From the IMG/VR virus record IMGVR_UViG_3300026484_000087, positions 142,245-206,244 of that record: a DNA stretch of 64,000 nt; one strand, given 5' to 3'. The position numbers and the translations under genes were made by a program. Position 1 is the stretch's first letter; each line of letters starts with the position of its first letter. Positions 1-64,000 of the stretch are shown here, one piece after another. Under the pieces are notes generated by a model that had not been told where the DNA came from, did not search any database, and saw nothing but the letters and a program-made list of their open reading frames with translations.

Positions 1-3000
1 TTATCTAAGATACTTAAAGAAGTAAGTTCTAGTAGATCAGGTAATGAGGAAGAAGAACTTAGATTTGATTATGATACAGGTTCTTTTAAAACAAAATCAG
101 ATATATCTGATAACTTAACAACAAAGCTGGATAATAAGCTTTTGGATTCTGGTACAACATTTAGTATCGATAGAATATTAAACGATATAGATAAAGAAAT
201 AAAACTTAATCTATCTGAAGAAGAATTAGCAGACATTAAAGAAAATATTTTAATGTATACTATAAATGGTAAATCTTTAAATCCTAAAACTCTAGAGAAA
301 AATGGTTTTTACGACGATCTTAATCCAGAGTTGGCAGATAAATTCAAAACAGCTATAGATAAATACCTAAATGTTGAGGACGATAAATTAAGAGATACTA
401 GGGTTAGTTTCCTTAATAAAGAATTAAATAACATTAAAACAAATGCTCCAAGTCCACAAGATATACTTGAAAGCTATGATTCATCTGGAAGTATGGATGT
501 TCTGGTAGATAAAGGCTTTGTTAAACTTGATGAGAAAACAGGTGACTATAAATTAGATAAGGATAATTATAGAGAGTTACTTGGTAAGTCTGTTAGAAAC
601 ATTAAGGATAAAGAAGAAGTAAAAGATAAAGAGTATAAATCTTTTGCTGAAAAGTTACTAGCTGATAAAATGAAGAAAGCTGGAATATCTAAGGACGAAG
701 AATCTGTTACAAATGAACCATCTAGTAATACAGGTAAGTTCTTTAAGGGTATTGCCACAAGTGTAAAAGGGTTTAGTACAAATCTTGAACAAAATGCTAT
801 AGATCTAGTAGATGGCAAAAAAGATATAAGTGGTAAAATATCTGAATTAGGTAAGGGTACAAAAGAGTACATCACTGGCAAAAAAGATTTATCAAATCTT
901 AGTTTTAGTACAGAAGCCAGCGATGACTTTAATCCATTAGCACCTATAAAAGTTAAGAGGTCTTTACTTACCGATTTTAAAACTGGTAAGGATTTTGTTA
1001 GTGGAATACATTCTATATCTGATGTTAAAAATATACTGGAATCTACTGATAAATATAAAACAATAGAAAGTAAAATAAAAGCTGTTAAGAAATTGGCAGA
1101 AGAATCGGAAAATCCTAAAGAGTTTGTAGAATCTTTTAGGAAAACTGATGAATATAAAAAACTATCAACTAGCGGTAAAGCAGCGATAGATAAAGTTAGT
1201 GGTACTATAAGTACTGTTGGAAAAGCCATTAAGGAAGATGTAGAAAATACAAAAACTTTTAAAACAGCTGAAACGGCAGTTACTAGAGGTAAGAAATTAG
1301 CATCTGATGTTGTTAATAGTAAGCCAATTAAAAAGATAACTGAATCTAAGATAGTTACAAATGCTATTGAAGACTTAGATGGAATAAAAACTAAAGTTAC
1401 TAATTTAGCTAATCTATCAGATATGTCTACAGTTGTAGAAGAGTTATGGGTAAAAGTTGAAAGTAAAATAGAAGAGCTAGAAGCATTAGATAAAAATGAT
1501 GTTATAAATAAAAGAATAGAAGCTCTTAGAAATTTATCTTCAGATATAGAAAAATTTGAAGTAGATGAAAATAATATAAATGAAAGTAGAAAAACAGTAT
1601 TAGGTTTTATAAGTACTTTAAGTAAATTACTATCAACAGCTATTGCCACGGATGTTAAAGATACTATAGTTAGTAAAGTATCTCCTATTAGTAAGAAGAT
1701 AAGTCATGTTACTAATAAGTATACATTTAAGAAACCTACAATCGATGAAAAAGATACTAATGCGGAAGAAGTTAGTAAGAAAGTAGAAAAGAAAACTACT
1801 AAACAAACTTATAAACCAAAACCGAGTAGAAAATATATTAAGAAAGAAGCAGGTGAAGTAATACCTGGTAAACCTACTATTATAGCTGGTAAGGCTTCTA
1901 GTTATAAATCTGCAGTAGTTCCTGATAGAAAACCTACATTTGATTTCAGCGATAACAATGCTAAACAGGCTATAATTGATAAATTGAAGTTTACTAAAGG
2001 TGGACAGTATAAGTTCAGTTCTTCAGCGGATGTAGAGCAATTAAAAGATATACTTAAGTTACCGGCTATACCTGTTAAAATAGTTAGATTGTTATTAGAT
2101 TTTAATTTTATAGGAACAATAGGTTCTGATAGCACAATGCCAGCATCATTTAGTGCAGCATTCGTAAAAGAGGTACCTGGTCTAAAAGATGACTATCTAT
2201 TCTTAATAACTAAACAAACTTTAGATATGGCAGAGGCTAATCCAGAAGTACTTATAGAAATGATATCTCATGAACATGAGCATTTGGTTCAAACTACTGA
2301 TGGTAGATTAAGATTTCCTCAACAGGATGAAAGTATAGCTGGTCACTACTACAGTGAAATAGATTTTGATAAAGATAAATTCAAAACAGCTACACATTTA
2401 ATACCGTTTAAACATTACTTAGATTCTCCATGGGAAACAGAAGCATATAGAGAAGGTTACTCTAATGTATATGATTACTATATAGAGAATGGTATAATAC
2501 CTGAAAAGACGACTAGAGAAGAGTTTATAAAACAAGCTCAAGACACTAACTTCAAACAGATAAGAGACCAGAACAAAGTAATACTTAAACAATATGAGGA
2601 TTTATTTAAACAGAATAATGCTCCATGGTATTATGATAAAGAAGGAGATATCGATTATGATAAAATACCTTCTTTAAAAGCTATGCAAGAAACGCCTACA
2701 AGTTTCACATACGAAAGTCCAAATGGGCCAGATGACGGTGTAGTAGATGTTAATGCGGAACAGATTGATATTGGAGGCGATCCAAAAGTTGCTGCCGGTA
2801 TAAAAACTGATAGAAAAGAAACCTTAAAAGATAAGCTATCTAGACAAAAAGATAAACTTGTAAATACTGGAAAAGATATAAGTAAAAAGGTTACTGCTAA
2901 TAAAACAGTAGATAAACTATTACATAAAAATAAAGATCTTACTAAGATGTCTTTTAGTACTGAAGATAATAGCTTTAATAAGTTAGCTCCGGTTAAAAGA

Positions 3001-6000
3001 GAAAATAGAATAGATAGTTTTATACAAAGTACTAAGGATACTGTTAAGGATACAAAGGATACTGTTGTAAACAGTAAACTATATAAAGACAGCATTGAAA
3101 AAATAAAATATATAGAAACATTCTTATCTAATAAAGTAGATAAAATAGTAACTCCAGATATTAAGAGAACAGTTATAGATAAAATAGATTCTTATGTTCT
3201 TGATAAAATGACAGCTCTTGGTAAGATAGATACTGATGATAAACGTAAAACATATGATGGATTACAGAGTGCTAGGGATAAACTAAAAGCTATAGATGTA
3301 AATAAAAATACAACTAAGGATTTTATAAATAGTACAAAATCGGTATATTCAGATATAAATAAATTTGGTCCGAATGAATTTAAAGAACTGGTATCTGATA
3401 TAAAAACTAAATCTATAGATAAGCTTACTGAATTTAAAGGTAGGGTTGAAGATAACGTTGCTATAAACAATATAAAAGATGATGTTATTGAAAGAGCTAC
3501 TGACGTTAAAGAGTTTGTAGACAATAATGAAACAGTTAAAAACATAAAAAACTCTGTTAGTAATGTTGTTAAAGTTAATGATATAAAAGATAGTAAAGCT
3601 GGTAAGTTAATTAAAAAACATATTCCTAAAAGTTTTACTGATAGTATAGCCAACATTAAATCTACTGTATTTGATGCTCCTAAGGATGAGAGAGTACATG
3701 AGTTCGATGTTAATGAAGAAGATAAAACTGAACAACAGGAACTAAAAGATATTCTGTTTAAGATAACTGATAGTTCTGATTCAGATAGTCTTAGATTAAA
3801 TCTAAAAATATATTTGGAAAAAGTAAATAAAGAGATAGATAAAGTAAGTGACTTCATTTCTAAAGATAAAGAAAGAGAACTTAAGTTTAGAGGAAGAGTA
3901 GATAAGTTAAAGAACATTAGTGAAAAACTATTTAATATAGACATTAATGAAAGTTCTACTATAAAAGATCTATCTAAAGAACTTAATGAGGGATTAGGTA
4001 CTCTTATATCTGACGTTACGCCATCTAAGTTTAAAACTAGTAGCGGTCCAACGAAAGAAGAAGAGGATAAAGCTAAAGAAGAAAGTAAAGAAGATTCATT
4101 ATTAGATATACTTGATTCTGATAATCCTATAGATGCATTACAAAGTAAAATTAAGAATGCCGTTAAGTCTAAAATAAAAGGCTTATTAAAATCTGGAGTT
4201 AAAGGTGCTTTTAACTTAGGTAAAGGTATTATTCAGAGAGATATTGAACGTGGTAAAAAACTTAGAGCGTTCCTTAAAAAGAAACTATTTGATAAAAAGG
4301 ATGGTTCACCTGGATTTGTTAAAACTAAACTAAATAAAGGTTTAAACTTTGCTGGTAAGGTTTTAAGAAAAGGTAAAGATCTAGCATCTGATATAAATGA
4401 TAAAAGCATAAATGTAGTTAAAGCTGATATCAGAAATGGTGAACGTCTTAGAGGCATGCTCTTTAAAAGTAAATCTAAAGATAATGAAACAAAACATGAA
4501 GAAGCTAAAACTACAGTAGAACCTATTGTCAAGATATCTAGTGCTACAAAAGATGAAAAAGTAAAAGAGATATCCGATAATGCTAAGGGTACAGTCAAAA
4601 AGAAAAAACCTATTAAATCTAAGAAATCTCATAAACAAAAAAGAGGAATAATAGATCCTTCTACTATTATATATACTAGAGGAGAACATGGACAACGTGT
4701 ACTTAAGAAAACTAGTATAGCTGGAAGTTCTAATAAACTTAGTACTAGTGCTGACAGAGATGGTGATGGTAGACGTGATGGTTCTTGGTTGGATAAGGTC
4801 TCTAAAACAAAAGATGATAAGGTAAAAGCATCTAAGAAAACAAAACAAGTAAAAGGTATATCTGGTAGTGCCAATGTAGTTAAATCTGCTTTCGATAGAG
4901 ATGGTAGCGGTAGACGTGATGGTTCTTGGTTGGATAGACTTAAAAAGAAAAAAGATACTGCGATAAATAGTGGAAAGAACATATTAGCTAAGGCTAAAGA
5001 AAAAGGTTTTTCATGGTTGCCTATGTTAATTGGTGCTTTTGGTTTCTTAAAACCATTGTTGGGCAAATTAATTGGTGGCGTAAGTAGTTTAGGTAAATTT
5101 ATAGTAAATGGTGTTGGAAGTGCTTTTAAATCTGTTGGTAGTTTCTTATTAAATGGAATTAAAGGAATCTTCGGATCATTGGGTAAAATGTTATCTGGTC
5201 CATTAGAGGCTGTTAAGGGTTTTGTTTCTAATGGTATAGACAAAGCCAAGGCTGTTGCTGGAAAAGCTCTTGATGCTGCTAAGAATGCCGGTAGTAAGGT
5301 ATTAGAAGTAGCTAAGAATTCTAAAGCTGGCAAAATTGTTGCTAACGTTGCAAGTAAGGCAAAAAATGCCATTGTATCAGGTGGATCTAAATTATTAAAC
5401 GGAGTTAAGAATTCTAAGGTGGGTGGTGTAGTTGCTAAAGTAGCTAAGAAGATACCTACTGATGGAATACTTAAACTTCTTAAATCTTTTAAAGGTTTAA
5501 TATTTAAGAAACTAGGTAAAAAAGCAGGGGCCACAGTTGCTGCTAAATTGGCTGGTAAAGTTGCATCTAGAATTGTTCCATTTGCCGGAGCAGCATTACT
5601 TGCTTATGATGCTGCTAAAATAGGTTATGATGTCTTCCATAATGGTACTAGTCTTAAGAGTGCCATATCTAAACAGATTCTTGGATTTGATTTATTTAGT
5701 AAAGACGATGTACCTAAAGATGAGGATGGTAATCCTATAAAACCAGATGAGCAAACCTCGGAAGCTTCTAAAGGTAAAAAAGATAATTCAGCTAAAGTAG
5801 AAGCAGTTGTTAAAAAGAAAGTTAAACAAGCTGGATTCATAGATGTTGACGGTAAGAAAGTAAGGGTTTCTACTAAACAAATGGCTATGATAAAGGATTT
5901 AATGGATAAGGGTGAAAGTCAAAAAGCCTTAATGTTATTAAATACTTTAAAAGAACAACAATATAAAGATAAAGATAATGATGCTAAAAATAAAGCGTTA

Positions 6001-7620
6001 GAAGAAGAGAATAATAAAATAGACGAATTTAATTCTAAGATAGATGAAAATAAAACACAATCTAAAAAAGTAATCAAAAAGAAAAGTAAAAAACTTAATA
6101 AAGTTATTTCTATTCTTAATGGCGATAAAAAGAAAATAAGCAAGAAAATAGATAAAGTATTTGAAGATAAGAATATTAATATAAAAGAAAAAAGAAAAAG
6201 AATAAGTAAATTAACGTATATAATAAACAGCATAAATACGATAATTCATGAATTAAAAAATAGTTACGATATAAATGATCCTGAGGATATTGAAGAACTT
6301 GTTAGTTTATATGGTAAAGGCTATAAATATGCTTTAAGTAAATCATTATTAGATACTCTTAATGGCATAGATAAAAATACAAAAGATATAAATACAAAGG
6401 TAAAAAGTAAATATTTAAAAGATCTTAAAGAAGATAAGGATAACAATATAGAAAAACCTAAGGAAGAAAAAGGTTTACTTAGTAGAGCTGCAGATAGCAT
6501 AAAGAATTTCTTTGGATTTAGTAGTAAGAGAGAAGAACCTACTACAATGACCCCTAGTATTAATAGTGCCAGTACAAACAGTGGCGGTAAGATAGCAAAA
6601 CTTAAACCTATGACCGCTACTGATAGTGATCTTATCTCGGACCTTAAACGTGATGAGGGAGTTGTATTACATACATATAAAGATCATCTAGGTTATAAAA
6701 CCATAGGCACAGGACATCTTACTGATGAACGTAAAGGAGGCATTCCATTACGTAAAATAATTGGTGAAGATAAAGATAATATCACTATGGATGAAAATGA
6801 TACTATATTGAAATATGATATAGATAGAACATCTAAAGAGGTAGAATCTAAAATACCATGGTTAAAGAAAAAACCAGAACCGGTTAAAAAATCTATTATT
6901 AACATGGCGTTTAACTTAGGTACTAATGGATTACTTAAATTCAAAAATACTTTAAAACATGTTAAGAATGATGAGTACAATGAGGCTGCTCATGGCATGC
7001 TTAATAGTAAATGGGCAAGACAAGTTGGTAATCGTGCTACAAGAATAGCTAGTACCGTTGCTTCTGTAGATTATGCTACAGCAAAACAACATGATAATAA
7101 AGTTACTGAAAAGCCTTCTGTATTTAATACAGATAAAGCTATAAGTAATAGTAGAAAAGTTGTTCCAGTAGCTAATAATGTTACCTATAAACCAAGACCT
7201 AAAACTGAAGTTAAATCAGTTGCTAAAGTTGAAAGTGTAGCAGCTCCTGTTAGTACTACAAATACTAGTATAGGTAAAACTATAACTAAGAATACTACCA
7301 AAATAAAAGATCCAGCTAAAACTTTAGCGGTTGAAAGTAATAAAAAACTATCTGCTGTTGGAGAAGTTAGCGATAAATCATTAAGCGAATTAAAAACACT
7401 TAATAAGACAATGACTGATTCTCTAGATATACAGAGACAAACATTAGAAGCAATGACTCAAATGTTAAATTTGAATCACGACATGCATAATAGAAGTTTA
7501 AGTATGGATAAAGATATAGTGGATGTAGAGGTATCTAAAACAAAAAAAATAGCTCCTCCGCAAATGCAATCTATGCCTAAACCAGCTATGGGACTTGAAA
7601 AAAGAAGTTTCGCAAGTTAA
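1..7620 (+). CDS. Giant tail/tape-measure-like virion protein (phiKZ gp181-like), 5'-truncated, with internal zincin and C-terminal GH24 lysozyme
   Basis: Frame 1 is open from base 1, so the true start lies upstream of the window. It has a Gly/Ala/Lys-rich amphipathic region (~5000-5650), HEHEH (HExxH) at 2269-2283 followed by PWETEAY, and the T4-lysozyme triad E-x8-D-x5-T (DEGVVLHTYKDHLGYKT) plus MAFNLG..GLLKF and SKWARQV at ~6620-7060. Confidence 0.8.
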   Translation, partial: LSKILKEVSSSRSGNEEEELRFDYDTGSFKTKSDISDNLTTKLDNKLLDSGTTFSIDRILNDIDKEIKLNLSEEELADIKENILMYTINGKSLNPKTLEKNGFYDDLNPELADKFKTAIDKYLNVEDDKLRDTRVSFLNKELNNIKTNAPSPQDILESYDSSGSMDVLVDKGFVKLDEKTGDYKLDKDNYRELLGKSVRNIKDKEEVKDKEYKSFAEKLLADKMKKAGISKDEESVTNEPSSNTGKFFKGIATSVKGFSTNLEQNAIDLVDGKKDISGKISELGKGTKEYITGKKDLSNLSFSTEASDDFNPLAPIKVKRSLLTDFKTGKDFVSGIHSISDVKNILESTDKYKTIESKIKAVKKLAEESENPKEFVESFRKTDEYKKLSTSGKAAIDKVSGTISTVGKAIKEDVENTKTFKTAETAVTRGKKLASDVVNSKPIKKITESKIVTNAIEDLDGIKTKVTNLANLSDMSTVVEELWVKVESKIEELEALDKNDVINKRIEALRNLSSDIEKFEVDENNINESRKTVLGFISTLSKLLSTAIATDVKDTIVSKVSPISKKISHVTNKYTFKKPTIDEKDTNAEEVSKKVEKKTTKQTYKPKPSRKYIKKEAGEVIPGKPTIIAGKASSYKSAVVPDRKPTFDFSDNNAKQAIIDKLKFTKGGQYKFSSSADVEQLKDILKLPAIPVKIVRLLLDFNFIGTIGSDSTMPASFSAAFVKEVPGLKDDYLFLITKQTLDMAEANPEVLIEMISHEHEHLVQTTDGRLRFPQQDESIAGHYYSEIDFDKDKFKTATHLIPFKHYLDSPWETEAYREGYSNVYDYYIENGIIPEKTTREEFIKQAQDTNFKQIRDQNKVILKQYEDLFKQNNAPWYYDKEGDIDYDKIPSLKAMQETPTSFTYESPNGPDDGVVDVNAEQIDIGGDPKVAAGIKTDRKETLKDKLSRQKDKLVNTGKDISKKVTANKTVDKLLHKNKDLTKMSFSTEDNSFNKLAPVKRENRIDSFIQSTKDTVKDTKDTVVNSKLYKDSIEKIKYIETFLSNKVDKIVTPDIKRTVIDKIDSYVLDKMTALGKIDTDDKRKTYDGLQSARDKLKAIDVNKNTTKDFINSTKSVYSDINKFGPNEFKELVSDIKTKSIDKLTEFKGRVEDNVAINNIKDDVIERATDVKEFVDNNETVKNIKNSVSNVVKVNDIKDSKAGKLIKKHIPKSFTDSIANIKSTVFDAPKDERVHEFDVNEEDKTEQQELKDILFKITDSSDSDSLRLNLKIYLEKVNKEIDKVSDFISKDKERELKFRGRVDKLKNISEKLFNIDINESSTIKDLSKELNEGLGTLISDVTPSKFKTSSGPTKEEEDKAKEESKEDSLLDILDSDNPIDALQSKIKNAVKSKIKGLLKSGVKGAFNLGKGIIQRDIERGKKLRAFLKKKLFDKKDGSPGFVKTKLNKGLNFAGKVLRKGKDLASDINDKSINVVKADIRNGERLRGMLFKSKSKDNETKHEEAKTTVEPIVKISSATKDEKVKEISDNAKGTVKKKKPIKSKKSHKQKRGIIDPSTIIYTRGEHGQRVLKKTSIAGSSNKLSTSADRDGDGRRDGSWLDKVSKTKDDKVKASKKTKQVKGISGSANVVKSAFDRDGSGRRDGSWLDRLKKKKDTAINSGKNILAKAKEKGFSWLPMLIGAFGFLKPLLGKLIGGVSSLGKFIVNGVGSAFKSVGSFLLNGIKGIFGSLGKMLSGPLEAVKGFVSNGIDKAKAVAGKALDAAKNAGSKVLEVAKNSKAGKIVANVASKAKNAIVSGGSKLLNGVKNSKVGGVVAKVAKKIPTDGILKLLKSFKGLIFKKLGKKAGATVAAKLAGKVASRIVPFAGAALLAYDAAKIGYDVFHNGTSLKSAISKQILGFDLFSKDDVPKDEDGNPIKPDEQTSEASKGKKDNSAKVEAVVKKKVKQAGFIDVDGKKVRVSTKQMAMIKDLMDKGESQKALMLLNTLKEQQYKDKDNDAKNKALEEENNKIDEFNSKIDENKTQSKKVIKKKSKKLNKVISILNGDKKKISKKIDKVFEDKNINIKEKRKRISKLTYIINSINTIIHELKNSYDINDPEDIEELVSLYGKGYKYALSKSLLDTLNGIDKNTKDINTKVKSKYLKDLKEDKDNNIEKPKEEKGLLSRAADSIKNFFGFSSKREEPTTMTPSINSASTNSGGKIAKLKPMTATDSDLISDLKRDEGVVLHTYKDHLGYKTIGTGHLTDERKGGIPLRKIIGEDKDNITMDENDTILKYDIDRTSKEVESKIPWLKKKPEPVKKSIINMAFNLGTNGLLKFKNTLKHVKNDEYNEAAHGMLNSKWARQVGNRATRIASTVASVDYATAKQHDNKVTEKPSVFNTDKAISNSRKVVPVANNVTYKPRPKTEVKSVAKVESVAAPVSTTNTSIGKTITKNTTKIKDPAKTLAVESNKKLSAVGEVSDKSLSELKTLNKTMTDSLDIQRQTLEAMTQMLNLNHDMHNRSLSMDKDIVDVEVSKTKKIAPPQMQSMPKPAMGLEKRSFAS

Positions 7621-7627
7621 AACATAT

Positions 7628-7662
7628 CATATAGTACATAGGTTAAACCTATGTACTATATG
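7628..7662. terminator. Bidirectional terminator-like inverted repeat
   Basis: Perfect 17-bp arms CATATAGTACATAGGTT-A-AACCTATGTACTATATG between convergent genes. Confidence 0.75.
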
Positions 7663-7663
7663 T

Positions 7664-8269
7664 TTATATGTCTTTTATTTCTATTTCAAACGGTACGCCA
7701 TCAAACATAGATTTATTTTTATCCACTTTGGACTCTTTTATTAAATCCAATATTAGGTCATCCCATTTGCTTTTGTCATTATTTCTTATAATATTATATA
7801 CATCATTAATTATGCTAACATAACTAGTAGCTGATGTATTGTAATCGGTAACAGTGGATTCTAATCCGCATGAACTAAATTTACTTATATTAAAAGATGT
7901 AAATTTTATATCTCTATCTAATTCTAAAAGATCTTTTAATAAAGTTTTATCACCAATGATTCTACTGTAAGCTAAATGGATAACTATCGACCAGTAGTTT
8001 ATAACACTTGCTTTCTTACCTTTAGGTATCTTAGCTATATCCTTTGGAGATAGTTTGTTTTTGCTAATAAACTTTTTAGGATAATCCGGAATGAGAATAT
8101 AATCCATTGCAGTTCTTAAACAGCTAATTTTACCGATTAAAGTCATAACGGGGTTAAATGTAGCAGTATATGCTAAACGTCTACCTATCTTACTTGCAGT
8201 CTGTGAACTAACGTTAATGTAGTTTATTTCTTCTACATCTTCTGGTTTTACTTTATATAGTTTACGCAT
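7664..8269 (-). CDS. Conserved phiKZ-like hypothetical protein
   Basis: 201-aa ORF with an AAGGA RBS. The YINVSSQTASKIGRRL motif resembles a jumbo-phage family I recall as HINIYS...T.LGR.L. Confidence 0.6.
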   Translation of the reverse strand: MRKLYKVKPEDVEEINYINVSSQTASKIGRRLAYTATFNPVMTLIGKISCLRTAMDYILIPDYPKKFISKNKLSPKDIAKIPKGKKASVINYWSIVIHLAYSRIIGDKTLLKDLLELDRDIKFTSFNISKFSSCGLESTVTDYNTSATSYVSIINDVYNIIRNNDKSKWDDLILDLIKESKVDKNKSMFDGVPFEIEIKDI

Positions 8270-8284
8270 AAATATCCTTTAATA

Positions 8285-8710
8285 TTATAAATCTTTTGTT
8301 ACATCATAAGCATATAGTTTAATTATAAACATTATACCCATACTACTATTAAGTTCATCTTTATCTGGTTCAACTAGATCTTTGAAACTACTTGGCATAT
8401 GTAAACTGTCCACAGTTGCATTTAAAGATGTAAATAGTTCTTCAGCTAAGTCATCTACATATAGTTCATTTACTATAAGTTTCAATTTAAGATTTAGAAT
8501 AAATTCTAATTTTAAATCCTGATCATCCTTACTCTTCTTTATGTTATCCATAATGGTATCGATACCACTCTTATTAAAGAACATAATAATATTAACTTTA
8601 GATAAGAAGTTTATAAAATCCAGTATTGTTCTAGTATCCTTGTCGCAAGTACAGACGTCCCTAATAACGCTTTTCATAGTTCTAACTATGATATCTTGTC
8701 TATTTTCCAT
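8285..8710 (-). CDS. Hypothetical protein
   Basis: 141-aa ORF overlapping the upstream gene by 11 nt in a minus-strand operon. Confidence 0.7.
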   Translation of the reverse strand: MENRQDIIVRTMKSVIRDVCTCDKDTRTILDFINFLSKVNIIMFFNKSGIDTIMDNIKKSKDDQDLKLEFILNLKLKLIVNELYVDDLAEELFTSLNATVDSLHMPSSFKDLVEPDKDELNSSMGIMFIIKLYAYDVTKDL

Positions 8711-9380
8711 TGTCTAAATCCTTCAAAACAGTTATCTCATGCTGGCTTTCTCTATTGCTAGCATGTTTTATATCTGTTACTAATCTTAACTTTGTTACAT
8801 TTAATAAGTTAAATATAACATCCACAAAGACACTCCATGTTATTTCTTTGGCGTTTATATTGCCATTCATAGATGATTTTGTCTTTTTCTTTATACCTTT
8901 GTCAGATTTTATATATTCGTCTAACAATTTCTTTCTAGAATCTTTATCGTCAAGTTTTAAATCCACTAACACTTTTTTTAATAGTTTAGCTAACAATCCA
9001 TCCATATCTTTAACGGATGATTTTTTATTTACGGTAACAGAATGTAATGTCGTTACTTGTTCTTCAGATTCGCTAGGTTTTCTAGTTATCTGTATGGATA
9101 AAACAAGTTCCTTTATATTAAGCAGGTTAAATAGAATATAAATAAATGTCTTCCACGTAATTTCATCAGCAGTGATGTTATTAAACATAGTTGACCTAGT
9201 TATGGTTCTATCTACATTAGTCTTATTATACTTGTTAATTCTAACGTACCTATCTACTAAATAGGTAATGCTTTTTATTAAGTTTAACTCCATAAACATT
9301 TTATGTAGTAATTTAGCTAAAACAGAATTTTCTTTATTGTTAGAAGATTTATCTGTGATCTTCTTTAACTTGTTCTTCAT
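8700..9380 (-). CDS. Hypothetical protein with tandem duplicated ~100-aa domain
   Basis: Two copies of LAKLL.K...L.L...ITW..F....FNLLN. ATG at 9380 follows an AAGGA RBS (the track start is 9398). Confidence 0.7.
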   Translation of the reverse strand: MKNKLKKITDKSSNNKENSVLAKLLHKMFMELNLIKSITYLVDRYVRINKYNKTNVDRTITRSTMFNNITADEITWKTFIYILFNLLNIKELVLSIQITRKPSESEEQVTTLHSVTVNKKSSVKDMDGLLAKLLKKVLVDLKLDDKDSRKKLLDEYIKSDKGIKKKTKSSMNGNINAKEITWSVFVDVIFNLLNVTKLRLVTDIKHASNRESQHEITVLKDLDNGK

Positions 9381-9465
9381 TTGTTTTTTCCTTATCATAT
9401 CTCTTATTTTTAAGATATCAGTTGCCTACCCGTTGTTTGAACATCCATTATTTTTTACATGTTTT

Positions 9466-9945
9466 TTATTCCTCCTTAACTTGGTTATTAATTATACCAT
9501 CAATGATATTTTCTATATTAATAATATATGGCTGTATCTTCATCGATATCCAGTATTTCTTTGTATCTTCAATGTTACTGTGGTAGTTATTGTATAATGT
9601 AACAAATTCTATTGCTATTGTTAGAAAGTCCAACCATTTCTTGTTACCATCTTCATAAATTACATTATCCTTATTTGTATACCACATACTAAAACGCTTA
9701 TTTTTTAATTTATTTTCTGTAATGTTATTAGCGTTAAATTCATCTATCTCTATATCATTTATCATATTTGTTATAAGATCTATATACTCACCTATCGTGG
9801 GTTCTAAAGAATTTATTATAATGCTAGAGTTTGTTTTATATGGGTCCACTTTTACATACTTATGTACACATATTAATTTTTTTATTAATGTTTTGCAGTT
9901 ATAGCATTCTTTATTATAGAAAATCTTTTTAAATATATTTAACAT
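9466..9945 (-). CDS. Hypothetical protein
   Basis: 159-aa ORF with an AAGGA RBS, first gene of the minus-strand operon. Confidence 0.65.
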   Translation of the reverse strand: MLNIFKKIFYNKECYNCKTLIKKLICVHKYVKVDPYKTNSSIIINSLEPTIGEYIDLITNMINDIEIDEFNANNITENKLKNKRFSMWYTNKDNVIYEDGNKKWLDFLTIAIEFVTLYNNYHSNIEDTKKYWISMKIQPYIINIENIIDGIINNQVKEE

Positions 9946-10032
9946 ATATAATCCTTATTTATCTTTTCTCATCTATTAGTATGTCGTATAAATGATATTT
10001 TAATGAAGAATACAAGTTTATAAGGATTTGAT

Positions 10033-10440
10033 ATGGAAAATAATGAAGCAGGTCTATTAAGTCAAGAAGACTTAGATCTATTAAGAGAAACCAGAAAGGT
10101 AAGAATGGATCTTATAAAAGATATGACCGTTGATGGAGTACCTACAAGAAGTGGCGATATTAGAGTACTAAATGAAACTTTAGATGCCACTGATAGACAA
10201 GTTATGGAGTTAGCTAAATTAAAAGCTAAACAACAAGAGAATGATACTAATAATGCTGCAGTTGGTCTTGTTGTAGAGATACTTAATAAAGTTGGTGCTA
10301 GTGGACATAAGCAATTAACAAATGTTGAGGTGGAGCTACCAGATGACTTTATACCAGTTGATATAGTTCCAGGTGAAACGGATATAAACGCAGAAGAATT
10401 AGATTTAAGTAATTTTATAAGAGGTGGAGACGATGAATAG
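10033..10440 (+). CDS. Hypothetical protein (acidic)
   Basis: 135-aa ORF with an AAGGA RBS, divergent from the 9945 gene. Confidence 0.7.
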   Translation: MENNEAGLLSQEDLDLLRETRKVRMDLIKDMTVDGVPTRSGDIRVLNETLDATDRQVMELAKLKAKQQENDTNNAAVGLVVEILNKVGASGHKQLTNVEVELPDDFIPVDIVPGETDINAEELDLSNFIRGGDDE

Positions 10441-11260
10441 TACAGTAAAGACTATATATAATATTGATTTGTCGCTAGCTAATTTTAAAAGAAAGGATTA
10501 TAAGCCATTACCAAATACTACGCTAAATGAAAAATTCAATGTTTTAATGGATGTAGATAGTATGAATGTTGACAATCCAATACTTAAGGGTTATTGTTTA
10601 GGTAATGGCAATATAAAAACAATAGGTCAGGATTCTAAAACTTTTCTTCATTATGGCAATCATAGATCTATAGATGGTGCATTATATTCGCATATACCAT
10701 TTTTGATTAGAGAGTTAGATAAAGATCTTGGTGTTACTGATAAAATGAAATATCGTTTAAGAAAAGAGATTCGCATTGATAATATTGATTATGTTGTTTA
10801 CTATATGAAGGTTATAGAGGATGTTTCTGTGACTAATCAGATTTTGAACATAACGTCTAAAGATGGTACTTTGCCTAAATTAAGCGTATTTAATAGTAAT
10901 GATGTGAGTATATTAAATCCAACTCCTAAAGAATATACTGATACCGTAACATCTATAAAAGATGAATATGTTACAGTATCTGATCAAATAGCTTTAATAC
11001 TAACTATGGATGAACTTAATGAAATAAAGAATGCTATGAGTATAATGGGTTTAGATTCGGTAAGTACTAAAATAAATGAGTTAGCTATTTGTAGTGGAGT
11101 TGATGTTGTTAATCCAGAAGATATGACTATAGAATCTGCTTACAGTCAAGTTATGATGTTTGTTGATTTGGATTATGATATTGAATTAGCCATTAATGAA
11201 AATAAAGGTTTTTATCGTGAGATAGAAATAGGTGGTATGGAGCCAATAAGTTTAAGGTAG
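10433..11260 (+). CDS. Putative phiKZ-like virion structural protein
   Basis: ATG at 10433 after GGAG. Motifs GYCLGNG, H...DGALYSHIPF..RELD.DL and YRLRKE resemble a phiKZ-like structural family (recalled, not searched). Confidence 0.6.
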   Translation: MNSTVKTIYNIDLSLANFKRKDYKPLPNTTLNEKFNVLMDVDSMNVDNPILKGYCLGNGNIKTIGQDSKTFLHYGNHRSIDGALYSHIPFLIRELDKDLGVTDKMKYRLRKEIRIDNIDYVVYYMKVIEDVSVTNQILNITSKDGTLPKLSVFNSNDVSILNPTPKEYTDTVTSIKDEYVTVSDQIALILTMDELNEIKNAMSIMGLDSVSTKINELAICSGVDVVNPEDMTIESAYSQVMMFVDLDYDIELAINENKGFYREIEIGGMEPISLR

Positions 11261-11272
11261 TTTAAGTATCTG

Positions 11273-11305
11273 ATATGGAGGCGACTTTTTTGGTTGTCTT
11301 CATAT
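11273..11305 (+). terminator. Intrinsic terminator-like hairpin
   Basis: ATATGGAGGCGAC-loop-GTTGTCTTCATAT stem with G-U pairs just after the 11260 stop. Confidence 0.55.
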
Positions 11306-11361
11306 GTTATATAAATACATATAAACGTATTTTAATGATAATAAAGCATAAGGTTTAAAAA

Positions 11362-11922
11362 ATGAATAACAATACTATAAATATTCTGGCTATAGATCCA
11401 GGAACAACAACTATAGGTGTTTCAATATTTACTATTAATGTAATAGATTATAGTATCGTAGCAATAGAAACCATTTTAGTTGATACCAGTATACGTTTAG
11501 TGTCATCAGATACAGCATCAGATCTTTTATTAAGATTAGAACGATTATACCATCGTGTTGTAGAGCTTATAAATTATTATAAACCATATATAGTTAGTTT
11601 AGAGAATGGTTTTATAAATAGATTACGACCAGCAGCATATGGGCCATTATCACAATCAATAATGGCAATAGAGTTAGCTGTTAGAAATACTAATCCATAT
11701 ATAAAGATTTTTAAATTTGCACCTAAAACTATAAAGAAGGTTACTACTACAGCTGGTACAGCAGGTAAAAATGATATGTTAGCTGGTATAAAGACCATAC
11801 CAGAGATATCTAATAAGATCAATCCAGATCTTATAAGTGAACATGAGGTTGATAGCTTAGGTGTTAATTACACTATGCTTGAATATATAAGAGAGAACCC
11901 AATAATTCTCTTAATGATATAA
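11362..11922 (+). CDS. ruvC: RuvC-like Holliday junction resolvase
   Basis: ILAIDPG (catalytic D), SLENGF (E), P..IKK, AGKNDM and HEVDSLG (D..D) motifs. Confidence 0.88.
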   Translation: MNNNTINILAIDPGTTTIGVSIFTINVIDYSIVAIETILVDTSIRLVSSDTASDLLLRLERLYHRVVELINYYKPYIVSLENGFINRLRPAAYGPLSQSIMAIELAVRNTNPYIKIFKFAPKTIKKVTTTAGTAGKNDMLAGIKTIPEISNKINPDLISEHEVDSLGVNYTMLEYIRENPIILLMI

Positions 11923-11934
11923 AAGGAAAAACAA

Positions 11935-12459
11935 ATGATTAATTTAGCAATATTTAGAAATAAATATGTTTTAGCTGGAGCTATAGCTTTAGTTATTGGT
12001 TTAATTATAGCTATCGGTTATACAGTTACATCTATAAAAGATTTATTTAATCCAAATAACGATCAACAGATCATACAAGCCTCTAAAGCTAGAAAAGTTA
12101 TAACTGATCAAGTCATAGATACAAATGAAAAACTTAAAACTGCTATAGAAGATAAAACTAAAAGTAATAAAGTTGACAATCAAGTTGTTGTTGCATATAT
12201 TAAGAAAGAAACTAAATCTAATAATAAAATAAACAGTATTGTTAATGATTTAACAGTTAAACAAAGTAAAATAAAAATTAAGATTGATAAGATAAAAGAT
12301 GATACTATAAGTTCTATAACTGATAGGAATGAAACGTCTGATTGTTCTTATGTTATTGATGCCATAGAAATGCAATATGATGCAGAGACTAAATCAGCTG
12401 AAGCAAATATAGATGCTTTGTTTGGAGTATATAATGAAGTAAGTAAGGAAGTAAAATGA
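11935..12459 (+). CDS. Putative inner-membrane spanin (Rz-like)
   Basis: Single N-terminal TM helix followed by a long predicted coiled coil. It overlaps a lipoprotein gene by 4 nt. Confidence 0.65.
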   Translation: MINLAIFRNKYVLAGAIALVIGLIIAIGYTVTSIKDLFNPNNDQQIIQASKARKVITDQVIDTNEKLKTAIEDKTKSNKVDNQVVVAYIKKETKSNNKINSIVNDLTVKQSKIKIKIDKIKDDTISSITDRNETSDCSYVIDAIEMQYDAETKSAEANIDALFGVYNEVSKEVK

Positions 12460-12776
12460 TTAAATATGTACTAATGGCAGTCATAGCGTTCATGTTTAGT
12501 GGTTGTTTTAGATGTCAACCAGTTATAGAAACAAAGGTAGTTTATAAAGATAAAGTTATTCTTGTAGCTCCTCCGAAAGAAGTACTTAACGATATCAGTA
12601 TCCCAAGACCACCAGATAGGGAGTTATTTATTCAGTCTAGTTCCATAGATAGATTAAATATGCTTACCAATTATAGCATAGATTTGATGAAAAGACTTAA
12701 CTCGTCTAATAATAGATTCAGAAGTCTTAGAGAATGGGTTGATAAACAAAAGAAAATATATAAGGAAGATAAGTAG
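12456..12776 (+). CDS. Putative outer-membrane spanin lipoprotein (Rz1-like)
   Basis: Lipoprotein signal MIKYVLMAVIAFMFSG-C and a Pro-rich segment (APPKEV..IPRPPD), directly downstream of the i-spanin candidate. Confidence 0.7.
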   Translation: MIKYVLMAVIAFMFSGCFRCQPVIETKVVYKDKVILVAPPKEVLNDISIPRPPDRELFIQSSSIDRLNMLTNYSIDLMKRLNSSNNRFRSLREWVDKQKKIYKEDK

Positions 12777-12801
12777 TTAGAGGCAATACCTCTAACTACT
12801 T
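12771..12801. terminator. Bidirectional terminator-like hairpin
   Basis: AAGTAGTTAGAGG-CAATA-CCTCTAACTACTT between convergent genes. Confidence 0.75.
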
Positions 12802-13612
12802 ATTTGTATGCCTCTAATCTGCTCTTTATTCTGGCATATGCTATTTTGGTATCGTTGTTTGGATCTGATGTAGTGCCATTAGGTGTTATATAAACCGATT
12901 CGTCCAAAACTTTTAATAGATCGGTTAATACCGACAATAGGTTTTCTGTACCATTATTGATGTTAAAATGTGAAGCGTTCAGTGTTACTGAGTTGCTTGC
13001 TGTCATTGTAAGATCACTAGCTTCTAAATTAAATGACTTAGTTTTCAACTTTATATCGTTATTAAATACCATACTAAGTAATTCAGCAGCACTGTCAAAC
13101 CCAATTTTATTACCTTTATCATCAAATATTTCAAATAGACCTACTTTAGTATCTATTTTCATATCCCATGTAGTTTCTTCTCCATCATTCTTGGCAGTAT
13201 GTAAGCTTACCAACTTTTCAATATTGTCAAATAGCATACTATATGAATTATCATTGGTTAATTCTTTTGCTTCATCGTCATTACTAAATCTAAAATAATG
13301 AGTACCTTTTGTATGTATCGCAGATTTATCTAATGTGCTAAATACAAAGAACCAATAATAAACACCAGTATCTCGATGTCTAAATATAATTACCTCTTTA
13401 CCAGCATTTAACGGTGGTACCTCATCATGAATATTCTCTAATAAACCCAGCCATGTAGCGTTTAGATTTTGTGGCGGTGCTTCATCTGCAGGAAAGAATA
13501 TCTTTATGTCTTCGTTGTCTATTCTAATACATTTTACCGTATCGTTTCCAACAGAAGTATCTTCAGTAAGTCTGTATAATCCTATAGTCTTTAATCTAGT
13601 TAACGGTTTCAT
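12800..13612 (-). CDS. Baseplate spike-like protein, paralog 1
   Basis: Shares (S/T)LHT..NDGE.TT.D..I.TK.G...I.D.KGN...FDS with the next gene. It has beta-helix-like repeats and a PNGTTSDP...IKSRLE terminus. Confidence 0.6.
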   Translation of the reverse strand: MKPLTRLKTIGLYRLTEDTSVGNDTVKCIRIDNEDIKIFFPADEAPPQNLNATWLGLLENIHDEVPPLNAGKEVIIFRHRDTGVYYWFFVFSTLDKSAIHTKGTHYFRFSNDDEAKELTNDNSYSMLFDNIEKLVSLHTAKNDGEETTWDMKIDTKVGLFEIFDDKGNKIGFDSAAELLSMVFNNDIKLKTKSFNLEASDLTMTASNSVTLNASHFNINNGTENLLSVLTDLLKVLDESVYITPNGTTSDPNNDTKIAYARIKSRLEAYK

Positions 13613-13621
13613 TTATTCTCC

Positions 13622-14485
13622 TTATCCACATTTAGGTGGTGATGTATCTATTCCTAAGTTACCACAATGTACGTGAGTTTTATCAATACAGATATCGTCA
13701 TGGGTAATTGTACCACCAAGATATTTAACGCTACCAATGTTATGAGTATTATCGCTACTCGTAGTAGTCCATTTATTTGCGTTCATTGTTAGGTTTGGTG
13801 TAGTTATTGTCATTTTGTTTGTAGCATTATATTCTATGATTTTAGTATTGAATACTATTTTATCAATTATGTTAGCAGTGAGAGTATTTATAGAACTATC
13901 AAATAATAATTCATTGCCTTTACCATCTATAATCGAAATAACGCCCTTTTTAGTATTTATCATAATATCATATGTCGTATGTTCTCCATCGTTATCTGAT
14001 GTATGTATACTTACTTCTTTATTAATTGTATCTACTTTAGTCCAATAGGTATTATCATCATGTAGATTTTCCATGAAAACATCTGTATTACTATAATAAT
14101 GTATTACCTTCTCTTTTCTTCTAAGATCAAATTCATTATACATTGTCATCCAATAAAATTCATCTTCATTGGCATATCTAAATAACATTACTTGTTCACC
14201 TTTTTTAACCATAGGTGCAGTTTTACGGTTACTGTGTCCAAGTGCTAACCATTTAGCTTTTATAGTAACGCTTTTATTTAAAACTATTACTTCGGCTTCA
14301 TTATCTATATCTTCGTTAGATACAGTTATGCCTTCTACATAAGCTATATCGCCATCAACATGTGTCATGTTTTCTATTGGAAAACATTCTACAATAAAAC
14401 CATCTTCCTCAATATCCTTGGCTACTATAGCCACTGAGTACATGTGAAATCTACTAATATCATTAAGACGATTATTATTATTCAT
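13622..14485 (-). CDS. Baseplate central spike (gpV/gp138-like), paralog 2 with HxH metal-binding tip
   Basis: OB-fold-like N-terminus (AKWL...APMVKKGEQVMLFRY), beta-helix repeats and C-terminal KTHVH...TSPP typical of spike apex domains. Confidence 0.7.
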   Translation of the reverse strand: MNNNNRLNDISRFHMYSVAIVAKDIEEDGFIVECFPIENMTHVDGDIAYVEGITVSNEDIDNEAEVIVLNKSVTIKAKWLALGHSNRKTAPMVKKGEQVMLFRYANEDEFYWMTMYNEFDLRRKEKVIHYYSNTDVFMENLHDDNTYWTKVDTINKEVSIHTSDNDGEHTTYDIMINTKKGVISIIDGKGNELLFDSSINTLTANIIDKIVFNTKIIEYNATNKMTITTPNLTMNANKWTTTSSDNTHNIGSVKYLGGTITHDDICIDKTHVHCGNLGIDTSPPKCG

Positions 14486-14503
14486 CACCATTCCTTTCTT
14501 TAT

Positions 14504-14530
14504 CTTTAATCAGATAAATGTTATGGGTAA
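14504..14530 (-). promoter_or_regulatory. Class II promoter-like motif TTACCCATAACA-N6-TG
   Basis: 27 bp identical to 21819-21845, lying between a palindrome and the spike-gene RBS. Confidence 0.65.
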
Positions 14531-14551
14531 GAAAAAGAAATAGACTTTATC

Positions 14552-14581
14552 TTACATATGATACCATGGTATCATATGTAA
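14552..14581. terminator. 30-bp perfect palindrome
   Basis: TTACATATGATACCATGGTATCATATGTAA, just past the 14594 stop. Confidence 0.7.
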
Positions 14582-14593
14582 ATATTATTTAAA

Positions 14594-15889
14594 TTATAAT
14601 AAAAGATTAATAATATATGAGTACTCTTCCACTAAGTTATCAAAATTGTTTTCACTAATCAATATTGAACTATAAGTACTGGTACCAAAAGTGGGAAGTT
14701 TATAAGCAATATATTCGCCATCATCAATACCTATACTAAAAATACTTTCACCGAGTAAATTCATTTTGATTTTTGCTTTAACTCTAACATAATTGTTATT
14801 AGTTATACTTGGTATAATAATAGATTTAAGCATTAATAATAACTCATCTACATGATATAAATCACCAAAGAAACCTTTTATGTTATTAAGCGTTATAGCA
14901 TGGTCTCTAGTATCAAAATCAATATCTAATGATCTAATCGATGTCTCAAACATTAAACTTTGTAACGTTTCATTTAAGGCATATGCTATTTTACTATTTT
15001 TACTACCATCTTTTAAAGTTGAGAAGGAACCATGAAATAATGGAGCAACATCAATTATTTCAACTATATCTTTAATATCAGTGTTTATGTTATTTAGTAA
15101 ATCTAAAGTTAATGTGTTTACTATTATTGTTCCACTTAATATGCCTAAGGTATTTAGAAAATGATTTTCAAAGATCTGTCCCTCTACTAAACTACATATA
15201 GCTGTATTTAAATTATCTATTGAACCCATACTTATTTTATTCATTTCATAATCAAGTATAATGGCATTTAATAACTCAGACGTACTGTGTGATAATATGT
15301 TATTCCTAAATTTAGAATTTATTGGAATAATGCTAGAATCGTTTCTTATATCGGTATAGTCTGCAGTAAATGTGTTTTTAGCATTTATAGCTCTTATGAT
15401 ATCTTCTGGTCTACATGTTTTTAATTTTGTTTCTTTATCTGAACTACTTATTATCTGATAATTCTTCATATTGCGAACATGTGTGGGTTCTTTAAAATTA
15501 TCTACAGTATACTCTGCCACGCTATTTATGTATAGTAATGTTCTATCATTTATTGTGTTGTCATCAGTAAACCCTAATACTATTGTAACTATGTTAATAC
15601 CATTGTGCGAATGTTCAGTTTTAATCATAAAGCTGTAACGTTCACTTTCCCAGCCATTGTCAATGACTGCATCTCTAGTCTCTTCAGAATACCTAAGTAC
15701 ATCAGGGTTTATTTTACTTACGCAAAATGGTTCAACCAGTGTACCTTTATTTATAATTGTATCTATTTTGTCTATGTTTTCATATGATATATTTCCTACT
15801 ACATCCCTACTACATATGTCACTGTAACTGTTCATCTTAAAGAATTTTATTTCCTTTATTATAGGACTATTTTCTGGAATTTTAAACAT
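14594..15889 (-). CDS. Putative nvRNAP promoter-specificity subunit (phiKZ gp68-like), 431 aa
   Basis: Likely start is ATG 15889 after AAGGAG (the track's 16183 extension overlaps sbcC). Motifs NGWESERYSF, LGFTD, LYINSV and RPEDI resemble gp68-family proteins as I recall them. Confidence 0.55.
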   Translation of the reverse strand: MFKIPENSPIIKEIKFFKMNSYSDICSRDVVGNISYENIDKIDTIINKGTLVEPFCVSKINPDVLRYSEETRDAVIDNGWESERYSFMIKTEHSHNGINIVTIVLGFTDDNTINDRTLLYINSVAEYTVDNFKEPTHVRNMKNYQIISSSDKETKLKTCRPEDIIRAINAKNTFTADYTDIRNDSSIIPINSKFRNNILSHSTSELLNAIILDYEMNKISMGSIDNLNTAICSLVEGQIFENHFLNTLGILSGTIIVNTLTLDLLNNINTDIKDIVEIIDVAPLFHGSFSTLKDGSKNSKIAYALNETLQSLMFETSIRSLDIDFDTRDHAITLNNIKGFFGDLYHVDELLLMLKSIIIPSITNNNYVRVKAKIKMNLLGESIFSIGIDDGEYIAYKLPTFGTSTYSSILISENNFDNLVEEYSYIINLLL

Positions 15890-15944
15890 TATGTACTCCT
15901 TATTGTTAGAGGTATCATCTAGGATACTTAACCGACATAACTTT

Positions 15945-15976
15945 GATACTGCCACGTATCTACATATATTATATAT
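15945..15976 (-). promoter_or_regulatory. Class I promoter-like ATATATAAT plus GATAC-GTGGCA-GTATC leader hairpin
   Basis: One of four copies with identical 7-nt spacing. Confidence 0.7.
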
Positions 15977-16052
15977 GGTTGAAAATAAGTGGAAAGTTAG
16001 ATGTATAATTATTAAACGCAATATAAATAATTGAATAATTAAAGGATATGAT

Positions 16053-18503
16053 ATGTATATAGAAAATTTAACACTTAGCAGATATAAAAGATTATTTTTG
16101 GCATATATAAATAAATTGGAATATACCCCAGAAAAAAGAATAAATATAATTGTTGGTAAAAATGGATCTGGTAAGTCCTCCACTTTAAAAGAACTTACTC
16201 CGTTGCCAGCTAATTTAACTAAAGACTATGATGAAGATGGTTATAAAAAAATAACTATAAAACATAAGGGTAGTAAATATGTGTTGACTTCTGGCATAGT
16301 AGGTAAGAATAAACATAGTTTCATGGTAGATAATGAAGAGCTTAATCCAGCTGGTACAAGAAAAGTACAACTTATGTTAGTTAAAGAACACTTTAATTTA
16401 ACACAAGATATACACGATACTCTTATAGGACTAAAGAACTTTACATCTATGTCAACCGTAGAAAGAAAAAATTGGTTTACAAATATATCAACAGTAGACT
16501 ACACTTATGCTATAGGCGTATATAATAAGATAAAGCAAAGACATAGGGATATAGTGGGAGCATTAAAGATATCTCAAACAGAATTAACCAAAGGTAGCGA
16601 TAGTATTAAAACCGAAGAGGAAATAAATTCTATAAAGGGTGAAATAAAAATACTTAAAGAGATATTGGATCTGGCTATGTCTTCTAAAGAACAATTTAGA
16701 TCACCAGTAGATATTGATGAAACCAAACTTATGATGCTTGTTGATATGGGTTATAAAGTATTGTCAGAACTCAATAAACCAGATCTAGATGTAGATATAG
16801 ATGTTGCTATTGGATCTATTAGTAATGAAATTACTCTTTTAAAGAATGAGATAGAAAAACAAAATAAAATATTGAAAGATCTAATGTTTATGGAAGATAC
16901 TAAAGATAGTTCTGATGCCAAACTTATAGATGAAACAATACTTGAGTTGCAAAAAAAGATAAGTACACTAGAAGATTCATTTATAGTGAAAATACCAAGA
17001 GATGATCTTCCTGAATTTATAAACTCTTTTAATTATAGATATCAAGACATCATAGTTATATTAAATGAAATTTCTATTAGGAATGATGCTGATTATGATA
17101 TAGACCTATATAAAAAGAATTTAACAGATATTGATGTTATAAATGCAAATATAAATACATTTGTAAATCTTAGAGAGACTTTATTTAAAACGAAGGATTC
17201 TATGGAACATAATAGAGATCATAATGAAGTTGAATGTGTTAAGTGTGGTAATATTTGGTCTATAGGTTATGACGAAAAAGAGTATAAGATAGTTATTGAT
17301 AAGATAGATAAATTAAGTGTTAAAATAGAGAAACTTAAAAAAAGACTTGATGAACTTAATGAAGTAGTAAGTACTTTTAAAGAGAAAATAACCTATACTA
17401 AACAGTTGTTATCTATTAAAGACAATGAAACTAATTTATACAATAAACAGGTTTTAGAACATGTTCTTGATAAATACAATGTTCTTACCGAAAGCAAAGC
17501 TATTATAGACTATATGTATAAAGTTAAGAATAATGTAGCAGAGCTTGAAAAGATACCTATTTATGTAAAAGAATATGAAATGCATCTTAAAGATAAAGAG
17601 ATATTAGAAGTAAAACGTAAAATGGAGGTTGAATACTTCAATACTAATAAGGATAACATAGAAGAAGAGTTAAGTAACAACAAGGTCAGATTAAAAGAAC
17701 TTGATAATAAGTTAAACTCTGTTAAATCCTATAAATCCAATTTATCTATACTTACAAAGATATCTGATACTCTTATAGATAGTATTAAGAAATTGAACTC
17801 TAATAAACAAGTAGAGATATCTATGGCCAGAAATAATAGTCTTAACGAATCCATTAAAGTTATAAATCTTGAGATAAGTAAATTAGAATCTATAATATCA
17901 GATTCTTTATATAACTCTAAACTTATAGAGAATAACAAAGAGAAAGTTATAGAGTTGGATAAAAGAAAGAAAGCCACCGCTTTATTATTGGAAGTAATGT
18001 CTCCTAATAACGGTTTAATAGCTAAATCGATAACACAATTTCTTGATATGTTCATAAACGATATGAATTCTATAATAAATAAGGTATGGAATTATAGTAT
18101 AGATGTTCTTCCTTGTAAGATAGATGATGGAGTTGATTTAGATTATAAGTTTGAGGTTAGGGTAGATGGTAGAAACGTTATGGAGGATGTTAGTAAGACT
18201 AGTTCATCTATGAAGGAGATAATTAATTTAGCTTTTAAAATAGTGAGTATGAAATATCTTAATATGGAAGATTATCCATTATACTTAGATGAGTATGCTG
18301 CATCATTTGACGCACATCATGCTATAAAAGCATATGACGGTATAGAGACGTTAGCTTCATCCAGCTTTAATCAAATTTTCATGATATCGCATTATGAAAG
18401 TACATACACCAGGTTCAGTGATTGTGATATATCTGTATTAGATGCAGAGAATATATTGCTTAATGGAGATATGGAAATAAATAGAGTATTAAAACTTAGT
18501 TAG
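16053..18503 (+). CDS. sbcC: SbcC/Rad50-like SMC ATPase
   Basis: Walker A GKNGSGKS, coiled coils, zinc-hook CVKC, signature-like SSSM and Walker B LYLDE. Confidence 0.9.
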   Translation: MYIENLTLSRYKRLFLAYINKLEYTPEKRINIIVGKNGSGKSSTLKELTPLPANLTKDYDEDGYKKITIKHKGSKYVLTSGIVGKNKHSFMVDNEELNPAGTRKVQLMLVKEHFNLTQDIHDTLIGLKNFTSMSTVERKNWFTNISTVDYTYAIGVYNKIKQRHRDIVGALKISQTELTKGSDSIKTEEEINSIKGEIKILKEILDLAMSSKEQFRSPVDIDETKLMMLVDMGYKVLSELNKPDLDVDIDVAIGSISNEITLLKNEIEKQNKILKDLMFMEDTKDSSDAKLIDETILELQKKISTLEDSFIVKIPRDDLPEFINSFNYRYQDIIVILNEISIRNDADYDIDLYKKNLTDIDVINANINTFVNLRETLFKTKDSMEHNRDHNEVECVKCGNIWSIGYDEKEYKIVIDKIDKLSVKIEKLKKRLDELNEVVSTFKEKITYTKQLLSIKDNETNLYNKQVLEHVLDKYNVLTESKAIIDYMYKVKNNVAELEKIPIYVKEYEMHLKDKEILEVKRKMEVEYFNTNKDNIEEELSNNKVRLKELDNKLNSVKSYKSNLSILTKISDTLIDSIKKLNSNKQVEISMARNNSLNESIKVINLEISKLESIISDSLYNSKLIENNKEKVIELDKRKKATALLLEVMSPNNGLIAKSITQFLDMFINDMNSIINKVWNYSIDVLPCKIDDGVDLDYKFEVRVDGRNVMEDVSKTSSSMKEIINLAFKIVSMKYLNMEDYPLYLDEYAASFDAHHAIKAYDGIETLASSSFNQIFMISHYESTYTRFSDCDISVLDAENILLNGDMEINRVLKLS

Positions 18504-18526
18504 TATAACCATATGGTTATACTAAC
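18499..18526. terminator. 28-bp perfect palindrome
   Basis: GTTAGTATAACCATATGGTTATACTAAC between convergent genes. Confidence 0.75.
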
Positions 18527-19136
18527 AGTTACATTTTATTTTTTTTATATAAGATTCTAGGTTTCTTATATGGGTATCTTTTTTATCTAATAGCGTTAAT
18601 GTTTCTTGGTATCTAGTTCTAAAACTTTTCTTAACAGATGATTTGTTCTCTCTAAGTAATTCCATTTGCTTACTTGTAGTATCATCTAACAATACTTTAG
18701 CAGAGGTAGGGATCTCTTTTAAGGCAGCTTCTACTCCGAGATTGTCGTATATAACATTAATCAAATCATCTTTCAACGTTGTAAGATCTAAATCCAATGG
18801 TAATAAGCCTAATGAAATAGCCAGCATCCTTTCTTGATGTTGTTTACCAACTATAACAGGTATACTTAATATTTTATTAGCTGGTACATAAAGATATTCG
18901 TTACCAGTACTTAATAGAACTACTATAGGTACTTTATTTTCAAGATCTCTTGCTAGGTCTTCTTCAGTAAGACCTACTGGTTTATAGATATTGTCAAGAG
19001 GTTTATCTGTAGCAAGTTCATCTAGACTACGTATAGCTGTAACAAGGTATTCTTCTAAACTACTTAATACATTATCAAATGGGGCTGCTAACACAAACTT
19101 ACCTTTTGAATTTATTGGTGGTACTGTATATTCCAT
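18522..19136 (-). CDS. Conserved phiKZ-like hypothetical protein
   Basis: 204 aa, AAAGGA RBS and a class II motif upstream. The N-terminal PPINSKGKF.L..PF motif is recalled from jumbo phages. Confidence 0.65.
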   Translation of the reverse strand: MEYTVPPINSKGKFVLAAPFDNVLSSLEEYLVTAIRSLDELATDKPLDNIYKPVGLTEEDLARDLENKVPIVVLLSTGNEYLYVPANKILSIPVIVGKQHQERMLAISLGLLPLDLDLTTLKDDLINVIYDNLGVEAALKEIPTSAKVLLDDTTSKQMELLRENKSSVKKSFRTRYQETLTLLDKKDTHIRNLESYIKKIKCNC

Positions 19137-19153
19137 TATTATTCCTTTATTTA

Positions 19154-19179
19154 TTTAATCAATAAAATGTTATGGGTAA
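19154..19179 (-). promoter_or_regulatory. Class II promoter-like motif
   Basis: Minus strand reads TTACCCATAACA-TTTTAT-TGATTAAA. Confidence 0.6.
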
Positions 19180-19206
19180 TAATTGAAAAAAAAAATAAAC
19201 ATGATA

Positions 19207-19491
19207 TTAGATATCATGCTCATCCAGATCAACTGACAGTCTGATCTTATTTGGTGTCATAGACACAACTTTAATGTTGAATTTTGTGTAGATATTAACA
19301 AGATCATTGAAATTATCAATAATATCAGTATAACAAAATCCACCACATACTAGTTCATCGAACTCTCCAGAGCTTGAAGCTATTGGAAATGTTCTTTCCA
19401 ACAACTCTTTATGTACTGTATCAAATCTTACGATAACTACCATAGTTCTTGGATCTATATTTTCTAGTTGTTCTTCAGTTAGTTTTTTCAT
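19207..19491 (-). CDS. Hypothetical protein
   Basis: 94-aa ORF with an AGGAG RBS, coupled to the upstream gene. Confidence 0.65.
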   Translation of the reverse strand: MKKLTEEQLENIDPRTMVVIVRFDTVHKELLERTFPIASSSGEFDELVCGGFCYTDIIDNFNDLVNIYTKFNIKVVSMTPNKIRLSVDLDEHDI

Positions 19492-19873
19492 TGTCTTCTC
19501 CTATTTCCTTAATATAGTCTTTGAATCTATTTAGCTCATTAAGACTCATATTACATTCGAACTCTTCAGTCCATTCTAATGTACAAAGCTCAGCGATGCT
19601 TTTACCAGCATCTTTATAATCCTGAACAGTTCCAGGACTAACTTGATCTTTTAATACATCAACCACTATTTTGTTATTATCATTGTATTCAACAACAACT
19701 CTAACTGTTCCTACGTATATAAGATCTACTTCTCTTTTATTGTCTTGTCTTATTCTACTAGCGAAAGCCATACTATCTTTTGGATAGTTTCCTCTATTGT
19801 CAAAGTTTCTTGTTAGAGGACTAACCCCAGTAGTAGTAAAATTATTAGAAAAGTTTTGTGGATTAAATGACAT
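19475..19873 (-). CDS. Hypothetical protein
   Basis: 132-aa ORF with an AAGGAG RBS and a class I motif at 19991-19999. Confidence 0.7.
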   Translation of the reverse strand: MSFNPQNFSNNFTTTGVSPLTRNFDNRGNYPKDSMAFASRIRQDNKREVDLIYVGTVRVVVEYNDNNKIVVDVLKDQVSPGTVQDYKDAGKSIAELCTLEWTEEFECNMSLNELNRFKDYIKEIGEDNEKTN

Positions 19874-20078
19874 AATGTCTCCTTCCGTAATAGACCATTG
19901 ATTATAGGTTCTAACTTTTGTTAGATTATTTTAAATTACCCATAATAAAAGAATCATTAGCTATTTGATTCTTCCCCTATTACTACTTTTATTATATATG
20001 GTTGAAATATATTCGAAACTCAATTTTAACAGTTTTTATAGACTAAGTAATTTTATGATAAAATATAAGGAAATTAAT

Positions 20079-21518
20079 ATGTTAGATAATGAAAAACAAT
20101 ATGCTGCTTGTGTGTATACTGATGGTAGTGCTAATAATATGTTGAAGATATGGGGATGGGGTTCTCACGGTTATATATATGACATTAATGAAAAGCCTAA
20201 GGTTACTAAAAATAAGCCAGTTAATATGGTAGTTACTGACATAGGATATTTAGAACCAGGAGAGTTGAAGATCAAACCAAATGAATTAGTTAATCCAGTA
20301 GTTTATTTAGATTGGTATGGATCTTACCGTAGAGCTGGTACAAATAATGTTGGAGAATTATTAGCTATAATAGAAACAGTAAAAAAATTACTAGAACATA
20401 ATGTTACTAAGATAACTTTATTCTCAGATTCTACATATGCTATTGGTGTATTTAAATCTAGCAAAACTAAAACAAAAGAATCTATAATTAAAAACGTAGA
20501 AGCTAATCAGGACTTATGGTTACTTGCTAAAGATATAAATGATACTGTAGAAAAAAGTAATATAGAGTTAACTATAGAAAAGATAAAAGCACATAATGGA
20601 CATCTTGGTAATCATACGGCAGATGATATGGCTATGCTTGGTAGATACAATTCTACTAAAATAATGAATGATGAAGAGATTGATTTTACATTAAGGGAAC
20701 CACAAGGTTATTGGAAGCCTAAAAATGAAAGACATCCTTTCTTAACAGCTAAACAAATATTCTTTACCAATAACGATAAGAATCCAAATGAGTATTCTTT
20801 ATTAGGTTATAAGGAAGAAAACGAGATAGGTAAAAAAATGCATATAGCCAACTTTGGTTTAGTTGTTTTAAAAGATAAAGATGAGACTATAGACCTTATT
20901 AAGAATACATATAATGAGTTACTGGGAGAACACTCAGTAGTGTCTACTGTTAGAATGGATCTTTTATTTAAACCAGATAACTTTAAATATGTAGAAAGAT
21001 ATGGTAAGAAATGTTTAATGCCTTTAAATAAAAATAGAAGGGGTATAAGTATACTAGAAAAAGAAATAGTGGCTAACTCTATAAATCCTCCAGCGTTAGC
21101 TTATACAGCCTTAAATAACCTAGACAACCTAAGAGTTGTATTAAATGATTTTAACGCTCTGAAGGCAGATAAAGGCTATATAACAGGCAAAGAATTTATT
21201 GACATTACAGATATGTATTATACTACTAATGATAAAGGTAAAAATGTATTTAGACAGGAATTAGGTAATGATATTAAAAGTTTAAAATATGTCTATGAAG
21301 TAGATGATAAAAAAGCAGATCTTATAATTCAATTTGGTAAAGACATACTTGCTAGAAATCCTATGAAGAAACTAGAAAAATTAGAACCTAAAGTATATTT
21401 AGTTATAGTAAATAGTAACAATGTAAAGTTGGACTATTATACCATAGTTGATATAGAAAGTACAGGCGATCAATCTGTATGGAGTAATTTTTATGCAAAG
21501 ACAGTTTTTATAAAGTAA
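20079..21518 (+). CDS. rnhA: RNase HI-like nuclease with C-terminal extension (phiKZ gp155-like)
   Basis: YTDGS, TNNVGELLA, SDSTY and KIKAHNGHLGNHTADDMA motifs. ATG 20079 follows AAGGA. Confidence 0.85.
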   Translation: MLDNEKQYAACVYTDGSANNMLKIWGWGSHGYIYDINEKPKVTKNKPVNMVVTDIGYLEPGELKIKPNELVNPVVYLDWYGSYRRAGTNNVGELLAIIETVKKLLEHNVTKITLFSDSTYAIGVFKSSKTKTKESIIKNVEANQDLWLLAKDINDTVEKSNIELTIEKIKAHNGHLGNHTADDMAMLGRYNSTKIMNDEEIDFTLREPQGYWKPKNERHPFLTAKQIFFTNNDKNPNEYSLLGYKEENEIGKKMHIANFGLVVLKDKDETIDLIKNTYNELLGEHSVVSTVRMDLLFKPDNFKYVERYGKKCLMPLNKNRRGISILEKEIVANSINPPALAYTALNNLDNLRVVLNDFNALKADKGYITGKEFIDITDMYYTTNDKGKNVFRQELGNDIKSLKYVYEVDDKKADLIIQFGKDILARNPMKKLEKLEPKVYLVIVNSNNVKLDYYTIVDIESTGDQSVWSNFYAKTVFIK

Positions 21519-21547
21519 GAGTAGTATAGCATATGCTATACTACTCT
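21518..21547. terminator. 30-bp perfect palindrome
   Basis: AGAGTAGTATAGCATATGCTATACTACTCT between convergent genes. Confidence 0.75.
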
Positions 21548-21808
21548 ATACCTCATATTTAACATATGAATGTTATCTGCTATATTTTTAAAAAGATTAA
21601 ATTCTCTTGGATCTTTTTTACGATTAACTAAATTTTTTCTATAACCTTCATAATTCAGTTTTATTAAATGTTTGGCATAAGAATCAATATCTTTAAAATC
21701 TATAATGTTATAGTTTAAGTTATATAATTCAACAATGTCTAATAATAAATTATCTAGATCATCCTTAGTGAATGTTATTTCACCAAATTCAATTTTATCT
21801 GTTGTCAT
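21536..21808 (-). CDS. Hypothetical protein
   Basis: 90 aa, AAAGGAG RBS and a class II motif upstream. Confidence 0.7.
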   Translation of the reverse strand: MTTDKIEFGEITFTKDDLDNLLLDIVELYNLNYNIIDFKDIDSYAKHLIKLNYEGYRKNLVNRKKDPREFNLFKNIADNIHMLNMRYRVV

Positions 21809-21818
21809 ATTTTCTCTC

Positions 21819-21845
21819 CTTTAATCAGATAAATGTTATGGGTAA
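21819..21845 (-). promoter_or_regulatory. Class II promoter-like motif
   Basis: 27-bp exact copy of 14504-14530. Confidence 0.65.
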
Positions 21846-21878
21846 AAAAATAAATAGAGTAGAAACTACTCTATCTTA

Positions 21879-22475
21879 CTATCTAAGGTACTTGAACCAA
21901 AGATAGTAGTCATACATATTTTGTATAACGTTTAATATTAACATAACCATGGTAAATTGTATAATATCTATATGTAGAACTGATATAGATACTACTGCTA
22001 TACCTGAACCAATAGCTCCACCAATAGTTATAGTTAAGTCAGCTGCTTTTCTAATTAACTTAAGTGCTTTGTTTCCAGAATCTGTATTAAATTCTTTTTG
22101 CTCATAGGCTCTAGATGTTTCCCCAGTTATTTTTCTAATAATAGCAGATCCTATAATAACGCCATATACGATATAACCAGCAGTGGCTAAATCACTCGTA
22201 TATATAAGACTTATATATAATGCTATTAAGAAGATGGTTTCCTGTGTTATAGATGCTAACTGTCCACCTTTTAATGTAACCCAATTAGTATGGGCTACTT
22301 TGATTCCTACTAGAGCAGTTATAAATATAAGCATCTCAAAGATAGGTATCACATCATTACCCATTGCATTCTTAGCCATAATCATGAATGTAGTTAAAGC
22401 CATCCATGTTGTAGTTCCTAATAAATCACTTAGTATCATTGCTCTTGACCATTTTATATAATTTGTTCTTTTCAT
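21879..22475 (-). CDS. Polytopic inner-membrane protein
   Basis: 198 aa with about 5-6 hydrophobic segments. AAGGAG RBS, a class I motif at 22497-22505 and a hairpin at 21854-21874 downstream. Confidence 0.7.
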   Translation of the reverse strand: MKRTNYIKWSRAMILSDLLGTTTWMALTTFMIMAKNAMGNDVIPIFEMLIFITALVGIKVAHTNWVTLKGGQLASITQETIFLIALYISLIYTSDLATAGYIVYGVIIGSAIIRKITGETSRAYEQKEFNTDSGNKALKLIRKAADLTITIGGAIGSGIAVVSISVLHIDIIQFTMVMLILNVIQNMYDYYLWFKYLR

Positions 22476-22554
22476 TATGTTCTCCTTAAATTACCCATAA
22501 TATATTTTGTTACTTAAAACTAAAAAATAACAGATACCAAATTGGTACCTATTA

Positions 22555-22806
22555 TTAAAGATACTTAGACAATCTGTCTAACTCTTTTCTATATGACTCG
22601 ATCTTAGCTGCTTTCTCTCTAGCGTCTTCAATAACCCTTTCCATATTTATGCCAACTATATGTTTGGCTGACAATAATGATTGAGTATTTATTGAAAATA
22701 TCTCAAACATATATTCACTATTTATCCTAGAATAAATTCTAGAATATACATATTTGCGTCTATCTTTTTTATTTAATCTAACTCTTTTATTTAATTTAAG
22801 CATCAT
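22555..22806 (-). CDS. Hypothetical basic protein
   Basis: 83 aa, ATGA overlap with the upstream gene. Confidence 0.6.
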   Translation of the reverse strand: MMLKLNKRVRLNKKDRRKYVYSRIYSRINSEYMFEIFSINTQSLLSAKHIVGINMERVIEDAREKAAKIESYRKELDRLSKYL

Positions 22807-23018
22807 AATACCTCATTAGCTTTTACAATACACTCGATATTATTTCTAATATCAGTTGCTTGTATTGGTTCATCTTCATAGTTGAATACTATTTCACCAA
22901 TATTAAAACCCATACCGTTAAAATGCGTGCTAGCCATTCTAGCATGATCAGTTAATAGCGTTAATGTTTCTAGATTAAACACTGTATCTTCTTCCACGTC
23001 CATTCTGATATTATACAT
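22803..23018 (-). CDS. Hypothetical acidic protein
   Basis: 71 aa, TAATG overlap. Confidence 0.6.
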   Translation of the reverse strand: MYNIRMDVEEDTVFNLETLTLLTDHARMASTHFNGMGFNIGEIVFNYEDEPIQATDIRNNIECIVKANEVL

Positions 23019-23200
23019 TATCTTTCCTCCACTTTAACTATAATGTTACTGCATTCGGTATTTGACCATATTGTAACTGAACCATTCTTTACTTCCCAAC
23101 AATGACCTGTTCTTGTTTTACTTAAAGGCATTATTTCATATGCCCAACCATTACAAACCTCTACCATTTTCTCACATCCGTCTACTGTTATAACTTGCAT
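23018..23200 (-). CDS. Hypothetical protein
   Basis: 60 aa, AAGGA RBS. Confidence 0.6.
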   Translation of the reverse strand: MQVITVDGCEKMVEVCNGWAYEIMPLSKTRTGHCWEVKNGSVTIWSNTECSNIIVKVEER

Positions 23201-23233
23201 TTTAGTTCCTTATTTATTTTTTAATAATTACCA

Positions 23234-23323
23234 TTAATTGATATAGGAAATTATTTCTTTTAGAATATCTTTTAATAAAGATATCAACACAGTTCTTAAA
23301 AGAGATATTAAAAACTTTCTCAT
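23234..23323 (-). CDS. Unannotated 29-aa amphipathic/hydrophobic peptide
   Basis: MRKFLISLLRTVLISLLKDILKEIISYIN with an AGGA RBS 6 nt upstream. It is below the ORF-track cutoff. Confidence 0.5.
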   Translation of the reverse strand: MRKFLISLLRTVLISLLKDILKEIISYIN

Positions 23324-23343
23324 GTGGATTCCTAGTCAAATTT

Positions 23344-23374
23344 TACAGTATGGTACCGTCAGTACCATACTGTA
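23344..23374. other. 13-bp-stem hairpin within a structured leader
   Basis: TACAGTATGGTAC-CGTCA-GTACCATACTGTA. Confidence 0.75.
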
Positions 23375-23565
23375 GTCATTTGTTTATTTCTAGTTAATCC
23401 ATCGAACTAAATCGATCCACCATATTAAATGGTCCATTCACTAACGATACGTATACCGTAAATGATGGTTCACAGTAATTACAACTGCAAACTCTAATTA
23501 TATTATATATGGTTGAAAAAAAATGGAAACTCAACTTAGAGCATTTAATGCTCTAAGTTGTTAAA

Positions 23566-24231
23566 TTACCTTTTTTTCTCTGTACCAGATAACAAAGCCA
23601 CAGAATTAAATTTAAAATCCAATAAAAGTTTATCTTGTCTATGGTAGTAGTATTCTGTTTTCTTAACAGCTAATATGTTACTTTCACGACTAAAATGATC
23701 TTCATTGAAATCTACACCTAGATACTCTGCTCGATTTTTCTCAACTTCCATGTTTAAGAAATATATTTTTCTATAGATTTCGTACCTAGTCAATTTTGGT
23801 TGTTTATAGTAGATGCTGTTTGATTTAGATCTGGTCCATATAATATCCATTTCATTGTTGGTTTTTATACTTGGGTAGATATCTACGAACCTTTCAGCCA
23901 ATTTACCAAAATTATCTAAATGAATCTCTGGCATATCTATATAGAATCTACAGTTATTCTCTAGAATAAAACTATTTATTATCTTAACTATGTCATCTTT
24001 TGATCTGGCTTCAAGCACAGTATAATTTACATTTTTAAGCTTACCAAATGTTCTTATATCATCAGCTTTGGCACATGCTTGCTTTATGGCTTCTGCTGTT
24101 TCCTCACATGTTATGAAGATGGAGTTATAACTTGTACCACTGGTTTGTTCTGTTATAAATAACCTAATAAGCTCGGTTGTTTTACCGCTTCTTGCTTTAC
24201 CTACTATACATTTTATTTTATTCTTTTCCAT
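23566..24231 (-). CDS. RecA/KaiC-like P-loop ATPase-domain protein
   Basis: Walker A GKARSGKT, FITCEET strand motif and a possible Walker B FYID. Confidence 0.55.
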   Translation of the reverse strand: MEKNKIKCIVGKARSGKTTELIRLFITEQTSGTSYNSIFITCEETAEAIKQACAKADDIRTFGKLKNVNYTVLEARSKDDIVKIINSFILENNCRFYIDMPEIHLDNFGKLAERFVDIYPSIKTNNEMDIIWTRSKSNSIYYKQPKLTRYEIYRKIYFLNMEVEKNRAEYLGVDFNEDHFSRESNILAVKKTEYYYHRQDKLLLDFKFNSVALLSGTEKKR

Positions 24232-24249
24232 AGTATTTCCTTTTATATT

Positions 24250-24843
24250 TTAAATTTCTACCATTAATGCTTTATCTGTATCTTTAAAATACACTTCAGC
24301 TCCATTAAACCACTTATCTATTAGATCTATTTCTTCACATATATCATCATATGTTAATATAAGATCTTTATCACTAAACATATTAGTTTTATATAGCCCA
24401 ATATCATTCATGAAGAATGTATCACCTCTAGCGTTAATAACCTTAGCATAGATTTTATCATTCTTTCTAAGGTAAGACTCTGAATAATAATAGATTCCAT
24501 AGATGTTAAATTCATTTACATTTCTGGTTTGAGGTTTAACCTTAATGTATATGTTATCAAAACTGGTTTTAGTAATGGATGCTATGCTACATTTAACTTT
24601 AGCCAAATTACTACCACCACTACCTATGACATGTTTTATTTCAATAGTAGGTACATAAATAGTAAAATTCAACTTAGGTCTGCCAATAAACTTTGTTGGT
24701 AAAAATACATAACCATCAAATTGTGCCAAATGTACTTTAAATGCTCTAAGTTCCTTTTCAGCCAACTCAAGGTTTCTATCCTCATGGACAGGATACGAAT
24801 TAAACATTCGTATATCGTCTTTATCTTTTAAAATGTTGGACAT
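24250..24843 (-). CDS. KH-domain (GxxG) putative RNA-binding protein
   Basis: IKHVIGSGGSNLAKVK matches the KH helix-GxxG-helix motif. Confidence 0.6.
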   Translation of the reverse strand: MSNILKDKDDIRMFNSYPVHEDRNLELAEKELRAFKVHLAQFDGYVFLPTKFIGRPKLNFTIYVPTIEIKHVIGSGGSNLAKVKCSIASITKTSFDNIYIKVKPQTRNVNEFNIYGIYYYSESYLRKNDKIYAKVINARGDTFFMNDIGLYKTNMFSDKDLILTYDDICEEIDLIDKWFNGAEVYFKDTDKALMVEI

Positions 24844-25247
24844 TATAAGTACTCCATCTTTGTATTTTCAGATATAGTTATGCCTTTATGCTCATATATG
24901 TTTTCTAATGTATCTGTAAAATCTGTATCAATATATGCTAAGTTATCGATATGCGATTCCTTAAGTTCAGCAACAACATCTGCATCTAGAACGATGATCT
25001 TTTTATCCTCATCAACTTTATATGTAATATCATGGTTCTTAAAGTATTTAATAAACCATACAAATATACTTTCACTTTCTTTAACATAAAGTTCGCCTAA
25101 TTCATTCTCTATTTCTTCTAATCGCTCATCGATATCATCAAGTCCATTTACATGACTCTCATCTATGTCTAAACCTTTACATCTGATAACTTCAGCTTGT
25201 GCAAGTAACTCTTCTTCTTCTTTTCTTAAACTTTCTATTCTAGTCAT
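24843..25247 (-). CDS. Hypothetical acidic protein
   Basis: 134 aa, AAGGAG RBS, downstream of a class I motif plus hairpin. Confidence 0.7.
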   Translation of the reverse strand: MTRIESLRKEEEELLAQAEVIRCKGLDIDESHVNGLDDIDERLEEIENELGELYVKESESIFVWFIKYFKNHDITYKVDEDKKIIVLDADVVAELKESHIDNLAYIDTDFTDTLENIYEHKGITISENTKMEYL

Positions 25248-25271
25248 AACGACTCCTTTATATTTATATCT

Positions 25272-25303
25272 GATACTGCCATGTATCTATATTAATAATA
25301 TAT
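25272..25303 (-). promoter_or_regulatory. Class I promoter-like ATATATTAT plus GATAC-ATGGCA-GTATC hairpin
   Basis: Copy 2 of 4. Confidence 0.7.
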
Positions 25304-25320
25304 AAGTAAAAAAAATTAGA

Positions 25321-25352
25321 TAACTACTTAGGACATATGTCCTAAGTAGTTA
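25321..25352. terminator. 32-bp perfect palindrome
   Basis: TAACTACTTAGGACATATGTCCTAAGTAGTTA at the stop of the HNH-fusion gene. Confidence 0.75.
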
Positions 25353-26831
25353 CATCTTAACGATTTTTATAAGGTTATTAACCATGCCTATTTGATGGTT
25401 TATTAAACTATAATTAGTCATTGCTATAGATATCAAACTAGCATTATTATCTAGACCAGTAGATAATGCATGTAATGTAGATTTAGTTATTTCAAACTTA
25501 TTATCTTTACTAACAATATGTTCATGTAGCATATTAGTTTTTTCAGCTATCTCTTTAACTAAGCTATCTATTTTACTAAAATTAACCTTACCAAGTTTAT
25601 TTCCTAGAATGGCAGTATCTTCAGCAAGCTTAGGCAATGAAGTTAAATTTGGTACAAGTTTACCAACTGGCATTCTATCGTTGTTAGAGTTAACATCTAT
25701 AACCCCAGATAGATTATTTTTTATCTCATAAGCAACTTCTTCGGTTTTTTCAAAAAGTGTTTTCTTAGGTTTAAAAGATTTTCTGTAATCTTCATCAGAC
25801 ATTATCTTACTTAAGATGACATTTAACTCACTAAGAGAATCTATAATTAAAGAACCTAACATATGTTCATTTTTACTAAGTTTATTTTCAAGTTCTATTA
25901 GGTTAGTGTTTAAACCAATAACGACTGGGGTTTCTCTAGATTCTATACTAGCATAACTTTTATTCTTAATAATTCTCTTAAGAGAACTAATATCACTTCT
26001 AAGTTGTCTAAGTTCTTTATTGCTTTCACCAGATATACCACTTATGGTTTCTGTAACACCAGAGAATAATTCGCTAATAGAATTTAATCTATTTAAAACA
26101 AAGTTATTTATATTACTAATTAAACCATTTTCATTACTAAGCATATTAACCGCTTCATCTACTGATTCAAAACTAAGAGTTTCTTCTAACGTTACTAACT
26201 GATTAACTTTTTCCATATTCTTTTTCCTTTTATCCCATACATCTTGTATGTTCTGTGATTGACTACCCCATTTAAGATTGGTAGCATTACAATTCTCTTT
26301 ATTATCGTCCTTATGCATAACGACAAAACCTTTTGGACCAACTCCATGAAATGCAGTACAAACCAATATATGTACATACTCCATTTTACTTTTGGTGCTA
26401 CCATCTTTAAAAATAGATACTTTAAGATAGTGTCCAGCACTAACACCTTTAGTAAAATTACCTGTTTTCAATGTAAGTATTTCTCCAAGGTTACTCGCCA
26501 GATACTTACTAAATCCAGGTATAGGTTTCCATATTCTATCCATAGCATTTAATGGGACAGGTATCCTATTTGATACATCTACATTAACTGGCAACTCAAT
26601 TGGTATTATGTTTTTATGTATATAAGGAGCTTCCTCATCTACATATAGGCCATCATCTGATAGACTAAATACTTTATAGTACCATCCATCAAGTTTTCTA
26701 TGTTTTTTCTTAATAGCTTTAACAAGGTCTTTTAATGTCTTATACATTTTTATATAACCAGTGCTATTTACCTTAATTTCTATTTTTTTATTAAGTATAT
26801 CTGTTTTATAAATTGGTAAATATAATACCAC
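25350..26831 (-). CDS. NUMOD4-HNH endonuclease fused in frame to a putative head protein
   Basis: GTG start after AAGGAG. NUMOD4 WKPIPGFSKYLASNLG and HNH VHILVCTAF...HKDDNKENCNATNLKW. An internal AAAGGA RBS plus ATG at 26216 opens a 288-aa helical domain with S-x-E motifs. Confidence 0.75.
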   Translation of the reverse strand: MVLYLPIYKTDILNKKIEIKVNSTGYIKMYKTLKDLVKAIKKKHRKLDGWYYKVFSLSDDGLYVDEEAPYIHKNIIPIELPVNVDVSNRIPVPLNAMDRIWKPIPGFSKYLASNLGEILTLKTGNFTKGVSAGHYLKVSIFKDGSTKSKMEYVHILVCTAFHGVGPKGFVVMHKDDNKENCNATNLKWGSQSQNIQDVWDKRKKNMEKVNQLVTLEETLSFESVDEAVNMLSNENGLISNINNFVLNRLNSISELFSGVTETISGISGESNKELRQLRSDISSLKRIIKNKSYASIESRETPVVIGLNTNLIELENKLSKNEHMLGSLIIDSLSELNVILSKIMSDEDYRKSFKPKKTLFEKTEEVAYEIKNNLSGVIDVNSNNDRMPVGKLVPNLTSLPKLAEDTAILGNKLGKVNFSKIDSLVKEIAEKTNMLHEHIVSKDNKFEITKSTLHALSTGLDNNASLISIAMTNYSLINHQIGMVNNLIKIVKM

Positions 26832-26854
26832 TAATTACTCCTTATAATACATTA

Positions 26855-26878
26855 TTTCATATAAATGTTAGGTGGTAA
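26855..26878 (-). promoter_or_regulatory. Class II promoter-like variant
   Basis: Minus strand reads TTACCACCTAACA-TTTATA-TG. Confidence 0.55.
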
Positions 26879-26895
26879 AAGAAAAATACCATTAG

Positions 26896-26921
26896 GTTAG
26901 ATGTGCCATGGCACATCTAAC
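26896..26921. terminator. 26-bp perfect palindrome
   Basis: GTTAGATGTGCCATGGCACATCTAAC. Confidence 0.7.
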
Positions 26922-27002
26922 ATTATTTCTTAAGTTAATAAATATTGCATGACAATAGTGTATTGCTATCATTATCAATTTGATATTTAAGCTTATACTT
27001 TA

Positions 27003-27656
27003 TTAGACACCCACATTTTCATCTTCCTTCCTAATCATATGCAAGGTTAAGTTTTTATTATCTACTTTAAAATACTTAAAAGGATTACTTTCTTCAGTTA
27101 CATAGCCAGTAACTACATGTGGTCGATACCCCTTTCTAACAAAGATACCAACATTCTCCATAGAGGCTAAGTACTCTTGACCATCATACTGATCTAAATT
27201 ATTTAATTTAGTTATGATATTAATTACATTAGCATTACTTAAACCTTCATTCATGTCTATCATAACAACATTTTCTTTTGGTATCTTATTGCATTTGTTA
27301 CCACAGATATCGTCAATTTCATCATCTATAACTATATATGTTTCCACATTGTGTCCAAATTCAAACAGGTAATCCAATATCTGTTCGCCTCTAAGATTCT
27401 TCTTCCTAGGAGTTGAACCAATTATGCGATCTAGATATTTAAATCTCTGTTTCTCTAATTTTCTTTTAAGTTGATTTTCAAACCATGATGACGAAATAAC
27501 TATTTTTAAATCAGGCACTCTTTCAAGTATAAATTCTAATCTTACCATAAGATGATGTTCAATTGGATCATTTCCAATATTATTAAAGCCATGACTGTAG
27601 TAACTTGGACCCATGATATTAAGTACACCATCTACATCTAAGAATAATATTTTCAT
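27003..27656 (-). CDS. HAD-family phosphatase (HAD_SAK_2-like)
   Basis: ILFLDVDGVLN (DxD), ISSSW and YIVIDD motifs. Confidence 0.8.
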   Translation of the reverse strand: MKILFLDVDGVLNIMGPSYYSHGFNNIGNDPIEHHLMVRLEFILERVPDLKIVISSSWFENQLKRKLEKQRFKYLDRIIGSTPRKKNLRGEQILDYLFEFGHNVETYIVIDDEIDDICGNKCNKIPKENVVMIDMNEGLSNANVINIITKLNNLDQYDGQEYLASMENVGIFVRKGYRPHVVTGYVTEESNPFKYFKVDNKNLTLHMIRKEDENVGV

Positions 27657-27859
27657 TACTGACCACCAATATAAAAAACAATGGTACCATCATCTAAATT
27701 TTTTAAACCGTGCTTAGTATTAGTAAAGCGAGCTGGGTGTTCATGTAAGCTTCCATCAAGATCTTGTTGTACGAACCCCTTTCTATCAACAATAATAATA
27801 TTACTAGTAGTTCTAGATATTGGTTCGAGAAACGACTTTTCAATATTGTAATTCTCCAT
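27656..27859 (-). CDS. Hypothetical protein
   Basis: 67 aa, TAATG coupling to the HAD gene. Confidence 0.6.
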   Translation of the reverse strand: MENYNIEKSFLEPISRTTSNIIIVDRKGFVQQDLDGSLHEHPARFTNTKHGLKNLDDGTIVFYIGGQ

Positions 27860-27870
27860 AATAATCCCCT

Positions 27871-28641
27871 TTATTCCATTACAGATTCACCAGTAGACTT
27901 AAAATACTTTAAGTCTACTGTAGCATCGTGTTCTAAATACTTAGCTGTATTATAAACACACATTGTTTTATCTATTTTATGTTTTACGTTCATGCTACTT
28001 AGTAAAATAGAATGTCCTTTAACACATTGATTATAGTATTCACCAAATAAAGTTATCTCAGTATCCTCACCAATTTCAATATGTTTGTAAAAATGTTCTG
28101 CAAACTTATTTACATATGGAATGCTACCATGACTAAATTGCATAATATTTATATTATTAATCTCTAAAGATTTAAATTTATTCATATGCTGTTCGAACTT
28201 ATCCATAAAACTATAATCGCCATCAAATAGAATTCCAGAGAACTCTGTAGCCATTAAATCTTCTATATGTTTACTCCTAAATAATTTATTTAAACGATGT
28301 TCTAAATTAAATTTTCCTAACGCAATATTATTTTTATATCTTTTAGGAGTTTTTATCTTAGTTGTTAACATATCTAAGAAAATCTTTATACCTTGTTTAC
28401 GAATAGGACATGCTATGCCATCTACAATAAACTCTTTACCATATAGGTAATACTTAATAATATCACTACTAAACGCTTTAATATATATTAAACGTAGTTT
28501 AATGTCAACGGTACATTGGTATATAATAACTGTATCAAAACGTTTAATGTATTCTATATATTCATCCATCATCTTAGCATTATTGTTGTTGCCAATAGTG
28601 GACCATCCTGGATGAACCAGGATACCTACTTTAGTTTTCAT
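27871..28641 (-). CDS. Hypothetical protein, possible cysteine-hydrolase (isochorismatase-like) fold
   Basis: ILVHPG at the N-terminus and TLFGEYYNQCV near the C-terminus. The CDS is solid; the fold call is weak. Confidence 0.4.
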   Translation of the reverse strand: MKTKVGILVHPGWSTIGNNNNAKMMDEYIEYIKRFDTVIIYQCTVDIKLRLIYIKAFSSDIIKYYLYGKEFIVDGIACPIRKQGIKIFLDMLTTKIKTPKRYKNNIALGKFNLEHRLNKLFRSKHIEDLMATEFSGILFDGDYSFMDKFEQHMNKFKSLEINNINIMQFSHGSIPYVNKFAEHFYKHIEIGEDTEITLFGEYYNQCVKGHSILLSSMNVKHKIDKTMCVYNTAKYLEHDATVDLKYFKSTGESVME

Positions 28642-28940
28642 TGTTCCTCCTCAATAGGATCCAGATTATACTTAGGTATGGAATATGCTTTCTTTTCTTC
28701 TTTTATTTTGTCAAGTGTTCTTTGCGTTTTTCTAACCTTTTCTAATAATGTCCTGTCTAGAGGCGTTTGTATCGCATCTTGTAAATCAACAATACTTACT
28801 TCAAACCCATCAGTACCCGTGGTTGAAGCTATGGCACTTTTAAGTTCTTCCATAAATTCATCTGGAGTTTGTTTAGATTGTGAAACTATCTTTATATCAC
28901 CAACTATCTTCTGTTTAAAGTTGTCCATGACTAATTCCAT
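28638..28940 (-). CDS. Hypothetical protein
   Basis: 100 aa, overlapping both neighbours. Confidence 0.65.
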   Translation of the reverse strand: MELVMDNFKQKIVGDIKIVSQSKQTPDEFMEELKSAIASTTGTDGFEVSIVDLQDAIQTPLDRTLLEKVRKTQRTLDKIKEEKKAYSIPKYNLDPIEEEQ

Positions 28941-29650
28941 GCATAAAGATGATCACTAACATACCCGCATGTAGCAATAATCTCTTTTTCCATAACCGCT
29001 CTACCAGCTATCATCTCAAGACTTGTTGCATCTACATACATATCGTTCTCTTCAGCAAATTCCATAAGGTCATCTGGTAAAGGTATATGGTCTATCCAAC
29101 CATCGAACCCTTCAAGTATCTCAACTTTACGATCTGGATGAACTACATATAGCCTATACCATTTACATGTATTTTCTATAGTGATAACTGGTTTATCAGC
29201 TTTAGTATGTCTATATACTAATGGTACGTTTCCTTTAGTACTATAGTATGTAGTATAGTCATCATCTATAATAGTTAAACCAATTAACAAATCTAAAGCT
29301 TTGAATATATTGAATTTAATATCGTCTGTAGCATCTTTAACTGCTTCAGGGATGCTGCAATCTAATGGTGTTAGCATGTGTAGGTTAGAGAAATCATTTA
29401 TAACTTCACCAGTACTTATATTAACTACTTTATAACACCTATATTCAGGAGATTCATTCTCAAATCTAAAGTATCCTGGTTTTATGACTACAATCATATC
29501 GCCATAGTAAGGCATGCTGTTGTGCTTATCTTGCTTATAAACTACATGGCCGAATTTAATAACTTCCCCATTAGCATCTAGATGACTTAAACATTTTTTA
29601 CCATCGTAATATAAATATCCATCTCTTATTTCAATATTTGATTTTTTCAC
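28931..29650 (-). CDS. Hypothetical protein
   Basis: A GTG start at 29650 after AAAGGAG removes the 46-nt overlap implied by the track's TTG start. Confidence 0.7.
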   Translation of the reverse strand: MKKSNIEIRDGYLYYDGKKCLSHLDANGEVIKFGHVVYKQDKHNSMPYYGDMIVVIKPGYFRFENESPEYRCYKVVNISTGEVINDFSNLHMLTPLDCSIPEAVKDATDDIKFNIFKALDLLIGLTIIDDDYTTYYSTKGNVPLVYRHTKADKPVITIENTCKWYRLYVVHPDRKVEILEGFDGWIDHIPLPDDLMEFAEENDMYVDATSLEMIAGRAVMEKEIIATCGYVSDHLYAWN

Positions 29651-29664
29651 AATATCTCCTTTTA

Positions 29665-29970
29665 TTAAATATTGCCTGTCTGAATTAACTCTATTTGCCC
29701 AGTACCCCAATCTTTATTAATGTCATGTATTTCTGGATTAAAACGGATCCTACCGTCAGCTTCTGGTAAACCAAGAGCGTATGAGTTTTTACCATTATCC
29801 TCATTCGGATAGTATTTTTCATGATTTCCATTTTTCTTAAGAAATTCAATCGTTTCCGATAAAGGAATGTTATTATTTCCAACATTTATTTTATGTTCAA
29901 TACCATATATAGAAACTATGTTGTTAGCAGTATCTACAATATGAATATTGGGTTTAATCATTTTATTCAT
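29665..29970 (-). CDS. Hypothetical protein
   Basis: 101 aa, AAGGAG RBS. Confidence 0.65.
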   Translation of the reverse strand: MNKMIKPNIHIVDTANNIVSIYGIEHKINVGNNNIPLSETIEFLKKNGNHEKYYPNEDNGKNSYALGLPEADGRIRFNPEIHDINKDWGTGQIELIQTGNI

Positions 29971-30306
29971 TTATTCTCCTTTTTCAATTTTGGTTGTTAA
30001 TATTTTACATATTTCATCCGTATTTAAATTCGGACCTATAAGCAAGTCACCTGTTTCAATTGTCTTTTCTACATTTACATAATCCGTAGCCCATATTTCG
30101 ATACCAAGAATTCTTGATATCATAGTCATAACTTTTGTTCTACGTTCGTTTGTAAGTAGTTCCGATATTGGTTTAAAGCTATTAAACTCAACTCTTCTCC
30201 GTGTTGTACGTCCAAGCATACCCTTTTGTTCTATGTGGACATCTACATTATCTCTTATTAGAGTAGTTATAATATCAGCAATCATTATACTTGTTTCTAA
30301 TTTCAT
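29971..30306 (-). CDS. Hypothetical protein
   Basis: 111 aa, AGGAG RBS. Confidence 0.65.
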   Translation of the reverse strand: MKLETSIMIADIITTLIRDNVDVHIEQKGMLGRTTRRRVEFNSFKPISELLTNERRTKVMTMISRILGIEIWATDYVNVEKTIETGDLLIGPNLNTDEICKILTTKIEKGE

Positions 30307-30314
30307 TCTATCTC

Positions 30315-30587
30315 CTATTTACTAAATGTCAATGGTCCTAGATTAATAGGATTATTAAAACCATCTATTATATGGTTATGTCCATGTATAATAATTTGAT
30401 CTTTTAGATCATGATGATCGCTTCTCACTAGATTCATATCACCAATGTGTCCATCTATTATATCTGCGATTTCATCGTTGCAGTATATAGTATAATCAGC
30501 ACTATAATTAGTAGTATCAAATTTCTTTTTTAAACCTTGGTCTATCTTTTTAAGAAGGGTAAACAGAGTTTCAGATTTATTTGTCAT
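30315..30587 (-). CDS. Hypothetical protein
   Basis: ATG 30587 after GGGAG, 90 aa. Confidence 0.6.
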   Translation of the reverse strand: MTNKSETLFTLLKKIDQGLKKKFDTTNYSADYTIYCNDEIADIIDGHIGDMNLVRSDHHDLKDQIIIHGHNHIIDGFNNPINLGPLTFSK

Positions 30588-31239
30588 TATTTTTTCTCCC
30601 AAACATACTAGATAAAACCTCATGTAATAGTTTAGTATCATCTACACAGAAACTCATCATTTCATCGGTAGATATATTAAAACAATCTTCAGGTTTACCG
30701 ACATATTTAATTGTTTTACCTAATTCAGCCTTAGCCATATCATTTAATGTAAAAGCATGTTCTTTTTTCTTATTGTTGTTATAGAAAGTAACCATGTCTA
30801 AGAATTTAAAGTTAATAGGCAATTCAACTGTATAAGTATACTTCCATACATCCAATGGTTTTATTTTATCACCATCCATAGTTGTTCTTTCTACAACTAT
30901 ATTGACATTCTTATCAGGATACTTATTATCAGGGTCCACAAGTTCTCTTAAAGGAACTCCTAAAGCTTCAGCACGATGACTGATGAGACTTAAGAATGTA
31001 TCTAAGAAACTTATTAAAACATAGTCATAATTAAGAGAATCTAAACTTCTAAAAAAACATTGTATCATTGATTTCTCATCTGGAAAATCGCTAATATTAA
31101 ATGTGAGCGTGCTACCGCATGGGTTGTTATCTTTTACGATAACAAACCCAAACATTGGACCATAGCCCATATTTTCTTTTAAAAATGAATACTCAAAATC
31201 TATAACAGCTATTTTACTGTGTCGATTTACATTATACAT
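30577..31239 (-). CDS. Stand-alone DnaQ-like 3'-5' exonuclease (PolB-proofreading-like)
   Basis: ExoI VIDFE, ExoII-like FLD...RAEALG, FLDM, TLNDMAKAELG and ExoIII FCVDD. Confidence 0.7.
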   Translation of the reverse strand: MYNVNRHSKIAVIDFEYSFLKENMGYGPMFGFVIVKDNNPCGSTLTFNISDFPDEKSMIQCFFRSLDSLNYDYVLISFLDTFLSLISHRAEALGVPLRELVDPDNKYPDKNVNIVVERTTMDGDKIKPLDVWKYTYTVELPINFKFLDMVTFYNNNKKKEHAFTLNDMAKAELGKTIKYVGKPEDCFNISTDEMMSFCVDDTKLLHEVLSSMFGRKNNDK

Positions 31240-31432
31240 GGTTAAACCCTATAAAACAATTAGGCATTTGATACTCTGGAAATTCCTTAACGAATTTATC
31301 TTTAAGGCGTCTAAACGTATCTACATCATCATCTTCAAACGATACCAACATTAACTCAAGACCATCAGCTATTGCTTTCTTGTCTAACTCTCTTAATTCA
31401 GCAATGTCCGCTCTTAAATCATCTACGCTCAT
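31232..31432 (-). CDS. Hypothetical protein
   Basis: 66 aa, AGGAG RBS. Confidence 0.6.
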   Translation of the reverse strand: MSVDDLRADIAELRELDKKAIADGLELMLVSFEDDDVDTFRRLKDKFVKEFPEYQMPNCFIGFNHV

Positions 31433-31478
31433 TTTCTACTCCTATTTTTTTATTTACATTATACATAATACATTATCT

Positions 31479-31883
31479 TTATTCTATAATGAATGCATCA
31501 TCTAATGATTTGAACTCCATCTCACTAATTTCTGAACGGATGCTATTACTATTGCCAGATAATGAGATACATGAAAACGACCCATCAGTTTCATGTACTG
31601 ATACGTTATAATTGTCACATTTTATATCCTTAACAGTTTTACCAGAAATCCATTTTTCAAAGAATATATCATTATCCATATCAGGATCTTTATCCACGTG
31701 TAATGTTAGAACATAAAGATTACCATGACAAAGCACCCATATCTCTTGTTCAGTTATAACCATTTTATCTACATCAGTAGCACTGCCAATAAAAGTCTTA
31801 TTACCATCAATAACTGTAAAGTTAACTGAATATTTAGTCTTTTCTACTTTTACTTTAAAACCATTTTTATTAAATTCTTGCAT
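31479..31883 (-). CDS. Hypothetical beta-rich protein
   Basis: ATG 31883 after GGAG. Confidence 0.6.
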   Translation of the reverse strand: MQEFNKNGFKVKVEKTKYSVNFTVIDGNKTFIGSATDVDKMVITEQEIWVLCHGNLYVLTLHVDKDPDMDNDIFFEKWISGKTVKDIKCDNYNVSVHETDGSFSCISLSGNSNSIRSEISEMEFKSLDDAFIIE

Positions 31884-31994
31884 CTTATATCTCCATTTCA
31901 TTTATTTAAATACTGCTTATTGTCAGTATGTCTTATTTTACGCCAAGTTTACTATTATACCAATGATTGTCATTTTTTTATTTTTCACTAGATA

Positions 31995-33056
31995 TTATAG
32001 TTCCTTATTTAAAATCTTAGTTACAATATTAGAACCAACCTCACCTTTTTTATCATATACTGATCTAGTAAACACATCACCAACTGTTTCAGCCTGTAAG
32101 TAATCATTAGTTAAAATAAGACTGCCTGCATGTTTAATCTTTTTTATATCACCAGTAAAGTAAACTGTCTTCTTATCCTTATGAAATAAAGCATACGTTG
32201 CAACAGATACCCATGCATGAGACCTATATTTAGGTATGTATATAATTACCACTTTAGCATTGTCTACTTTAGCAAGTATATCATTCTTAATCTTTTCTGA
32301 ACTATCAAGATCATATGTTAACAATCTACGCTCCATTTGAAGTTTAGAATTGTATGTATATTTAGCCATGAAGTCTTTCTTATCATCAAGACGTTCTTGC
32401 ATCTCTTTTCTAATAGCTAAGACTTTACCACATGCTTTCATAAACATATTATTAACAGATACTTTACCTTCTAAATCAGCTCTCTTAATCTCAGCTTCAA
32501 GTTCTTCCATTCTAGAAACAGTACTATTTCTAATTGACGTTTGGCCATAGTAGAATATAATGGCATCTTTAAGTTCTTTCTTTCTAAGAACCTCATCACG
32601 CTGTTGATTTAGTTTAATAGCAAAAGCATCTACGCCCGCATTACTAATAATACTCTTAGCTCTAAATGTCAATACCGTACCATGACTATTGCTTAATCCA
32701 GTTGGCATCATACCAGTTACTAAATAATTCATTCCATAATATCCCTCAATAAGCAATATTATTTCAAAATCTGATGGTTTTGTTTCAGGTTTAAGTGGTA
32801 CATTGAAAGTTTCATATAGCTTAGTATATGCATCTATAAACTCAGTACCGCCAGGCAATGTCATTAGATCTGTGTAATCTAAATCTAAATGTACGGAACC
32901 AATCATTTTTTTAATATTATCAAATGTAACCCCACCACTAACTAATGAATCGCCTATCTTAATAACATTAACTAAACATCTACCCGTGATCTCTTCCATA
33001 CGTCTATTGCTATGCGTAGGTACCATAAAGTAATTTTCTGTTAAATCTAGTTCCAT
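31995..33056 (-). CDS. Hypothetical protein with central coiled coil
   Basis: 353 aa, AAGGAG RBS, first gene after a class I motif plus hairpin. Confidence 0.75.
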   Translation of the reverse strand: MELDLTENYFMVPTHSNRRMEEITGRCLVNVIKIGDSLVSGGVTFDNIKKMIGSVHLDLDYTDLMTLPGGTEFIDAYTKLYETFNVPLKPETKPSDFEIILLIEGYYGMNYLVTGMMPTGLSNSHGTVLTFRAKSIISNAGVDAFAIKLNQQRDEVLRKKELKDAIIFYYGQTSIRNSTVSRMEELEAEIKRADLEGKVSVNNMFMKACGKVLAIRKEMQERLDDKKDFMAKYTYNSKLQMERRLLTYDLDSSEKIKNDILAKVDNAKVVIIYIPKYRSHAWVSVATYALFHKDKKTVYFTGDIKKIKHAGSLILTNDYLQAETVGDVFTRSVYDKKGEVGSNIVTKILNKEL

Positions 33057-33088
33057 AATGAACTCCTTGTTTATTGTTATATTTATTC

Positions 33089-33120
33089 GATACTGCCTAG
33101 TATCTATTTTAATAATATAT
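33089..33120 (-). promoter_or_regulatory. Class I promoter-like ATATATTAT plus GATAC-TAGGCA-GTATC hairpin
   Basis: Copy 3 of 4. Confidence 0.7.
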
Positions 33121-33214
33121 AACTATAATAATGTTGAAAATAAAACTTTAACAGTTAGCATATGTTTGATAATAAACATCTATAAAGATATGATGATAAA
33201 CAAAGGATAAAATA

Positions 33215-34657
33215 ATGGCTATTAAATTTAATGTACCAAAGCCTAGACAGGCTAGAATATTAATAAACATCGGTGCCTCATTTGACATCCCTACAGGTTT
33301 CCCTGTAACTGGTGCAAAAGGTGAAACAATATGGAATGGTGGTATTGGTTTAACTACAGGTATCATTGGTAGAAGCAATAACTTTAAATCTTCTATTATG
33401 CATTATATGATGTTATCTGCAGCAGATAAGATAGCATATACTCATGAAACATCTATGCATCTTTATGATACAGAGGTTACAGCTATACCTGAAAGATTGG
33501 ATGCTTTAGGTAATCAATTCGAACATCTTGGTAAGGATGTAGCTACTAGGGAAGATCCATCTTTAGTCATAACTGATAAATCGCAATACGCTGCTGATGA
33601 ATGGGGTAGTCTTTTAAAAGCGTTTCTATCTGAAAAAGAAAATGATAAGAATTCTATTATTGATTATACTGCATTCAGAGATCCAAATACTAAAGGTATG
33701 CTTAGAACACAGGTTCCCACATTTGTAGAGATAGATTCATTATCTGAATTTGAAGCAGGTACTACTATAGAGATGCTTAATAAGAGTAAGTTAGATGATG
33801 GTTCTACAAATACTTTATTCATGAGACAAGGTTTATACAAATCTAAATTCTTAGCAGAACTACCTAGACTTACCACAAACAGTAATACATTCTTTTTTAT
33901 GTCGGCTCATCTTGGCGAGGAGATAGCTATGGGTTCTAGTCCTTATTCTCCTGGACCAACTAAGAAATTACAATTTTTAAAAGTCGGCGATAAGATTAAG
34001 GGCGTATCTGATAAGTTTTTATTCTTAATGTCTAATGCATGGTATGCTAGTGGAGTATCTGTACTCAAAAATCAAACAACTAGACAAGCTGAATATCCAC
34101 TAGATAATAAAGCTGATTCTGCAGAAACTGAGTTGCAGGTAGTTAGATTAACGCAACTAAGAAGTAAGTCTGGTATATCTGGATATACATTAGATATAGT
34201 TGTTTCTCAAAATGAAGGCGTTCTACCGACACTTACAGAGTTCCACCAAATAAAAACAAATGGTAAATTTGGTATATCTGGAAGTAACCTAAGTTATAAC
34301 TTAGATCTTTTACCAGATGTTAAACTTAGTAGAACTACGGTTAGAACTAAAATAAATACAGATCCTAAACTTAGAAGAGCTATAAATATCACTAGTGAGC
34401 TAGCACAAATGTATAAGTTCCATCCGAAGTTAAATGAAGATGGCTTATTATGTAGTCCAATGGAATTATATGAAGATATAACTAAAATGGGTTATGATTG
34501 GGATTTATTATTAAATACAAGAGGTTGGTGGACTCCTAATAACTATGAAACTGAAATACCGTTTCTAAGTACTATGGATTTACTTAAAATGAGAAAAGGT
34601 TTATATAAACCATTCTGGTATCCAAAAGATAAATTAAAAGATATAAAGGAATTATAA
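33215..34657 (+). CDS. uvsX: UvsX/RecA-like recombinase (phiKZ gp152-like)
   Basis: Walker A variant GRSNNFKS, YDTE, Walker B VEIDS and QLRSKSG. Confidence 0.8.
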   Translation: MAIKFNVPKPRQARILINIGASFDIPTGFPVTGAKGETIWNGGIGLTTGIIGRSNNFKSSIMHYMMLSAADKIAYTHETSMHLYDTEVTAIPERLDALGNQFEHLGKDVATREDPSLVITDKSQYAADEWGSLLKAFLSEKENDKNSIIDYTAFRDPNTKGMLRTQVPTFVEIDSLSEFEAGTTIEMLNKSKLDDGSTNTLFMRQGLYKSKFLAELPRLTTNSNTFFFMSAHLGEEIAMGSSPYSPGPTKKLQFLKVGDKIKGVSDKFLFLMSNAWYASGVSVLKNQTTRQAEYPLDNKADSAETELQVVRLTQLRSKSGISGYTLDIVVSQNEGVLPTLTEFHQIKTNGKFGISGSNLSYNLDLLPDVKLSRTTVRTKINTDPKLRRAINITSELAQMYKFHPKLNEDGLLCSPMELYEDITKMGYDWDLLLNTRGWWTPNNYETEIPFLSTMDLLKMRKGLYKPFWYPKDKLKDIKEL

Positions 34658-34658
34658 A

Positions 34659-35078
34659 ATGGCAATCGGACATAACTTTGGGACAGCAGACTTATCTGCT
34701 GGCAATGTAAAAAATACTGAAAAGAAGATCTCTGCATTAGAGATGTTTAATACTAAAAGAGTTGCAGGTGAACCTGATTTAGTAGCGATAGTAGCTAGAG
34801 ATATAGCTACTACTTATGGTGATGTAGCATCTGCTATGTTCTTAAATGATAGTGAAATTAGTAGTGTTAAAGAGCTTAATCCTGTTAGTCAGAGAATAAT
34901 CATTAATAAATGGTTTACTAGTAGTTTGTTAATCTACAGATCACATACTGACAATAAAGATGTTGCTGAGATCATGATGCATGTTATTAATGATGGTACA
35001 GTAGATCAATGGTTTGAACATCTTAGGGATGTAGTTATTTTATTCTTTAAAAAGAATAACGTTCTTGGTATAGCATAA
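34659..35078 (+). CDS. Hypothetical protein
   Basis: 139 aa, 1 nt after uvsX. Confidence 0.7.
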   Translation: MAIGHNFGTADLSAGNVKNTEKKISALEMFNTKRVAGEPDLVAIVARDIATTYGDVASAMFLNDSEISSVKELNPVSQRIIINKWFTSSLLIYRSHTDNKDVAEIMMHVINDGTVDQWFEHLRDVVILFFKKNNVLGIA

Positions 35079-35115
35079 GCTATTTACTTTGATAATTAAA
35101 TAAAAGGAAACAGAT

Positions 35116-35937
35116 ATGAAAGAATCTACATTCGAGATGAGATATGCTAAAGTTCTTAATAATGAAGATGATAAAGAATGCAATAATAGAAGAGTAGCCA
35201 TAAACATTATAGGTACTCTTCCTATTTTAGCTGGTACATTTATGGATAGAATAAGTGGTGATGATGGTGCTAGTTATGGTCTTATAGATAGCATTACTAC
35301 GGATACTCCGCATGGAAAGAAAGACAACAAGAATTTCTTGTATGACGATGAAAAAGATACCGATGGTAATCTAGTTAACCCTGATAGATATGTATTCTTA
35401 GGAAATGCACAAAGTATGGTTAGCAAATTATTTGCTTCTATATATTACGATGCGTTATTTAATGACATTATAGTTATCCCTGATATTTATTCTTTAGGTA
35501 TTGAAGATGAAAATATAGATTTCTATAAGGACAATGAGATGACCTTAAATGCATATAGTGTTGGTAGAGGTCAGTTCAAGGATAGACCTTTTAAAGAACT
35601 TACTATACCTATAGATCAAATAGATAGCGACGGTATGCCGCAACCGGATAAGTTTGATAAGACTAAAACATTATTAGTTACTACATATGGTTTAGCTATA
35701 AATTCACTATGTACATCGAATACTACAGTTGTTAACGATGGTGGTGAAACAAGCTATATCGGTGCTGATAAAGTTGTGCCTTTACAATATATTCAGTTTC
35801 CAGATAATTCTGATATTTATGATGAAGTACCACCATTAAATACCCATAATCTAATACAGCAAACACATGCTGGATTGTCTGTAGATTTCGTTGGTAAAAG
35901 ACTCATTACTAAAATGATGATTCCTTTAAACTTCTAA
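35116..35937 (+). CDS. Hypothetical (possibly virion) protein
   Basis: 273 aa, AAAGGA RBS, in an operon with the RNAP subunit. Confidence 0.65.
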   Translation: MKESTFEMRYAKVLNNEDDKECNNRRVAINIIGTLPILAGTFMDRISGDDGASYGLIDSITTDTPHGKKDNKNFLYDDEKDTDGNLVNPDRYVFLGNAQSMVSKLFASIYYDALFNDIIVIPDIYSLGIEDENIDFYKDNEMTLNAYSVGRGQFKDRPFKELTIPIDQIDSDGMPQPDKFDKTKTLLVTTYGLAINSLCTSNTTVVNDGGETSYIGADKVVPLQYIQFPDNSDIYDEVPPLNTHNLIQQTHAGLSVDFVGKRLITKMMIPLNF

Positions 35938-35946
35938 GGATAAGTT

Positions 35947-36636
35947 ATGGATAAAAAAAGAAAAGAAGTTCAAGATTTTATCCTTAAGTATGTAGACAAA
36001 ATAGCTCCTGGTGGATATAACCATGGGCTATATGTCGATCTATTTAAGAAAATGTCAGATAAAGATTTTAAAGAGTTTATGATAAAGCTTAGAGATAAAG
36101 ATTTAACCATATCTATAATAGCTCCTGTTAGCGGTAAAGTAAAATTAGATACTAAACGTAACTTTAAGATAGGTAAAGAATTAGGCTACGATTTCTTTCA
36201 ACCTCTTATTATAGGTCCAAAAGGTAATAAAAAAGATGGTACTTATATACCTAAGTTTAAAACTAATATAAAATATCTTACATACGATCTTCCTATTAGA
36301 AGAACTGCACAGTTACTTATGAAAGGTGTTTCTGTTGGTACGGATAATAAAGTTATAGATTTAACTACTGGACAAGTTACTGGTGATTCTAAATCTGCTA
36401 AACTAACAAAACCTGAGCTTGAATTATTAGTTGGTATGGGATTAGATAAAAGTATAAAAGAGCTAATGAAAGTTAGGGGTGGTGATTTAGGTTCAGCAAG
36501 AGCAGCTGAAGCTTCTATAAGTAGAACAGGACAAGTTAGTCAAGACGCTATAGAACCGTACGGCACTGGAGTTGTATCTACTAAAACATTAAATACTATG
36601 TTCAATGCAGCACATTTAAAAACGACATTAAAATAA
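35947..36636 (+). CDS. Virion RNA polymerase beta C-terminal subunit (phiKZ gp149-like)
   Basis: P.RR..QLL.K, ID..TGQVTG.SK..KLT.PE and ELMKVRGGD motifs of the split beta subunit. Confidence 0.8.
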   Translation: MDKKRKEVQDFILKYVDKIAPGGYNHGLYVDLFKKMSDKDFKEFMIKLRDKDLTISIIAPVSGKVKLDTKRNFKIGKELGYDFFQPLIIGPKGNKKDGTYIPKFKTNIKYLTYDLPIRRTAQLLMKGVSVGTDNKVIDLTTGQVTGDSKSAKLTKPELELLVGMGLDKSIKELMKVRGGDLGSARAAEASISRTGQVSQDAIEPYGTGVVSTKTLNTMFNAAHLKTTLK

Positions 36637-36637
36637 C

Positions 36638-36671
36638 TACTATAGATGATGGAAATCCATCATCTATAGTA
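36638..36671. terminator. Bidirectional terminator-like hairpin
   Basis: TACTATAGATGATGGA-AA-TCCATCATCTATAGTA between convergent genes. Confidence 0.75.
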
Positions 36672-36677
36672 TTGCCG

Positions 36678-39600
36678 TTATTTTATCTCAGTAGTATCTT
36701 TAGTAACCACATTAGGTTTATCTACAGTTTCATCTTCATAAACTATAGTTTTTAGTTCATTTATATTAACTAAACCATTTATATCTATTTCATTATTTAT
36801 AGAAATAGTATCTTTTGTTTTATCTAAACTACCTTTAAGTTTAGGACTATACATATCTACAGGAGTTCTATTATCGCCTATCACATTAGGTTTACTAGAT
36901 TTATCTCTATCCATATCATACATAATTGTTCTTGTTGTACTAACATTTATTTCACCTATTACTACATCCGTATTTATATTAGATGTTTTATTTGTTTCAA
37001 TATCTTTTGTTCTACTTAACTTAGGTTTAAACATTCCTACATCTACTTTACCATCAGTAGCTATTAAAGCTGGTGTACTATCTACCCCATCCTCATTACT
37101 ATATATAATAGTATTTAACTCGCTACTTATAGCAAGACCAGTAAGATCATTAACATTTATAACTTCAGTATCCTCTAATTCTAAAGTTTCTGTTTTTGGC
37201 ATAACTGGAACAAACATGTTGTCTAATTCATTATCTATAGAACCAACAAGTTCAGGTACTATAGTTTTAGCCAAATTGTTTTCCTCTACCCTACCAATAC
37301 CAGTAACATCCTTTTTGGTTTTACTACCTTTAATTGTATTGTCAACAACATATTCAGTATCTTTGAAAACAATCTCTACTGATTTATTTATTTTAGGTTT
37401 AAACATATCTACATTAGAACTCATATCACCTATTAATTCAGCATCATTGTTTGTATTTAAATCTTTACTATATAATAGGGCTTTAACAAACTTGCGATTA
37501 TATGTACCAGTGAATGTATCTGTAGTTAAAGTATATGTTTCATTTAACTTATATCCTTTAGCTGTACTAGTTGGACTAAACATATCATCTAGATCACTAT
37601 TTACAGAACCATATAGTACGGGGTTAAGGTCTCCCGCTATAACTGGTGACATATTAAGAAGTATACCATTGGTAGTTTTAACTCTTTTACTACCAACAAT
37701 AGTCTCAGTAATTATGCCATCTATATCATCGGCTCTATTGCTAATAACGTCTGTTACTAAAGGTTTGAATAGGTTAAGTGCAACATCATTGTTTCCTATT
37801 AAAGATCCAACTTCATATTCACTTATCTCACCATTTTCACCATACATTATTATTTTATTTATATCTTGTAGAACGTTACCTTTATAATTTATACCTTTAG
37901 GTATAGAATCAAGGATATCCTTTTCATCTACAGAACCTGTTTTAAAATCAGGTTTAAATAATGTTAATGTTGATAAATTAGTATTAAATTTACCTATAGG
38001 AGCAACATCTACCCATATATCTTTACTATTTATATCCATAGTAATTTTATTGGCATCACTTCTACTTGTACCAGAGACAGTACTCGTATTAATTGTAGTA
38101 TCCAAACCATCAACTTGTTCATTGGAGTTAACTCTAAACTTAGGATGATACATCTCTATTATGTTCTTAGTAGTATTGAAGTAAACATTAGGTTCTATAT
38201 CACCATCTATAACATTACTTGTATTATAGAACATCATTTCATTCTTACCAGTAACACTACCCATAGGAACATAGTTTTCACTGTAAGGATTTCTTACAAC
38301 TTCATCTATACCGTAAGTTATACCGTCAACTTTTGGAGAGAACATATCTATGGTTTTATAGTTTCTACTACCTCTAAGTACTGGCTTGCTTCCATCATTA
38401 GGTCTATTATCTATATCTTCTAATAATACTTCCATATGATTATTGATATATCTACCTTTACTAGTATCAAAGCTGCCAGCCACTATTCTATATGATTCAT
38501 TTATACTAAATACTTCAGATCTAGGCTTATAAAGTTTAGTATCAGCTTTTCTAACAGAACCGTATACGTTTGGTTTATTAGAGCTTTCTATATCCATTGT
38601 TTCATTAAACATAGTAAGTACATTATGATCATTATTTAAAGAACCATTGTATCCATAATTATTTTTCATTGGAACAAGATCTTCTGCTAATGGGTTATAG
38701 ATATTTGAAACATTTGGTTTAAAGTAATCCAAAACTCTCATACCAGTATCTATGATAGCAGTTGGTTTATTATTTTCTAAAATATCATCTGTATACATTC
38801 TAAGTTTGGTTGTATTTATTTGTACTCTACCAAAACCTTTGGTAAAGTTACTTACGAATGCTAATGTAGTATCCTCTACACTAGTATTTAAAGCTACAAT
38901 AGGATTAAACATATTTATAATACTATTATTAGTAGATACCTTAAATGTAGAAATTTCACTAGACCACAATTCTTTACTAATAACAGACATACTCACCATA
39001 TTTCTATGGTTATTAGTTTTACCCATAACAACCGTTTTGGATGCTGAATAATTTATACTAGATACTTCATCATTAGTTATGCCGCTAACTATAGGACTAA
39101 ACCAATTAAGTACGTCTTTATTAACGTGTCCTAGAACATTAGGTATGGTACTAAAATCCTCATATAGTTTAACATCCGTAACGCCTTTACCAAGATTACC
39201 ATACATACTTACTCTATATTCTATTTCAGAATTAAGTACTTCCCTTTCTTTCTTATCCATGCTAATATTAGGAGAATACATATTCACTGTACCAAATTCA
39301 CTAACAAAAGATAATACTGGAAGGGTGCTGTTTTCAAGATCATGATGTAATTGCATATCCATTTTAACAGGAGTATTTAAAACAGTACCTGATAATTTAT
39401 TTACGGTATTTATACCATCTATAAACGTTCTATCAAAACCACCATTGGATAACAGGATAGGACTATACATTGTTATAGAGGCTTTTTTGCTCCTACTTAT
39501 CATAGTTGTCTGTTCTACAATAATATCAGTTTTATCAACATGCATTGTAATAATATTATCATCAGTTCTAGATGAACCATGAATAAACTCATTTTCTGTT

Positions 39601-42600
39601 TTATCTATAACATCTACAATATCATTTATGTTTCCACTAACTATAGGAGAGAACCATTTAAGTAGTCTCTTACTTGTATTCATCACTAATGTAGGCATAG
39701 CATTATCGGTATTTAATCCAGTTTCCCCACTAACTATAAGTTTGGTTTCACCTCTTTTTATGTTAACGTTACTATTAAACTTATTACTTATGAATTTTAA
39801 ATCAAGAGTAATATTTAAAGTATCTGTTGTAAATGTTGGTTTAAAGAAATCAATGCCTTTTAAAGGAACATTGGCTATAAGAGTACTTGTCTCTTGATAC
39901 ATTTCAGAATCATAGTTCTCGATTCTTGTTTTTAAAGTATGGTCTTTAGCTATACCTTTAATATATGTATCTTTAAAATACTCAGTACTTTCTTTATTGT
40001 TTTTATCTATAAACGATCCTATTTTAGGAGAGTACATATTTAAACTAGACTCTATGTTTCTTATAAGATTAATAGAAGTCTCTCCAGTTATAGAATGTAT
40101 TCCATCAGACATAAGTAATTTAACCTTAGCCTTTTGTTTACCATAAGGAATCATGCTAGCGTTAAATACGTTGTCTATTGTTTTATAATAATCTTCATCA
40201 TTTTTACCACTATCTAAGCTAGGTCTAAACATATCTGGTATACCACCAATACTATAAGTAATATTAGGCATACTATAATTGAAAATACCTAAAGGCGTTT
40301 CCATAGTTATGTTTATACTATCTTGTTTAATGTAACCTGTTTGACCTCTATCTATAGTTAAAGAATCACTTTTGTTCATGGTCTTATCTGACATAGATTT
40401 AACTGTAGGTTTATACCAATCTAATAGTCTTCTGTTTGTACTCATAACCATTTCTGGTTTGCCATTTACTTCAACATTACTTGATATATCATAAAGCTTA
40501 AATTTGGTAACATCATTTATAAAATTACCATAACTTAAGTTAAATGAATTAGAACCTATGGTCTGAATTATATTATCAGACTTACTGTTAACTATCGGAC
40601 TAAATAGTCTAAAAGACAATGGTCCAGCAGTTGTGGTAATCGTAGGTGTATTAGAATAATCCAATTCTTTACTATACCACTCCATAGCAGTTTGGATGTA
40701 TCTTTTAACAACTCTACCAACTTTACTAGTCTCACTACTAGCTAATTGGATAATATCTTTCATATCATTTATTTTAGTACCTATATAAGGTCTAAACATA
40801 GTTAGATATGATTTATTGCTAAATACAACATCAGGCATTTCATTTTTAACATGTAGTACATTGGTTAACGCTAAACGTTCTTCAGGTTCGTATAACATTA
40901 ATTTAGGAGGATTTATTCTGGTATAACCTCTTGGTATCATCAATTCTATATCAGACTTTAAGAAGCATCCATAAGGAGCATCTCTGGCGGCCATATAACC
41001 ATAAAAGTCTTCAAGTGCTCTAAATGTACCTTCATGAATATCAATGATACCAGGAGTACTTATTGACATATTTGTATTATATCTAGTAGACATAACATCT
41101 AAACTATTTGTACTATTCATAAACTGTATTGTGCTAGAAGATAAGTTTTTAACTATCTTAATATATTTGTCAACCATTTCATTAACATCATCTTTATCAA
41201 AATAGAATCCAGTAAATGCATAAAGAACCTTATTTAATGTTTCTTTATAATCATATACGTCTGTAAAATAGAAATCCACAAATTGGTTAGCCATTAGTTC
41301 GTCTATAGTACTATCTCCTTGATTGAAGATAATAGTCTCTTTCATATGTAAACGTTTATACATTGTTTTTATAGAATTGTTTATGAGCATATCGTTAGAG
41401 TTTGTTGCTATATTCCAAATTACTGAATTAAAACTATTCAAGTCTTTTAAATATTGATTAAATATATCTCTATCTAAGTATGTTAGTCTATCTGGTCTTA
41501 ATTCTATAAGTTTTTTAGCTATGTCATATGTTATAGTAGGGTTTATCATGTTATAATTAAGGGCATCCACTGTTATAACGCTATTTAAAAGTTTATTTGC
41601 AGTATAAGATGGAATCTTTGGATTAACATTGCCACTAATAACTGCTAGTAACTTAAGAATTAAGAAAGCTGCTTGCTTAGCATCTAAGTCATAAGTAAAT
41701 CCAGTATTATTATCTATAAATGTTATTGATGTTTTATAAATATCTCTAAATGCCATTTGTATAAAGTTATCTAGAACCATTTTTAGTTCTATCTTATTCT
41801 CAACTACATAAGATCTATTCACTTTTATCTTAAATGTTTTAGTTTTTTGTTTATTGAATTTATTTTTATCCAATTTATATTCTAAGGTATTGTCGTAAAA
41901 ATTCGTATCTTTTATAACCATATCGTTATCTACAAATGCTTTACTAAATTGTCTAAGCAATAAAGCCTTACCACTTGTATCATCATTATCATCTATTAGA
42001 TAATAATCATTTCTTCTTTTAGATATGAACCTATTCTCTTTTTTATCATATATTGGCTTAGTTATATCTGTTAAATTCAATAAGTCTTCATCTGGTAAAC
42101 CGTTTAGAAGTTCTACCTCAGCTACGCCTATACCATTTTCAGTAAGTATCTTTTCTATAAGTATATCAAGAGTTTTGTTTTTACCTATATTATTCTTGAT
42201 ATATCTAAGATTCTTATATAACCAAAACCTAGTTTCTTTACTAAGAACCTTAACATCTACATCTATACCATAATTAGATCTAAAAAATTCATAGATATGA
42301 AAACTGTGTGCTTCAGATGTAAAGATATAATCCTGTCTTATATTCAATGTTTTTAAAACCATTTTAGTATAGAGTGTTGCTAATAGTGACGGTATATAAA
42401 GATCATCAATTATGCCATAATCTCTAATATGCCAACGTAGAAAATAGTTCTTAGAGAACTCATTAAGTCTATGTATTAAATTGGTTTCCTGCTCTTCAAC
42501 TAGATAAGGACTATGTGCAACTAATTCTCCATTAGTGCAGTTAATGACATCGTTTATATCAAGTCCATATATAATACCCTTTATAAGCAATTCATCTTCA

Positions 42601-42935
42601 GGATACTCTGCTACTAAATCATTATAGTATGTATCAAATTTCTTTAATTCATTTCTAGTAGTCTTATATTTATCAAGGAGTTCTTTAGTTAGTTTTTGAA
42701 CAGAACCATCTTCAATGATAGTTATATTTATTCGATGGTCTAATTTATGATATTCTCCAGATATGTTCATAAAGTATTTCCAGGTAGTACGATCCTCTGG
42801 TTCATCTCCTAGAATACTTGTGCCGTATATTTTAACAAGTTCATTGTTAATTTGTATTGCTGTATCTATACTGAGAATGATTAAACTTTTAATCAATCTT
42901 ACAGTATCTTCAATATATTTTGTAGTTGTAATCAT
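36678..42935 (-). CDS. Large virion structural protein (phiKZ-like baseplate/tail N-domain) with long C-terminal repeat array
   Basis: The N-terminal ~600 aa carry WKYF.N.SGEYH..D, EEQE..LI and LYKNLRY motifs. The remainder has about 24 degenerate ~50-55-aa repeats ending in (M/L/W/Y)(F/Y)(S/K)P. Confidence 0.7.
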   Translation of the reverse strand: MITTTKYIEDTVRLIKSLIILSIDTAIQINNELVKIYGTSILGDEPEDRTTWKYFMNISGEYHKLDHRINITIIEDGSVQKLTKELLDKYKTTRNELKKFDTYYNDLVAEYPEDELLIKGIIYGLDINDVINCTNGELVAHSPYLVEEQETNLIHRLNEFSKNYFLRWHIRDYGIIDDLYIPSLLATLYTKMVLKTLNIRQDYIFTSEAHSFHIYEFFRSNYGIDVDVKVLSKETRFWLYKNLRYIKNNIGKNKTLDILIEKILTENGIGVAEVELLNGLPDEDLLNLTDITKPIYDKKENRFISKRRNDYYLIDDNDDTSGKALLLRQFSKAFVDNDMVIKDTNFYDNTLEYKLDKNKFNKQKTKTFKIKVNRSYVVENKIELKMVLDNFIQMAFRDIYKTSITFIDNNTGFTYDLDAKQAAFLILKLLAVISGNVNPKIPSYTANKLLNSVITVDALNYNMINPTITYDIAKKLIELRPDRLTYLDRDIFNQYLKDLNSFNSVIWNIATNSNDMLINNSIKTMYKRLHMKETIIFNQGDSTIDELMANQFVDFYFTDVYDYKETLNKVLYAFTGFYFDKDDVNEMVDKYIKIVKNLSSSTIQFMNSTNSLDVMSTRYNTNMSISTPGIIDIHEGTFRALEDFYGYMAARDAPYGCFLKSDIELMIPRGYTRINPPKLMLYEPEERLALTNVLHVKNEMPDVVFSNKSYLTMFRPYIGTKINDMKDIIQLASSETSKVGRVVKRYIQTAMEWYSKELDYSNTPTITTTAGPLSFRLFSPIVNSKSDNIIQTIGSNSFNLSYGNFINDVTKFKLYDISSNVEVNGKPEMVMSTNRRLLDWYKPTVKSMSDKTMNKSDSLTIDRGQTGYIKQDSINITMETPLGIFNYSMPNITYSIGGIPDMFRPSLDSGKNDEDYYKTIDNVFNASMIPYGKQKAKVKLLMSDGIHSITGETSINLIRNIESSLNMYSPKIGSFIDKNNKESTEYFKDTYIKGIAKDHTLKTRIENYDSEMYQETSTLIANVPLKGIDFFKPTFTTDTLNITLDLKFISNKFNSNVNIKRGETKLIVSGETGLNTDNAMPTLVMNTSKRLLKWFSPIVSGNINDIVDVIDKTENEFIHGSSRTDDNIITMHVDKTDIIVEQTTMISRSKKASITMYSPILLSNGGFDRTFIDGINTVNKLSGTVLNTPVKMDMQLHHDLENSTLPVLSFVSEFGTVNMYSPNISMDKKEREVLNSEIEYRVSMYGNLGKGVTDVKLYEDFSTIPNVLGHVNKDVLNWFSPIVSGITNDEVSSINYSASKTVVMGKTNNHRNMVSMSVISKELWSSEISTFKVSTNNSIINMFNPIVALNTSVEDTTLAFVSNFTKGFGRVQINTTKLRMYTDDILENNKPTAIIDTGMRVLDYFKPNVSNIYNPLAEDLVPMKNNYGYNGSLNNDHNVLTMFNETMDIESSNKPNVYGSVRKADTKLYKPRSEVFSINESYRIVAGSFDTSKGRYINNHMEVLLEDIDNRPNDGSKPVLRGSRNYKTIDMFSPKVDGITYGIDEVVRNPYSENYVPMGSVTGKNEMMFYNTSNVIDGDIEPNVYFNTTKNIIEMYHPKFRVNSNEQVDGLDTTINTSTVSGTSRSDANKITMDINSKDIWVDVAPIGKFNTNLSTLTLFKPDFKTGSVDEKDILDSIPKGINYKGNVLQDINKIIMYGENGEISEYEVGSLIGNNDVALNLFKPLVTDVISNRADDIDGIITETIVGSKRVKTTNGILLNMSPVIAGDLNPVLYGSVNSDLDDMFSPTSTAKGYKLNETYTLTTDTFTGTYNRKFVKALLYSKDLNTNNDAELIGDMSSNVDMFKPKINKSVEIVFKDTEYVVDNTIKGSKTKKDVTGIGRVEENNLAKTIVPELVGSIDNELDNMFVPVMPKTETLELEDTEVINVNDLTGLAISSELNTIIYSNEDGVDSTPALIATDGKVDVGMFKPKLSRTKDIETNKTSNINTDVVIGEINVSTTRTIMYDMDRDKSSKPNVIGDNRTPVDMYSPKLKGSLDKTKDTISINNEIDINGLVNINELKTIVYEDETVDKPNVVTKDTTEIK

Positions 42936-42986
42936 TGTTTTTCCTCAATATGTAAACTGAAATAAAATAAGTAAAAGGACTTTATT

Positions 42987-45638
42987 ATGTCAAAGAAAAC
43001 AGAAGCTAAGATTCCATCTGTCATTAACGAAAATAAAAATCTGGCAGCAGTAGTTAGTAAGCTAAATACTGACGATAGAACTAGTGCTCCTAAGCAATTA
43101 AAGACTGCTAATCTACCAGACATATCTGAATCTATAAAAGATAAAATAACAAACAATGAAACCATAGTTAGATTATTTCCAGATATAGAGCTTAGCATAC
43201 AGATAATGGTGTCGTCTATCTTATCACCTAATGATATGTCTAGTACCAGCATCATCTATGGAATAGATGGTTTAGAGTTACCAACAGACGTTAAGGTAGG
43301 GTTATTAGAGAACATTAAATCTTATGTATCAAATAACTACAAGCTGGAAGATAAATTGTCAACTATTATAAGAGAAGCCTTATTTACTAAAGGGGCATAC
43401 ATAGAAACAATTATACCCGAATCATCTGTTGATGCTATGATAAATGGTAATGGTGAAGTAACAAGTTTAGAAACATTTGTTAATGATAATTTAAGGACTT
43501 CTAAACTAAAGATACTTGGTGATAATGAAAAAAGCGTAACTACATTTTCTTTAGAAGATATGGATTTAAGCTTATCTAAAGATAAAACTGTAAAATCACC
43601 GATATCCGTAGAAATATCGGATGAAGATTTAGGTATTGATATAACTGATAATTATTCTATATTGGCAGCAACTAGTCAAATGTCTAAAATAGTAAGTAAC
43701 AAGATAAGTACTGAAATGTATAAAGAAGATACGGTTACTGATGATGATGATGACTTCTTTAATAACTTATTTAAGCCAACTACAGTTAATAATAAAAGTG
43801 GTTCAGTTACAGTTCTTACTGAAGATGAAACTAATAGAGAAAGCATTGGTATGCCTTTAACTATGAAATTACCAGTAGAATCAACCATACCCGTTTATGT
43901 TAGTGGTGATGTTACTAATCATTTGGGTTACTTTGTATTGTTAGATGATAAAGGGGTTCCTATTACTAATAGTTCTGACTTTACTGTATCTAACGATGAC
44001 TTTAAAAATAACTCTAATATAAAAGCCAAGTCTATTATAGATAAAGCATCTACTGCGATCAATGGTTATTCTAAAGCCGTTCCTAAAGTTGAGAATATAG
44101 AGGAGATCTATAGTTATGTAGTTAATCAAAAACTAAAGAATAAACTTAAAAACGGCTTACTAGGTGATTTAGCAGATTTTAGTAAAGACAATAGTGAAAT
44201 ATATAGAACTATGCTTAGTAGAGTTTTATCTAAACAAAAAACCAAAATACTATTTGTTCCAAAAGAACTGGTTGCATTTTATGCTTTTAAATTTAGAGAT
44301 AATGGTACTGGTGAATCTTTATTAGAAACCATATCAGTATTGTCTAGTATTAGAGCTATTCTCTTATTCTCTAGAATAATGGCAAATATTAAGAATTCAA
44401 TAACTACAACTGAAGTATCTGCTACATTAGATGAAAATGATTTGGATCCATCTAAAACCATGGATAAAATAGTATCTGAAGTTATGCGTAGTAGAAGCAC
44501 ACAAATGCCTATTGGTGTTACTAGAGTAGAAGATCTTGTTGACTGGACCAAGAAAGTAGGTTATAAATTTAATTTTAAACATGATAGTTTACCAGATATG
44601 GAAATAAACACTAGTGAAGAAAATACGAGTAAGGTAATTCCTGATTCAGATCTAGATGAAGAAATAAGAAAACAAATACTTATGTCTTTTTCTTTGCCAC
44701 CAAAAGCAGTTGAAGATGGTTACGACAGTGATTTTGCAACTACTATTGTACAGAACAATGTTTTATTTACCAAACGTGTTATGGTGCATCAAGACATACT
44801 AGCACCTTTAGTTGCTAACCATATTAAGATTATTCTTAAAAATGATATGGTTATTTTTAATGAAATTAAAGATACTATTAGTAAAAACATAACTGCTATT
44901 ATTAGAGAACTTAAAAAAGAAAAAAATGATCTTGTGTCTAGTAAAGATATAGATAAAGACAAACTTACTATATGGCTTACAAATGCATATATAGATAAAA
45001 TAACAATAAGTTTTCCTAGAATAGAAGAACATGAAACTGATAATATGAAAGAATCTTTTGATAATTATAAAGATAGCCTTGATGATTATATAGAAACATT
45101 CTTTAGTACAGATGCTTTACCAGACGAGTTAGCTGGTCAATTAGTAGATAAAATGGATGACTTTAAGTTGGCTATACAAAATAGTTTACTTAGAAAATGG
45201 ATGAGTGATAATAATTACTTACCAGAACTACTAAATGCTACTACTGTTGATAAAGATGGGAAACCTATTTATGATGTTCTTGGCGAATACGAGACTTATC
45301 TTAAAACTCTTAGTGAGATTATTGTTCCATTTATGAAACAAAATAATAGTGACGTAGAAAAAATAGATGCTAAAGTTGATAAAGCAGAAGGAAACGATGA
45401 AGAAGAGGAAGAAGATATGGATAACGATGAAACATCTACTGATGATACAGGAAACACTGATGTAGATAATGATGACAACACTGAAGGCGGTGATGATACA
45501 GAAGAAGCAGATGATGCTGAAACCAATGATGGTGATCCAACAGATGATCTTGAGCCAAATAGTGGAGACACTGATGGTGATGATGATAACAATGAAACAG
45601 ATGATGGTACTGAACCACCTGAACCAAGTTTTGATTAA
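42987..45638 (+). CDS. Putative portal protein (phiKZ gp129-like)
   Basis: 883 aa. LFPDIEL..QIMVSSILSPNDM, LGYFVLLD..G.P and GTGESLL motifs as recalled for this family, with an acidic C-terminal tail. Confidence 0.65.
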   Translation: MSKKTEAKIPSVINENKNLAAVVSKLNTDDRTSAPKQLKTANLPDISESIKDKITNNETIVRLFPDIELSIQIMVSSILSPNDMSSTSIIYGIDGLELPTDVKVGLLENIKSYVSNNYKLEDKLSTIIREALFTKGAYIETIIPESSVDAMINGNGEVTSLETFVNDNLRTSKLKILGDNEKSVTTFSLEDMDLSLSKDKTVKSPISVEISDEDLGIDITDNYSILAATSQMSKIVSNKISTEMYKEDTVTDDDDDFFNNLFKPTTVNNKSGSVTVLTEDETNRESIGMPLTMKLPVESTIPVYVSGDVTNHLGYFVLLDDKGVPITNSSDFTVSNDDFKNNSNIKAKSIIDKASTAINGYSKAVPKVENIEEIYSYVVNQKLKNKLKNGLLGDLADFSKDNSEIYRTMLSRVLSKQKTKILFVPKELVAFYAFKFRDNGTGESLLETISVLSSIRAILLFSRIMANIKNSITTTEVSATLDENDLDPSKTMDKIVSEVMRSRSTQMPIGVTRVEDLVDWTKKVGYKFNFKHDSLPDMEINTSEENTSKVIPDSDLDEEIRKQILMSFSLPPKAVEDGYDSDFATTIVQNNVLFTKRVMVHQDILAPLVANHIKIILKNDMVIFNEIKDTISKNITAIIRELKKEKNDLVSSKDIDKDKLTIWLTNAYIDKITISFPRIEEHETDNMKESFDNYKDSLDDYIETFFSTDALPDELAGQLVDKMDDFKLAIQNSLLRKWMSDNNYLPELLNATTVDKDGKPIYDVLGEYETYLKTLSEIIVPFMKQNNSDVEKIDAKVDKAEGNDEEEEEDMDNDETSTDDTGNTDVDNDDNTEGGDDTEEADDAETNDGDPTDDLEPNSGDTDGDDDNNETDDGTEPPEPSFD

Positions 45639-45654
45639 AAGAAAAAAGTACAGT

Positions 45655-45687
45655 ATATACTATATAGCATAACGCTATATAGTATAT
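45655..45687. terminator. Bidirectional terminator-like hairpin
   Basis: ATATACTATATAGC-ATAAC-GCTATATAGTATAT between convergent genes. Confidence 0.7.
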
Positions 45688-45691
45688 GTAT

Positions 45692-47128
45692 TTAAATTTG
45701 CTCTATAGTATAGCTGTTAGTTAATTTAGATTTAATTAATCTAAATATATCACCTTCATCAGTAGTTAGGATGATAACATTATTAACAAGATCTTGTGAA
45801 GTTAGTACTGTTTGTATTAAACTATTTAGTATAGGAGTAAGTTCATCTTTAATGTATTTAACCGTTCCTTTACTAACGTCCGTTAACTCATATTTAACAT
45901 CCATATTACATGTGTTAATAAGAGTAAGTTTTTCACCATACAATAACTTACCAACCTTATTACTGTTAACAGTATCTTCTATCTCTAAAGAACTTAATGT
46001 ACTTGCATTCTCTTTAAGAACAGTATAAAGATCAGTTAATAAAGCTTTGTGTAGACTTGCTTCTCTAACATCAGTGAAATTCTCAATCGTATGCAATAAA
46101 CTCATATAGTCATCTGCAAAGCTATCTATTTTAGTAGGAGCCCCTATCATTGATCTAAAATAGTTATTAACCAATTTAGTAATAGAATTATCTATTGATT
46201 TAAAGGCTTTAGATAAAAGTGAGTTCTTACTATATTTATATTTAGCAATGAAATCAGCAACTTCTTTAAGGTTATCGCTTTCCATTACTGTTTTATAATA
46301 GAACATCTCAGTTGGATCATTAGTAACTCTATTAACTATAAAAGTATCTACAATCATAACCTCCATAGCAGTGTTCTCAAACATACCATCTTTATTATCA
46401 TGAACAATGAAGTCCATTCTATTAAACATCTCTTTAACGCTATCAACGATCTCTATTTTATCTAACACTAGGTTTAGTTTATGATCTATTTTACCGTTAA
46501 CTATTTTACCACTTATTACATTAGCCGTATCATATACGCTAGCATGTTCTGAATATTTCATAGTCTTCTTGATCTCCTCATCTGTCTTCTTTTCTATCTT
46601 GTTTTTAAACGTACCATCTTCACTAACAATAACCCTAACACATTTTAAATCAGGTGTAGTAAGAAATAAGAATTCATTACCGTCCAAAGGAGTGGTTGCA
46701 ACTAACTCTTTCTTCTTTTGTGGTTGTGGTTGTTGAGGTGCCTGCTGTGGTTGTTGTTTACTAATCATTTCATCAACATAATCTAATGCACCAAAGTTTT
46801 TACCACTATGTTTTACATCAGTACCTTGAGATAACCCATTTCTAACATTACTATTAAATATACTGCCACCAGTGTTTTGATACATTGGATCTTGTTGTTG
46901 GTTATACATTGGTCTCTGTTGCTGTGGTTGTTGTTGAACTGGATTTATATACATACCTGTATTTTGCTGTTGCGGAGGATATATATTCTGTTGCTGATTC
47001 ATCATTTGTTGTATGTGTGGTAATAATGAATTGTAATCACTAGCTTCCTGTTGGTTGAATGGTATGCCAGCTACCCTCATAGCCTCCAGTTTATTAAAAT
47101 ACTCTACTTGACTTTGATTTAATGCCAT
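45692..47128 (-). CDS. Hypothetical protein with Q/P/N-rich low-complexity N-terminus
   Basis: 478 aa with QQMMNQQQNIYPPQQQ... in the first ~135 aa. AAAGGA RBS. Confidence 0.75.
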   Translation of the reverse strand: MALNQSQVEYFNKLEAMRVAGIPFNQQEASDYNSLLPHIQQMMNQQQNIYPPQQQNTGMYINPVQQQPQQQRPMYNQQQDPMYQNTGGSIFNSNVRNGLSQGTDVKHSGKNFGALDYVDEMISKQQPQQAPQQPQPQKKKELVATTPLDGNEFLFLTTPDLKCVRVIVSEDGTFKNKIEKKTDEEIKKTMKYSEHASVYDTANVISGKIVNGKIDHKLNLVLDKIEIVDSVKEMFNRMDFIVHDNKDGMFENTAMEVMIVDTFIVNRVTNDPTEMFYYKTVMESDNLKEVADFIAKYKYSKNSLLSKAFKSIDNSITKLVNNYFRSMIGAPTKIDSFADDYMSLLHTIENFTDVREASLHKALLTDLYTVLKENASTLSSLEIEDTVNSNKVGKLLYGEKLTLINTCNMDVKYELTDVSKGTVKYIKDELTPILNSLIQTVLTSQDLVNNVIILTTDEGDIFRLIKSKLTNSYTIEQI

Positions 47129-47152
47129 TTGTTTTCCTTTATATTTGTATTT

Positions 47153-47183
47153 GATACTGCCTGTATCTAAGTTAATAATATAT
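47153..47183 (-). promoter_or_regulatory. Class I promoter-like ATATATTAT plus GATAC-AGGCA-GTATC hairpin
   Basis: Copy 4 of 4. Confidence 0.7.
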
Positions 47184-47204
47184 CATTATTAACTGTTTAA
47201 AAAT

Positions 47205-47230
47205 GATAACCTAGATTAATCTAGGTTATC
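47205..47230. terminator. 26-bp perfect palindrome
   Basis: GATAACCTAGATTAATCTAGGTTATC over the stop of the RNAP-subunit gene. Confidence 0.7.
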
Positions 47231-48910
47231 TATTTCAACTTCTATCTCCGAATTAAGAATCTCTTTATTCTCAATTATTTTACCATTAAACATCTTATCT
47301 AATAGTGTTATGCTTTCCATAATATCTTCTTTCGGCTTGAGTCTACCACTAGCTATATCTAATGTTATAAATGGATTTATTCTAAGCTTTGGTGTAGGTG
47401 CTTTCTTAGGTAGGTATAATATACTACCCATAAATAAATCTGGACCAGTAATAGTTCTAGTAGCCTTTGGGAATACTTGAGATTTACTCTTGGTAACATT
47501 CTTACCACGTTCCTGTAACTCAAGTACTGAAGTAATCTTATGGTACTTATTATCACTAGCATAATCCGTAAGCAACATTGTAATGTTCTGGTTTGAACTC
47601 TTAATAAGCATAAATATCTTCTTAGAGGATATGTTAGCGTTGAATATTCTAGTAACCTCATTTATAGCAAGATCTTTCTTAAGAGATTTTCTAGTAAGTT
47701 CAAAGATAGTTTTGTTTATACCAAGTATGATGTCATACATAATGTAATATAGAACATCTATGTATCTATTAAATATATTGTTATTATATGTTTTACTATT
47801 TAATAACCACTCGCTATATTTACCAAGTATAACCGCTAACAGATCAAAGAAGTCGTTAACCATAATTCCTATTTCTGCTAACTTTGTCTTAATTAGATTA
47901 TCTATATAAGACTTTAAAGATATAAAATGATCAACTATATCTGCATAGATTCTATCTGCAGAATAATTGTTCTTAAATATGATTTTACCTAACATAAGTT
48001 TCCAGTAAACCAACTCATTCTTTAAATCTCCAGAATTTATAACATCAACCATTTCATTAGCATTAGCAGGTAGTGCATCTAAGGTATATATTAGGCCTAC
48101 TATGATGTTTTCTACGTAAGGAGTAGTTTTACCCTTTGGAACTAAAACTTTAACGTTATGACCAATGTAGTGCGTTTCTTTAAGGCTTCTTGGTTTAAGC
48201 TTTATAGATTCATAAATATCATGTGTTTCTTGATACTTACTAACGTCTTGATCATATGTGATTATAGGTTCTATGCCAGCATACTTTAAGAATGTATCTT
48301 TAAAACCATACTCTGCTAATAAATACAATGCTATAGGTGGCACTATGCTTCCAAGATCATCCTTTATGGCTCTAGTAGAAACTCTATAAATAGTTGACGA
48401 TATTACTTGTCCAGCTATCTTATTGCCATTTAGGATAACGTTTCTATTTGTACGGGTAAAGATAAGTTTATCTCTTAATAGACGTATAAATACTTTCTTT
48501 TCATCTGGACTAACAACAGTATCTGAAAGCACTGGTACTATATGGTATTTAGTATCAGATATATGCATCATACCACCATCTTCTAAAAATGGCATATATA
48601 AATATCTTTTAGGCAATGGTGCTCCATTGTAACTAAATAATAGTTCTATCTTATAAATATCCGATACCGCTATATCATAATTTATTCTATTGTTACCAGT
48701 TGTAAATAAAGTATCGTATTCTTCTTTAGGAGATAACATTCTCCAGCCATGGTATTCTAACTTTTCAGTAGCTGATTTCATAGCACTTCTAATTATAGCA
48801 TCTATATATTCTGGTGCTGATTTAACAGATTCAGTTGCTATACCGTTAACCACGGCATCGTTAAAATGAGGAACACAATTATCCATCATTTTACTTAAAA
48901 CATCATTCAT
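47216..48910 (-). CDS. Non-virion RNA polymerase beta N-terminal subunit (phiKZ gp123-like)
   Basis: YLYMPF...G...ISDTKYHIVPVLSD.V.S....VF.RLLRDKL.F motif, located two genes from the capsid gene as in phiKZ. Confidence 0.78.
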   Translation of the reverse strand: MNDVLSKMMDNCVPHFNDAVVNGIATESVKSAPEYIDAIIRSAMKSATEKLEYHGWRMLSPKEEYDTLFTTGNNRINYDIAVSDIYKIELLFSYNGAPLPKRYLYMPFLEDGGMMHISDTKYHIVPVLSDTVVSPDEKKVFIRLLRDKLIFTRTNRNVILNGNKIAGQVISSTIYRVSTRAIKDDLGSIVPPIALYLLAEYGFKDTFLKYAGIEPIITYDQDVSKYQETHDIYESIKLKPRSLKETHYIGHNVKVLVPKGKTTPYVENIIVGLIYTLDALPANANEMVDVINSGDLKNELVYWKLMLGKIIFKNNYSADRIYADIVDHFISLKSYIDNLIKTKLAEIGIMVNDFFDLLAVILGKYSEWLLNSKTYNNNIFNRYIDVLYYIMYDIILGINKTIFELTRKSLKKDLAINEVTRIFNANISSKKIFMLIKSSNQNITMLLTDYASDNKYHKITSVLELQERGKNVTKSKSQVFPKATRTITGPDLFMGSILYLPKKAPTPKLRINPFITLDIASGRLKPKEDIMESITLLDKMFNGKIIENKEILNSEIEVEIDNLD

Positions 48911-48957
48911 ATATTCTCCTTATATAATAATTCAATTAACTCATTTAATGACAATTT

Positions 48958-50205
48958 TTATTTATAAATTGTCGGTAAAAACTTAATAATACCACCGAGT
49001 AAACCAATGGCATTAGTTGTAGTTTTTATTCTTTCAGCATTTACTTTATGTCTATGTATTTGCTCATCTCTTATGACATTTATCGTATTGGATAAAGTAT
49101 CACTCTTGATTTTCAATAAACTTGCCTTATATCCAATAAGTTTAGTTTCTCTTTCTATTTTAGCTAAATCAACTGCTGTTACATATTTTAATTCCTCCAT
49201 TTTACTTTCATGTTTACGCTTTACTGTTTCATTACTTAATTGTTGTTTAGACAATTCAACTTTATTATCTTCTATATCCAACTTCCTATATAATAACTCC
49301 TTGTTAACATCTTCTAATATTAATTTCTTATCACCATTAAATCTAGCTAACTCCTCTGTCTTATAAATACCTATGTTATCTAATTCAGATAACTCAAATT
49401 CCGTTCTATCGGCAAGTAATTCATTATCCTTTTTAATTATGTAAGTAACACCATTGGCTTTCGTATTAGATGGATTAGATAAAAATCTTTGTACTTTATT
49501 ACCTAGTTGCATATAATAAGGCCTATATGGATTATCGTTATCAACTATATCTATAGATACAGTATTTGGATGGTCATCATTAAGTATCCTATAACGTTTT
49601 AACTTATCAGTTTCGGTTAATGAATTAGGATGCTTAACTATATCAGTTGGCATACCTTTAACTATAGCTACGTTATTATTACTAACAAATAAATACTTAT
49701 AATGGTCTATATCATATTTAGGTATATACGTAACTATGCGTACGGTAATAGAATTATTTAAACTACATGTAGCTATCTTTGATTCTATCTCCTTTATAGT
49801 ATGTTCCGTAAGATCCGCTGCTCTTCTATAATATTTCATTAATGAATGAATATTAACGCCAGTAACATCCAATATGGTATAGCGTTCTATTATATATACG
49901 CCTAAACCACTGCTCTTATCCACATCATCCTTAGTATTATACTTTATACCAAATGACGTTATATCACTATAGTTACGTATAGGCAAAGCTATGTTCCTTT
50001 CATCTATCATAAATAGATTATTACCCATATTAGTAAATACATGCTTCGTATAATCTGGATTACCGTAATGTTGATTACGTACAATATTATCATCGTTGAA
50101 AGAATTATTTATTCTATTTGATCTAAACACCTCATCATTGTATCTTTGTTCTGGACTTTCAAAAACTCTATTAAATTCGGATACAGGTGTAAAAGGTACG
50201 TTCAT
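48958..50205 (-). CDS. Conserved hypothetical protein with C-terminal coiled coil
   Basis: 415 aa, AAGGAG RBS and a class I motif at 50282-50290. Confidence 0.75.
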   Translation of the reverse strand: MNVPFTPVSEFNRVFESPEQRYNDEVFRSNRINNSFNDDNIVRNQHYGNPDYTKHVFTNMGNNLFMIDERNIALPIRNYSDITSFGIKYNTKDDVDKSSGLGVYIIERYTILDVTGVNIHSLMKYYRRAADLTEHTIKEIESKIATCSLNNSITVRIVTYIPKYDIDHYKYLFVSNNNVAIVKGMPTDIVKHPNSLTETDKLKRYRILNDDHPNTVSIDIVDNDNPYRPYYMQLGNKVQRFLSNPSNTKANGVTYIIKKDNELLADRTEFELSELDNIGIYKTEELARFNGDKKLILEDVNKELLYRKLDIEDNKVELSKQQLSNETVKRKHESKMEELKYVTAVDLAKIERETKLIGYKASLLKIKSDTLSNTINVIRDEQIHRHKVNAERIKTTTNAIGLLGGIIKFLPTIYK

Positions 50206-50305
50206 ATATTCTCCTTATATTTTGTTATACGAATAAATTTGGAGACTTTATATTTCCACACTTATTCGTATTTATACATAAATAATATATGGTTAAGATT
50301 ATTTC

Positions 50306-50522
50306 AAAAAAAAAAATAAGATGTACGCTACGCCAACTGAATGACGTAACATATCTTTTTGGCAGTATCTTTTCTTAACTATATTACTGCTACCGCAAAC
50401 GTACATTTCTATACGGACTCATACTTTAGAACTATAAGGAGTTAAGAATTCTAAAGTATGTTTCTCTCCCTTATAATACATCATTCGATTACTTAGGGAT
50501 TACATATATCAGCTATATGTCA
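50306..50522 (-). ncRNA. Candidate ~200-nt structured small RNA
   Basis: Own class I motif (50528-50536), 12-bp stem CATACTTTAGAA/TTCTAAAGTATG (50420-50460), and a 3' hairpin plus T11 tract. No RBS-led ORF. Confidence 0.45.
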
Positions 50523-50568
50523 TGTAAATAATATATGATTAAAAAAGATTTAAAACTAATAAAGATAC

Positions 50569-50598
50569 AGTACTGTATGGAATTAACCATACAGTACT
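50569..50598 (-). terminator. Capsid operon terminator-like hairpin
   Basis: AGTACTGTATGG-AATTAA-CCATACAGTACT. Confidence 0.7.
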
Positions 50599-50652
50599 AT
50601 TGTATCTAAATGCATTGTTTTTTTTTTTGGATATACTTATATCAATCAGCTA

Positions 50653-52821
50653 TTAAACTGTTGCAAAGTTTTTAGTAACTTTACCTAGTGACTCTTCAAT
50701 ACCACTAATGTTAATAACAGTTAGAATAGGTAGTTGAGGAACATGTAAGAATCTTGGTAATGTAGAAAGTTCTCTAACGATGCTTCCACCTCTGTTAGCA
50801 ACAACATCTAAAGAAACTTCTGGAGACCAGAAACATACACCAAAACCAAGTGGGTTAACTTTTTCATTTTTACTTGCACCTGTATCACCAAATGAAATGA
50901 ACATTTTACCTTTAACTAGTGGATTTTGAGTAGTAGCTAAATGTACTTCAAACTCATCACCAATTTCAATTTTACCAGTACCATTTGTTAAGTATTGTGC
51001 AGTTCTACTATCTGTACCAATGATTACCGAAGTTTTACCAGCAACACCACCATTAAGAACTTTACTAGCGATAGCGTAGTTAGATTCAATGAACATTTTG
51101 ATAACTTCATCTTTAATTTTACCAGTTAATGTACCTTTAATATCTTCCATTTTCTCACCAGATCTAACTGAGTCAATGTTGTTAGCAATATTTAAGTTTG
51201 TTTCATTATAGTAAGCATCTACAAAGAATCTTGATACACCAAGAATTGCAGCATCTTTAACATTACCATTAGATGTAATTTGTCTTAAAGTTTCAGAGAA
51301 TGAAACAAGAGTATTTACAGCTTCAAGAGACATTTTGATACCAGTGAATGCTACTTGTGAAGCAAGGTATGTTGCATCGTTGTCAGTATCATTAGAGTTA
51401 CCAACTGTTTTAAGAATTGTTACACCTGATCTAACTGGAACAGTATAGATTTGGTTATGAATATCAACACCAACTAATTGACCTCTTTGTCTAATGTTAG
51501 AGTTAGTTGTATAAGCTTCTACAGAGTAAGCTCTAGGTTTACAAGTTTCAATAACTGCAGCAATTGCTTTGTAGTTATCATTATCTTCATCAAGAATATT
51601 TCCACCAGCATCAAGAACTTCAACAAGTTTAACAGAAGAACTGTATACAGCAACATCACCAATTTGAGTATTACCATCACCATGAAGAACAAGTTCAACT
51701 CTAACAGTATAGTTTTGAGCAAGTTGTGCTAAGATTTCAGAACCAGCACCATTCCATTGTTTAGTAGCAGCAGTATTTAAGATCATTCCATCTGTTGTGA
51801 AAGAAAGCATTAAATCTTTGTTATGATCTTGTGTGCTATATGTAAAGTTTGAATGTGGTAACATAGAAATGTTAAATTTGAATGTTTCAGTAATCTCTTT
51901 ATCATCAGCATCTTTACCAGTAAGATCAAAGAATACATCTTGAACTTGAACTCTTCTATCAAGAGCATCAGTATTATCCATAACACCTTTAGCAAGTTGT
52001 GCATCAGTTTGAGAAACACCTAATACAGAAATAGCTTTACCCATTTTTAATGGAGCAGTAGTGATTTTCTCACCTTTTTCAGTATTTACAGTTTTAAGAT
52101 CAGCAGCAAGTACTGCAGCATTTTCTTCTCTTAATACAGGAACAAGTAGGTTTTTATCTACAGATAAGATAGTTGGATCAACGATAGCTTTAACAATTGA
52201 TTTTTTATTAAATTTACCTCTATCAGATGCACCATTAGTACCTCTTGTAACTTCATCATAAAGATTGATAACTCTAGCTTCAATACTAGCACCAGAAGAT
52301 GTAGGATCAATTGTAACAGTTGGGAAGAATAGTTCACCAAATGCATCTTGTTTAGAAGCAAGTAAGTTATATACAACAGAGAAGTAAACAGCAGAGTTAA
52401 TAGTTTGACCATCAAAAGACTCTACAGAGATATTTTCTGTATCCATGATATCTTCAACACCAAGTGCCATAGCATCTACAGTACCAACAACATTTTGTGC
52501 AGTAACAGCTTTAAGGTTATTTAAATTTTGTCTAGCAGCAGTTGGATCCATTGCAAGACCAGCAACTAGTTGTGCAGCTTTTAATTGTGCAGCAGTTGGA
52601 TCAAAATCTTCCATACCTTCAGAAGAGATAACTGAATCAATTGTATTTTGTACAATTTCATTAAGAGAGTCTAAACTAGACTTAGCTGTAGCGGCAGTAC
52701 CTTCATCCATGCTTTCTGAAGAGATTACAACTTGTGTAATTTCTGGTCTATTAGTAAGACCGTGTACTGTTAAACCTGTTTTCATTCCGTCAATAAGACC
52801 TACAATGTTTGTTTTATCCAT
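50653..52821 (-). CDS. Major capsid protein (phiKZ gp120-like)
   Basis: 722 aa with QDAFGELFFPT.TIDP, DNTDALD and N.RQRGQL motifs, S-x-E sites in the prodomain (ISVE/SF) and strongly biased codon usage. Confidence 0.88.
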   Translation of the reverse strand: MDKTNIVGLIDGMKTGLTVHGLTNRPEITQVVISSESMDEGTAATAKSSLDSLNEIVQNTIDSVISSEGMEDFDPTAAQLKAAQLVAGLAMDPTAARQNLNNLKAVTAQNVVGTVDAMALGVEDIMDTENISVESFDGQTINSAVYFSVVYNLLASKQDAFGELFFPTVTIDPTSSGASIEARVINLYDEVTRGTNGASDRGKFNKKSIVKAIVDPTILSVDKNLLVPVLREENAAVLAADLKTVNTEKGEKITTAPLKMGKAISVLGVSQTDAQLAKGVMDNTDALDRRVQVQDVFFDLTGKDADDKEITETFKFNISMLPHSNFTYSTQDHNKDLMLSFTTDGMILNTAATKQWNGAGSEILAQLAQNYTVRVELVLHGDGNTQIGDVAVYSSSVKLVEVLDAGGNILDEDNDNYKAIAAVIETCKPRAYSVEAYTTNSNIRQRGQLVGVDIHNQIYTVPVRSGVTILKTVGNSNDTDNDATYLASQVAFTGIKMSLEAVNTLVSFSETLRQITSNGNVKDAAILGVSRFFVDAYYNETNLNIANNIDSVRSGEKMEDIKGTLTGKIKDEVIKMFIESNYAIASKVLNGGVAGKTSVIIGTDSRTAQYLTNGTGKIEIGDEFEVHLATTQNPLVKGKMFISFGDTGASKNEKVNPLGFGVCFWSPEVSLDVVANRGGSIVRELSTLPRFLHVPQLPILTVINISGIEESLGKVTKNFATV

Positions 52822-52839
52822 AATGGGATCCTTTTATAT

Positions 52840-53358
52840 TTATTTTGTTTTGTTTAAAATTAAAAAATTTTTAAAATATCTACTGTCATATATATCACTA
52901 GATTTAAAATACTTAAATGCAAAATTAATTAATTCCGTATGTAACGTTGCTTTATCAACATTATTACTGAACTTTATAAAATTACTAAATCCTTCTTTTA
53001 GGATCACATAGATTGTATTATTTTCATATGTCAATATAAATGTATCTTTTACGTTAACATTTTGGTTATTAGATAATGTTTCTATTACCTCTCTAGCATC
53101 TTTCGCTATGTTGTTACCATTATACAGACAATCTATTTTGAAACCAATCGTAGTTCCATCGTGGTTGATGAATAGTGTTTCATGCATAAATTTGTTAATT
53201 AGTATAAGATCTTTAAAATCCAATCTAGACATTTTAGATATCTTGTCATCTGTTTCATTTTGTATATCGTTACCTAAATCCGATATAGAAACATTAGCAT
53301 TATCCATAGATACCTTAGTATACCATGGGATAAATACTATATTCATTTCACTTTCCAT
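52840..53358 (-). CDS. Hypothetical protein
   Basis: 172 aa, AAAGGA RBS, immediately upstream of the capsid gene. Confidence 0.7.
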   Translation of the reverse strand: MESEMNIVFIPWYTKVSMDNANVSISDLGNDIQNETDDKISKMSRLDFKDLILINKFMHETLFINHDGTTIGFKIDCLYNGNNIAKDAREVIETLSNNQNVNVKDTFILTYENNTIYVILKEGFSNFIKFSNNVDKATLHTELINFAFKYFKSSDIYDSRYFKNFLILNKTK

Positions 53359-53403
53359 ATTATCATCCTTTGATTATTTACTTAAATAATGAATTAAAAA
53401 AGT

Positions 53404-53442
53404 TTAACAACCAATAGCGATTAACCATAACCACTTTTTCAT
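53404..53442 (-). CDS. Possible 12-aa micro-ORF MKKWLWLIAIGC
   Basis: Strong AAAGGAG RBS 5-6 nt before the ATG. Confidence 0.35.
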   Translation of the reverse strand: MKKWLWLIAIGC

Positions 53443-53535
53443 GTATGCTCCTTTAATAAAAATATTTATATCATTAAAAATGATTTTTAGCAATGATTAA
53501 TATTAATGATATAAATAAATTATAAGGAACTATAG

Positions 53536-55062
53536 ATGCAAAAAATGGATATAATATTCAAATCTATAACTTTACTATATAGAGAATCATTTATAGAGAA
53601 CAATGATATAAACAATAGTAACGATTTAGTTAGAACAGTTTTAAATACTATTGTAACTGATAGTAAATATAGTATGCTTGGTGCTGGTGCTGATAAAATA
53701 GAAAATCTTAAAAAGTTTACACTTGAATTATGTAATAGTAGCGATAAGCCTTTTGATAAGGAAATGATAAGACAAACTGTTGCTCTAATAATGGGTGACG
53801 ATATAGCTACTTTAGAAATACTGATGAGAACTATTGAGGATGATCTAGTTGAGGAAAAATTAAAAAGAGCCATATTGACACTTAAAAGATATCTAAACAA
53901 TTACTATAAAGAATACCAAATAAATGATGTTCTTAGCAAAGCACATTATAGGTTTAAAAACAATAGAAGTGGTATAAAAAGCACAAATGACTTTATTGCT
54001 AATTTGGTAACTAATCTAGAGGCTTTAGAATTAACCAGTAAAACAAAGGATCCAGCTATTGCAAATGAAGTTGACCTTGGAGATGAAAGTGGTTTATCAG
54101 AAGTATTAGACAGTGTTAAAGATGACAATACTACATTACCTAAATTAAAAACCGGTTGGCAGGGATTTAACACCATTACATCTGGTGGTTTCAGAAGAGG
54201 TGAAATGGTTTTATTAGCATCTCTACAGCATAAATATAAATCAGGTACCACTAATAGTCTATTCATGCAGGTAGCCATGGAGAATGAACCGAAAATGATT
54301 GATGGTACTAAAAAACCATTATTACTTTTAATTAGTTTAGAAGACGATATGGTTATTACTACTGATTTTATGTATAGATATTTATATAATGATGAACATG
54401 GAGAGCTTCCTGATTTTGATAAGGTAAGTCCTAAAGAGGCCAGTGATTATATAAAGAAAAAACTAAGTGTTAATGGATACCATATAAAGATGCTTAGAGT
54501 TAATCCAACTGAATGGTCCTTTAAACATTTATTCAATAAGATAATCTCTTATGAAGCTGATGGTTTTGAATTGCATGGAGTATTCATGGATTACCTCGGT
54601 ATGGTTCCAACTGTTGGTTGTAATTTAAGTGGTCCTATGGGTACGGATATAAGGGATTTATTTAGAAGAGTAAGAAACTTTTTCTCTGTTAGAAAATGTA
54701 CATTCTTTACACCGCATCAATTATCTGTTGATGCTAAGATGCTTATTCGTAATGGTGTTCCTGAAGCTACATTTGTTAAAGAACTTATAGGTAAAGGATA
54801 TTTTAGTGGTACCAAACAGTTAGATCAAGAACTAGATTTAATTTTATATAATCACATAGCTAAGATTAATGGTAAAGCCTGTTTGACAATAAGCAGGGAT
54901 AAACATAGAACTCCAGTAATACTTGATGATGAGTATAAATACTTCTATATGCCTTTCCCTAAGGGTGCTCCAATACCATCTGATATACATAGAGAAAAGT
55001 CTCTAGCAGTATTTCCAGATGCAAATGGTTCAGCTGGTGGAGATGATGTATTTGATTTTTAA
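53536..55062 (+). CDS. dnaB: DnaB-like replicative helicase (phiKZ gp118-like)
   Basis: LKTGWQGFN, GGFRRGE, degenerate Walker A ASLQHKYKS, ISLED, MDYL, TPHQLS and QELD. Confidence 0.85.
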   Translation: MQKMDIIFKSITLLYRESFIENNDINNSNDLVRTVLNTIVTDSKYSMLGAGADKIENLKKFTLELCNSSDKPFDKEMIRQTVALIMGDDIATLEILMRTIEDDLVEEKLKRAILTLKRYLNNYYKEYQINDVLSKAHYRFKNNRSGIKSTNDFIANLVTNLEALELTSKTKDPAIANEVDLGDESGLSEVLDSVKDDNTTLPKLKTGWQGFNTITSGGFRRGEMVLLASLQHKYKSGTTNSLFMQVAMENEPKMIDGTKKPLLLLISLEDDMVITTDFMYRYLYNDEHGELPDFDKVSPKEASDYIKKKLSVNGYHIKMLRVNPTEWSFKHLFNKIISYEADGFELHGVFMDYLGMVPTVGCNLSGPMGTDIRDLFRRVRNFFSVRKCTFFTPHQLSVDAKMLIRNGVPEATFVKELIGKGYFSGTKQLDQELDLILYNHIAKINGKACLTISRDKHRTPVILDDEYKYFYMPFPKGAPIPSDIHREKSLAVFPDANGSAGGDDVFDF

Positions 55063-55076
55063 ACCAAAAGAAACAG

Positions 55077-55105
55077 AGTAGTATACGGTTAAACCGTATA
55101 CTACT
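55077..55105. terminator. Bidirectional terminator-like hairpin
   Basis: AGTAGTATACGGTT-A-AACCGTATACTACT. Confidence 0.75.
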
Positions 55106-55304
55106 TACCTATTTTAATGTTATCTATAATTTTACCAAGTAAATCTTTAGTAAAATCTGATCTAAACATCATAAAGATTGAACTATATAATGCAACAAAA
55201 CCAGTAGTTTCAATAACATCCGGATCCATATTCTTATAAACAGTAAACATATATACTGCTATGAAAATAAAGAAAGCCAATGTACTTTTCCAATTCTTAA
55301 ACAT
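55101..55304 (-). CDS. Small two-TM membrane protein, holin candidate
   Basis: 67 aa with two hydrophobic helices and a charged C-tail. AAAGGA RBS. Confidence 0.4.
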   Translation of the reverse strand: MFKNWKSTLAFFIFIAVYMFTVYKNMDPDVIETTGFVALYSSIFMMFRSDFTKDLLGKIIDNIKIGK

Positions 55305-55376
55305 ACTAATCCTTTAATATTAAATTTTCATATTAAAGCAAAAAAATATATTTGTTTAATTTGAAAGGATTAGCTT

Positions 55377-55586
55377 ATGGAATATATTTTAGACATAATT
55401 GGCATACTATGTTTTATGGTGATACTTTATTCATTTACAAATAAAGAAACTATGCCGTGTACAAATGAACAGTGTGACGGTACTATGGAAAGCTTTATTT
55501 ATACTGGCGATGGTGATGGACCAGCTCCAGATCATTTACATTTTAAATGCAATAAGTGTGGAAAAGAAGAACAAATATTACAATAG
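55377..55586 (+). CDS. Small membrane-anchored Zn-ribbon-like protein
   Basis: N-terminal TM, then CxxxxC and CxxC. AAAGGA RBS. Confidence 0.55.
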   Translation: MEYILDIIGILCFMVILYSFTNKETMPCTNEQCDGTMESFIYTGDGDGPAPDHLHFKCNKCGKEEQILQ

Positions 55587-55618
55587 TATACTAAGAGGTT
55601 TAACCTCTTAGTATACTA
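55584..55618. terminator. Bidirectional terminator-like hairpin closing the signalling cassette
   Basis: TAGTATACTAAGAGGTT-T-AACCTCTTAGTATACTA. Confidence 0.75.
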
Positions 55619-56755
55619 GAAATCATACTCTATTTCAAATCTTATATCATGCTGGGGTTTTCTAGAATCTACGTCATATCTTTTAAATCCGCCATTTTGT
55701 ATAACATTATATCCATCTGGCTCATACCTACTTAATCTAAATTTGGCATGCATTTTATTGGTTGCTTCTAGGTCTATATAAACTGTATTCTGTTTACCAT
55801 TTTTAAACATACTATATGTAGATAAAAATCTACCAGTATTTAAGCTAACATAATCATCTTTTATAAGACTATGTTCAAATCCAATTGTCGCATCCCTATT
55901 TATATATGGTACCGTAATGTATTTATTAAAACCCAATACAAAAGAATATCCAGTTAACGTATTACCTAAATTCTCACTATGTGAATAAGCCCCATAGTTA
56001 AAAAACGTATAACCACTATCCATAGAATCATCAAGTATATAAGTGTAACCAAATATATCTGCATTTATATCCCCACCTAACTTTTCGCATGCTTTACCAT
56101 TTATCTTAAAATAATTAAATGATAAATTGTTTTTACTACCTTTAAAACTATACATTAAAGACAGACCACCAACTTCTTTATATGTAGGAGCATACATCTG
56201 GTCTTCATTAATTAGAATAGAATTAAAGAAAACATCTTTAGATAAATAACCTATGTTCATTACATGATTGCCTACATGATAATTTAAATAAGCTCCATCT
56301 GCTATATAATTACTCATCAATGGGTTTATGTTATTCTTACGATCTTGTGGTAAAGTAACAACCGATCCATTATCTGTTCTAAAATCTATTTTACCAGCAA
56401 TGAAACTAAGATTATCATTAATTATATATTTATAATACATCTCATCAATGATTATTAAAGTTATGCTATCCTTTTCATTAAGACTAGTATCTAAATCAGA
56501 TTTATAATCATAATTAAGATACATTATTTCAGTTGTAAGTGATATCATACCGCCATCAACATTCTTTTTATATCTACTATAAAGTAATATGTCCTCCGTT
56601 GCTATATTACCGTAATTCCTATCAACATTAAGGTAACTTAAATGTAATTCATTTTTTAATAAATAACCTTTATCTTTAAGTTCATTGCAACTAACAACAG
56701 TTGTAAATGTAAATAAAGCTAAAATGATTAAAAGTATTTTTTTATTTGTTATCAT
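55616..56755 (-). CDS. Outer-membrane beta-barrel porin-like protein
   Basis: Signal peptide, alternating amphipathic beta-strands rich in Tyr/Gly/Phe, and C-terminal beta-signal IRFEIEYDF. ATG 56755 follows AGGAG. Confidence 0.72.
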   Translation of the reverse strand: MITNKKILLIILALFTFTTVVSCNELKDKGYLLKNELHLSYLNVDRNYGNIATEDILLYSRYKKNVDGGMISLTTEIMYLNYDYKSDLDTSLNEKDSITLIIIDEMYYKYIINDNLSFIAGKIDFRTDNGSVVTLPQDRKNNINPLMSNYIADGAYLNYHVGNHVMNIGYLSKDVFFNSILINEDQMYAPTYKEVGGLSLMYSFKGSKNNLSFNYFKINGKACEKLGGDINADIFGYTYILDDSMDSGYTFFNYGAYSHSENLGNTLTGYSFVLGFNKYITVPYINRDATIGFEHSLIKDDYVSLNTGRFLSTYSMFKNGKQNTVYIDLEATNKMHAKFRLSRYEPDGYNVIQNGGFKRYDVDSRKPQHDIRFEIEYDF

Positions 56756-57023
56756 CAAAAGCTCCTTTAGTTATTTCTATATCACTTCTGTAAAGGCCTT
56801 TTATGCAATCACAGATTTTTCTTTTTTTACTGTAAGAAATTTCTTTATATAAATATTGATCTATTTTATTTTTCTTACATACTCTATACCAACCTTTATT
56901 AGACTTAATATCGTAGTCTATTAAATCTCTATTATATAAAATACCACAACTTGCAATATCAGAATATAGATTTATATTAAATATTAAGATTAGTCCTAAA
57001 AAAACAAAAAAATTTTTGTTCAT
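56742..57023 (-). CDS. Small secreted 4-Cys protein
   Basis: Signal peptide MNKNFFVFLGLILIFNINLYS, with a ~72-aa mature part carrying four Cys. Confidence 0.65.
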   Translation of the reverse strand: MNKNFFVFLGLILIFNINLYSDIASCGILYNRDLIDYDIKSNKGWYRVCKKNKIDQYLYKEISYSKKRKICDCIKGLYRSDIEITKGAFDDNK

Positions 57024-57025
57024 AT

Positions 57026-58417
57026 TTACTCCTTTTTATAAGTATAAGGTTCTACTGGTATCAACAGTTTAAAAATAGTCCCCTCAGATGACGTCTTATG
57101 TAGACTTATCTCTCCTTTATATTTTATAAGTGTTTCTCTTATCACATACATGCCGAGTCCCCTTCCTGATTCAGACGTAAATAATTCTGGTTTATAAAAT
57201 ATCTTTTTAAATAACGATGTAAAGAAACTAGTTTTTTCATGTATTATGTCACCTGATAAAGTTTTACTAGATACTCCATATGCAAATATTAAATCATATT
57301 CTTCCTTAATAATAGGTTTATTATTTTTACCAAGTACACCTGTACCATTATCTATACAATACAGTTGTAACGTTGAATTATTTATTAATTCACATTCTAT
57401 TATAACTTTACTACATTTTGCTTCTACCGAATTTGTAACTAAATTAGAAAGTATATTCATATACTCACCATTTGGTAGACCTCTCAAATGTAATGATTCT
57501 AAAAGTTTCATATTCTTTATTTCATACTCAAAGTGTCTACTTGTAAATATAGATGTAGTAGCAAATAAATTCTTAGTAAGCATTGCCATATTTTTGTTAC
57601 CGTTACTATAGCGATTATCTTTGCTCTCTCTTAATAGAGCTAGTACGCCATGTAGTCTATCTATAGAATTACTTATCTTTTCAATGTAGTCTAATATAAC
57701 CACTCTTGGTAAATATTCATCGGAATTTCTTACTTTTAACTTCATGCTGCAAGTTTTACAATCATCTACATATTGTGTTTGTATAGCGAGCCTTATCTCA
57801 TCAAATAAATCCTTTATTACTGTTATTGGACCAAGCATCTCATGGTGCATCGAACCAGCAACAGTATATTGTAACTTACCTTCTAGAACCGTCTTAACGT
57901 TTTTGTTAGCTAACAATGCCGCAGCTACCTCATTTCTAGCATTTCTAAAATATATAAAAGCATACCATATCAAGAAAAATATAGTAACTGTATAGAATTG
58001 ATTCATTACAACAGAATAATCATATGTATTTAATTCTATAGTCATTTTATGCTTGTCATATTCTATATCAAATGTATCCTTTATAACAATATCTCTTATC
58101 TTTTTTAAGTAAGTATTATCAGTAATTGTAGCATAATCATCATCTCTCATTAAGACATTATTCCTAGATATGTCTGGACTGAAATAAACGCCATCTAACG
58201 TTATTGACTTACAATTACTAGCATAACAAAATAATGATATATCTATGTCATCACTATGATATATTTTATCTATATTAGTCTTATATTCGTTTATAAGATA
58301 AAGTCTTTTATTGTACTCAGTATACATGAATATTATAAACAAACTAATGGCTAATAGAATAGAATGTTTAAAATATATTGCCAGTATATTCCTATTTATT
58401 ATCCATTTATTTTCCAT
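57026..58417 (-). CDS. Membrane sensor histidine kinase
   Basis: Two TM helices flank a ~100-aa extracytoplasmic domain. H-box MHHEMLGP, N-box NLVTNSVEA, G1 DNGTG, F-box LIFAYG and G2 GRGLGMY. Confidence 0.88.
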   Translation of the reverse strand: MENKWIINRNILAIYFKHSILLAISLFIIFMYTEYNKRLYLINEYKTNIDKIYHSDDIDISLFCYASNCKSITLDGVYFSPDISRNNVLMRDDDYATITDNTYLKKIRDIVIKDTFDIEYDKHKMTIELNTYDYSVVMNQFYTVTIFFLIWYAFIYFRNARNEVAAALLANKNVKTVLEGKLQYTVAGSMHHEMLGPITVIKDLFDEIRLAIQTQYVDDCKTCSMKLKVRNSDEYLPRVVILDYIEKISNSIDRLHGVLALLRESKDNRYSNGNKNMAMLTKNLFATTSIFTSRHFEYEIKNMKLLESLHLRGLPNGEYMNILSNLVTNSVEAKCSKVIIECELINNSTLQLYCIDNGTGVLGKNNKPIIKEEYDLIFAYGVSSKTLSGDIIHEKTSFFTSLFKKIFYKPELFTSESGRGLGMYVIRETLIKYKGEISLHKTSSEGTIFKLLIPVEPYTYKKE

Positions 58418-59030
58418 CTTTCTTAATTACCTTTACTATTTTATCATAAATAACTTTATATCTAGTATCTGCTTTAGACATATAGAAATCATCAAATTTT
58501 AATTTAGTATTATCCTCAAATTTAGTTATATATTGACTCATAAGTGGATCACGTTTATTAAGACTATGTGCTGTACAAAATACTATTTGACACTCAGGAA
58601 ACTTTTCTAATATCTCTATAGCGATATCAACTCCATCGTATTCAATTATCTTACCATTAGAGAGTTTTATTGACATTTCTAGAGTCATGTCTAATATAGC
58701 TATACTAAGATCATCTATCTCTTCTAGTAATTTATGCGTAGTGAATCCTGCATAAACTCCTATTGCCTCATACACTTTAAATTCTTTAAGTATATCAAAC
58801 TCATACTGTCTCTTTACTCTGTTAAAGTCTAATTCATATAATGTAAATTGCTCTACGAAGTCATCCATAAGTAATATACTTTTACTAGCCTCTTCATTAC
58901 CCTTAATCAATATAGGATCCATAAGATTATATTGTATGCTTTCTGGGAGATTACTATTTTCTTCTTTTAAATCTGTATCAACTTTAGGTTTCTTATTTAA
59001 ACCAAATATATCTTTCAATTTATTAAACAT
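58407..59030 (-). CDS. Single-domain response regulator (receiver only)
   Basis: Acid pocket LLMDD, phosphoacceptor AILDM, switch FCTA and conserved Lys YMSK. There is no output domain. Confidence 0.8.
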   Translation of the reverse strand: MFNKLKDIFGLNKKPKVDTDLKEENSNLPESIQYNLMDPILIKGNEEASKSILLMDDFVEQFTLYELDFNRVKRQYEFDILKEFKVYEAIGVYAGFTTHKLLEEIDDLSIAILDMTLEMSIKLSNGKIIEYDGVDIAIEILEKFPECQIVFCTAHSLNKRDPLMSQYITKFEDNTKLKFDDFYMSKADTRYKVIYDKIVKVIKKDGK

Positions 59031-59045
59031 CTTTTAGTCCTTTTT

Positions 59046-59504
59046 CTAAATTTTTAATATTGTAGTCAGTATGTATTTCTTCATACTTGAGAATGTATCG
59101 GATATGAGACCAATAACGTATTTGGTAGCTTCTGGATCATATAGATATCCTAACCAAATAAGGAAGAATACCAACATCCCACCGCCTATTATATATGGTA
59201 AATTATGAGTTGTAAATAATTTTGCTTTACTTTTCTTAACATCACCATTAACTTGCTCTGTCATTTCTAATAGCTTTTCCATAATGTTAGTAACATCAGT
59301 TAATAAAATCTCGTTTTCATTTTTCATTAGACTTACGCTATGTTTATTATATGTATGTATTAGAACTATAACTTCATGGAGATCGTCAGGAACATCTTTA
59401 AGTTTTAAAAGTATATTTAAGTCATCTGCTTCTATTCTATTGTTTCTTAAGTCGTCTTTTATTCTGGCTATAGCATCTTTAACAGTAATTATTTTCTTTT
59501 CCAT
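59046..59504 (-). CDS. Membrane protein with C-terminal TM helix
   Basis: 152 aa with hydrophobic IIGGGMLVFFLIWLGYLY. AAAGGAGG RBS; first gene of the cassette. Confidence 0.7.
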   Translation of the reverse strand: MEKKIITVKDAIARIKDDLRNNRIEADDLNILLKLKDVPDDLHEVIVLIHTYNKHSVSLMKNENEILLTDVTNIMEKLLEMTEQVNGDVKKSKAKLFTTHNLPYIIGGGMLVFFLIWLGYLYDPEATKYVIGLISDTFSSMKKYILTTILKI

Positions 59505-59554
59505 AATAACCTCCTTTATAAATTTTATTTTTAAATATCAACTAAATAGTCGTA

Positions 59555-59584
59555 TAAGTAGACTACAATTAAGTAGTCTACTTA
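59555..59584. terminator. Terminator-like hairpin opening the signalling cassette
   Basis: TAAGTAGACTAC-AATTAA-GTAGTCTACTTA. Confidence 0.7.
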
Positions 59585-59922
59585 ACGCCGTATCTAATAA
59601 AATGATAGCTTCTAACACTGCTAACCATAATAAATCTAGTCACTGGTCCTATTTCCAAGGACTCTAGACATTCTTCAAATATGTCATCAGCAAGTTTATA
59701 CATTTCTTTATCAGTTAGGTAATCATGTAAGATTACCGCTGGCAAATAATCAGATCTATTTGGAGGTAAAAAAATCCAAAATAATCTTGGAACATCAGCC
59801 CCATTTGTTTCGTATCCAGCTGGTACAGTTATCCCATTATAGGTAAAATCTTCTAATAAGACATATCTATCTTTATGCAATGGACTTGTTTTAACAGCTG
59901 AATATATTTCACTTCTTGTCAT
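59578..59922 (-). CDS. DUF1353-family protein
   Basis: ITVPAGYETNGADVPRLFW and AVILHDYL motifs. Confidence 0.8.
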   Translation of the reverse strand: MTRSEIYSAVKTSPLHKDRYVLLEDFTYNGITVPAGYETNGADVPRLFWIFLPPNRSDYLPAVILHDYLTDKEMYKLADDIFEECLESLEIGPVTRFIMVSSVRSYHFIRYGVK

Positions 59923-60580
59923 TATAATCCTTTATAATTTTTTTACAGCTTATAATATGCCTAAATGGATGATCTCCTCTGTTATAAAGTGTTCTATCAT
60001 TAACATATTTAAAGCACATCTTATCCTTACCATTTATAATAAAGATCTTATAAAATACTATAGGTAACCTCATATCAGAAGTTGAAAAATTCTTTTCACC
60101 ATATTTTATCAAATCCAATACCTGAATGGAACCGTATATATTAGAAATATTTCTACTATATGTTTCTACTCTCTTCCAATAATACCTATTTACAGAAGAA
60201 TCCTGAGGAACGCCATTTACGCCTAAAACATAAGTCATTTTTAGAACATCTTTATCATAGTCAAATGTAGCATCATTAGCTAAATGACCTATATCCATGC
60301 GTTGTTTATTTTTATAATAAGCTTTCTTATATGGCCAATATTCCTTTGGTATACCTTTTGGATACCTCCAACTAAAACGTTTTTTGATATTTCTTTTATT
60401 GTTATTGTTTGATTCTACAGAATACAAAACTGCTTTAGTACCCTTATATTTATAATCGTAACAAGATTTATAAATCTTGTTACTGTATATGAAATCACAT
60501 TTATTTTTATTTAAAAAATAATCTGATAGTCCTGATGAGAATAAATTTATTGTTAATAATAGGACTATTAATATTTTCAT
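59909..60580 (-). CDS. Secreted DNA/RNA non-specific endonuclease (NucA-like)
   Basis: Signal peptide MKILIVLLLTINLFS, DIGHLA (DRGH-type), N..PQ...VN..YW and P..FYKI. Confidence 0.8.
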   Translation of the reverse strand: MKILIVLLLTINLFSSGLSDYFLNKNKCDFIYSNKIYKSCYDYKYKGTKAVLYSVESNNNNKRNIKKRFSWRYPKGIPKEYWPYKKAYYKNKQRMDIGHLANDATFDYDKDVLKMTYVLGVNGVPQDSSVNRYYWKRVETYSRNISNIYGSIQVLDLIKYGEKNFSTSDMRLPIVFYKIFIINGKDKMCFKYVNDRTLYNRGDHPFRHIISCKKIIKDYNDKK

Positions 60581-61089
60581 GTCACTTTCACTTTACTGTA
60601 GATGTTATTTATCTGTTTGATTGTCATTCTTTTATAATTGTGTTTCTTATCTTTTAATTTAAGAACACGTTTATTATTACCATCTTGTGCAGCAACATGG
60701 ATCCAACCATGTGGGAAATACTCAGCTATAAGTTCTTTGTACTCTAAATTTTTATTTATATACTTAAGTATTTTCATATACTTAATCTTCTTATTATATG
60801 GTTTAAAATCAACAGCAAAACCATAAGCATGATTAGAATGTTTAGAACTACCTATGGCTAAACATAAGGCAACAGATCTATAGCCAGACGTTATTTTAAT
60901 AGGACCAAACTTATCTCTAAGAGGTTGTAACACCGTATCTACTAAAAACTGTATTCTTTTTAAATACTTAGCTGGCATATCGTTGTTTATACCTTTTCTA
61001 AGTGCAGTATCTGAAATCAAGAATTCATCCAATGTGAAATTCTTAGATAATCTTATTTTTTTAGCTTGTTTTAATGTAATTACTTTCAC
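60577..61089 (-). CDS. Peptidase M15A (D-Ala-D-Ala) putative endolysin
   Basis: SKNFTLDEF, ITSGYRS, S.H..G.AVD and WIHV zinc-ligand motifs. Confidence 0.85.
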   Translation of the reverse strand: MKVITLKQAKKIRLSKNFTLDEFLISDTALRKGINNDMPAKYLKRIQFLVDTVLQPLRDKFGPIKITSGYRSVALCLAIGSSKHSNHAYGFAVDFKPYNKKIKYMKILKYINKNLEYKELIAEYFPHGWIHVAAQDGNNKRVLKLKDKKHNYKRMTIKQINNIYSKVKVT

Positions 61090-61091
61090 AA

Positions 61092-61370
61092 TTATCCCTT
61101 TAATCGAATATAACTATCGTGTAGTTCTGATAACAATCTTTCTTTAGTTGGATCAGCTATTCCATCTAATCTATTTATCTTTTTAATAAAAGTAGTATAA
61201 AGATCTTCTCTTATGTTGTCCAACGTACCTTTACTTATTTCTAACATATTACCATACGTTATAACCTCTTCAAATACAGATATGATGTTATTCTTATCCA
61301 CATTTTTTATAGCTTTCTTGTAGAAAGTTTTAATTTTAAAACTACTACCTATATCCTGAAAAAAACCCAT
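61092..61370 (-). CDS. Hypothetical protein
   Basis: ATG 61370 after AAGGAG (the track start is 61400). Confidence 0.6.
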   Translation of the reverse strand: MGFFQDIGSSFKIKTFYKKAIKNVDKNNIISVFEEVITYGNMLEISKGTLDNIREDLYTTFIKKINRLDGIADPTKERLLSELHDSYIRLKG

Positions 61371-61476
61371 ATTGATCTCCTTTTTTTTTTTTGCTAACAT
61401 AAAAAACTGTAAGCAATAATATACATTATTAAGTTAAATATTAACTCAATACCAACAATGAATAAAACAAACATTA

Positions 61477-62037
61477 TTATTCATCAAATAAGGCTTTAAC
61501 ATCATCAGGTTGCGATGTACCTCCAAGCAATACAGCTCTTTCAAATATAACATTAACCCTATCGTAATCCTTAGATAGTATAATTGACTTGGTCTTTACT
61601 CTAAAAGCCTCTATCATACTATTAAATCTCATTAAATTATATTTATAAGCATCTCCCAACTCTATGATCTTTGTTGTCAGATCATCTATAGATATTCCAA
61701 TTAAATCTGATTCTAATTTAAAGAAATCCTCATAACTACCATCTTCTTTATATTTTTTAGCTGTAAGATACTTACTTTCATATCTCTCCATTTGTTCTAT
61801 AGATATCTCTTTACCTGCTATAAAGTGTTTAGCACCTTGTGATGTTTTATCACATATATCATTTAATAAGTATAAATAATATTCCATCATATCTTCTTCT
61901 TTAACAAGGGAGATGGCGTTATTTATTTCATCTGTAGACGGTATATTATCATTATCCAACCATTCAATCTTGTCGTCAATTATATTGTATCTTATTTCAG
62001 GAGCTATTTTTTGTATAGCTTTATCTATTACGGTCAT
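61477..62037 (-). CDS. Putative tail-fibre assembly/chaperone protein
   Basis: IEWLD..IPS.DEI N-terminus, YESKY..A helical domain and tail-fibre gene context. Confidence 0.5.
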   Translation of the reverse strand: MTVIDKAIQKIAPEIRYNIIDDKIEWLDNDNIPSTDEINNAISLVKEEDMMEYYLYLLNDICDKTSQGAKHFIAGKEISIEQMERYESKYLTAKKYKEDGSYEDFFKLESDLIGISIDDLTTKIIELGDAYKYNLMRFNSMIEAFRVKTKSIILSKDYDRVNVIFERAVLLGGTSQPDDVKALFDE

Positions 62038-62641
62038 ATGTTTCTCCTATTTCTTTTACTAGTATCTTTGTAGTATAGTCAAGATTCTCATATTTACTAT
62101 TAGTATTTATAAATATGCCACCTTTATTAGAACCCACCTTTAAAATAAAATGTTTTACTGTCTTATCAGTATTGTTAAATATTATCTTGAATGTATCAAA
62201 TTTAACGTCATTATCAGTTACTTCTATATAAACATTTTCTATAAGCTTATTAGTAGTAGCTTCCCATAAACTAAACGTATTAAATATATTTGTCTTATGA
62301 AATCCAAAACGTCCATGTTTACCTTTTCTACTATGATATACCTGTATATTAAACTCTATAATAGATGTTTTGTGTTCTGGTTCTATAATAAAATCAAATA
62401 AACTATATCCATCTTCTATAGTGTTGTCCGTAGATGGTATAATATTATTTAGATTATATCTTGATTTATTTTCAATTCTAACCAAACTAATAAGATCTTT
62501 TATTTGTTTAAGATTAACCGCTTCATTATCGTCATCAGCCTCTTTTACTTTAAACTGTACGCCAGCATTGCCTTCTAATGTAGTTAATTTAAGTCTAATT
62601 ATATCGGCTTCTGTTAAATTTAAACGTTGCTTAACTATCAT
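62021..62641 (-). CDS. Putative tail-fibre-related protein
   Basis: DNEAVNLKQ trimeric-fibre neck-like motif followed by a beta-sandwich-like C-terminus. Confidence 0.45.
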   Translation of the reverse strand: MIVKQRLNLTEADIIRLKLTTLEGNAGVQFKVKEADDDNEAVNLKQIKDLISLVRIENKSRYNLNNIIPSTDNTIEDGYSLFDFIIEPEHKTSIIEFNIQVYHSRKGKHGRFGFHKTNIFNTFSLWEATTNKLIENVYIEVTDNDVKFDTFKIIFNNTDKTVKHFILKVGSNKGGIFINTNSKYENLDYTTKILVKEIGETYDRNR

Positions 62642-62656
62642 TTTTAACTCCTTTAA

Positions 62657-62983
62657 CTAATTATTATAATTTATTGCTCTTATTAATATCATGCTAACAA
62701 CTATAAGAGTAGGTATAGTTATTGTAGCGATAAAATCATAAACATCAGATGTATGATTATCTTTATTAACACGGTCATATAACTCTTTAAAGAATGCAAC
62801 CAGAACTACAATTAAATAAGGTGCTAGTATAGTAACCAAATAATGTTCTGAAACTATAAATGTACCAATTAAACTAAAGTAATATACGAAGAAACCGTAT
62901 ACCATATGTAAAAGTTTATCCTTAGCAAATAACGTGTTTAAACTATATAGAAGTGCTTCTATATTTTCTTTTAAATAAAGCAT
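62657..62983 (-). CDS. Membrane protein (DKLLH motif)
   Basis: About 3 TM helices with DKLLH...G..KELYD. ATG 62983 follows AAGGA; the longer start would cross a hairpin. Confidence 0.6.
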   Translation of the reverse strand: MLYLKENIEALLYSLNTLFAKDKLLHMVYGFFVYYFSLIGTFIVSEHYLVTILAPYLIVVLVAFFKELYDRVNKDNHTSDVYDFIATITIPTLIVVSMILIRAINYNN

Positions 62984-63026
62984 ATCCTTATCCTTGTGTT
63001 TTATTTTATAATCAAATAAAATAGTT

Positions 63027-63058
63027 ACTATAACAGAACAATTAAGTTCTGTTATAGT
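63027..63058. terminator. Terminator-like hairpin
   Basis: ACTATAACAGAAC-AATTAA-GTTCTGTTATAGT. Confidence 0.7.
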
Positions 63059-63065
63059 TTTACTA

Positions 63066-63971
63066 TTAATTTGTTTCTTCTTTAACTTTATCAACTATAT
63101 CAGCAATAGCAACTTCTCTATCGTATAGTTTATCAACTAAAGCAGTACCTTCTGCAGCGATTTGTCTATCTGCACGAGTATTAATCTGGTTAAACTTAAA
63201 TACAGCGTAATCAATTAAACCCTTTTTATCAGCAGAAATATTATCTTTTGCATCATCAGGAGTAAGTTCCCATAATGTAGCAATAACAGAGAATGCTAGT
63301 GAAACCATTTTAGCAACATCAGCAATAGAATCTTCAGAGTTACGAACAGTAAGGTCTCTCTCGTGAGCTATAAGTTTTTTAACATCTTCTTTTTCTATCT
63401 TAGCATTAGCAGCAGGGTTGGGTCTAACTGCATCTGTTTCTTCACCACGATATGCTTTTAACCACTTATTAGCTTCTTCTAACTTAAGCATCTCTGCTCT
63501 AGTTTTAGAAATAAGACCTTCAACTACATGTACTAATTTAGAAGATCTAGGTCCATCATTAGTTGTATAAGAATAACCATTAAGCTCTTTAAGTCTTTTC
63601 TCATTAGCTTCTAACTCATCTTCAGTTAGTGGGATATCTTTACCGTCATTATCTTGTTTAAGAACAATATGTTCTAACTGATATTTTTCTTCTTCTAAAG
63701 CAAGTACTTTAGTGGCAACTTTAAACCATCTCTCTTCTATAGCAATTATAGGGGCTTCAGCTTCGCCTTGTATAGCTTTAGTTAAACCCTTTTGGATGGT
63801 ACTAGTTGGTCTATTAACGGCTAAACCATTATCAAGAATATCTCTTTTTGGATAACTTTCAATAACAGTTTTATTAATTACAACTCTTGTTCTTACAACA
63901 ACATCTTCATTTTTACCAGCATTAAATTCTTTAATTTCAATAATCTCTGGCGTATATGCATACTTAATCAT
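63066..63971 (-). CDS. Hypothetical (likely tail-fibre-associated) protein
   Basis: 301 aa, coiled-coil-rich, AAAGGA RBS and high-expression-like codon usage. Confidence 0.65.
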   Translation of the reverse strand: MIKYAYTPEIIEIKEFNAGKNEDVVVRTRVVINKTVIESYPKRDILDNGLAVNRPTSTIQKGLTKAIQGEAEAPIIAIEERWFKVATKVLALEEEKYQLEHIVLKQDNDGKDIPLTEDELEANEKRLKELNGYSYTTNDGPRSSKLVHVVEGLISKTRAEMLKLEEANKWLKAYRGEETDAVRPNPAANAKIEKEDVKKLIAHERDLTVRNSEDSIADVAKMVSLAFSVIATLWELTPDDAKDNISADKKGLIDYAVFKFNQINTRADRQIAAEGTALVDKLYDREVAIADIVDKVKEETN

Positions 63972-64000
63972 ATTTTTTTCCTTTTAGGTTTTAATTATAT

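What the first reader, a model, noticed from the sequence alone, without database searches (positions are those of the whole stretch)
55616..56755. Phage-encoded outer-membrane porin with possible lipobox
Seen: a beta-barrel pattern, C-terminal EYDF and a signal ending in VVS-C that fits the lipobox consensus. Inference: it could import a signal or nutrients for the infected cell, remodel the surface to exclude other phages, or couple to the kinase. It also implies a diderm host.
Basis: partly seen in the sequence, partly recalled or inferred. Interest (0 to 1): 0.6.

Follow-up and report, generated by a model that had tools for sequence, protein, structure and literature searches.

The report
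Jumbo-phage porin with a periplasmic partner
A giant phiKZ-like phage from a hydrothermal vent carries its own outer-membrane porin, always made together with a small periplasmic protein that is predicted to dock into the pore from below, and both sit at the end of a phage-encoded sensor-kinase operon; phage porins are known, but this pairing is not.

Summary
Window 55616-56755 (- strand) is a real gene of 379 aa under strong purifying selection. It has a signal peptide, a formal lipobox (VVS-C, Cys23) and a C-terminal Y-x-F beta-signal.

With six relatives aligned, AlphaFold2 gives about 16 strands (pLDDT 68.8). The model matches 16-stranded trimeric porins (OmpM1, OprP, OprB, VhChiP, Omp32) at Z 21-23. 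No Pfam, NCBIfam or PHROG model hits it. Among 1.8 billion representative proteins it has only about six relatives. Wherever enough flanking DNA is held to tell, these lie in phiKZ-like phage contigs.

The lipobox cysteine occurs in only the two closest of six members, so lipidation is not a family trait.

New here: every porin gene is preceded by an overlapping gene for a roughly 93-aa secreted protein, p93. A complex prediction puts p93 on the periplasmic mouth of the barrel with its tail in the lumen (score 0.84, best control 0.16). The pair ends an operon holding an intact sensor histidine kinase and a divergent receiver protein. One related phage keeps the kinase but lacks both p93 and the porin.

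Best reading: an accessory, gated outer-membrane channel, possibly feeding the phage's two-component sensor. Its function is inferred, not shown.

The parts
55616..56755 (-). Porin-fold outer-membrane protein, 379 aa including signal peptide; stop codon at 55616-55618.
   Evidence: ORF and RBS. AF2 model with about 16 strands, pLDDT 68.8, pTM 0.68. Foldseek top 50 are all OM channels. VIA Z 21-23 to 16-stranded porins. dN/dS 0.07.
56687..56755 (-). Signal peptide, residues 1-23, ending in VVS-C. The lipobox is formal and not conserved in the family.
   Evidence: Sequence. Lipobox regular expression met in 2 of 6 members. Alignment.
56285..56395 (-). Most conserved segment, residues 121-157, including the long loop between strands 5 and 6. 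This is the position of the constriction loop L3 in classical porins.
   Evidence: Alignments A1 and A2. Strand map. Low model confidence for residues 127-146. Predicted contacts with the p93 tail at 129, 138 and 140-142.
55619..55642 (-). C-terminal beta-signal, residues 372-379. Tyr at -3 is invariant and the terminal residue is F or W in all six members.
55584..55618 (.). 16-bp perfect hairpin overlapping the porin stop codon. It is the likely two-way terminator that ends the operon.
   Evidence: Fold at -22.3 kcal/mol, z -6.1, 0 of 200 shuffles as good. Sequence.
56742..57023 (-). p93: small secreted protein with invariant Cys26 and Cys73, the D-I-K-x-x-x-G-W motif and an acidic tail. Its stop overlaps the porin start by 14 nt. 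It is the predicted periplasmic partner or plug of the porin.
   Evidence: Alignment A4. Overlaps of 8-14 nt in all six loci. Complex prediction 0.84 against a best control of 0.16. Contact residues more conserved than the rest, p 0.004.
57026..58417 (-). Sensor histidine kinase, 463 aa: two TM helices around a roughly 105-aa periplasmic domain with a conserved Cys pair, then H-box (His192), N, G1 and G2 boxes.
   Evidence: HATPase_c E 1.3e-10. The only HATPase_c hit in the 206-kb record. Invariant motif residues in A5. Domain-by-domain comparison.
58407..59030 (-). p207: divergent stand-alone receiver (REC-like) protein with invariant D56, D57, D114, T153 and K186.
   Evidence: Alignment A3. 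Its homologue in L016 (hhalign probability 98.4%, E 6.5e-15) hits PF00072 at E 3e-4, below the cut-off. p207 itself gives no PF00072 hit.
59046..59504 (-). p152: coiled-coil protein with one C-terminal TM helix. It is the first conserved gene of the p152-REC-kinase core.
   Evidence: The same order is seen in L002, L005, L009/L010, L017 and, at 30% kinase identity, in L016.

Best explanation
The gene encodes a 16-stranded outer-membrane beta-barrel of the general porin fold. The infected diderm host would export it through Sec and insert it through BAM, which recognises its conserved C-terminal Y-x-F/W signal.

The porin does not act alone. It is translationally coupled to p93, a small disulfide-bonded periplasmic protein. 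p93 is predicted to sit on the periplasmic mouth of the barrel and push its acidic C-terminal tail up the lumen towards the conserved L3-like loop. The unit is therefore a porin with its own periplasmic plug or adaptor, that is, a gated channel.

The pair is an accessory two-gene module attached to the 3' end of a phage operon for a two-component system (p152, a REC-like protein and a periplasm-sensing histidine kinase). I infer that it gives the kinase controlled access to something outside the cell. Either it admits a solute or signal into the periplasm, or it relays an outer-membrane event through p93.

Shown: gene, selection, synteny and motifs. Predicted by models: fold and complex. Inferred: gating and coupling to the kinase. 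N-terminal lipidation is possible in this copy but is not a property of the family.
For: Fold:
- The AF2 model has about 16 strands, with long loops only on one side.
- VIA gives Z 21-23, rmsd 2.6-3.8 A over 264-292 residues, to OmpM1, OprP, OprB, VhChiP, OmpT, Omp32 and PorB. Scores for 18-stranded channels drop to Z 15-16.
- All Foldseek top-50 hits are OM channels, the best at E 8e-11.
- The Atlas feature score is 0.98 to porin clusters, with structural TM 0.6-0.7.

Targeting: a signal peptide is present in all six members, with Y at -3 and F/W at -1.

Real and selected: dN/dS is 0.07.

Partner:
- A p93 gene overlaps the porin start by 8-14 nt in all six loci.
- p93 and the porin are lost together in L017.
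- The complex score is 0.84 against a best control of 0.16. That mark was reached by 58 of 80 solved complexes and 2 of 110 mismatched pairs. Partner pLDDT is at least 84, and the runs agree in at least 81% of contacts.
- All 39 porin contact residues lie on periplasmic turns, the lower lumen wall or the L3-like loop, and none on outer loops. This is the side a secreted periplasmic protein can reach.
- The p93 contact residues are its conserved motif and tail: conservation 0.71 against 0.53, p 0.004.

Operon: the genes overlap or abut from p207 to the porin and end in a strong hairpin.

Kinase and receiver: the kinase motifs are intact, and the REC quintet is conserved.
Against: - Everything structural is prediction from very shallow alignments (6 and 5 rows). 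The L3-like loop itself has pLDDT below 50.
- Porin-side contact residues are no more conserved than the rest (p 0.33).
- No sequence model of any porin family matches.
- Coupling to the kinase rests on gene order alone. L017 keeps an intact kinase, with an equally conserved sensor domain, without p93 or the porin. More distant kinase relatives (L016, L018) have other neighbours.
- No RNA data exist for these genes.
- Trimer formation, the p93-kinase contact and pore selectivity were not tested.
Confidence: 0.55

Rival explanations
1. It is a plain nutrient or solute uptake porin, an auxiliary metabolic gene. It raises outer-membrane permeability for a limiting substrate during infection. It works independently of the kinase and merely shares a transcript with it.
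For: The best structural matches include substrate-specific porins: OprP for phosphate, OprB for sugar and VhChiP for chitin oligomers. Virus-labelled porins exist in BFVD. A viral OmpL-type porin next to amtB and glnK has been reported as a nutrient-uptake module (PMC8115048). The kinase persists without the porin in L017.
Against: It does not explain the strict, translationally coupled partnership with p93 or the predicted insertion of p93 into the lumen. Fold similarity says nothing about substrate. Unlike the reported AMG porins, no recent host donor is visible: there are no bacterial relatives in 1.8 billion representatives or in the GTDB genomes.
Confidence: 0.2
2. It is a surface-remodelling or superinfection-exclusion device. 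The phage porin replaces or displaces the host porin that serves as receptor, as Lc of phage PA-2 does. Alternatively, p93 alters the barrel from the periplasmic side, as T5 Llp does to FhuA.
For: There are precedents for phage porins (Lc and NmpC of lambdoid phages, from my own knowledge; NmpC in prophage DLP12 is mentioned in papers listed). T5 Llp is a precedent for a small phage protein binding a barrel from the periplasm to block receptor function (PMC9586334). The module is accessory and varies between close relatives, as exclusion genes often do.
Against: In the T5 case the barrel is a host protein, whereas here both partners are phage genes. The extracellular loops are not hypervariable beyond the rest. 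The phage's receptor is unknown. There is no similarity to Lc or NmpC-type Porin_1.
Confidence: 0.12
3. It is an export route. p93 is the cargo, not a plug. It is threaded outward through the barrel to the cell surface or medium, perhaps as a signal that the phage kinase senses. That would make the four genes a self-contained communication circuit.
For: The p93 tail is predicted inside the lumen. The gene order of receiver, kinase, small secreted protein and membrane channel recalls peptide quorum-sensing operons (my own knowledge of agr-type systems). 16-stranded TpsB transporters are among the structural matches, but weaker ones: FhaC at Z 16.6 and CdiB at 15.8.
Against: There is no POTRA domain and no energy source. 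p93 has a conserved disulfide pair and a folded core (partner pLDDT at least 84), which is unlikely to pass through a 16-stranded barrel. The best matches are diffusion porins, not secretion barrels.
Confidence: 0.08
4. It is a true outer-membrane lipoprotein, with Cys23 acylated after signal peptidase II cleavage, and the lipid anchor is essential to its function.
For: The lipobox pattern is met, with Cys at position 23 and two lysines in the n-region. The seven-residue spacer to strand 1 would place the anchor at the periplasmic rim.
Against: The cysteine is present in only 2 of 6 members, and those two are 83% identical, so this is a single event. The other members have A/G-type signal-peptidase-I ends. 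V-x-S also fits signal peptidase I. The 83% relative has Asp at +2.
Confidence: 0.2

Closest known systems
16-stranded trimeric bacterial porins (OmpM1 8bym, OprP 2o4v, OprB 4gf4, VhChiP 5mdo, Omp32 1e54, PorB 3a2s)
   Same: Predicted fold and strand number, at Z 21-23. Signal peptide and C-terminal aromatic beta-signal. A long conserved loop between strands 5 and 6, where L3 lies. In VhChiP a peptide plugs the pore from the periplasmic side (my own knowledge), as predicted here for the p93 tail.
   Different: Structure-based alignments share only 8-12% identity and no Pfam or NCBIfam porin model hits. It is encoded by a phage. The plug is a separate, co-translated protein rather than the porin's own N-terminus. 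The trimer state is unknown.
Phage- and virus-encoded porins (Lc of phage PA-2 and NmpC of prophage DLP12; viral OmpL-like porin in marine viral contigs; BFVD entries labelled OmpC or Porin O/P)
   Same: A porin gene carried in a phage genome as an accessory gene.
   Different: Those are close copies of host porin families, sit in temperate phages or short viral contigs, and have no dedicated partner. This one belongs to a sequence family seen only in a clade of phiKZ-like jumbo phages. It has an obligate partner and lies in a two-component operon.
RcsF/OMP sensory complex of the Rcs phosphorelay
   Same: A small cysteine-containing envelope protein with a segment inside the lumen of an OM barrel, linked to a histidine-kinase pathway (PMC4942254, PMC9907809).
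   Different: RcsF is a lipoprotein threaded by its N-terminal linker and uses host housekeeping OMPs. p93 has no lipobox, is predicted to use its C-terminal tail, and has a dedicated barrel. A signalling link to the kinase is not shown.
T5 Llp bound to FhuA
   Same: A small phage protein binding the periplasmic face of an OM beta-barrel (PMC9586334).
   Different: Llp is a lipoprotein that targets a host 22-stranded TonB-dependent transporter in order to block the receptor. Here the barrel is itself a phage product.
   Same: A porin-like OM barrel of similar size, mainly in Campylobacterota. Language-model resemblance is 0.95 at rank 7.
   Different: No HMM match at E <= 1 for any of the six members. 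Other porin clusters rank higher.

Membership tests
General 16-stranded porin fold (outer-membrane beta-barrel superfamily) | Closed antiparallel barrel of 16 strands with short periplasmic turns and long outer loops | tested here: met
   DSSP of the AF2 model shows 16 long strands, and the long connections fall only on alternate (outer) positions. Z 21-23 to 16-stranded porins. Prediction only; mean pLDDT 68.8.
General 16-stranded porin fold (outer-membrane beta-barrel superfamily) | N-terminal Sec signal and C-terminal aromatic beta-signal for BAM | tested here: met
   All six members have a hydrophobic leader, Y at -3 and a terminal F or W.
General 16-stranded porin fold (outer-membrane beta-barrel superfamily) | Loop L3 between strands 5 and 6 folded into the lumen as the constriction | tested here: inconclusive
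   A 24-residue loop at the right place is the most conserved part of the family. It is modelled at pLDDT below 50, so its path is unknown.
General 16-stranded porin fold (outer-membrane beta-barrel superfamily) | Homotrimer and measurable channel conductance | not tested
Conductance needs a bench assay.
Pfam porin families (Porin_1, Porin_4, Porin_5, Porin_O_P, OprB, Alginate_exp) and DUF3373 | Significant match to the family HMM | tested here: not met
   No such hit at E <= 1 for the query or any of its five relatives. NCBIfam and PHROGs gave none either. A profile search against PDB sequences gave none.
Bacterial lipoproteins (signal peptidase II substrates) | Lipobox with an invariant cysteine at the end of the h-region | tested here: inconclusive
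   The pattern is met in this protein and its 83% relative and absent from the other four members. SignalP/LipoP were not available, and acylation is not testable here.
Two-component system (context genes) | Histidine kinase with H-box and N, G1 and G2 boxes | tested here: met
   HATPase_c E 1.3e-10, above the cut-off. H192-E193, N325/N329, D356-x-G358-x-G360 and G420-x-G422 are invariant in A5.
Two-component system (context genes) | Receiver domain with the acidic pair, phospho-acceptor Asp, Thr/Ser and Lys | tested here: inconclusive
   D56, D57, D114, T153 and K186 are invariant. p207 itself has no PF00072 hit. Its L016 homologue hits at E 3e-4 with 21 bits, below the 30.2-bit cut-off.
RcsF/OMP-type interlocked sensor complex | The partner is a lipoprotein threaded through the barrel lumen | tested here: not met
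   p93 has no lipobox in any of five members. Only a tail-in-lumen pose is predicted.

The most novel reading that the evidence does not exclude
A lytic-type jumbo phage carries a complete trans-envelope sensory chain of its own. It consists of an outer-membrane barrel, a periplasmic adaptor lodged in that barrel, an inner-membrane histidine kinase and a receiver protein. With it the phage could read the outside world or the state of the host envelope during infection and adjust its programme, as a viral counterpart of RcsF/OMP-Rcs or FecA-FecR signalling.
Probability: 0.25. Interest if true: 0.85.

Novelty: new variant of a known kind. Interest (0 to 1): 0.55.

Why it matters
Phage-borne porins have mostly been seen as host-derived accessory genes of temperate phages. 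This one is a sequence-orphan porin family confined to a deep branch of phiKZ-like jumbo phages. It has a dedicated periplasmic partner and a fixed place behind a phage two-component system.

If the pair gates solute or signal entry for the kinase, it would show that large lytic phages install their own sensory hardware in both host membranes. That would open a testable route into how jumbo phages perceive their environment.

It also offers a compact porin-plus-plug pair for structural work. It supports a diderm host for an uncultured vent phage.

Tried and rejected
- Sequence family scans of the porin (Pfam, NCBIfam, PHROGs, PADLOC) gave nothing meaningful. A PDB profile search gave only a chance mannosidase hit at E 0.11.
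- megablast of the region and tblastn of the porin against 50,697 phage records found no match.
- Degenerate-pattern scans with the six-member alignment found nothing new in IMG/VR or the GTDB genomes. In JGI metagenomes they found only the already known loci.
- The first AF2 run with three sequences was unusable (pLDDT 35.9), so I did not search with it.
- Two long repetitive proteins in the exhaustive search (P0007 and P0009, many short stretches, E 1e-6 to 5e-4) were set aside as low-complexity matches.
- The 399-aa and 795-aa genes that follow the distant kinase in L016 are not porin relatives and have no signal peptides.
- PF00072 finds no receiver anywhere in the 206-kb record, so the REC assignment of p207 rests on motifs and one transitive sub-threshold hit.
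- Host identification through the MAG that holds L016 failed because the record is not held. There is no tRNA in the window. No RNA run holds the region, so I did not use read laying.
- A lysis role (a spanin substitute) was considered, because an M15 peptidase lies upstream on the same strand. I rejected it as unsupported: no known outer-membrane disruptor is a large barrel, and the module is absent from a close relative.

Full report
**1. The observation**

Window 55616-56755 (- strand) is an intact ORF of 379 aa. An AGGAG box lies six bases before the ATG.
- a leader with two lysines and a 15-residue hydrophobic run ending in VVS-C (Cys23);
- a C-terminus reading ...EIEYDF;
- alternating beta-type sequence in between.

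A lipobox pattern of the PROSITE type, recalled from memory and run as a regular expression, is met at Cys23. The gene is not a chance frame. It has relatives at 83, 46, 31, 29 and 26% identity. dN/dS against the 83% relative is 0.07, at dS about 1.4.

**2. It is phage DNA**

The window is the last 64 kb of a 206-kb IMG/VR virus record estimated to be 77% complete. Close to the gene lie:
- a PhiKZ-type major capsid protein (E 6e-132);
- a divergent DnaB helicase (E 1e-103);
- an M15 peptidase, a non-specific endonuclease and a DUF1353 protein.

A protein of more than 2,490 aa with a phage lysozyme domain fits a phiKZ-like tail lysozyme. The capsid protein is at most 34% identical to that of any cultured phage. 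Nearly all of the 215 matching phages infect Gram-negative hosts. GC content is an even 27-33% across the window. The best-holding sequencing run is labelled hydrothermal vent metagenome.

**3. Fold**

No Pfam, NCBIfam, PHROG or PADLOC model matches the protein. A profile search of PDB sequences also gives nothing.

AlphaFold2 failed with three sequences (pLDDT 35.9). With six it gave pLDDT 68.8 and pTM 0.68, showing 16 long strands. The long connections (126-149, 172-191, 300-319, 347-367) all fall on the same, outer, side. The other side has turns of 2-6 residues, as in porins.

- Foldseek against the PDB returns only outer-membrane channels in its top 50, the best being OmpM1 at E 8e-11.
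- The Foldseek-independent aligner gives Z 21-23, rmsd 2.6-3.8 A over 264-292 residues, to 16-stranded trimeric porins: OmpM1, OprP, OprB, VhChiP, OmpT, Omp32 and PorB. 18-stranded channels reach only Z 15-16.
- The ESM Atlas agrees, through its own model and through features.

The most conserved stretch of the family, residues 121-157, covers the loop between strands 5 and 6. That is where the constriction loop L3 lies in classical porins. The loop itself is modelled with low confidence. All six members end in a hydrophobic-x-Y-x-F/W beta-signal.

I conclude that this is an outer-membrane barrel of the general porin fold. Because it needs BAM and an outer membrane, the host is a diderm. It is not a sequence member of any curated porin family, and not of DUF3373.

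**4. Lipobox**

Only this protein and its 83% relative have the cysteine. The other four members end their leaders in LNA/S, LYG/G, SFA/S and LAG/E. V-x-S before Cys23 also suits signal peptidase I. Lipidation is therefore possible in this copy but is not a family trait. I put it at about 0.2.

**5. How rare the family is**

- The word-index search of 5.8 billion proteins found two relatives.
- The exhaustive HMMER search of 1.8 billion representatives found seven hits at E < 1e-3. Four are full-length relatives, one is a fragment and two are repetitive chance hits.
- Nothing was found in 50,697 phage records, in IMG/VR or in the GTDB species genomes.

Four of the five relatives lie on contigs that show the kinase-p93-porin order: L002, L005 and L009/L010 with the DnaB helicase gene as well, and L011 too short for more. 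The fifth contig, L008 (2.7 kb), holds only the tail of p93 and the porin.

**6. The constant companion, p93**

Immediately upstream of every porin gene is a gene for a 89-100 aa protein. It has a signal peptide, invariant Cys26 and Cys73, a D-I-K-x-x-x-G-W motif and an acidic K-G-A-F-D-D tail. Its stop codon overlaps the porin start by 8-14 nt in all six loci. This includes the 62 bases that precede the porin on the short contig L008. p93 has no lipobox.

In contig L017 the kinase is 60% identical to ours. There the kinase is followed directly by a hairpin and the p67 gene, and p93 and the porin are both missing. The two genes are thus gained or lost together.

**7. Predicted complex**

The mature porin and mature p93, each with its own alignment, score 0.84 (ipSAE, median of three runs) against a best control of 0.16. 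That mark was reached by 58 of 80 solved complexes and 2 of 110 mismatched pairs. Partner pLDDT is at least 84, and the runs agree in at least 81% of contacts. The tool says these counts hold only roughly, because my own alignments were used.

The 39 porin contact residues lie in these places:
- the N-terminal segment;
- the periplasmic turns 114-117, 244-245, 286-288 and 330-333;
- inward-facing alternate residues in the lower halves of strands 2-8;
- positions 129, 138 and 140-142 of the L3-like loop.

None lies on an outer loop. A secreted periplasmic protein can only reach that side, so the pose is topologically sensible.

On p93 the contacts are the conserved motif (37-47) and the tail (83-93). 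These residues are more conserved than the rest (0.71 against 0.53, permutation p 0.004). The porin side shows no such enrichment (p 0.33). The model supports binding but does not show it.

**8. The operon**

From p207 to the porin, the genes overlap or are 2 nt apart. p152 lies 15 nt upstream. A 16-bp perfect hairpin overlapping the porin stop codon ends the unit (-22.3 kcal/mol, z -6.1).

The 463-aa kinase has two TM helices around a roughly 105-aa periplasmic domain with a conserved Cys pair. Its H, N, G1 and G2 boxes are intact. It is the only HATPase_c protein in the record.

p207 keeps an Asp-Asp pair, a central Asp, a Thr and a Lys in receiver-like order. Its homologue in L016 (hhalign probability 98.4%) hits Response_reg at E 3e-4, below the cut-off. 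p207 itself does not hit. I read it as a divergent stand-alone receiver, and this assignment is inconclusive.

The p152-REC-kinase trio extends to a contig with only 30% kinase identity, where the downstream genes are unrelated.

**9. Mechanism**

Shown or directly read: the gene, its selection, its leader and beta-signal, the coupled partner, the operon, and the joint presence or absence of the pair.

Predicted: the 16-stranded porin fold and the docking of p93 into the periplasmic mouth.

Inferred: the pair forms a gated channel, and it serves the phage kinase either by admitting a ligand to the periplasm or by relaying an outer-membrane event through p93.

Against obligate coupling: L017 keeps a kinase whose sensor domain is as conserved as in porin-bearing relatives.

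Four rivals remain open:
- a plain nutrient porin;
- surface remodelling or superinfection exclusion;
- export of p93 through the barrel;
- a true lipoprotein role.

**10. Comparison with what is known**

Phage-borne porins are known. Examples are Lc and NmpC of lambdoid phages (my own knowledge; NmpC appears in papers listed), a viral OmpL-type porin next to amtB (PMC8115048), and several virus-labelled porins in BFVD.

There are also precedents for a small envelope protein lodged in or under a barrel: RcsF/OMP (PMC4942254, PMC9907809) and T5 Llp-FhuA (PMC9586334). In both, the barrel is a host protein and the partner is a lipoprotein.

A comparative survey of 224 jumbo phages does not mention porins, and mentions histidine kinases only in passing (PMC7824862). 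A five-term literature search on jumbo-phage two-component systems turned up no paper whose title or abstract describes such a system.

I therefore rate this a new variant of a known kind: a sequence-orphan phage porin with a dedicated periplasmic partner, placed behind a phage two-component system.

No alternative genetic code was used.

Noticed in passing
window 57026-59504 (- strand); L016:6839-9425: A phage-encoded two-component core is conserved from this phage to a contig with only 30% kinase identity. It consists of p152, a divergent stand-alone receiver (p207) and a periplasm-sensing histidine kinase. No DNA-binding output domain is present. p207 has look-alike clusters among other Uroviricota.
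   Followed up: partly
L017:4745-6269: A related phage, with a kinase 60% identical, has the kinase followed directly by a hairpin and the p67 gene. p93, the porin and p69 are all absent. The gene caller had also cut off the kinase's first TM helix by choosing a late start.
   Followed up: yes
window 55080-55102 and 55585-55617: Two perfect palindromes share the arms AGTATAC...GTATACT (2 found, 0.03 expected). They bracket the two small genes p67 and p69. The second overlaps the porin stop codon. They look like a phage-specific terminator type.
   Followed up: partly
window 55377-55586 (+) and 55101-55304 (-): p69 has an N-terminal hydrophobic helix and two Cys-x-x-Cys pairs, like a zinc ribbon. 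p67 is a small protein with a conserved hydrophobic stretch, present in all related contigs.
   Followed up: no
window 1-7620 (+): A giant ORF runs off the 5' end of the window (more than 2,490 aa) and has a phage lysozyme domain at residues 2170-2297. It resembles the phiKZ tail lysozyme protein. A second giant ORF of 2,085 aa at 36678-42935 (-) has no family hit.
   Followed up: no
window 25350-26831 (-): An ORF with HNH_3 and NUMOD4 motifs, which is a likely homing endonuclease.
   Followed up: no
window 59578-61089 (-): An M15 peptidase (likely endolysin), a non-specific endonuclease and a DUF1353 protein lie on the same strand directly upstream of the signalling operon. The same order is conserved in the related contigs.
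   Followed up: no
window 50653-52821 (-): The PhiKZ-type major capsid protein is at most 34% identical to any of 215 cultured relatives. This phage therefore belongs to a deep, uncultured branch. The best matches are Burkholderia and Ralstonia jumbo phages and one Bacillus phage.
   Followed up: partly

What the first reader, a model, noticed from the sequence alone, without database searches (positions are those of the whole stretch)
55616..59504. Phage-encoded envelope-sensing cassette: response regulator, histidine kinase, secreted Cys protein, porin and membrane protein
Seen: five minus-strand genes packed with gaps or overlaps of 15 nt or less, bracketed by strong hairpins (59555-59584 and 55584-55618). 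The kinase has all H/N/G1/F/G2 boxes and the receiver has DD/D/T/K, so neither looks decayed. A signal-peptide 4-Cys protein and a beta-barrel with a BAM signal follow. The cassette sits between the endolysin/nuclease/DUF1353 genes and a holin candidate. Established: complete two-component systems are uncommon in lytic phages. Inference: this is a self-contained trans-envelope circuit (porin admits a cue, the periplasmic Cys protein binds or modulates it, the kinase signals to the receiver). It might set lysis timing or sense phage density or superinfection, by analogy with T4 lysis inhibition or arbitrium.
Basis: partly seen in the sequence, partly recalled or inferred. Interest (0 to 1): 0.92.

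Follow-up and report, generated by a model that had tools for sequence, protein, structure and literature searches.

The report
Phage two-component sensor in lysis region
An uncultivated giant phage, probably of Sulfurimonas-like bacteria, carries an intact-looking sensor kinase and receiver protein with a membrane partner, a secreted protein and an outer-membrane pore among its cell-bursting genes; the kinase-receiver-membrane trio belongs to a large phage family I found no report of, and it may let phages time lysis by sensing the cell envelope.

Summary
Five tightly packed minus-strand genes (59504-55616) lie between two perfect hairpins. They encode:
- a C-terminally anchored membrane protein;
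- a stand-alone receiver, supported by fold and by conserved DD/D/T/K, although Pfam does not recognise it;
- a two-pass HisKA-type histidine kinase with all catalytic boxes;
- a secreted 4-Cys protein;
- a porin-like beta-barrel.

All five genes are under purifying selection. The same cassette recurs in independent assemblies of related phiKZ-like jumbo phages, so it is neither a chimera nor a bacterial insert.

New findings:
- The conserved core is a trio: membrane protein, receiver and kinase. It appeared wherever enough sequence was available, in 11 of the 13 lineages sampled.
- The receiver family has 196 clusters (at 50% identity) with E<=1e-10.
- It has no match in 50,697 GenBank phages, none in one pattern scan of 185,579 species genomes, and I found no report in the literature.
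- The kinase's periplasmic domain keeps an invariant Cx4C.
- The Cys protein and barrel are accessories found in only some lineages.
- In four lineages the trio is next to an endolysin (three sequence-distinct kinds) and/or a holin-like gene. That gene heads a classical holin-spanin-endolysin cassette in Sulfurimonas phage SNW-1.

The best reading is a phage-owned envelope sensor that acts post-translationally, most likely on lysis timing. That last step is inferred, not shown.

The parts
59555..59584 (.). Upstream boundary hairpin (12-nt perfect arms, 6-nt loop) between the DUF1353 gene and the first gene of the unit
   Evidence: A strong hairpin lies at the same position, just upstream of the membrane-protein gene, in L005, L008, L012 and L013.
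59046..59504 (-). mem152: a helical N-terminal domain of about 100 aa (predicted cytoplasmic), a basic patch, a single TM (aa 104-122) and a tail of about 30 aa. It is the third core partner of the module.
   Evidence: TM segment; family alignment A6. A protein with the same architecture lies next to the receiver and kinase genes in 11 lineages, plus a fragment in L031. dN/dS is 0.05.
58407..59030 (-). Stand-alone receiver (response regulator with no output domain). It has a poorly modelled N-terminal extension of about 45 aa and a beta-hairpin insert after the phospho-acceptor D114.
   Evidence: AF2 pLDDT 85.6. The top Foldseek hits in the PDB are NtrC1, CheY, HupR, ComE and Spo0F receivers, probability 1.0. 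D56, D57, D114, T153 and K186 are conserved. The family has 302 clusters.
57026..58417 (-). Class I (HisKA-type) sensor histidine kinase: TM1 at aa 11-29, a periplasmic domain of about 110 aa with an invariant C64-x4-C69, TM2 at about aa 137-157, a DHp domain with H192, and a CA domain
   Evidence: It overlaps the receiver gene by 11 nt. dN/dS is 0.04.
56742..57023 (-). cys93: a secreted small protein with a cleavable-looking leader. C26 and C73 are invariant, together with S41, G44, W45, R47 and Y57. It is an accessory found in some lineages only.
   Evidence: Homologues follow the kinase gene in L002, L005, L012 and L013, and weakly in L014. It is not a lipoprotein, because the L005 homologue has no lipobox.
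55616..56758 (-). omp380: an outer-membrane porin-like beta-barrel with a leader and a C-terminal beta-signal ending in Phe. It is an accessory found in some lineages only.
   Evidence: AF2 gives an all-beta model with 16-18 strands, pLDDT 62.7. Foldseek matches porins at E=8.5e-11. The L012 homologue hits Pfam DUF3373 at 2.4e-6. The family profile hits the PDB '50 kDa outer membrane protein' at E=0.058.
55584..55618 (.). Downstream boundary hairpin (17-nt perfect arms) that overlaps the stop codons of the convergent genes omp380 and orf69
   Evidence: It is conserved in L002 at 13410-13444.
55101..55304 (-). orf67: holin candidate with two hydrophobic segments and a charged C-terminal tail
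   Evidence: It is 69% identical to the first gene of the holin / i-spanin / o-spanin / M15 cassette of Sulfurimonas phage SNW-1, and it has a homologue in a Sulfurimonas MAG. It lies inside the unit in L005 and directly upstream of it in L008.
60577..61089 (-). Endolysin (Peptidase_M15_3, no signal peptide)
   Evidence: Pfam 3.3e-13 and phrog_894 endolysin 3.8e-33.
59909..60580 (-). Endonuclease_NS with an N-terminal signal-like leader. It is a neighbour, not part of the hairpin-delimited unit.
55377..55586 (+). orf69: N-terminal TM followed by a CxxC...CxxC protein, convergent with the unit. It is conserved in L002 and L005.

Best explanation
This is a phage-owned three-component signalling module. 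It consists of a two-pass HisKA-type sensor kinase whose periplasmic domain carries an invariant Cx4C, a cognate stand-alone receiver, and a tail-anchored inner-membrane protein with a cytoplasmic helical domain. In this phage and some relatives the module is extended by a secreted disulfide protein and an outer-membrane porin-like barrel.

Proposed mechanism:
1. The kinase reads a periplasmic or envelope state. The best guess is a thiol/redox or envelope-integrity cue, with the Cys protein and the barrel modulating or giving access to it.
2. The kinase autophosphorylates on H192 and transfers the phosphoryl group to D114 of the receiver.
3. The receiver has no DNA-binding domain, so it acts by protein-protein contact at the membrane. 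The most likely target is the co-conserved membrane protein and, through it, the holin/endolysin system, advancing or delaying lysis.

What is shown: the gene set, the folds, the catalytic residues, purifying selection, family size and synteny.
What is inferred: actual phosphotransfer, the nature of the signal, the target, and the effect on lysis.

My confidence is about 0.9 that this is a functional phage-lineage kinase/receiver/membrane trio, and about 0.4 that its output is lysis timing. The confidence figure given for this explanation is the one for the whole statement, including the lysis output.
For: Kinase:
- HATPase_c hit.
- The family profile aligns to HK853 through the H-box and CA domain at E=3e-9.
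- All boxes, plus periplasmic C64/C69, are invariant in 11 lineages at about 22-27% identity.

Receiver:
- It has the (beta-alpha)5 fold and its top PDB matches are receiver domains.
- The acidic pocket, T and K are conserved in 153 representatives.

The pair:
- The two genes overlap or abut in 13 lineages.
- Kinase and receiver distances correlate at r=0.81 over 10 deep lineages.

Third partner: a C-terminally anchored protein of 150-200 aa lies next to the pair in every lineage with enough sequence.

Selection: dN/dS is 0.04-0.20 for all five genes.

Phage origin:
- Neighbours are PhiKZ_MCP and divDNAB.
- Source contigs are 167-252 kb.
- The same cassette appears in JGI, ENA and Logan assemblies.

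Link to lysis:
- In the window the order is M15_3 endolysin, then the unit, then holin-like orf67.
- In L005 the holin-like gene lies inside the hairpin-delimited unit.
- In L008 the holin-like gene comes first, then a hairpin, then the trio, a phrog_1128 protein and a phrog_465 endolysin, then a hairpin.
- In L009 a GH108 endolysin directly precedes the trio.
- orf67's homologue heads a classical lysis cassette in SNW-1.
Against: - There is no biochemical evidence for phosphotransfer.
- Pfam does not recognise the receiver. Sequence-level links to canonical receivers are weak (E about 0.2-0.5 against the PDB; 16.9 bits for the L012 homologue).
- In L025, L029 and L030 no recognised lysis gene adjoins the module. 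The only possible one is a weak Phage_lysozyme hit on a cut gene about 4 kb downstream in L030.
- The membrane protein is very poorly conserved in sequence (12-25% between lineages) and matches no holin, antiholin or spanin family.
- Lineages share ancestry, so adjacency to lysis genes is not a set of fully independent events.
- Expression timing is unknown.
Confidence: 0.4

Rival explanations
1. The same functional sensor trio, but its output is not lysis. The phosphorylated receiver would tune another phage or host process: virion assembly, phage enzymes, host metabolism, or host motility through a CheY-like contact. The cue would be environmental conditions sensed in the periplasm.
For: In L012-L014, L025, L029 and L030 the module sits among structural or other genes with no lysis gene next to it. 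The receiver is a single-domain CheY/Spo0F-like protein, and such proteins have many kinds of targets. The probable hosts are Sulfurimonas-like bacteria.
Against: The module is repeatedly adjacent to three sequence-distinct endolysins and to the holin-like gene. The third conserved partner is a phage membrane protein, which argues for a phage-internal, membrane-located target.
Confidence: 0.3
2. Interference with host signalling. The phage kinase or receiver would act as a phosphate sink, a decoy or a cross-talking partner of host two-component systems, for example to silence an envelope-stress or abortive-infection response during infection.
For: Phage proteins that perturb host two-component systems are known, for example PIT4 of phage LSL4 (PMC10714779, listed). 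The receiver has no output domain of its own.
Against: The kinase and receiver have co-diverged as a tightly coupled pair to about 22-27% identity. A search of 5.8 billion proteins found no close bacterial relative of the kinase, and one pattern scan of 185,579 species genomes found none of the receiver. That is the opposite of mimicry of host partners. The family spans phages of 24-44% GC, so probably different hosts, yet it keeps its own third partner.
Confidence: 0.12
3. Phage-phage communication or superinfection sensing. One version has the secreted Cys protein released through the barrel as a signal that the kinase reads in neighbouring infected cells (arbitrium-like in logic). The other has the kinase detecting superinfecting phage material in the periplasm (T4 lysis-inhibition-like in logic).
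For: A secreted protein and an outer-membrane channel are encoded directly after the kinase in four lineages. A leader-bearing nuclease is encoded just upstream. T4 lysis inhibition uses a periplasmic sensor of superinfection (PMC8385771, PMC11413866).
Against: The Cys protein and the barrel are missing from most sampled lineages that keep the trio. The Cys protein is a folded domain of about 65 aa, not a short peptide. A 16-18-strand porin-like barrel is not an obvious protein exporter. No similarity to Aim or RI/T/RIII proteins was found.
Confidence: 0.08
4. An artefact or passenger: a bacterial operon captured by the phage or joined to it by misassembly, or a decaying moron.
For: Before checking, complete two-component systems seemed unusual in phages. 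The barrel family is related to bacterial DUF3373/Omp50-type pores.
Against: The same gene order occurs in several independent assemblies next to PhiKZ_MCP and divDNAB. GC content is flat across the region. dN/dS is 0.04-0.20. No close bacterial homologue of the kinase, receiver or barrel was found. The receiver family has 196 clusters with E<=1e-10, and every sampled context looks phage-like.
Confidence: 0.02

Closest known systems
Classical HisKA-type two-component pairs, e.g. Thermotoga HK853 with its single-domain partner RR468 (PDB 3dge, 2c2a, 4jas; the RR468 pairing is from my own knowledge)
   Same: DHp H-box (H-E-x-x-x-P), N/G1/F/G2 boxes, a two-pass membrane topology, an adjacent cognate receiver with DD/D/T/K, and a receiver that is a single domain.
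   Different: - The pair is encoded by phages only.
- The receiver scores below Pfam thresholds and has a beta-hairpin insert after the acceptor Asp and an N-terminal extension.
- The sensor domain has an invariant Cx4C.
- An obligatory third partner, a tail-anchored membrane protein, is always present.
Single-domain response regulators that act by protein contact (CheY, Spo0F, DivK, CpdR; their functions are from my own knowledge)
   Same: There is no output domain. The best structural matches include CheY and Spo0F.
   Different: There is no CheA/HPt-type partner and no phosphorelay protein nearby. The family-specific invariant residues (T116, D132, G133, D135, H155, K170) are not the CheY-FliM surface. 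The target is unknown.
T4 lysis inhibition (antiholin RI / holin T / RIII)
   Same: The logic is the same: a phage-encoded periplasm-facing sensor placed with the lysis genes that could postpone holin triggering (PMC8385771, PMC11413866).
   Different: There is no sequence relationship. T4 works by direct periplasmic protein binding, whereas here a His-Asp phosphotransfer step would be interposed. Superinfection as the cue is unproven.
LytSR control of the holin-like and antiholin-like Cid/Lrg proteins in Staphylococcus (own knowledge)
   Same: A two-component system coupled to holin-like membrane proteins.
   Different: LytS is a multi-pass kinase of the LytS family and LytR has a LytTR DNA-binding domain, so control is transcriptional. 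Here the kinase is HisKA-type with two TMs and the receiver has no DNA-binding domain.
Three-component systems with an accessory membrane protein (e.g. LiaFSR, YycHI-WalK, MgrB-PhoQ; own knowledge)
   Same: A small membrane protein is co-encoded with the kinase and receiver. In MgrB-PhoQ, periplasmic cysteines link the kinase to the redox state.
   Different: There is no homology. The accessory here has a large cytoplasmic domain and a C-terminal anchor, and it could be the output rather than an input modulator.
agr genes of Clostridioides phage phiCDHM1 (PMC3901668)
   Same: A phage carrying a sensor histidine kinase.
   Different: phiCDHM1 has AgrB, AgrD and AgrC of clear host origin in a temperate phage and, from my own knowledge, no response regulator. 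Here both partners are present, form a deep phage-specific family, and have no close host homologue.
cREC divergent receiver of jumbo phages (PMC7824862)
   Same: A divergent receiver-fold protein in jumbo phages.
   Different: That paper states that cREC is never linked to histidine kinases and is tied to NAD/ADP-ribose enzymes. The present family is always next to a kinase.
DUF3373 / Omp50-type outer-membrane pore families (TCDB 1.B.62 and 1.B.60; PMC4827864)
   Same: A signal peptide, a 16-18-strand barrel and a terminal aromatic residue. The L012 homologue passes the DUF3373 threshold.
   Different: The window protein itself does not hit DUF3373. It is shorter (380 aa against about 500), phage-encoded, and coupled to a kinase operon.

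Membership tests
Class I (HisKA-type) sensor histidine kinase | Phospho-acceptor His in a DHp H-box (H-E-x-x-x-P) | tested here: met
   H192, E193 and P197 are invariant in 11 lineages. The profile aligns to the HK853 H-box. HisKA is hit weakly in 2 of 10 members, best 6e-4, which is below the Pfam cutoff.
Class I (HisKA-type) sensor histidine kinase | GHKL ATP-binding domain with N, G1, F and G2 boxes | tested here: met
   HATPase_c at 1.3e-10, above the cutoff, in all 10 members. N329, D356/G358/G360, F378 and R419/G420/G422 are invariant.
Class I (HisKA-type) sensor histidine kinase | Autophosphorylation and phosphotransfer activity | not testable with these tools
   Needs biochemistry.
Response-regulator receiver (CheY-like) domain | (beta-alpha)5 fold | tested here: met
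   AF2 pLDDT 85.6 with strands and helices in the expected order. The Foldseek top 24 hits are all receiver domains, probability 0.96-1.0, TM-score on target 0.56-0.71 for stand-alone domains.
Response-regulator receiver (CheY-like) domain | Acidic pair after beta1, acceptor Asp at the end of beta3, Thr/Ser at beta4, Lys at beta5 | tested here: met
   D56 96%, D57 99%, D114 100%, T153 83% and K186 93% in 153 representatives.
Response-regulator receiver (CheY-like) domain | Match to Pfam Response_reg above the gathering score | tested here: not met
   No hit for the window protein. The L012 homologue scores 16.9 bits against a cutoff of 30.2. The family profile reaches CheY in the PDB only at E about 0.45. 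By sequence models this is a very divergent branch.
Outer-membrane porin-like beta-barrel (DUF3373 / Omp50 group) | Signal peptide, large antiparallel barrel, C-terminal beta-signal ending in an aromatic residue | tested here: met
   Leader; 16-18 strands at moderate confidence, pLDDT 62.7; porins at E=8.5e-11; C-terminal YDF.
Outer-membrane porin-like beta-barrel (DUF3373 / Omp50 group) | Match to the Pfam DUF3373 model | tested here: inconclusive
   Only the L012 homologue hits it (2.4e-6, 27.3 bits against a cutoff of 26.1). The window protein does not. The link runs window-L013 at 1e-4 and L013-L012 at 3e-9.
Holin (orf67, 55101-55304) | Small membrane protein with a charged C-terminus, encoded at the head of a lysis cassette | tested here: met
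   It is 69% identical to the first gene of the SNW-1 cassette, which runs: this gene, an N-TM coiled-coil protein, an overlapping lipoprotein, then M15. The same layout occurs in a Sulfurimonas MAG. Hole-forming activity was not tested.
T4-type lysis inhibition (RI / T / RIII) | Homologues of the antiholin RI, holin T or RIII | tested here: not met
   None of the five proteins has a PHROG or Pfam lysis-family hit.
Arbitrium (AimR / AimP / AimX) | A TPR-type peptide receptor and a short secreted propeptide | tested here: not met
   No such domains were found. The secreted protein is a conserved domain of about 65 aa with an invariant Cys pair.
Spanins (Rz / Rz1-like) | i-spanin with an N-terminal TM and a periplasmic coiled coil; o-spanin as a small lipoprotein | tested here: not met
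   mem152 has its TM near the C-terminus. In cys93 the residues before C26 include an Asp, and the L005 homologue has no lipobox. The lipobox-like VVSC of omp380 is not conserved in L005.
Known anti-phage defence systems (PADLOC) | Match to a defence-system protein model | tested here: not met
   No meaningful hit for nine proteins of the region.

The most novel reading that the evidence does not exclude
A large phage-specific His-Asp signalling family (kinase, stand-alone receiver and tail-anchored membrane protein) forms a phosphorylation-based lysis clock or lysis-inhibition switch. The kinase would read a periplasmic thiol/redox or envelope cue through its invariant Cx4C, and the phosphorylated receiver would gate holin triggering post-translationally. 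This would be a mode of lysis control, and of phage decision-making, not described for any phage.
Probability: 0.3. Interest if true: 0.9.

Novelty: new variant of a known kind. Interest (0 to 1): 0.72.

Why it matters
Phages are known to sense their surroundings through a handful of systems: T4 lysis inhibition, arbitrium, and borrowed quorum-sensing receptors. I know of none that uses the bacterial signalling workhorse, the two-component system, as the phage's own conserved, self-contained device.

This family has 196 clusters (at 50% identity) with E<=1e-10. It has no match in 50,697 GenBank phages, and I found no paper describing it. If it does set lysis timing, that would:
- add a new principle (phosphorelay control of holins);
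- give a handle on how uncultivated jumbo phages of vent or sulfidic bacteria decide when to burst their hosts;
- supply compact, orthogonal kinase/receiver pairs for synthetic biology.

Even if the output is something else, a phage-specific three-component sensor with an invariant periplasmic Cx4C is a well-defined, testable target.

Tried and rejected
- Direct sequence identification of the receiver failed. Pfam, NCBIfam and PHROGs gave nothing, and PDB phmmer and profile searches gave only E about 0.2-0.5. Structure prediction and residue conservation were needed instead.
- The kinase, receiver and barrel have no relatives in GenBank phages by DNA or tblastn.
- The receiver pattern scan of 185,579 species genomes found nothing.
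- Word-based protein searches found only 3-7 relatives per protein and badly understated the family size. The exhaustive profile search showed 302 clusters.
- I considered the small Cys protein as an o-spanin and omp380 as a lipoprotein, because both have lipobox-like sequences. I rejected this because the motifs are not conserved in the L005 homologues, and cys93 has an Asp in the motif.
- I considered mem152 as an i-spanin or a known holin/antiholin. Its topology is the wrong way round for an i-spanin, and it has no family hits.
- I considered a defence or superinfection-exclusion system. PADLOC gave no hits.
- The sigma-70 promoter scan was uninformative: 53 sites found against 51 expected.
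- The two bracketing hairpins are not specific to the cassette. They belong to a genome-wide set.

Full report
**Setting.** The window is the end of a 206-kb IMG/VR contig (IMGVR_UViG_3300026484_000087). GC content is uniform at about 29%. Near the finding it encodes a divergent DnaB helicase typical of jumbo phages (Pfam divDNAB 1e-103; tblastn hits to Ralstonia, Burkholderia, Erwinia and Pseudomonas jumbo phages). At 50653-52821 there is a 722-aa ORF whose counterparts in related contigs carry PhiKZ_MCP. The window also has ORFs of more than 2000 aa, one with a lysozyme domain. It has no tRNA. The only GenBank phage with any similarity in the region is Sulfurimonas phage SNW-1. The orf67 family also occurs in a Sulfurimonas MAG and a Helicobacteraceae MAG. 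The host is therefore probably a Sulfurimonas-like member of the Campylobacterota; this is an inference.

**The observation.** Five minus-strand ORFs occupy 59504-55616, with spacings of +15, -11, +2 and -17 nt. Perfect hairpins lie at 59555-59584 and 55584-55618. They are real but not special to this cassette: the window has 21 perfect hairpins with arms of at least 10 nt, against 2.1 in shuffles, and most sit between genes. I read them as the phage's general unit boundaries. A hairpin lies directly upstream of the first gene of the module in L005, L008, L012 and L013 as well. The five genes are therefore best seen as one transcription unit; this is an inference.

**The kinase (57026-58417).**
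- It hits HATPase_c at 1.3e-10.
- A profile of ten family members aligns to Thermotoga HK853 from the H-box through the ATP-binding domain (E=3e-9).
- Two members touch HisKA weakly.
- In 11 lineages that share only about 22-27% identity, H192/E193/P197 (H-box), N329/E332/A333 (N), D356/G358/G360 (G1), F378 (F) and R419/G420/G422 (G2) are invariant.
- There are two hydrophobic spans (aa 11-29 and about aa 137-157) around a domain of about 110 aa that should face the periplasm.
- That domain is otherwise unconserved but keeps an invariant C64-x4-C69 in all 11 lineages. The same motif is in L032, and the L025 kinase has no other cysteine.

**The receiver (58407-59030).** Sequence models fail. 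There is no Pfam, NCBIfam or meaningful PHROG hit, and PDB searches give only E about 0.2-0.5 to receivers.
- The AF2 model (pLDDT 85.6) has the beta1-alpha1...beta5-alpha5 order of a receiver, with an extra beta-hairpin after beta3.
- The top 24 Foldseek matches in the PDB are all receiver domains, including NtrC1, CheY, HupR, ComE, DrrB and Spo0F, with probability 0.96-1.0.
- The phosphorylation residues are in the right elements and conserved: D56, D57, D114, T153 and K186 are invariant in the first eight homologues. In 153 representatives, each under 50% identical to the others, they are 96, 99, 100, 83 and 93% conserved.
- There is no output domain, only a poorly modelled N-terminal extension of about 45 aa.

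**The other three proteins.**
- *mem152.* It has a helical N-terminal part of about 100 aa, a Lys-rich patch, one TM at aa 104-122 and a short tail. By the positive-inside rule the large domain is cytoplasmic; this is an inference.
- *cys93.* It has a leader and four Cys. Across six homologues C26 and C73 are invariant, together with S41, G44, W45, R47 and Y57.
- *omp380.* It has a leader and ends in a classical beta-signal. It is predicted, at moderate confidence (pLDDT 62.7), as a 16-18-strand barrel that matches OmpM1, chitoporin, OprO/OprP, OmpT, AlgE and Campylobacter MOMP (E down to 8.5e-11). Its L012 homologue passes the Pfam DUF3373 threshold. TCDB lists DUF3373 as a putative outer-membrane pore family clustering with Omp50 (PMC4827864).

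**Not a chimera, not decayed.**
- The same five genes, in the same order and next to the same helicase and capsid genes, occur at 83-90% protein identity (L002-L004) and at 46-69% (L005-L007). These come from JGI, ENA and Logan assemblies of different samples.
- dN/dS against L002 is 0.05, 0.07, 0.04, 0.20 and 0.08 for the five genes. This is similar to the endolysin and the helicase. Synonymous sites are partly saturated, so the ratios are approximate.
- No close bacterial homologue was found for the kinase, the receiver or the barrel.

**What is core and what is accessory.** Deeper relatives come from other jumbo-size contigs: L012 (167 kb), L013 (252 kb), L014 (227 kb), L008, L009 and L025-L032.
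- The receiver gene is always immediately followed by the kinase gene, with spacing from -41 to +22 nt.
- A protein of 150-200 aa with a single TM near its C-terminus lies next to the pair. It is upstream in ten lineages and downstream of the kinase in L030.
- The Cys protein and the barrel follow the kinase only in the window/L002 group, L005, L012 and L013. L014 has a distant Cys-protein relative but no barrel.
- Kinase and receiver distances correlate at r=0.81 over 10 deep lineages, consistent with inheritance as a pair.
- An exhaustive profile search with the receiver family found 302 clusters (at 50% identity) with E<=1e-3, 196 with E<=1e-10 and 81 with E<=1e-30. Their lengths run from 133 to 309 aa, median 220.
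- Loci span 24-44% GC.
- The family has no match in 50,697 GenBank phages.
- I found no paper describing it. The jumbo-phage survey PMC7824862 mentions only a different, kinase-independent receiver, cREC.

**Link to lysis.**
- orf67 (55101-55304) is 69% identical to the first gene of a textbook cassette in Sulfurimonas phage SNW-1. That cassette runs: this gene, a 127-aa protein with an N-terminal TM and a coiled coil, an overlapping 79-aa lipoprotein, then peptidase M15. The layout is repeated in a Sulfurimonas MAG. orf67 is therefore a well-supported holin candidate.
- Window: M15_3 endolysin, nuclease, DUF1353, hairpin, the unit, hairpin, the convergent orf69, then orf67.
- L005: the orf67 homologue lies 15 nt after the barrel gene, inside the hairpin-delimited unit.
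- L008: the order is orf67 homologue, hairpin, membrane protein, receiver, kinase, a phrog_1128 protein, an endolysin (phrog_465, 1e-18; VanY/M15_4-like), hairpin.
- L009/L024: a GH108 endolysin directly precedes the trio.
- The window and L008 enzymes share no BLAST similarity but are both M15/VanY-type peptidases; GH108 is unrelated. The adjacency has therefore survived endolysin replacement, or arose more than once. I consider this the strongest functional clue.
L025, L029 and L030 have no recognised lysis gene next to the module. The only possible one is a weak Phage_lysozyme hit on a cut gene about 4 kb downstream in L030.

**Mechanism proposed.**
- *Shown:* an intact-looking HisKA kinase with a periplasmic Cx4C domain, a receiver with a complete phospho-acceptor pocket and no output domain, and a co-conserved tail-anchored membrane protein. 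In this phage there are also a secreted disulfide protein and a porin-like barrel.
- *Inferred:* the kinase senses a periplasmic or envelope state and phosphorylates D114. The receiver then acts by protein contact at the inner membrane, most plausibly on mem152 and through it on the holin/endolysin system, to set lysis time. The Cys protein and the barrel tune or feed the sensor in the lineages that have them.
- *Rivals:* a non-lysis output, interference with host signalling, communication or superinfection sensing, and artefact. They are scored in their own sections.

**Comparison and novelty.** The parts belong to known superfamilies, so this is not a new kind of molecule. What I could not find described is:
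- the phage-only family;
- the obligatory third membrane partner;
- the invariant periplasmic Cx4C;
- the output-less receiver;
- the embedding of the module in lysis regions.

It works like a classical two-component system at the front end. It may work like T4 lysis inhibition or LytSR-Cid/Lrg in purpose, but it is a member of neither. Other viral proteins are annotated as response regulators or histidine kinases (BFVD hits; phiCDHM1 AgrC, PMC3901668), so a signalling gene in a virus is not new in itself. I rate it a new variant of a known kind, with interest 0.72.

Noticed in passing
window, whole (e.g. 7628-7662, 21518-21547, 25321-25352, 36638-36671, 55077-55105): There are 21 perfect hairpins (arms 10-17 nt, loops 0-6 nt) against 2.1 in shuffles. 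Many stems share TAGTA/TACTA-like words, and most lie between genes. They look like a genome-wide family of bidirectional terminators or regulatory palindromes of this phage.
   Followed up: partly
window 59909-60580 (-): The non-specific DNA/RNA endonuclease (Endonuclease_NS, 2.3e-16) has an N-terminal signal-like leader, so it is probably exported to the periplasm. It sits between the endolysin and DUF1353 and is conserved in L002 and L005.
   Followed up: partly
window 55377-55586 (+): A 69-aa protein with an N-terminal TM and a CxxC...CxxC (zinc-ribbon-like) tail is convergent with the cassette. It lies between the cassette and the holin candidate and is conserved in L002 and L005. Its role is unknown.
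   Followed up: no
window 57751-57762 (kinase aa 220-223): A cytoplasmic CxxC insert lies after the H-box helix of the kinase. It is present in most but not all lineages, and the L013 kinase hits Pfam 'zf-like' there. It could be a second, cytoplasmic metal or redox site.
   Followed up: partly
window 142-7620 (+): A 2492-aa ORF carries a Phage_lysozyme domain at aa 2170-2297. It is probably a virion-associated, tail lysozyme-like giant protein.
   Followed up: no
window 25350-26831 (-) and 19965-21518 (+): One ORF carries HNH_3 and NUMOD4 domains and looks like a homing endonuclease. A 517-aa ORF carries an RNase H domain.
   Followed up: no
L008 6516-6971 and L028 3744-4193: Homologous proteins of about 150 aa (E=5e-22; phrog_1128) follow the kinase gene in two distant lineages. 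They share a His...Cys pattern that suggests a permuted papain-like hydrolase. In L008 the protein lies between the kinase and the endolysin.
   Followed up: partly
L010 (Sulfurimonas phage SNW-1) 4035-5199; L021 3998-4761: A compact cassette of holin, i-spanin, overlapping o-spanin and M15 endolysin is annotated in GenBank only as hypothetical proteins plus 'peptidase M15'. The same layout occurs in a Sulfurimonas MAG.
   Followed up: partly
L012 6704-7279, 11943-12746, 12763-13542: Three paralogous proteins that all start M-[IV]-LEINKK flank the module in L012, near a prohead protease gene. They may be head-internal proteins.
   Followed up: no
window 56686-56700 (omp380 aa 20-24): A lipobox-like TVVSC sequence lies at the end of the omp380 leader in the window (TVSSC in the closest relative). 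It is absent from the L005 homologue. Lineage-specific lipidation of a barrel protein cannot be excluded.
   Followed up: partly
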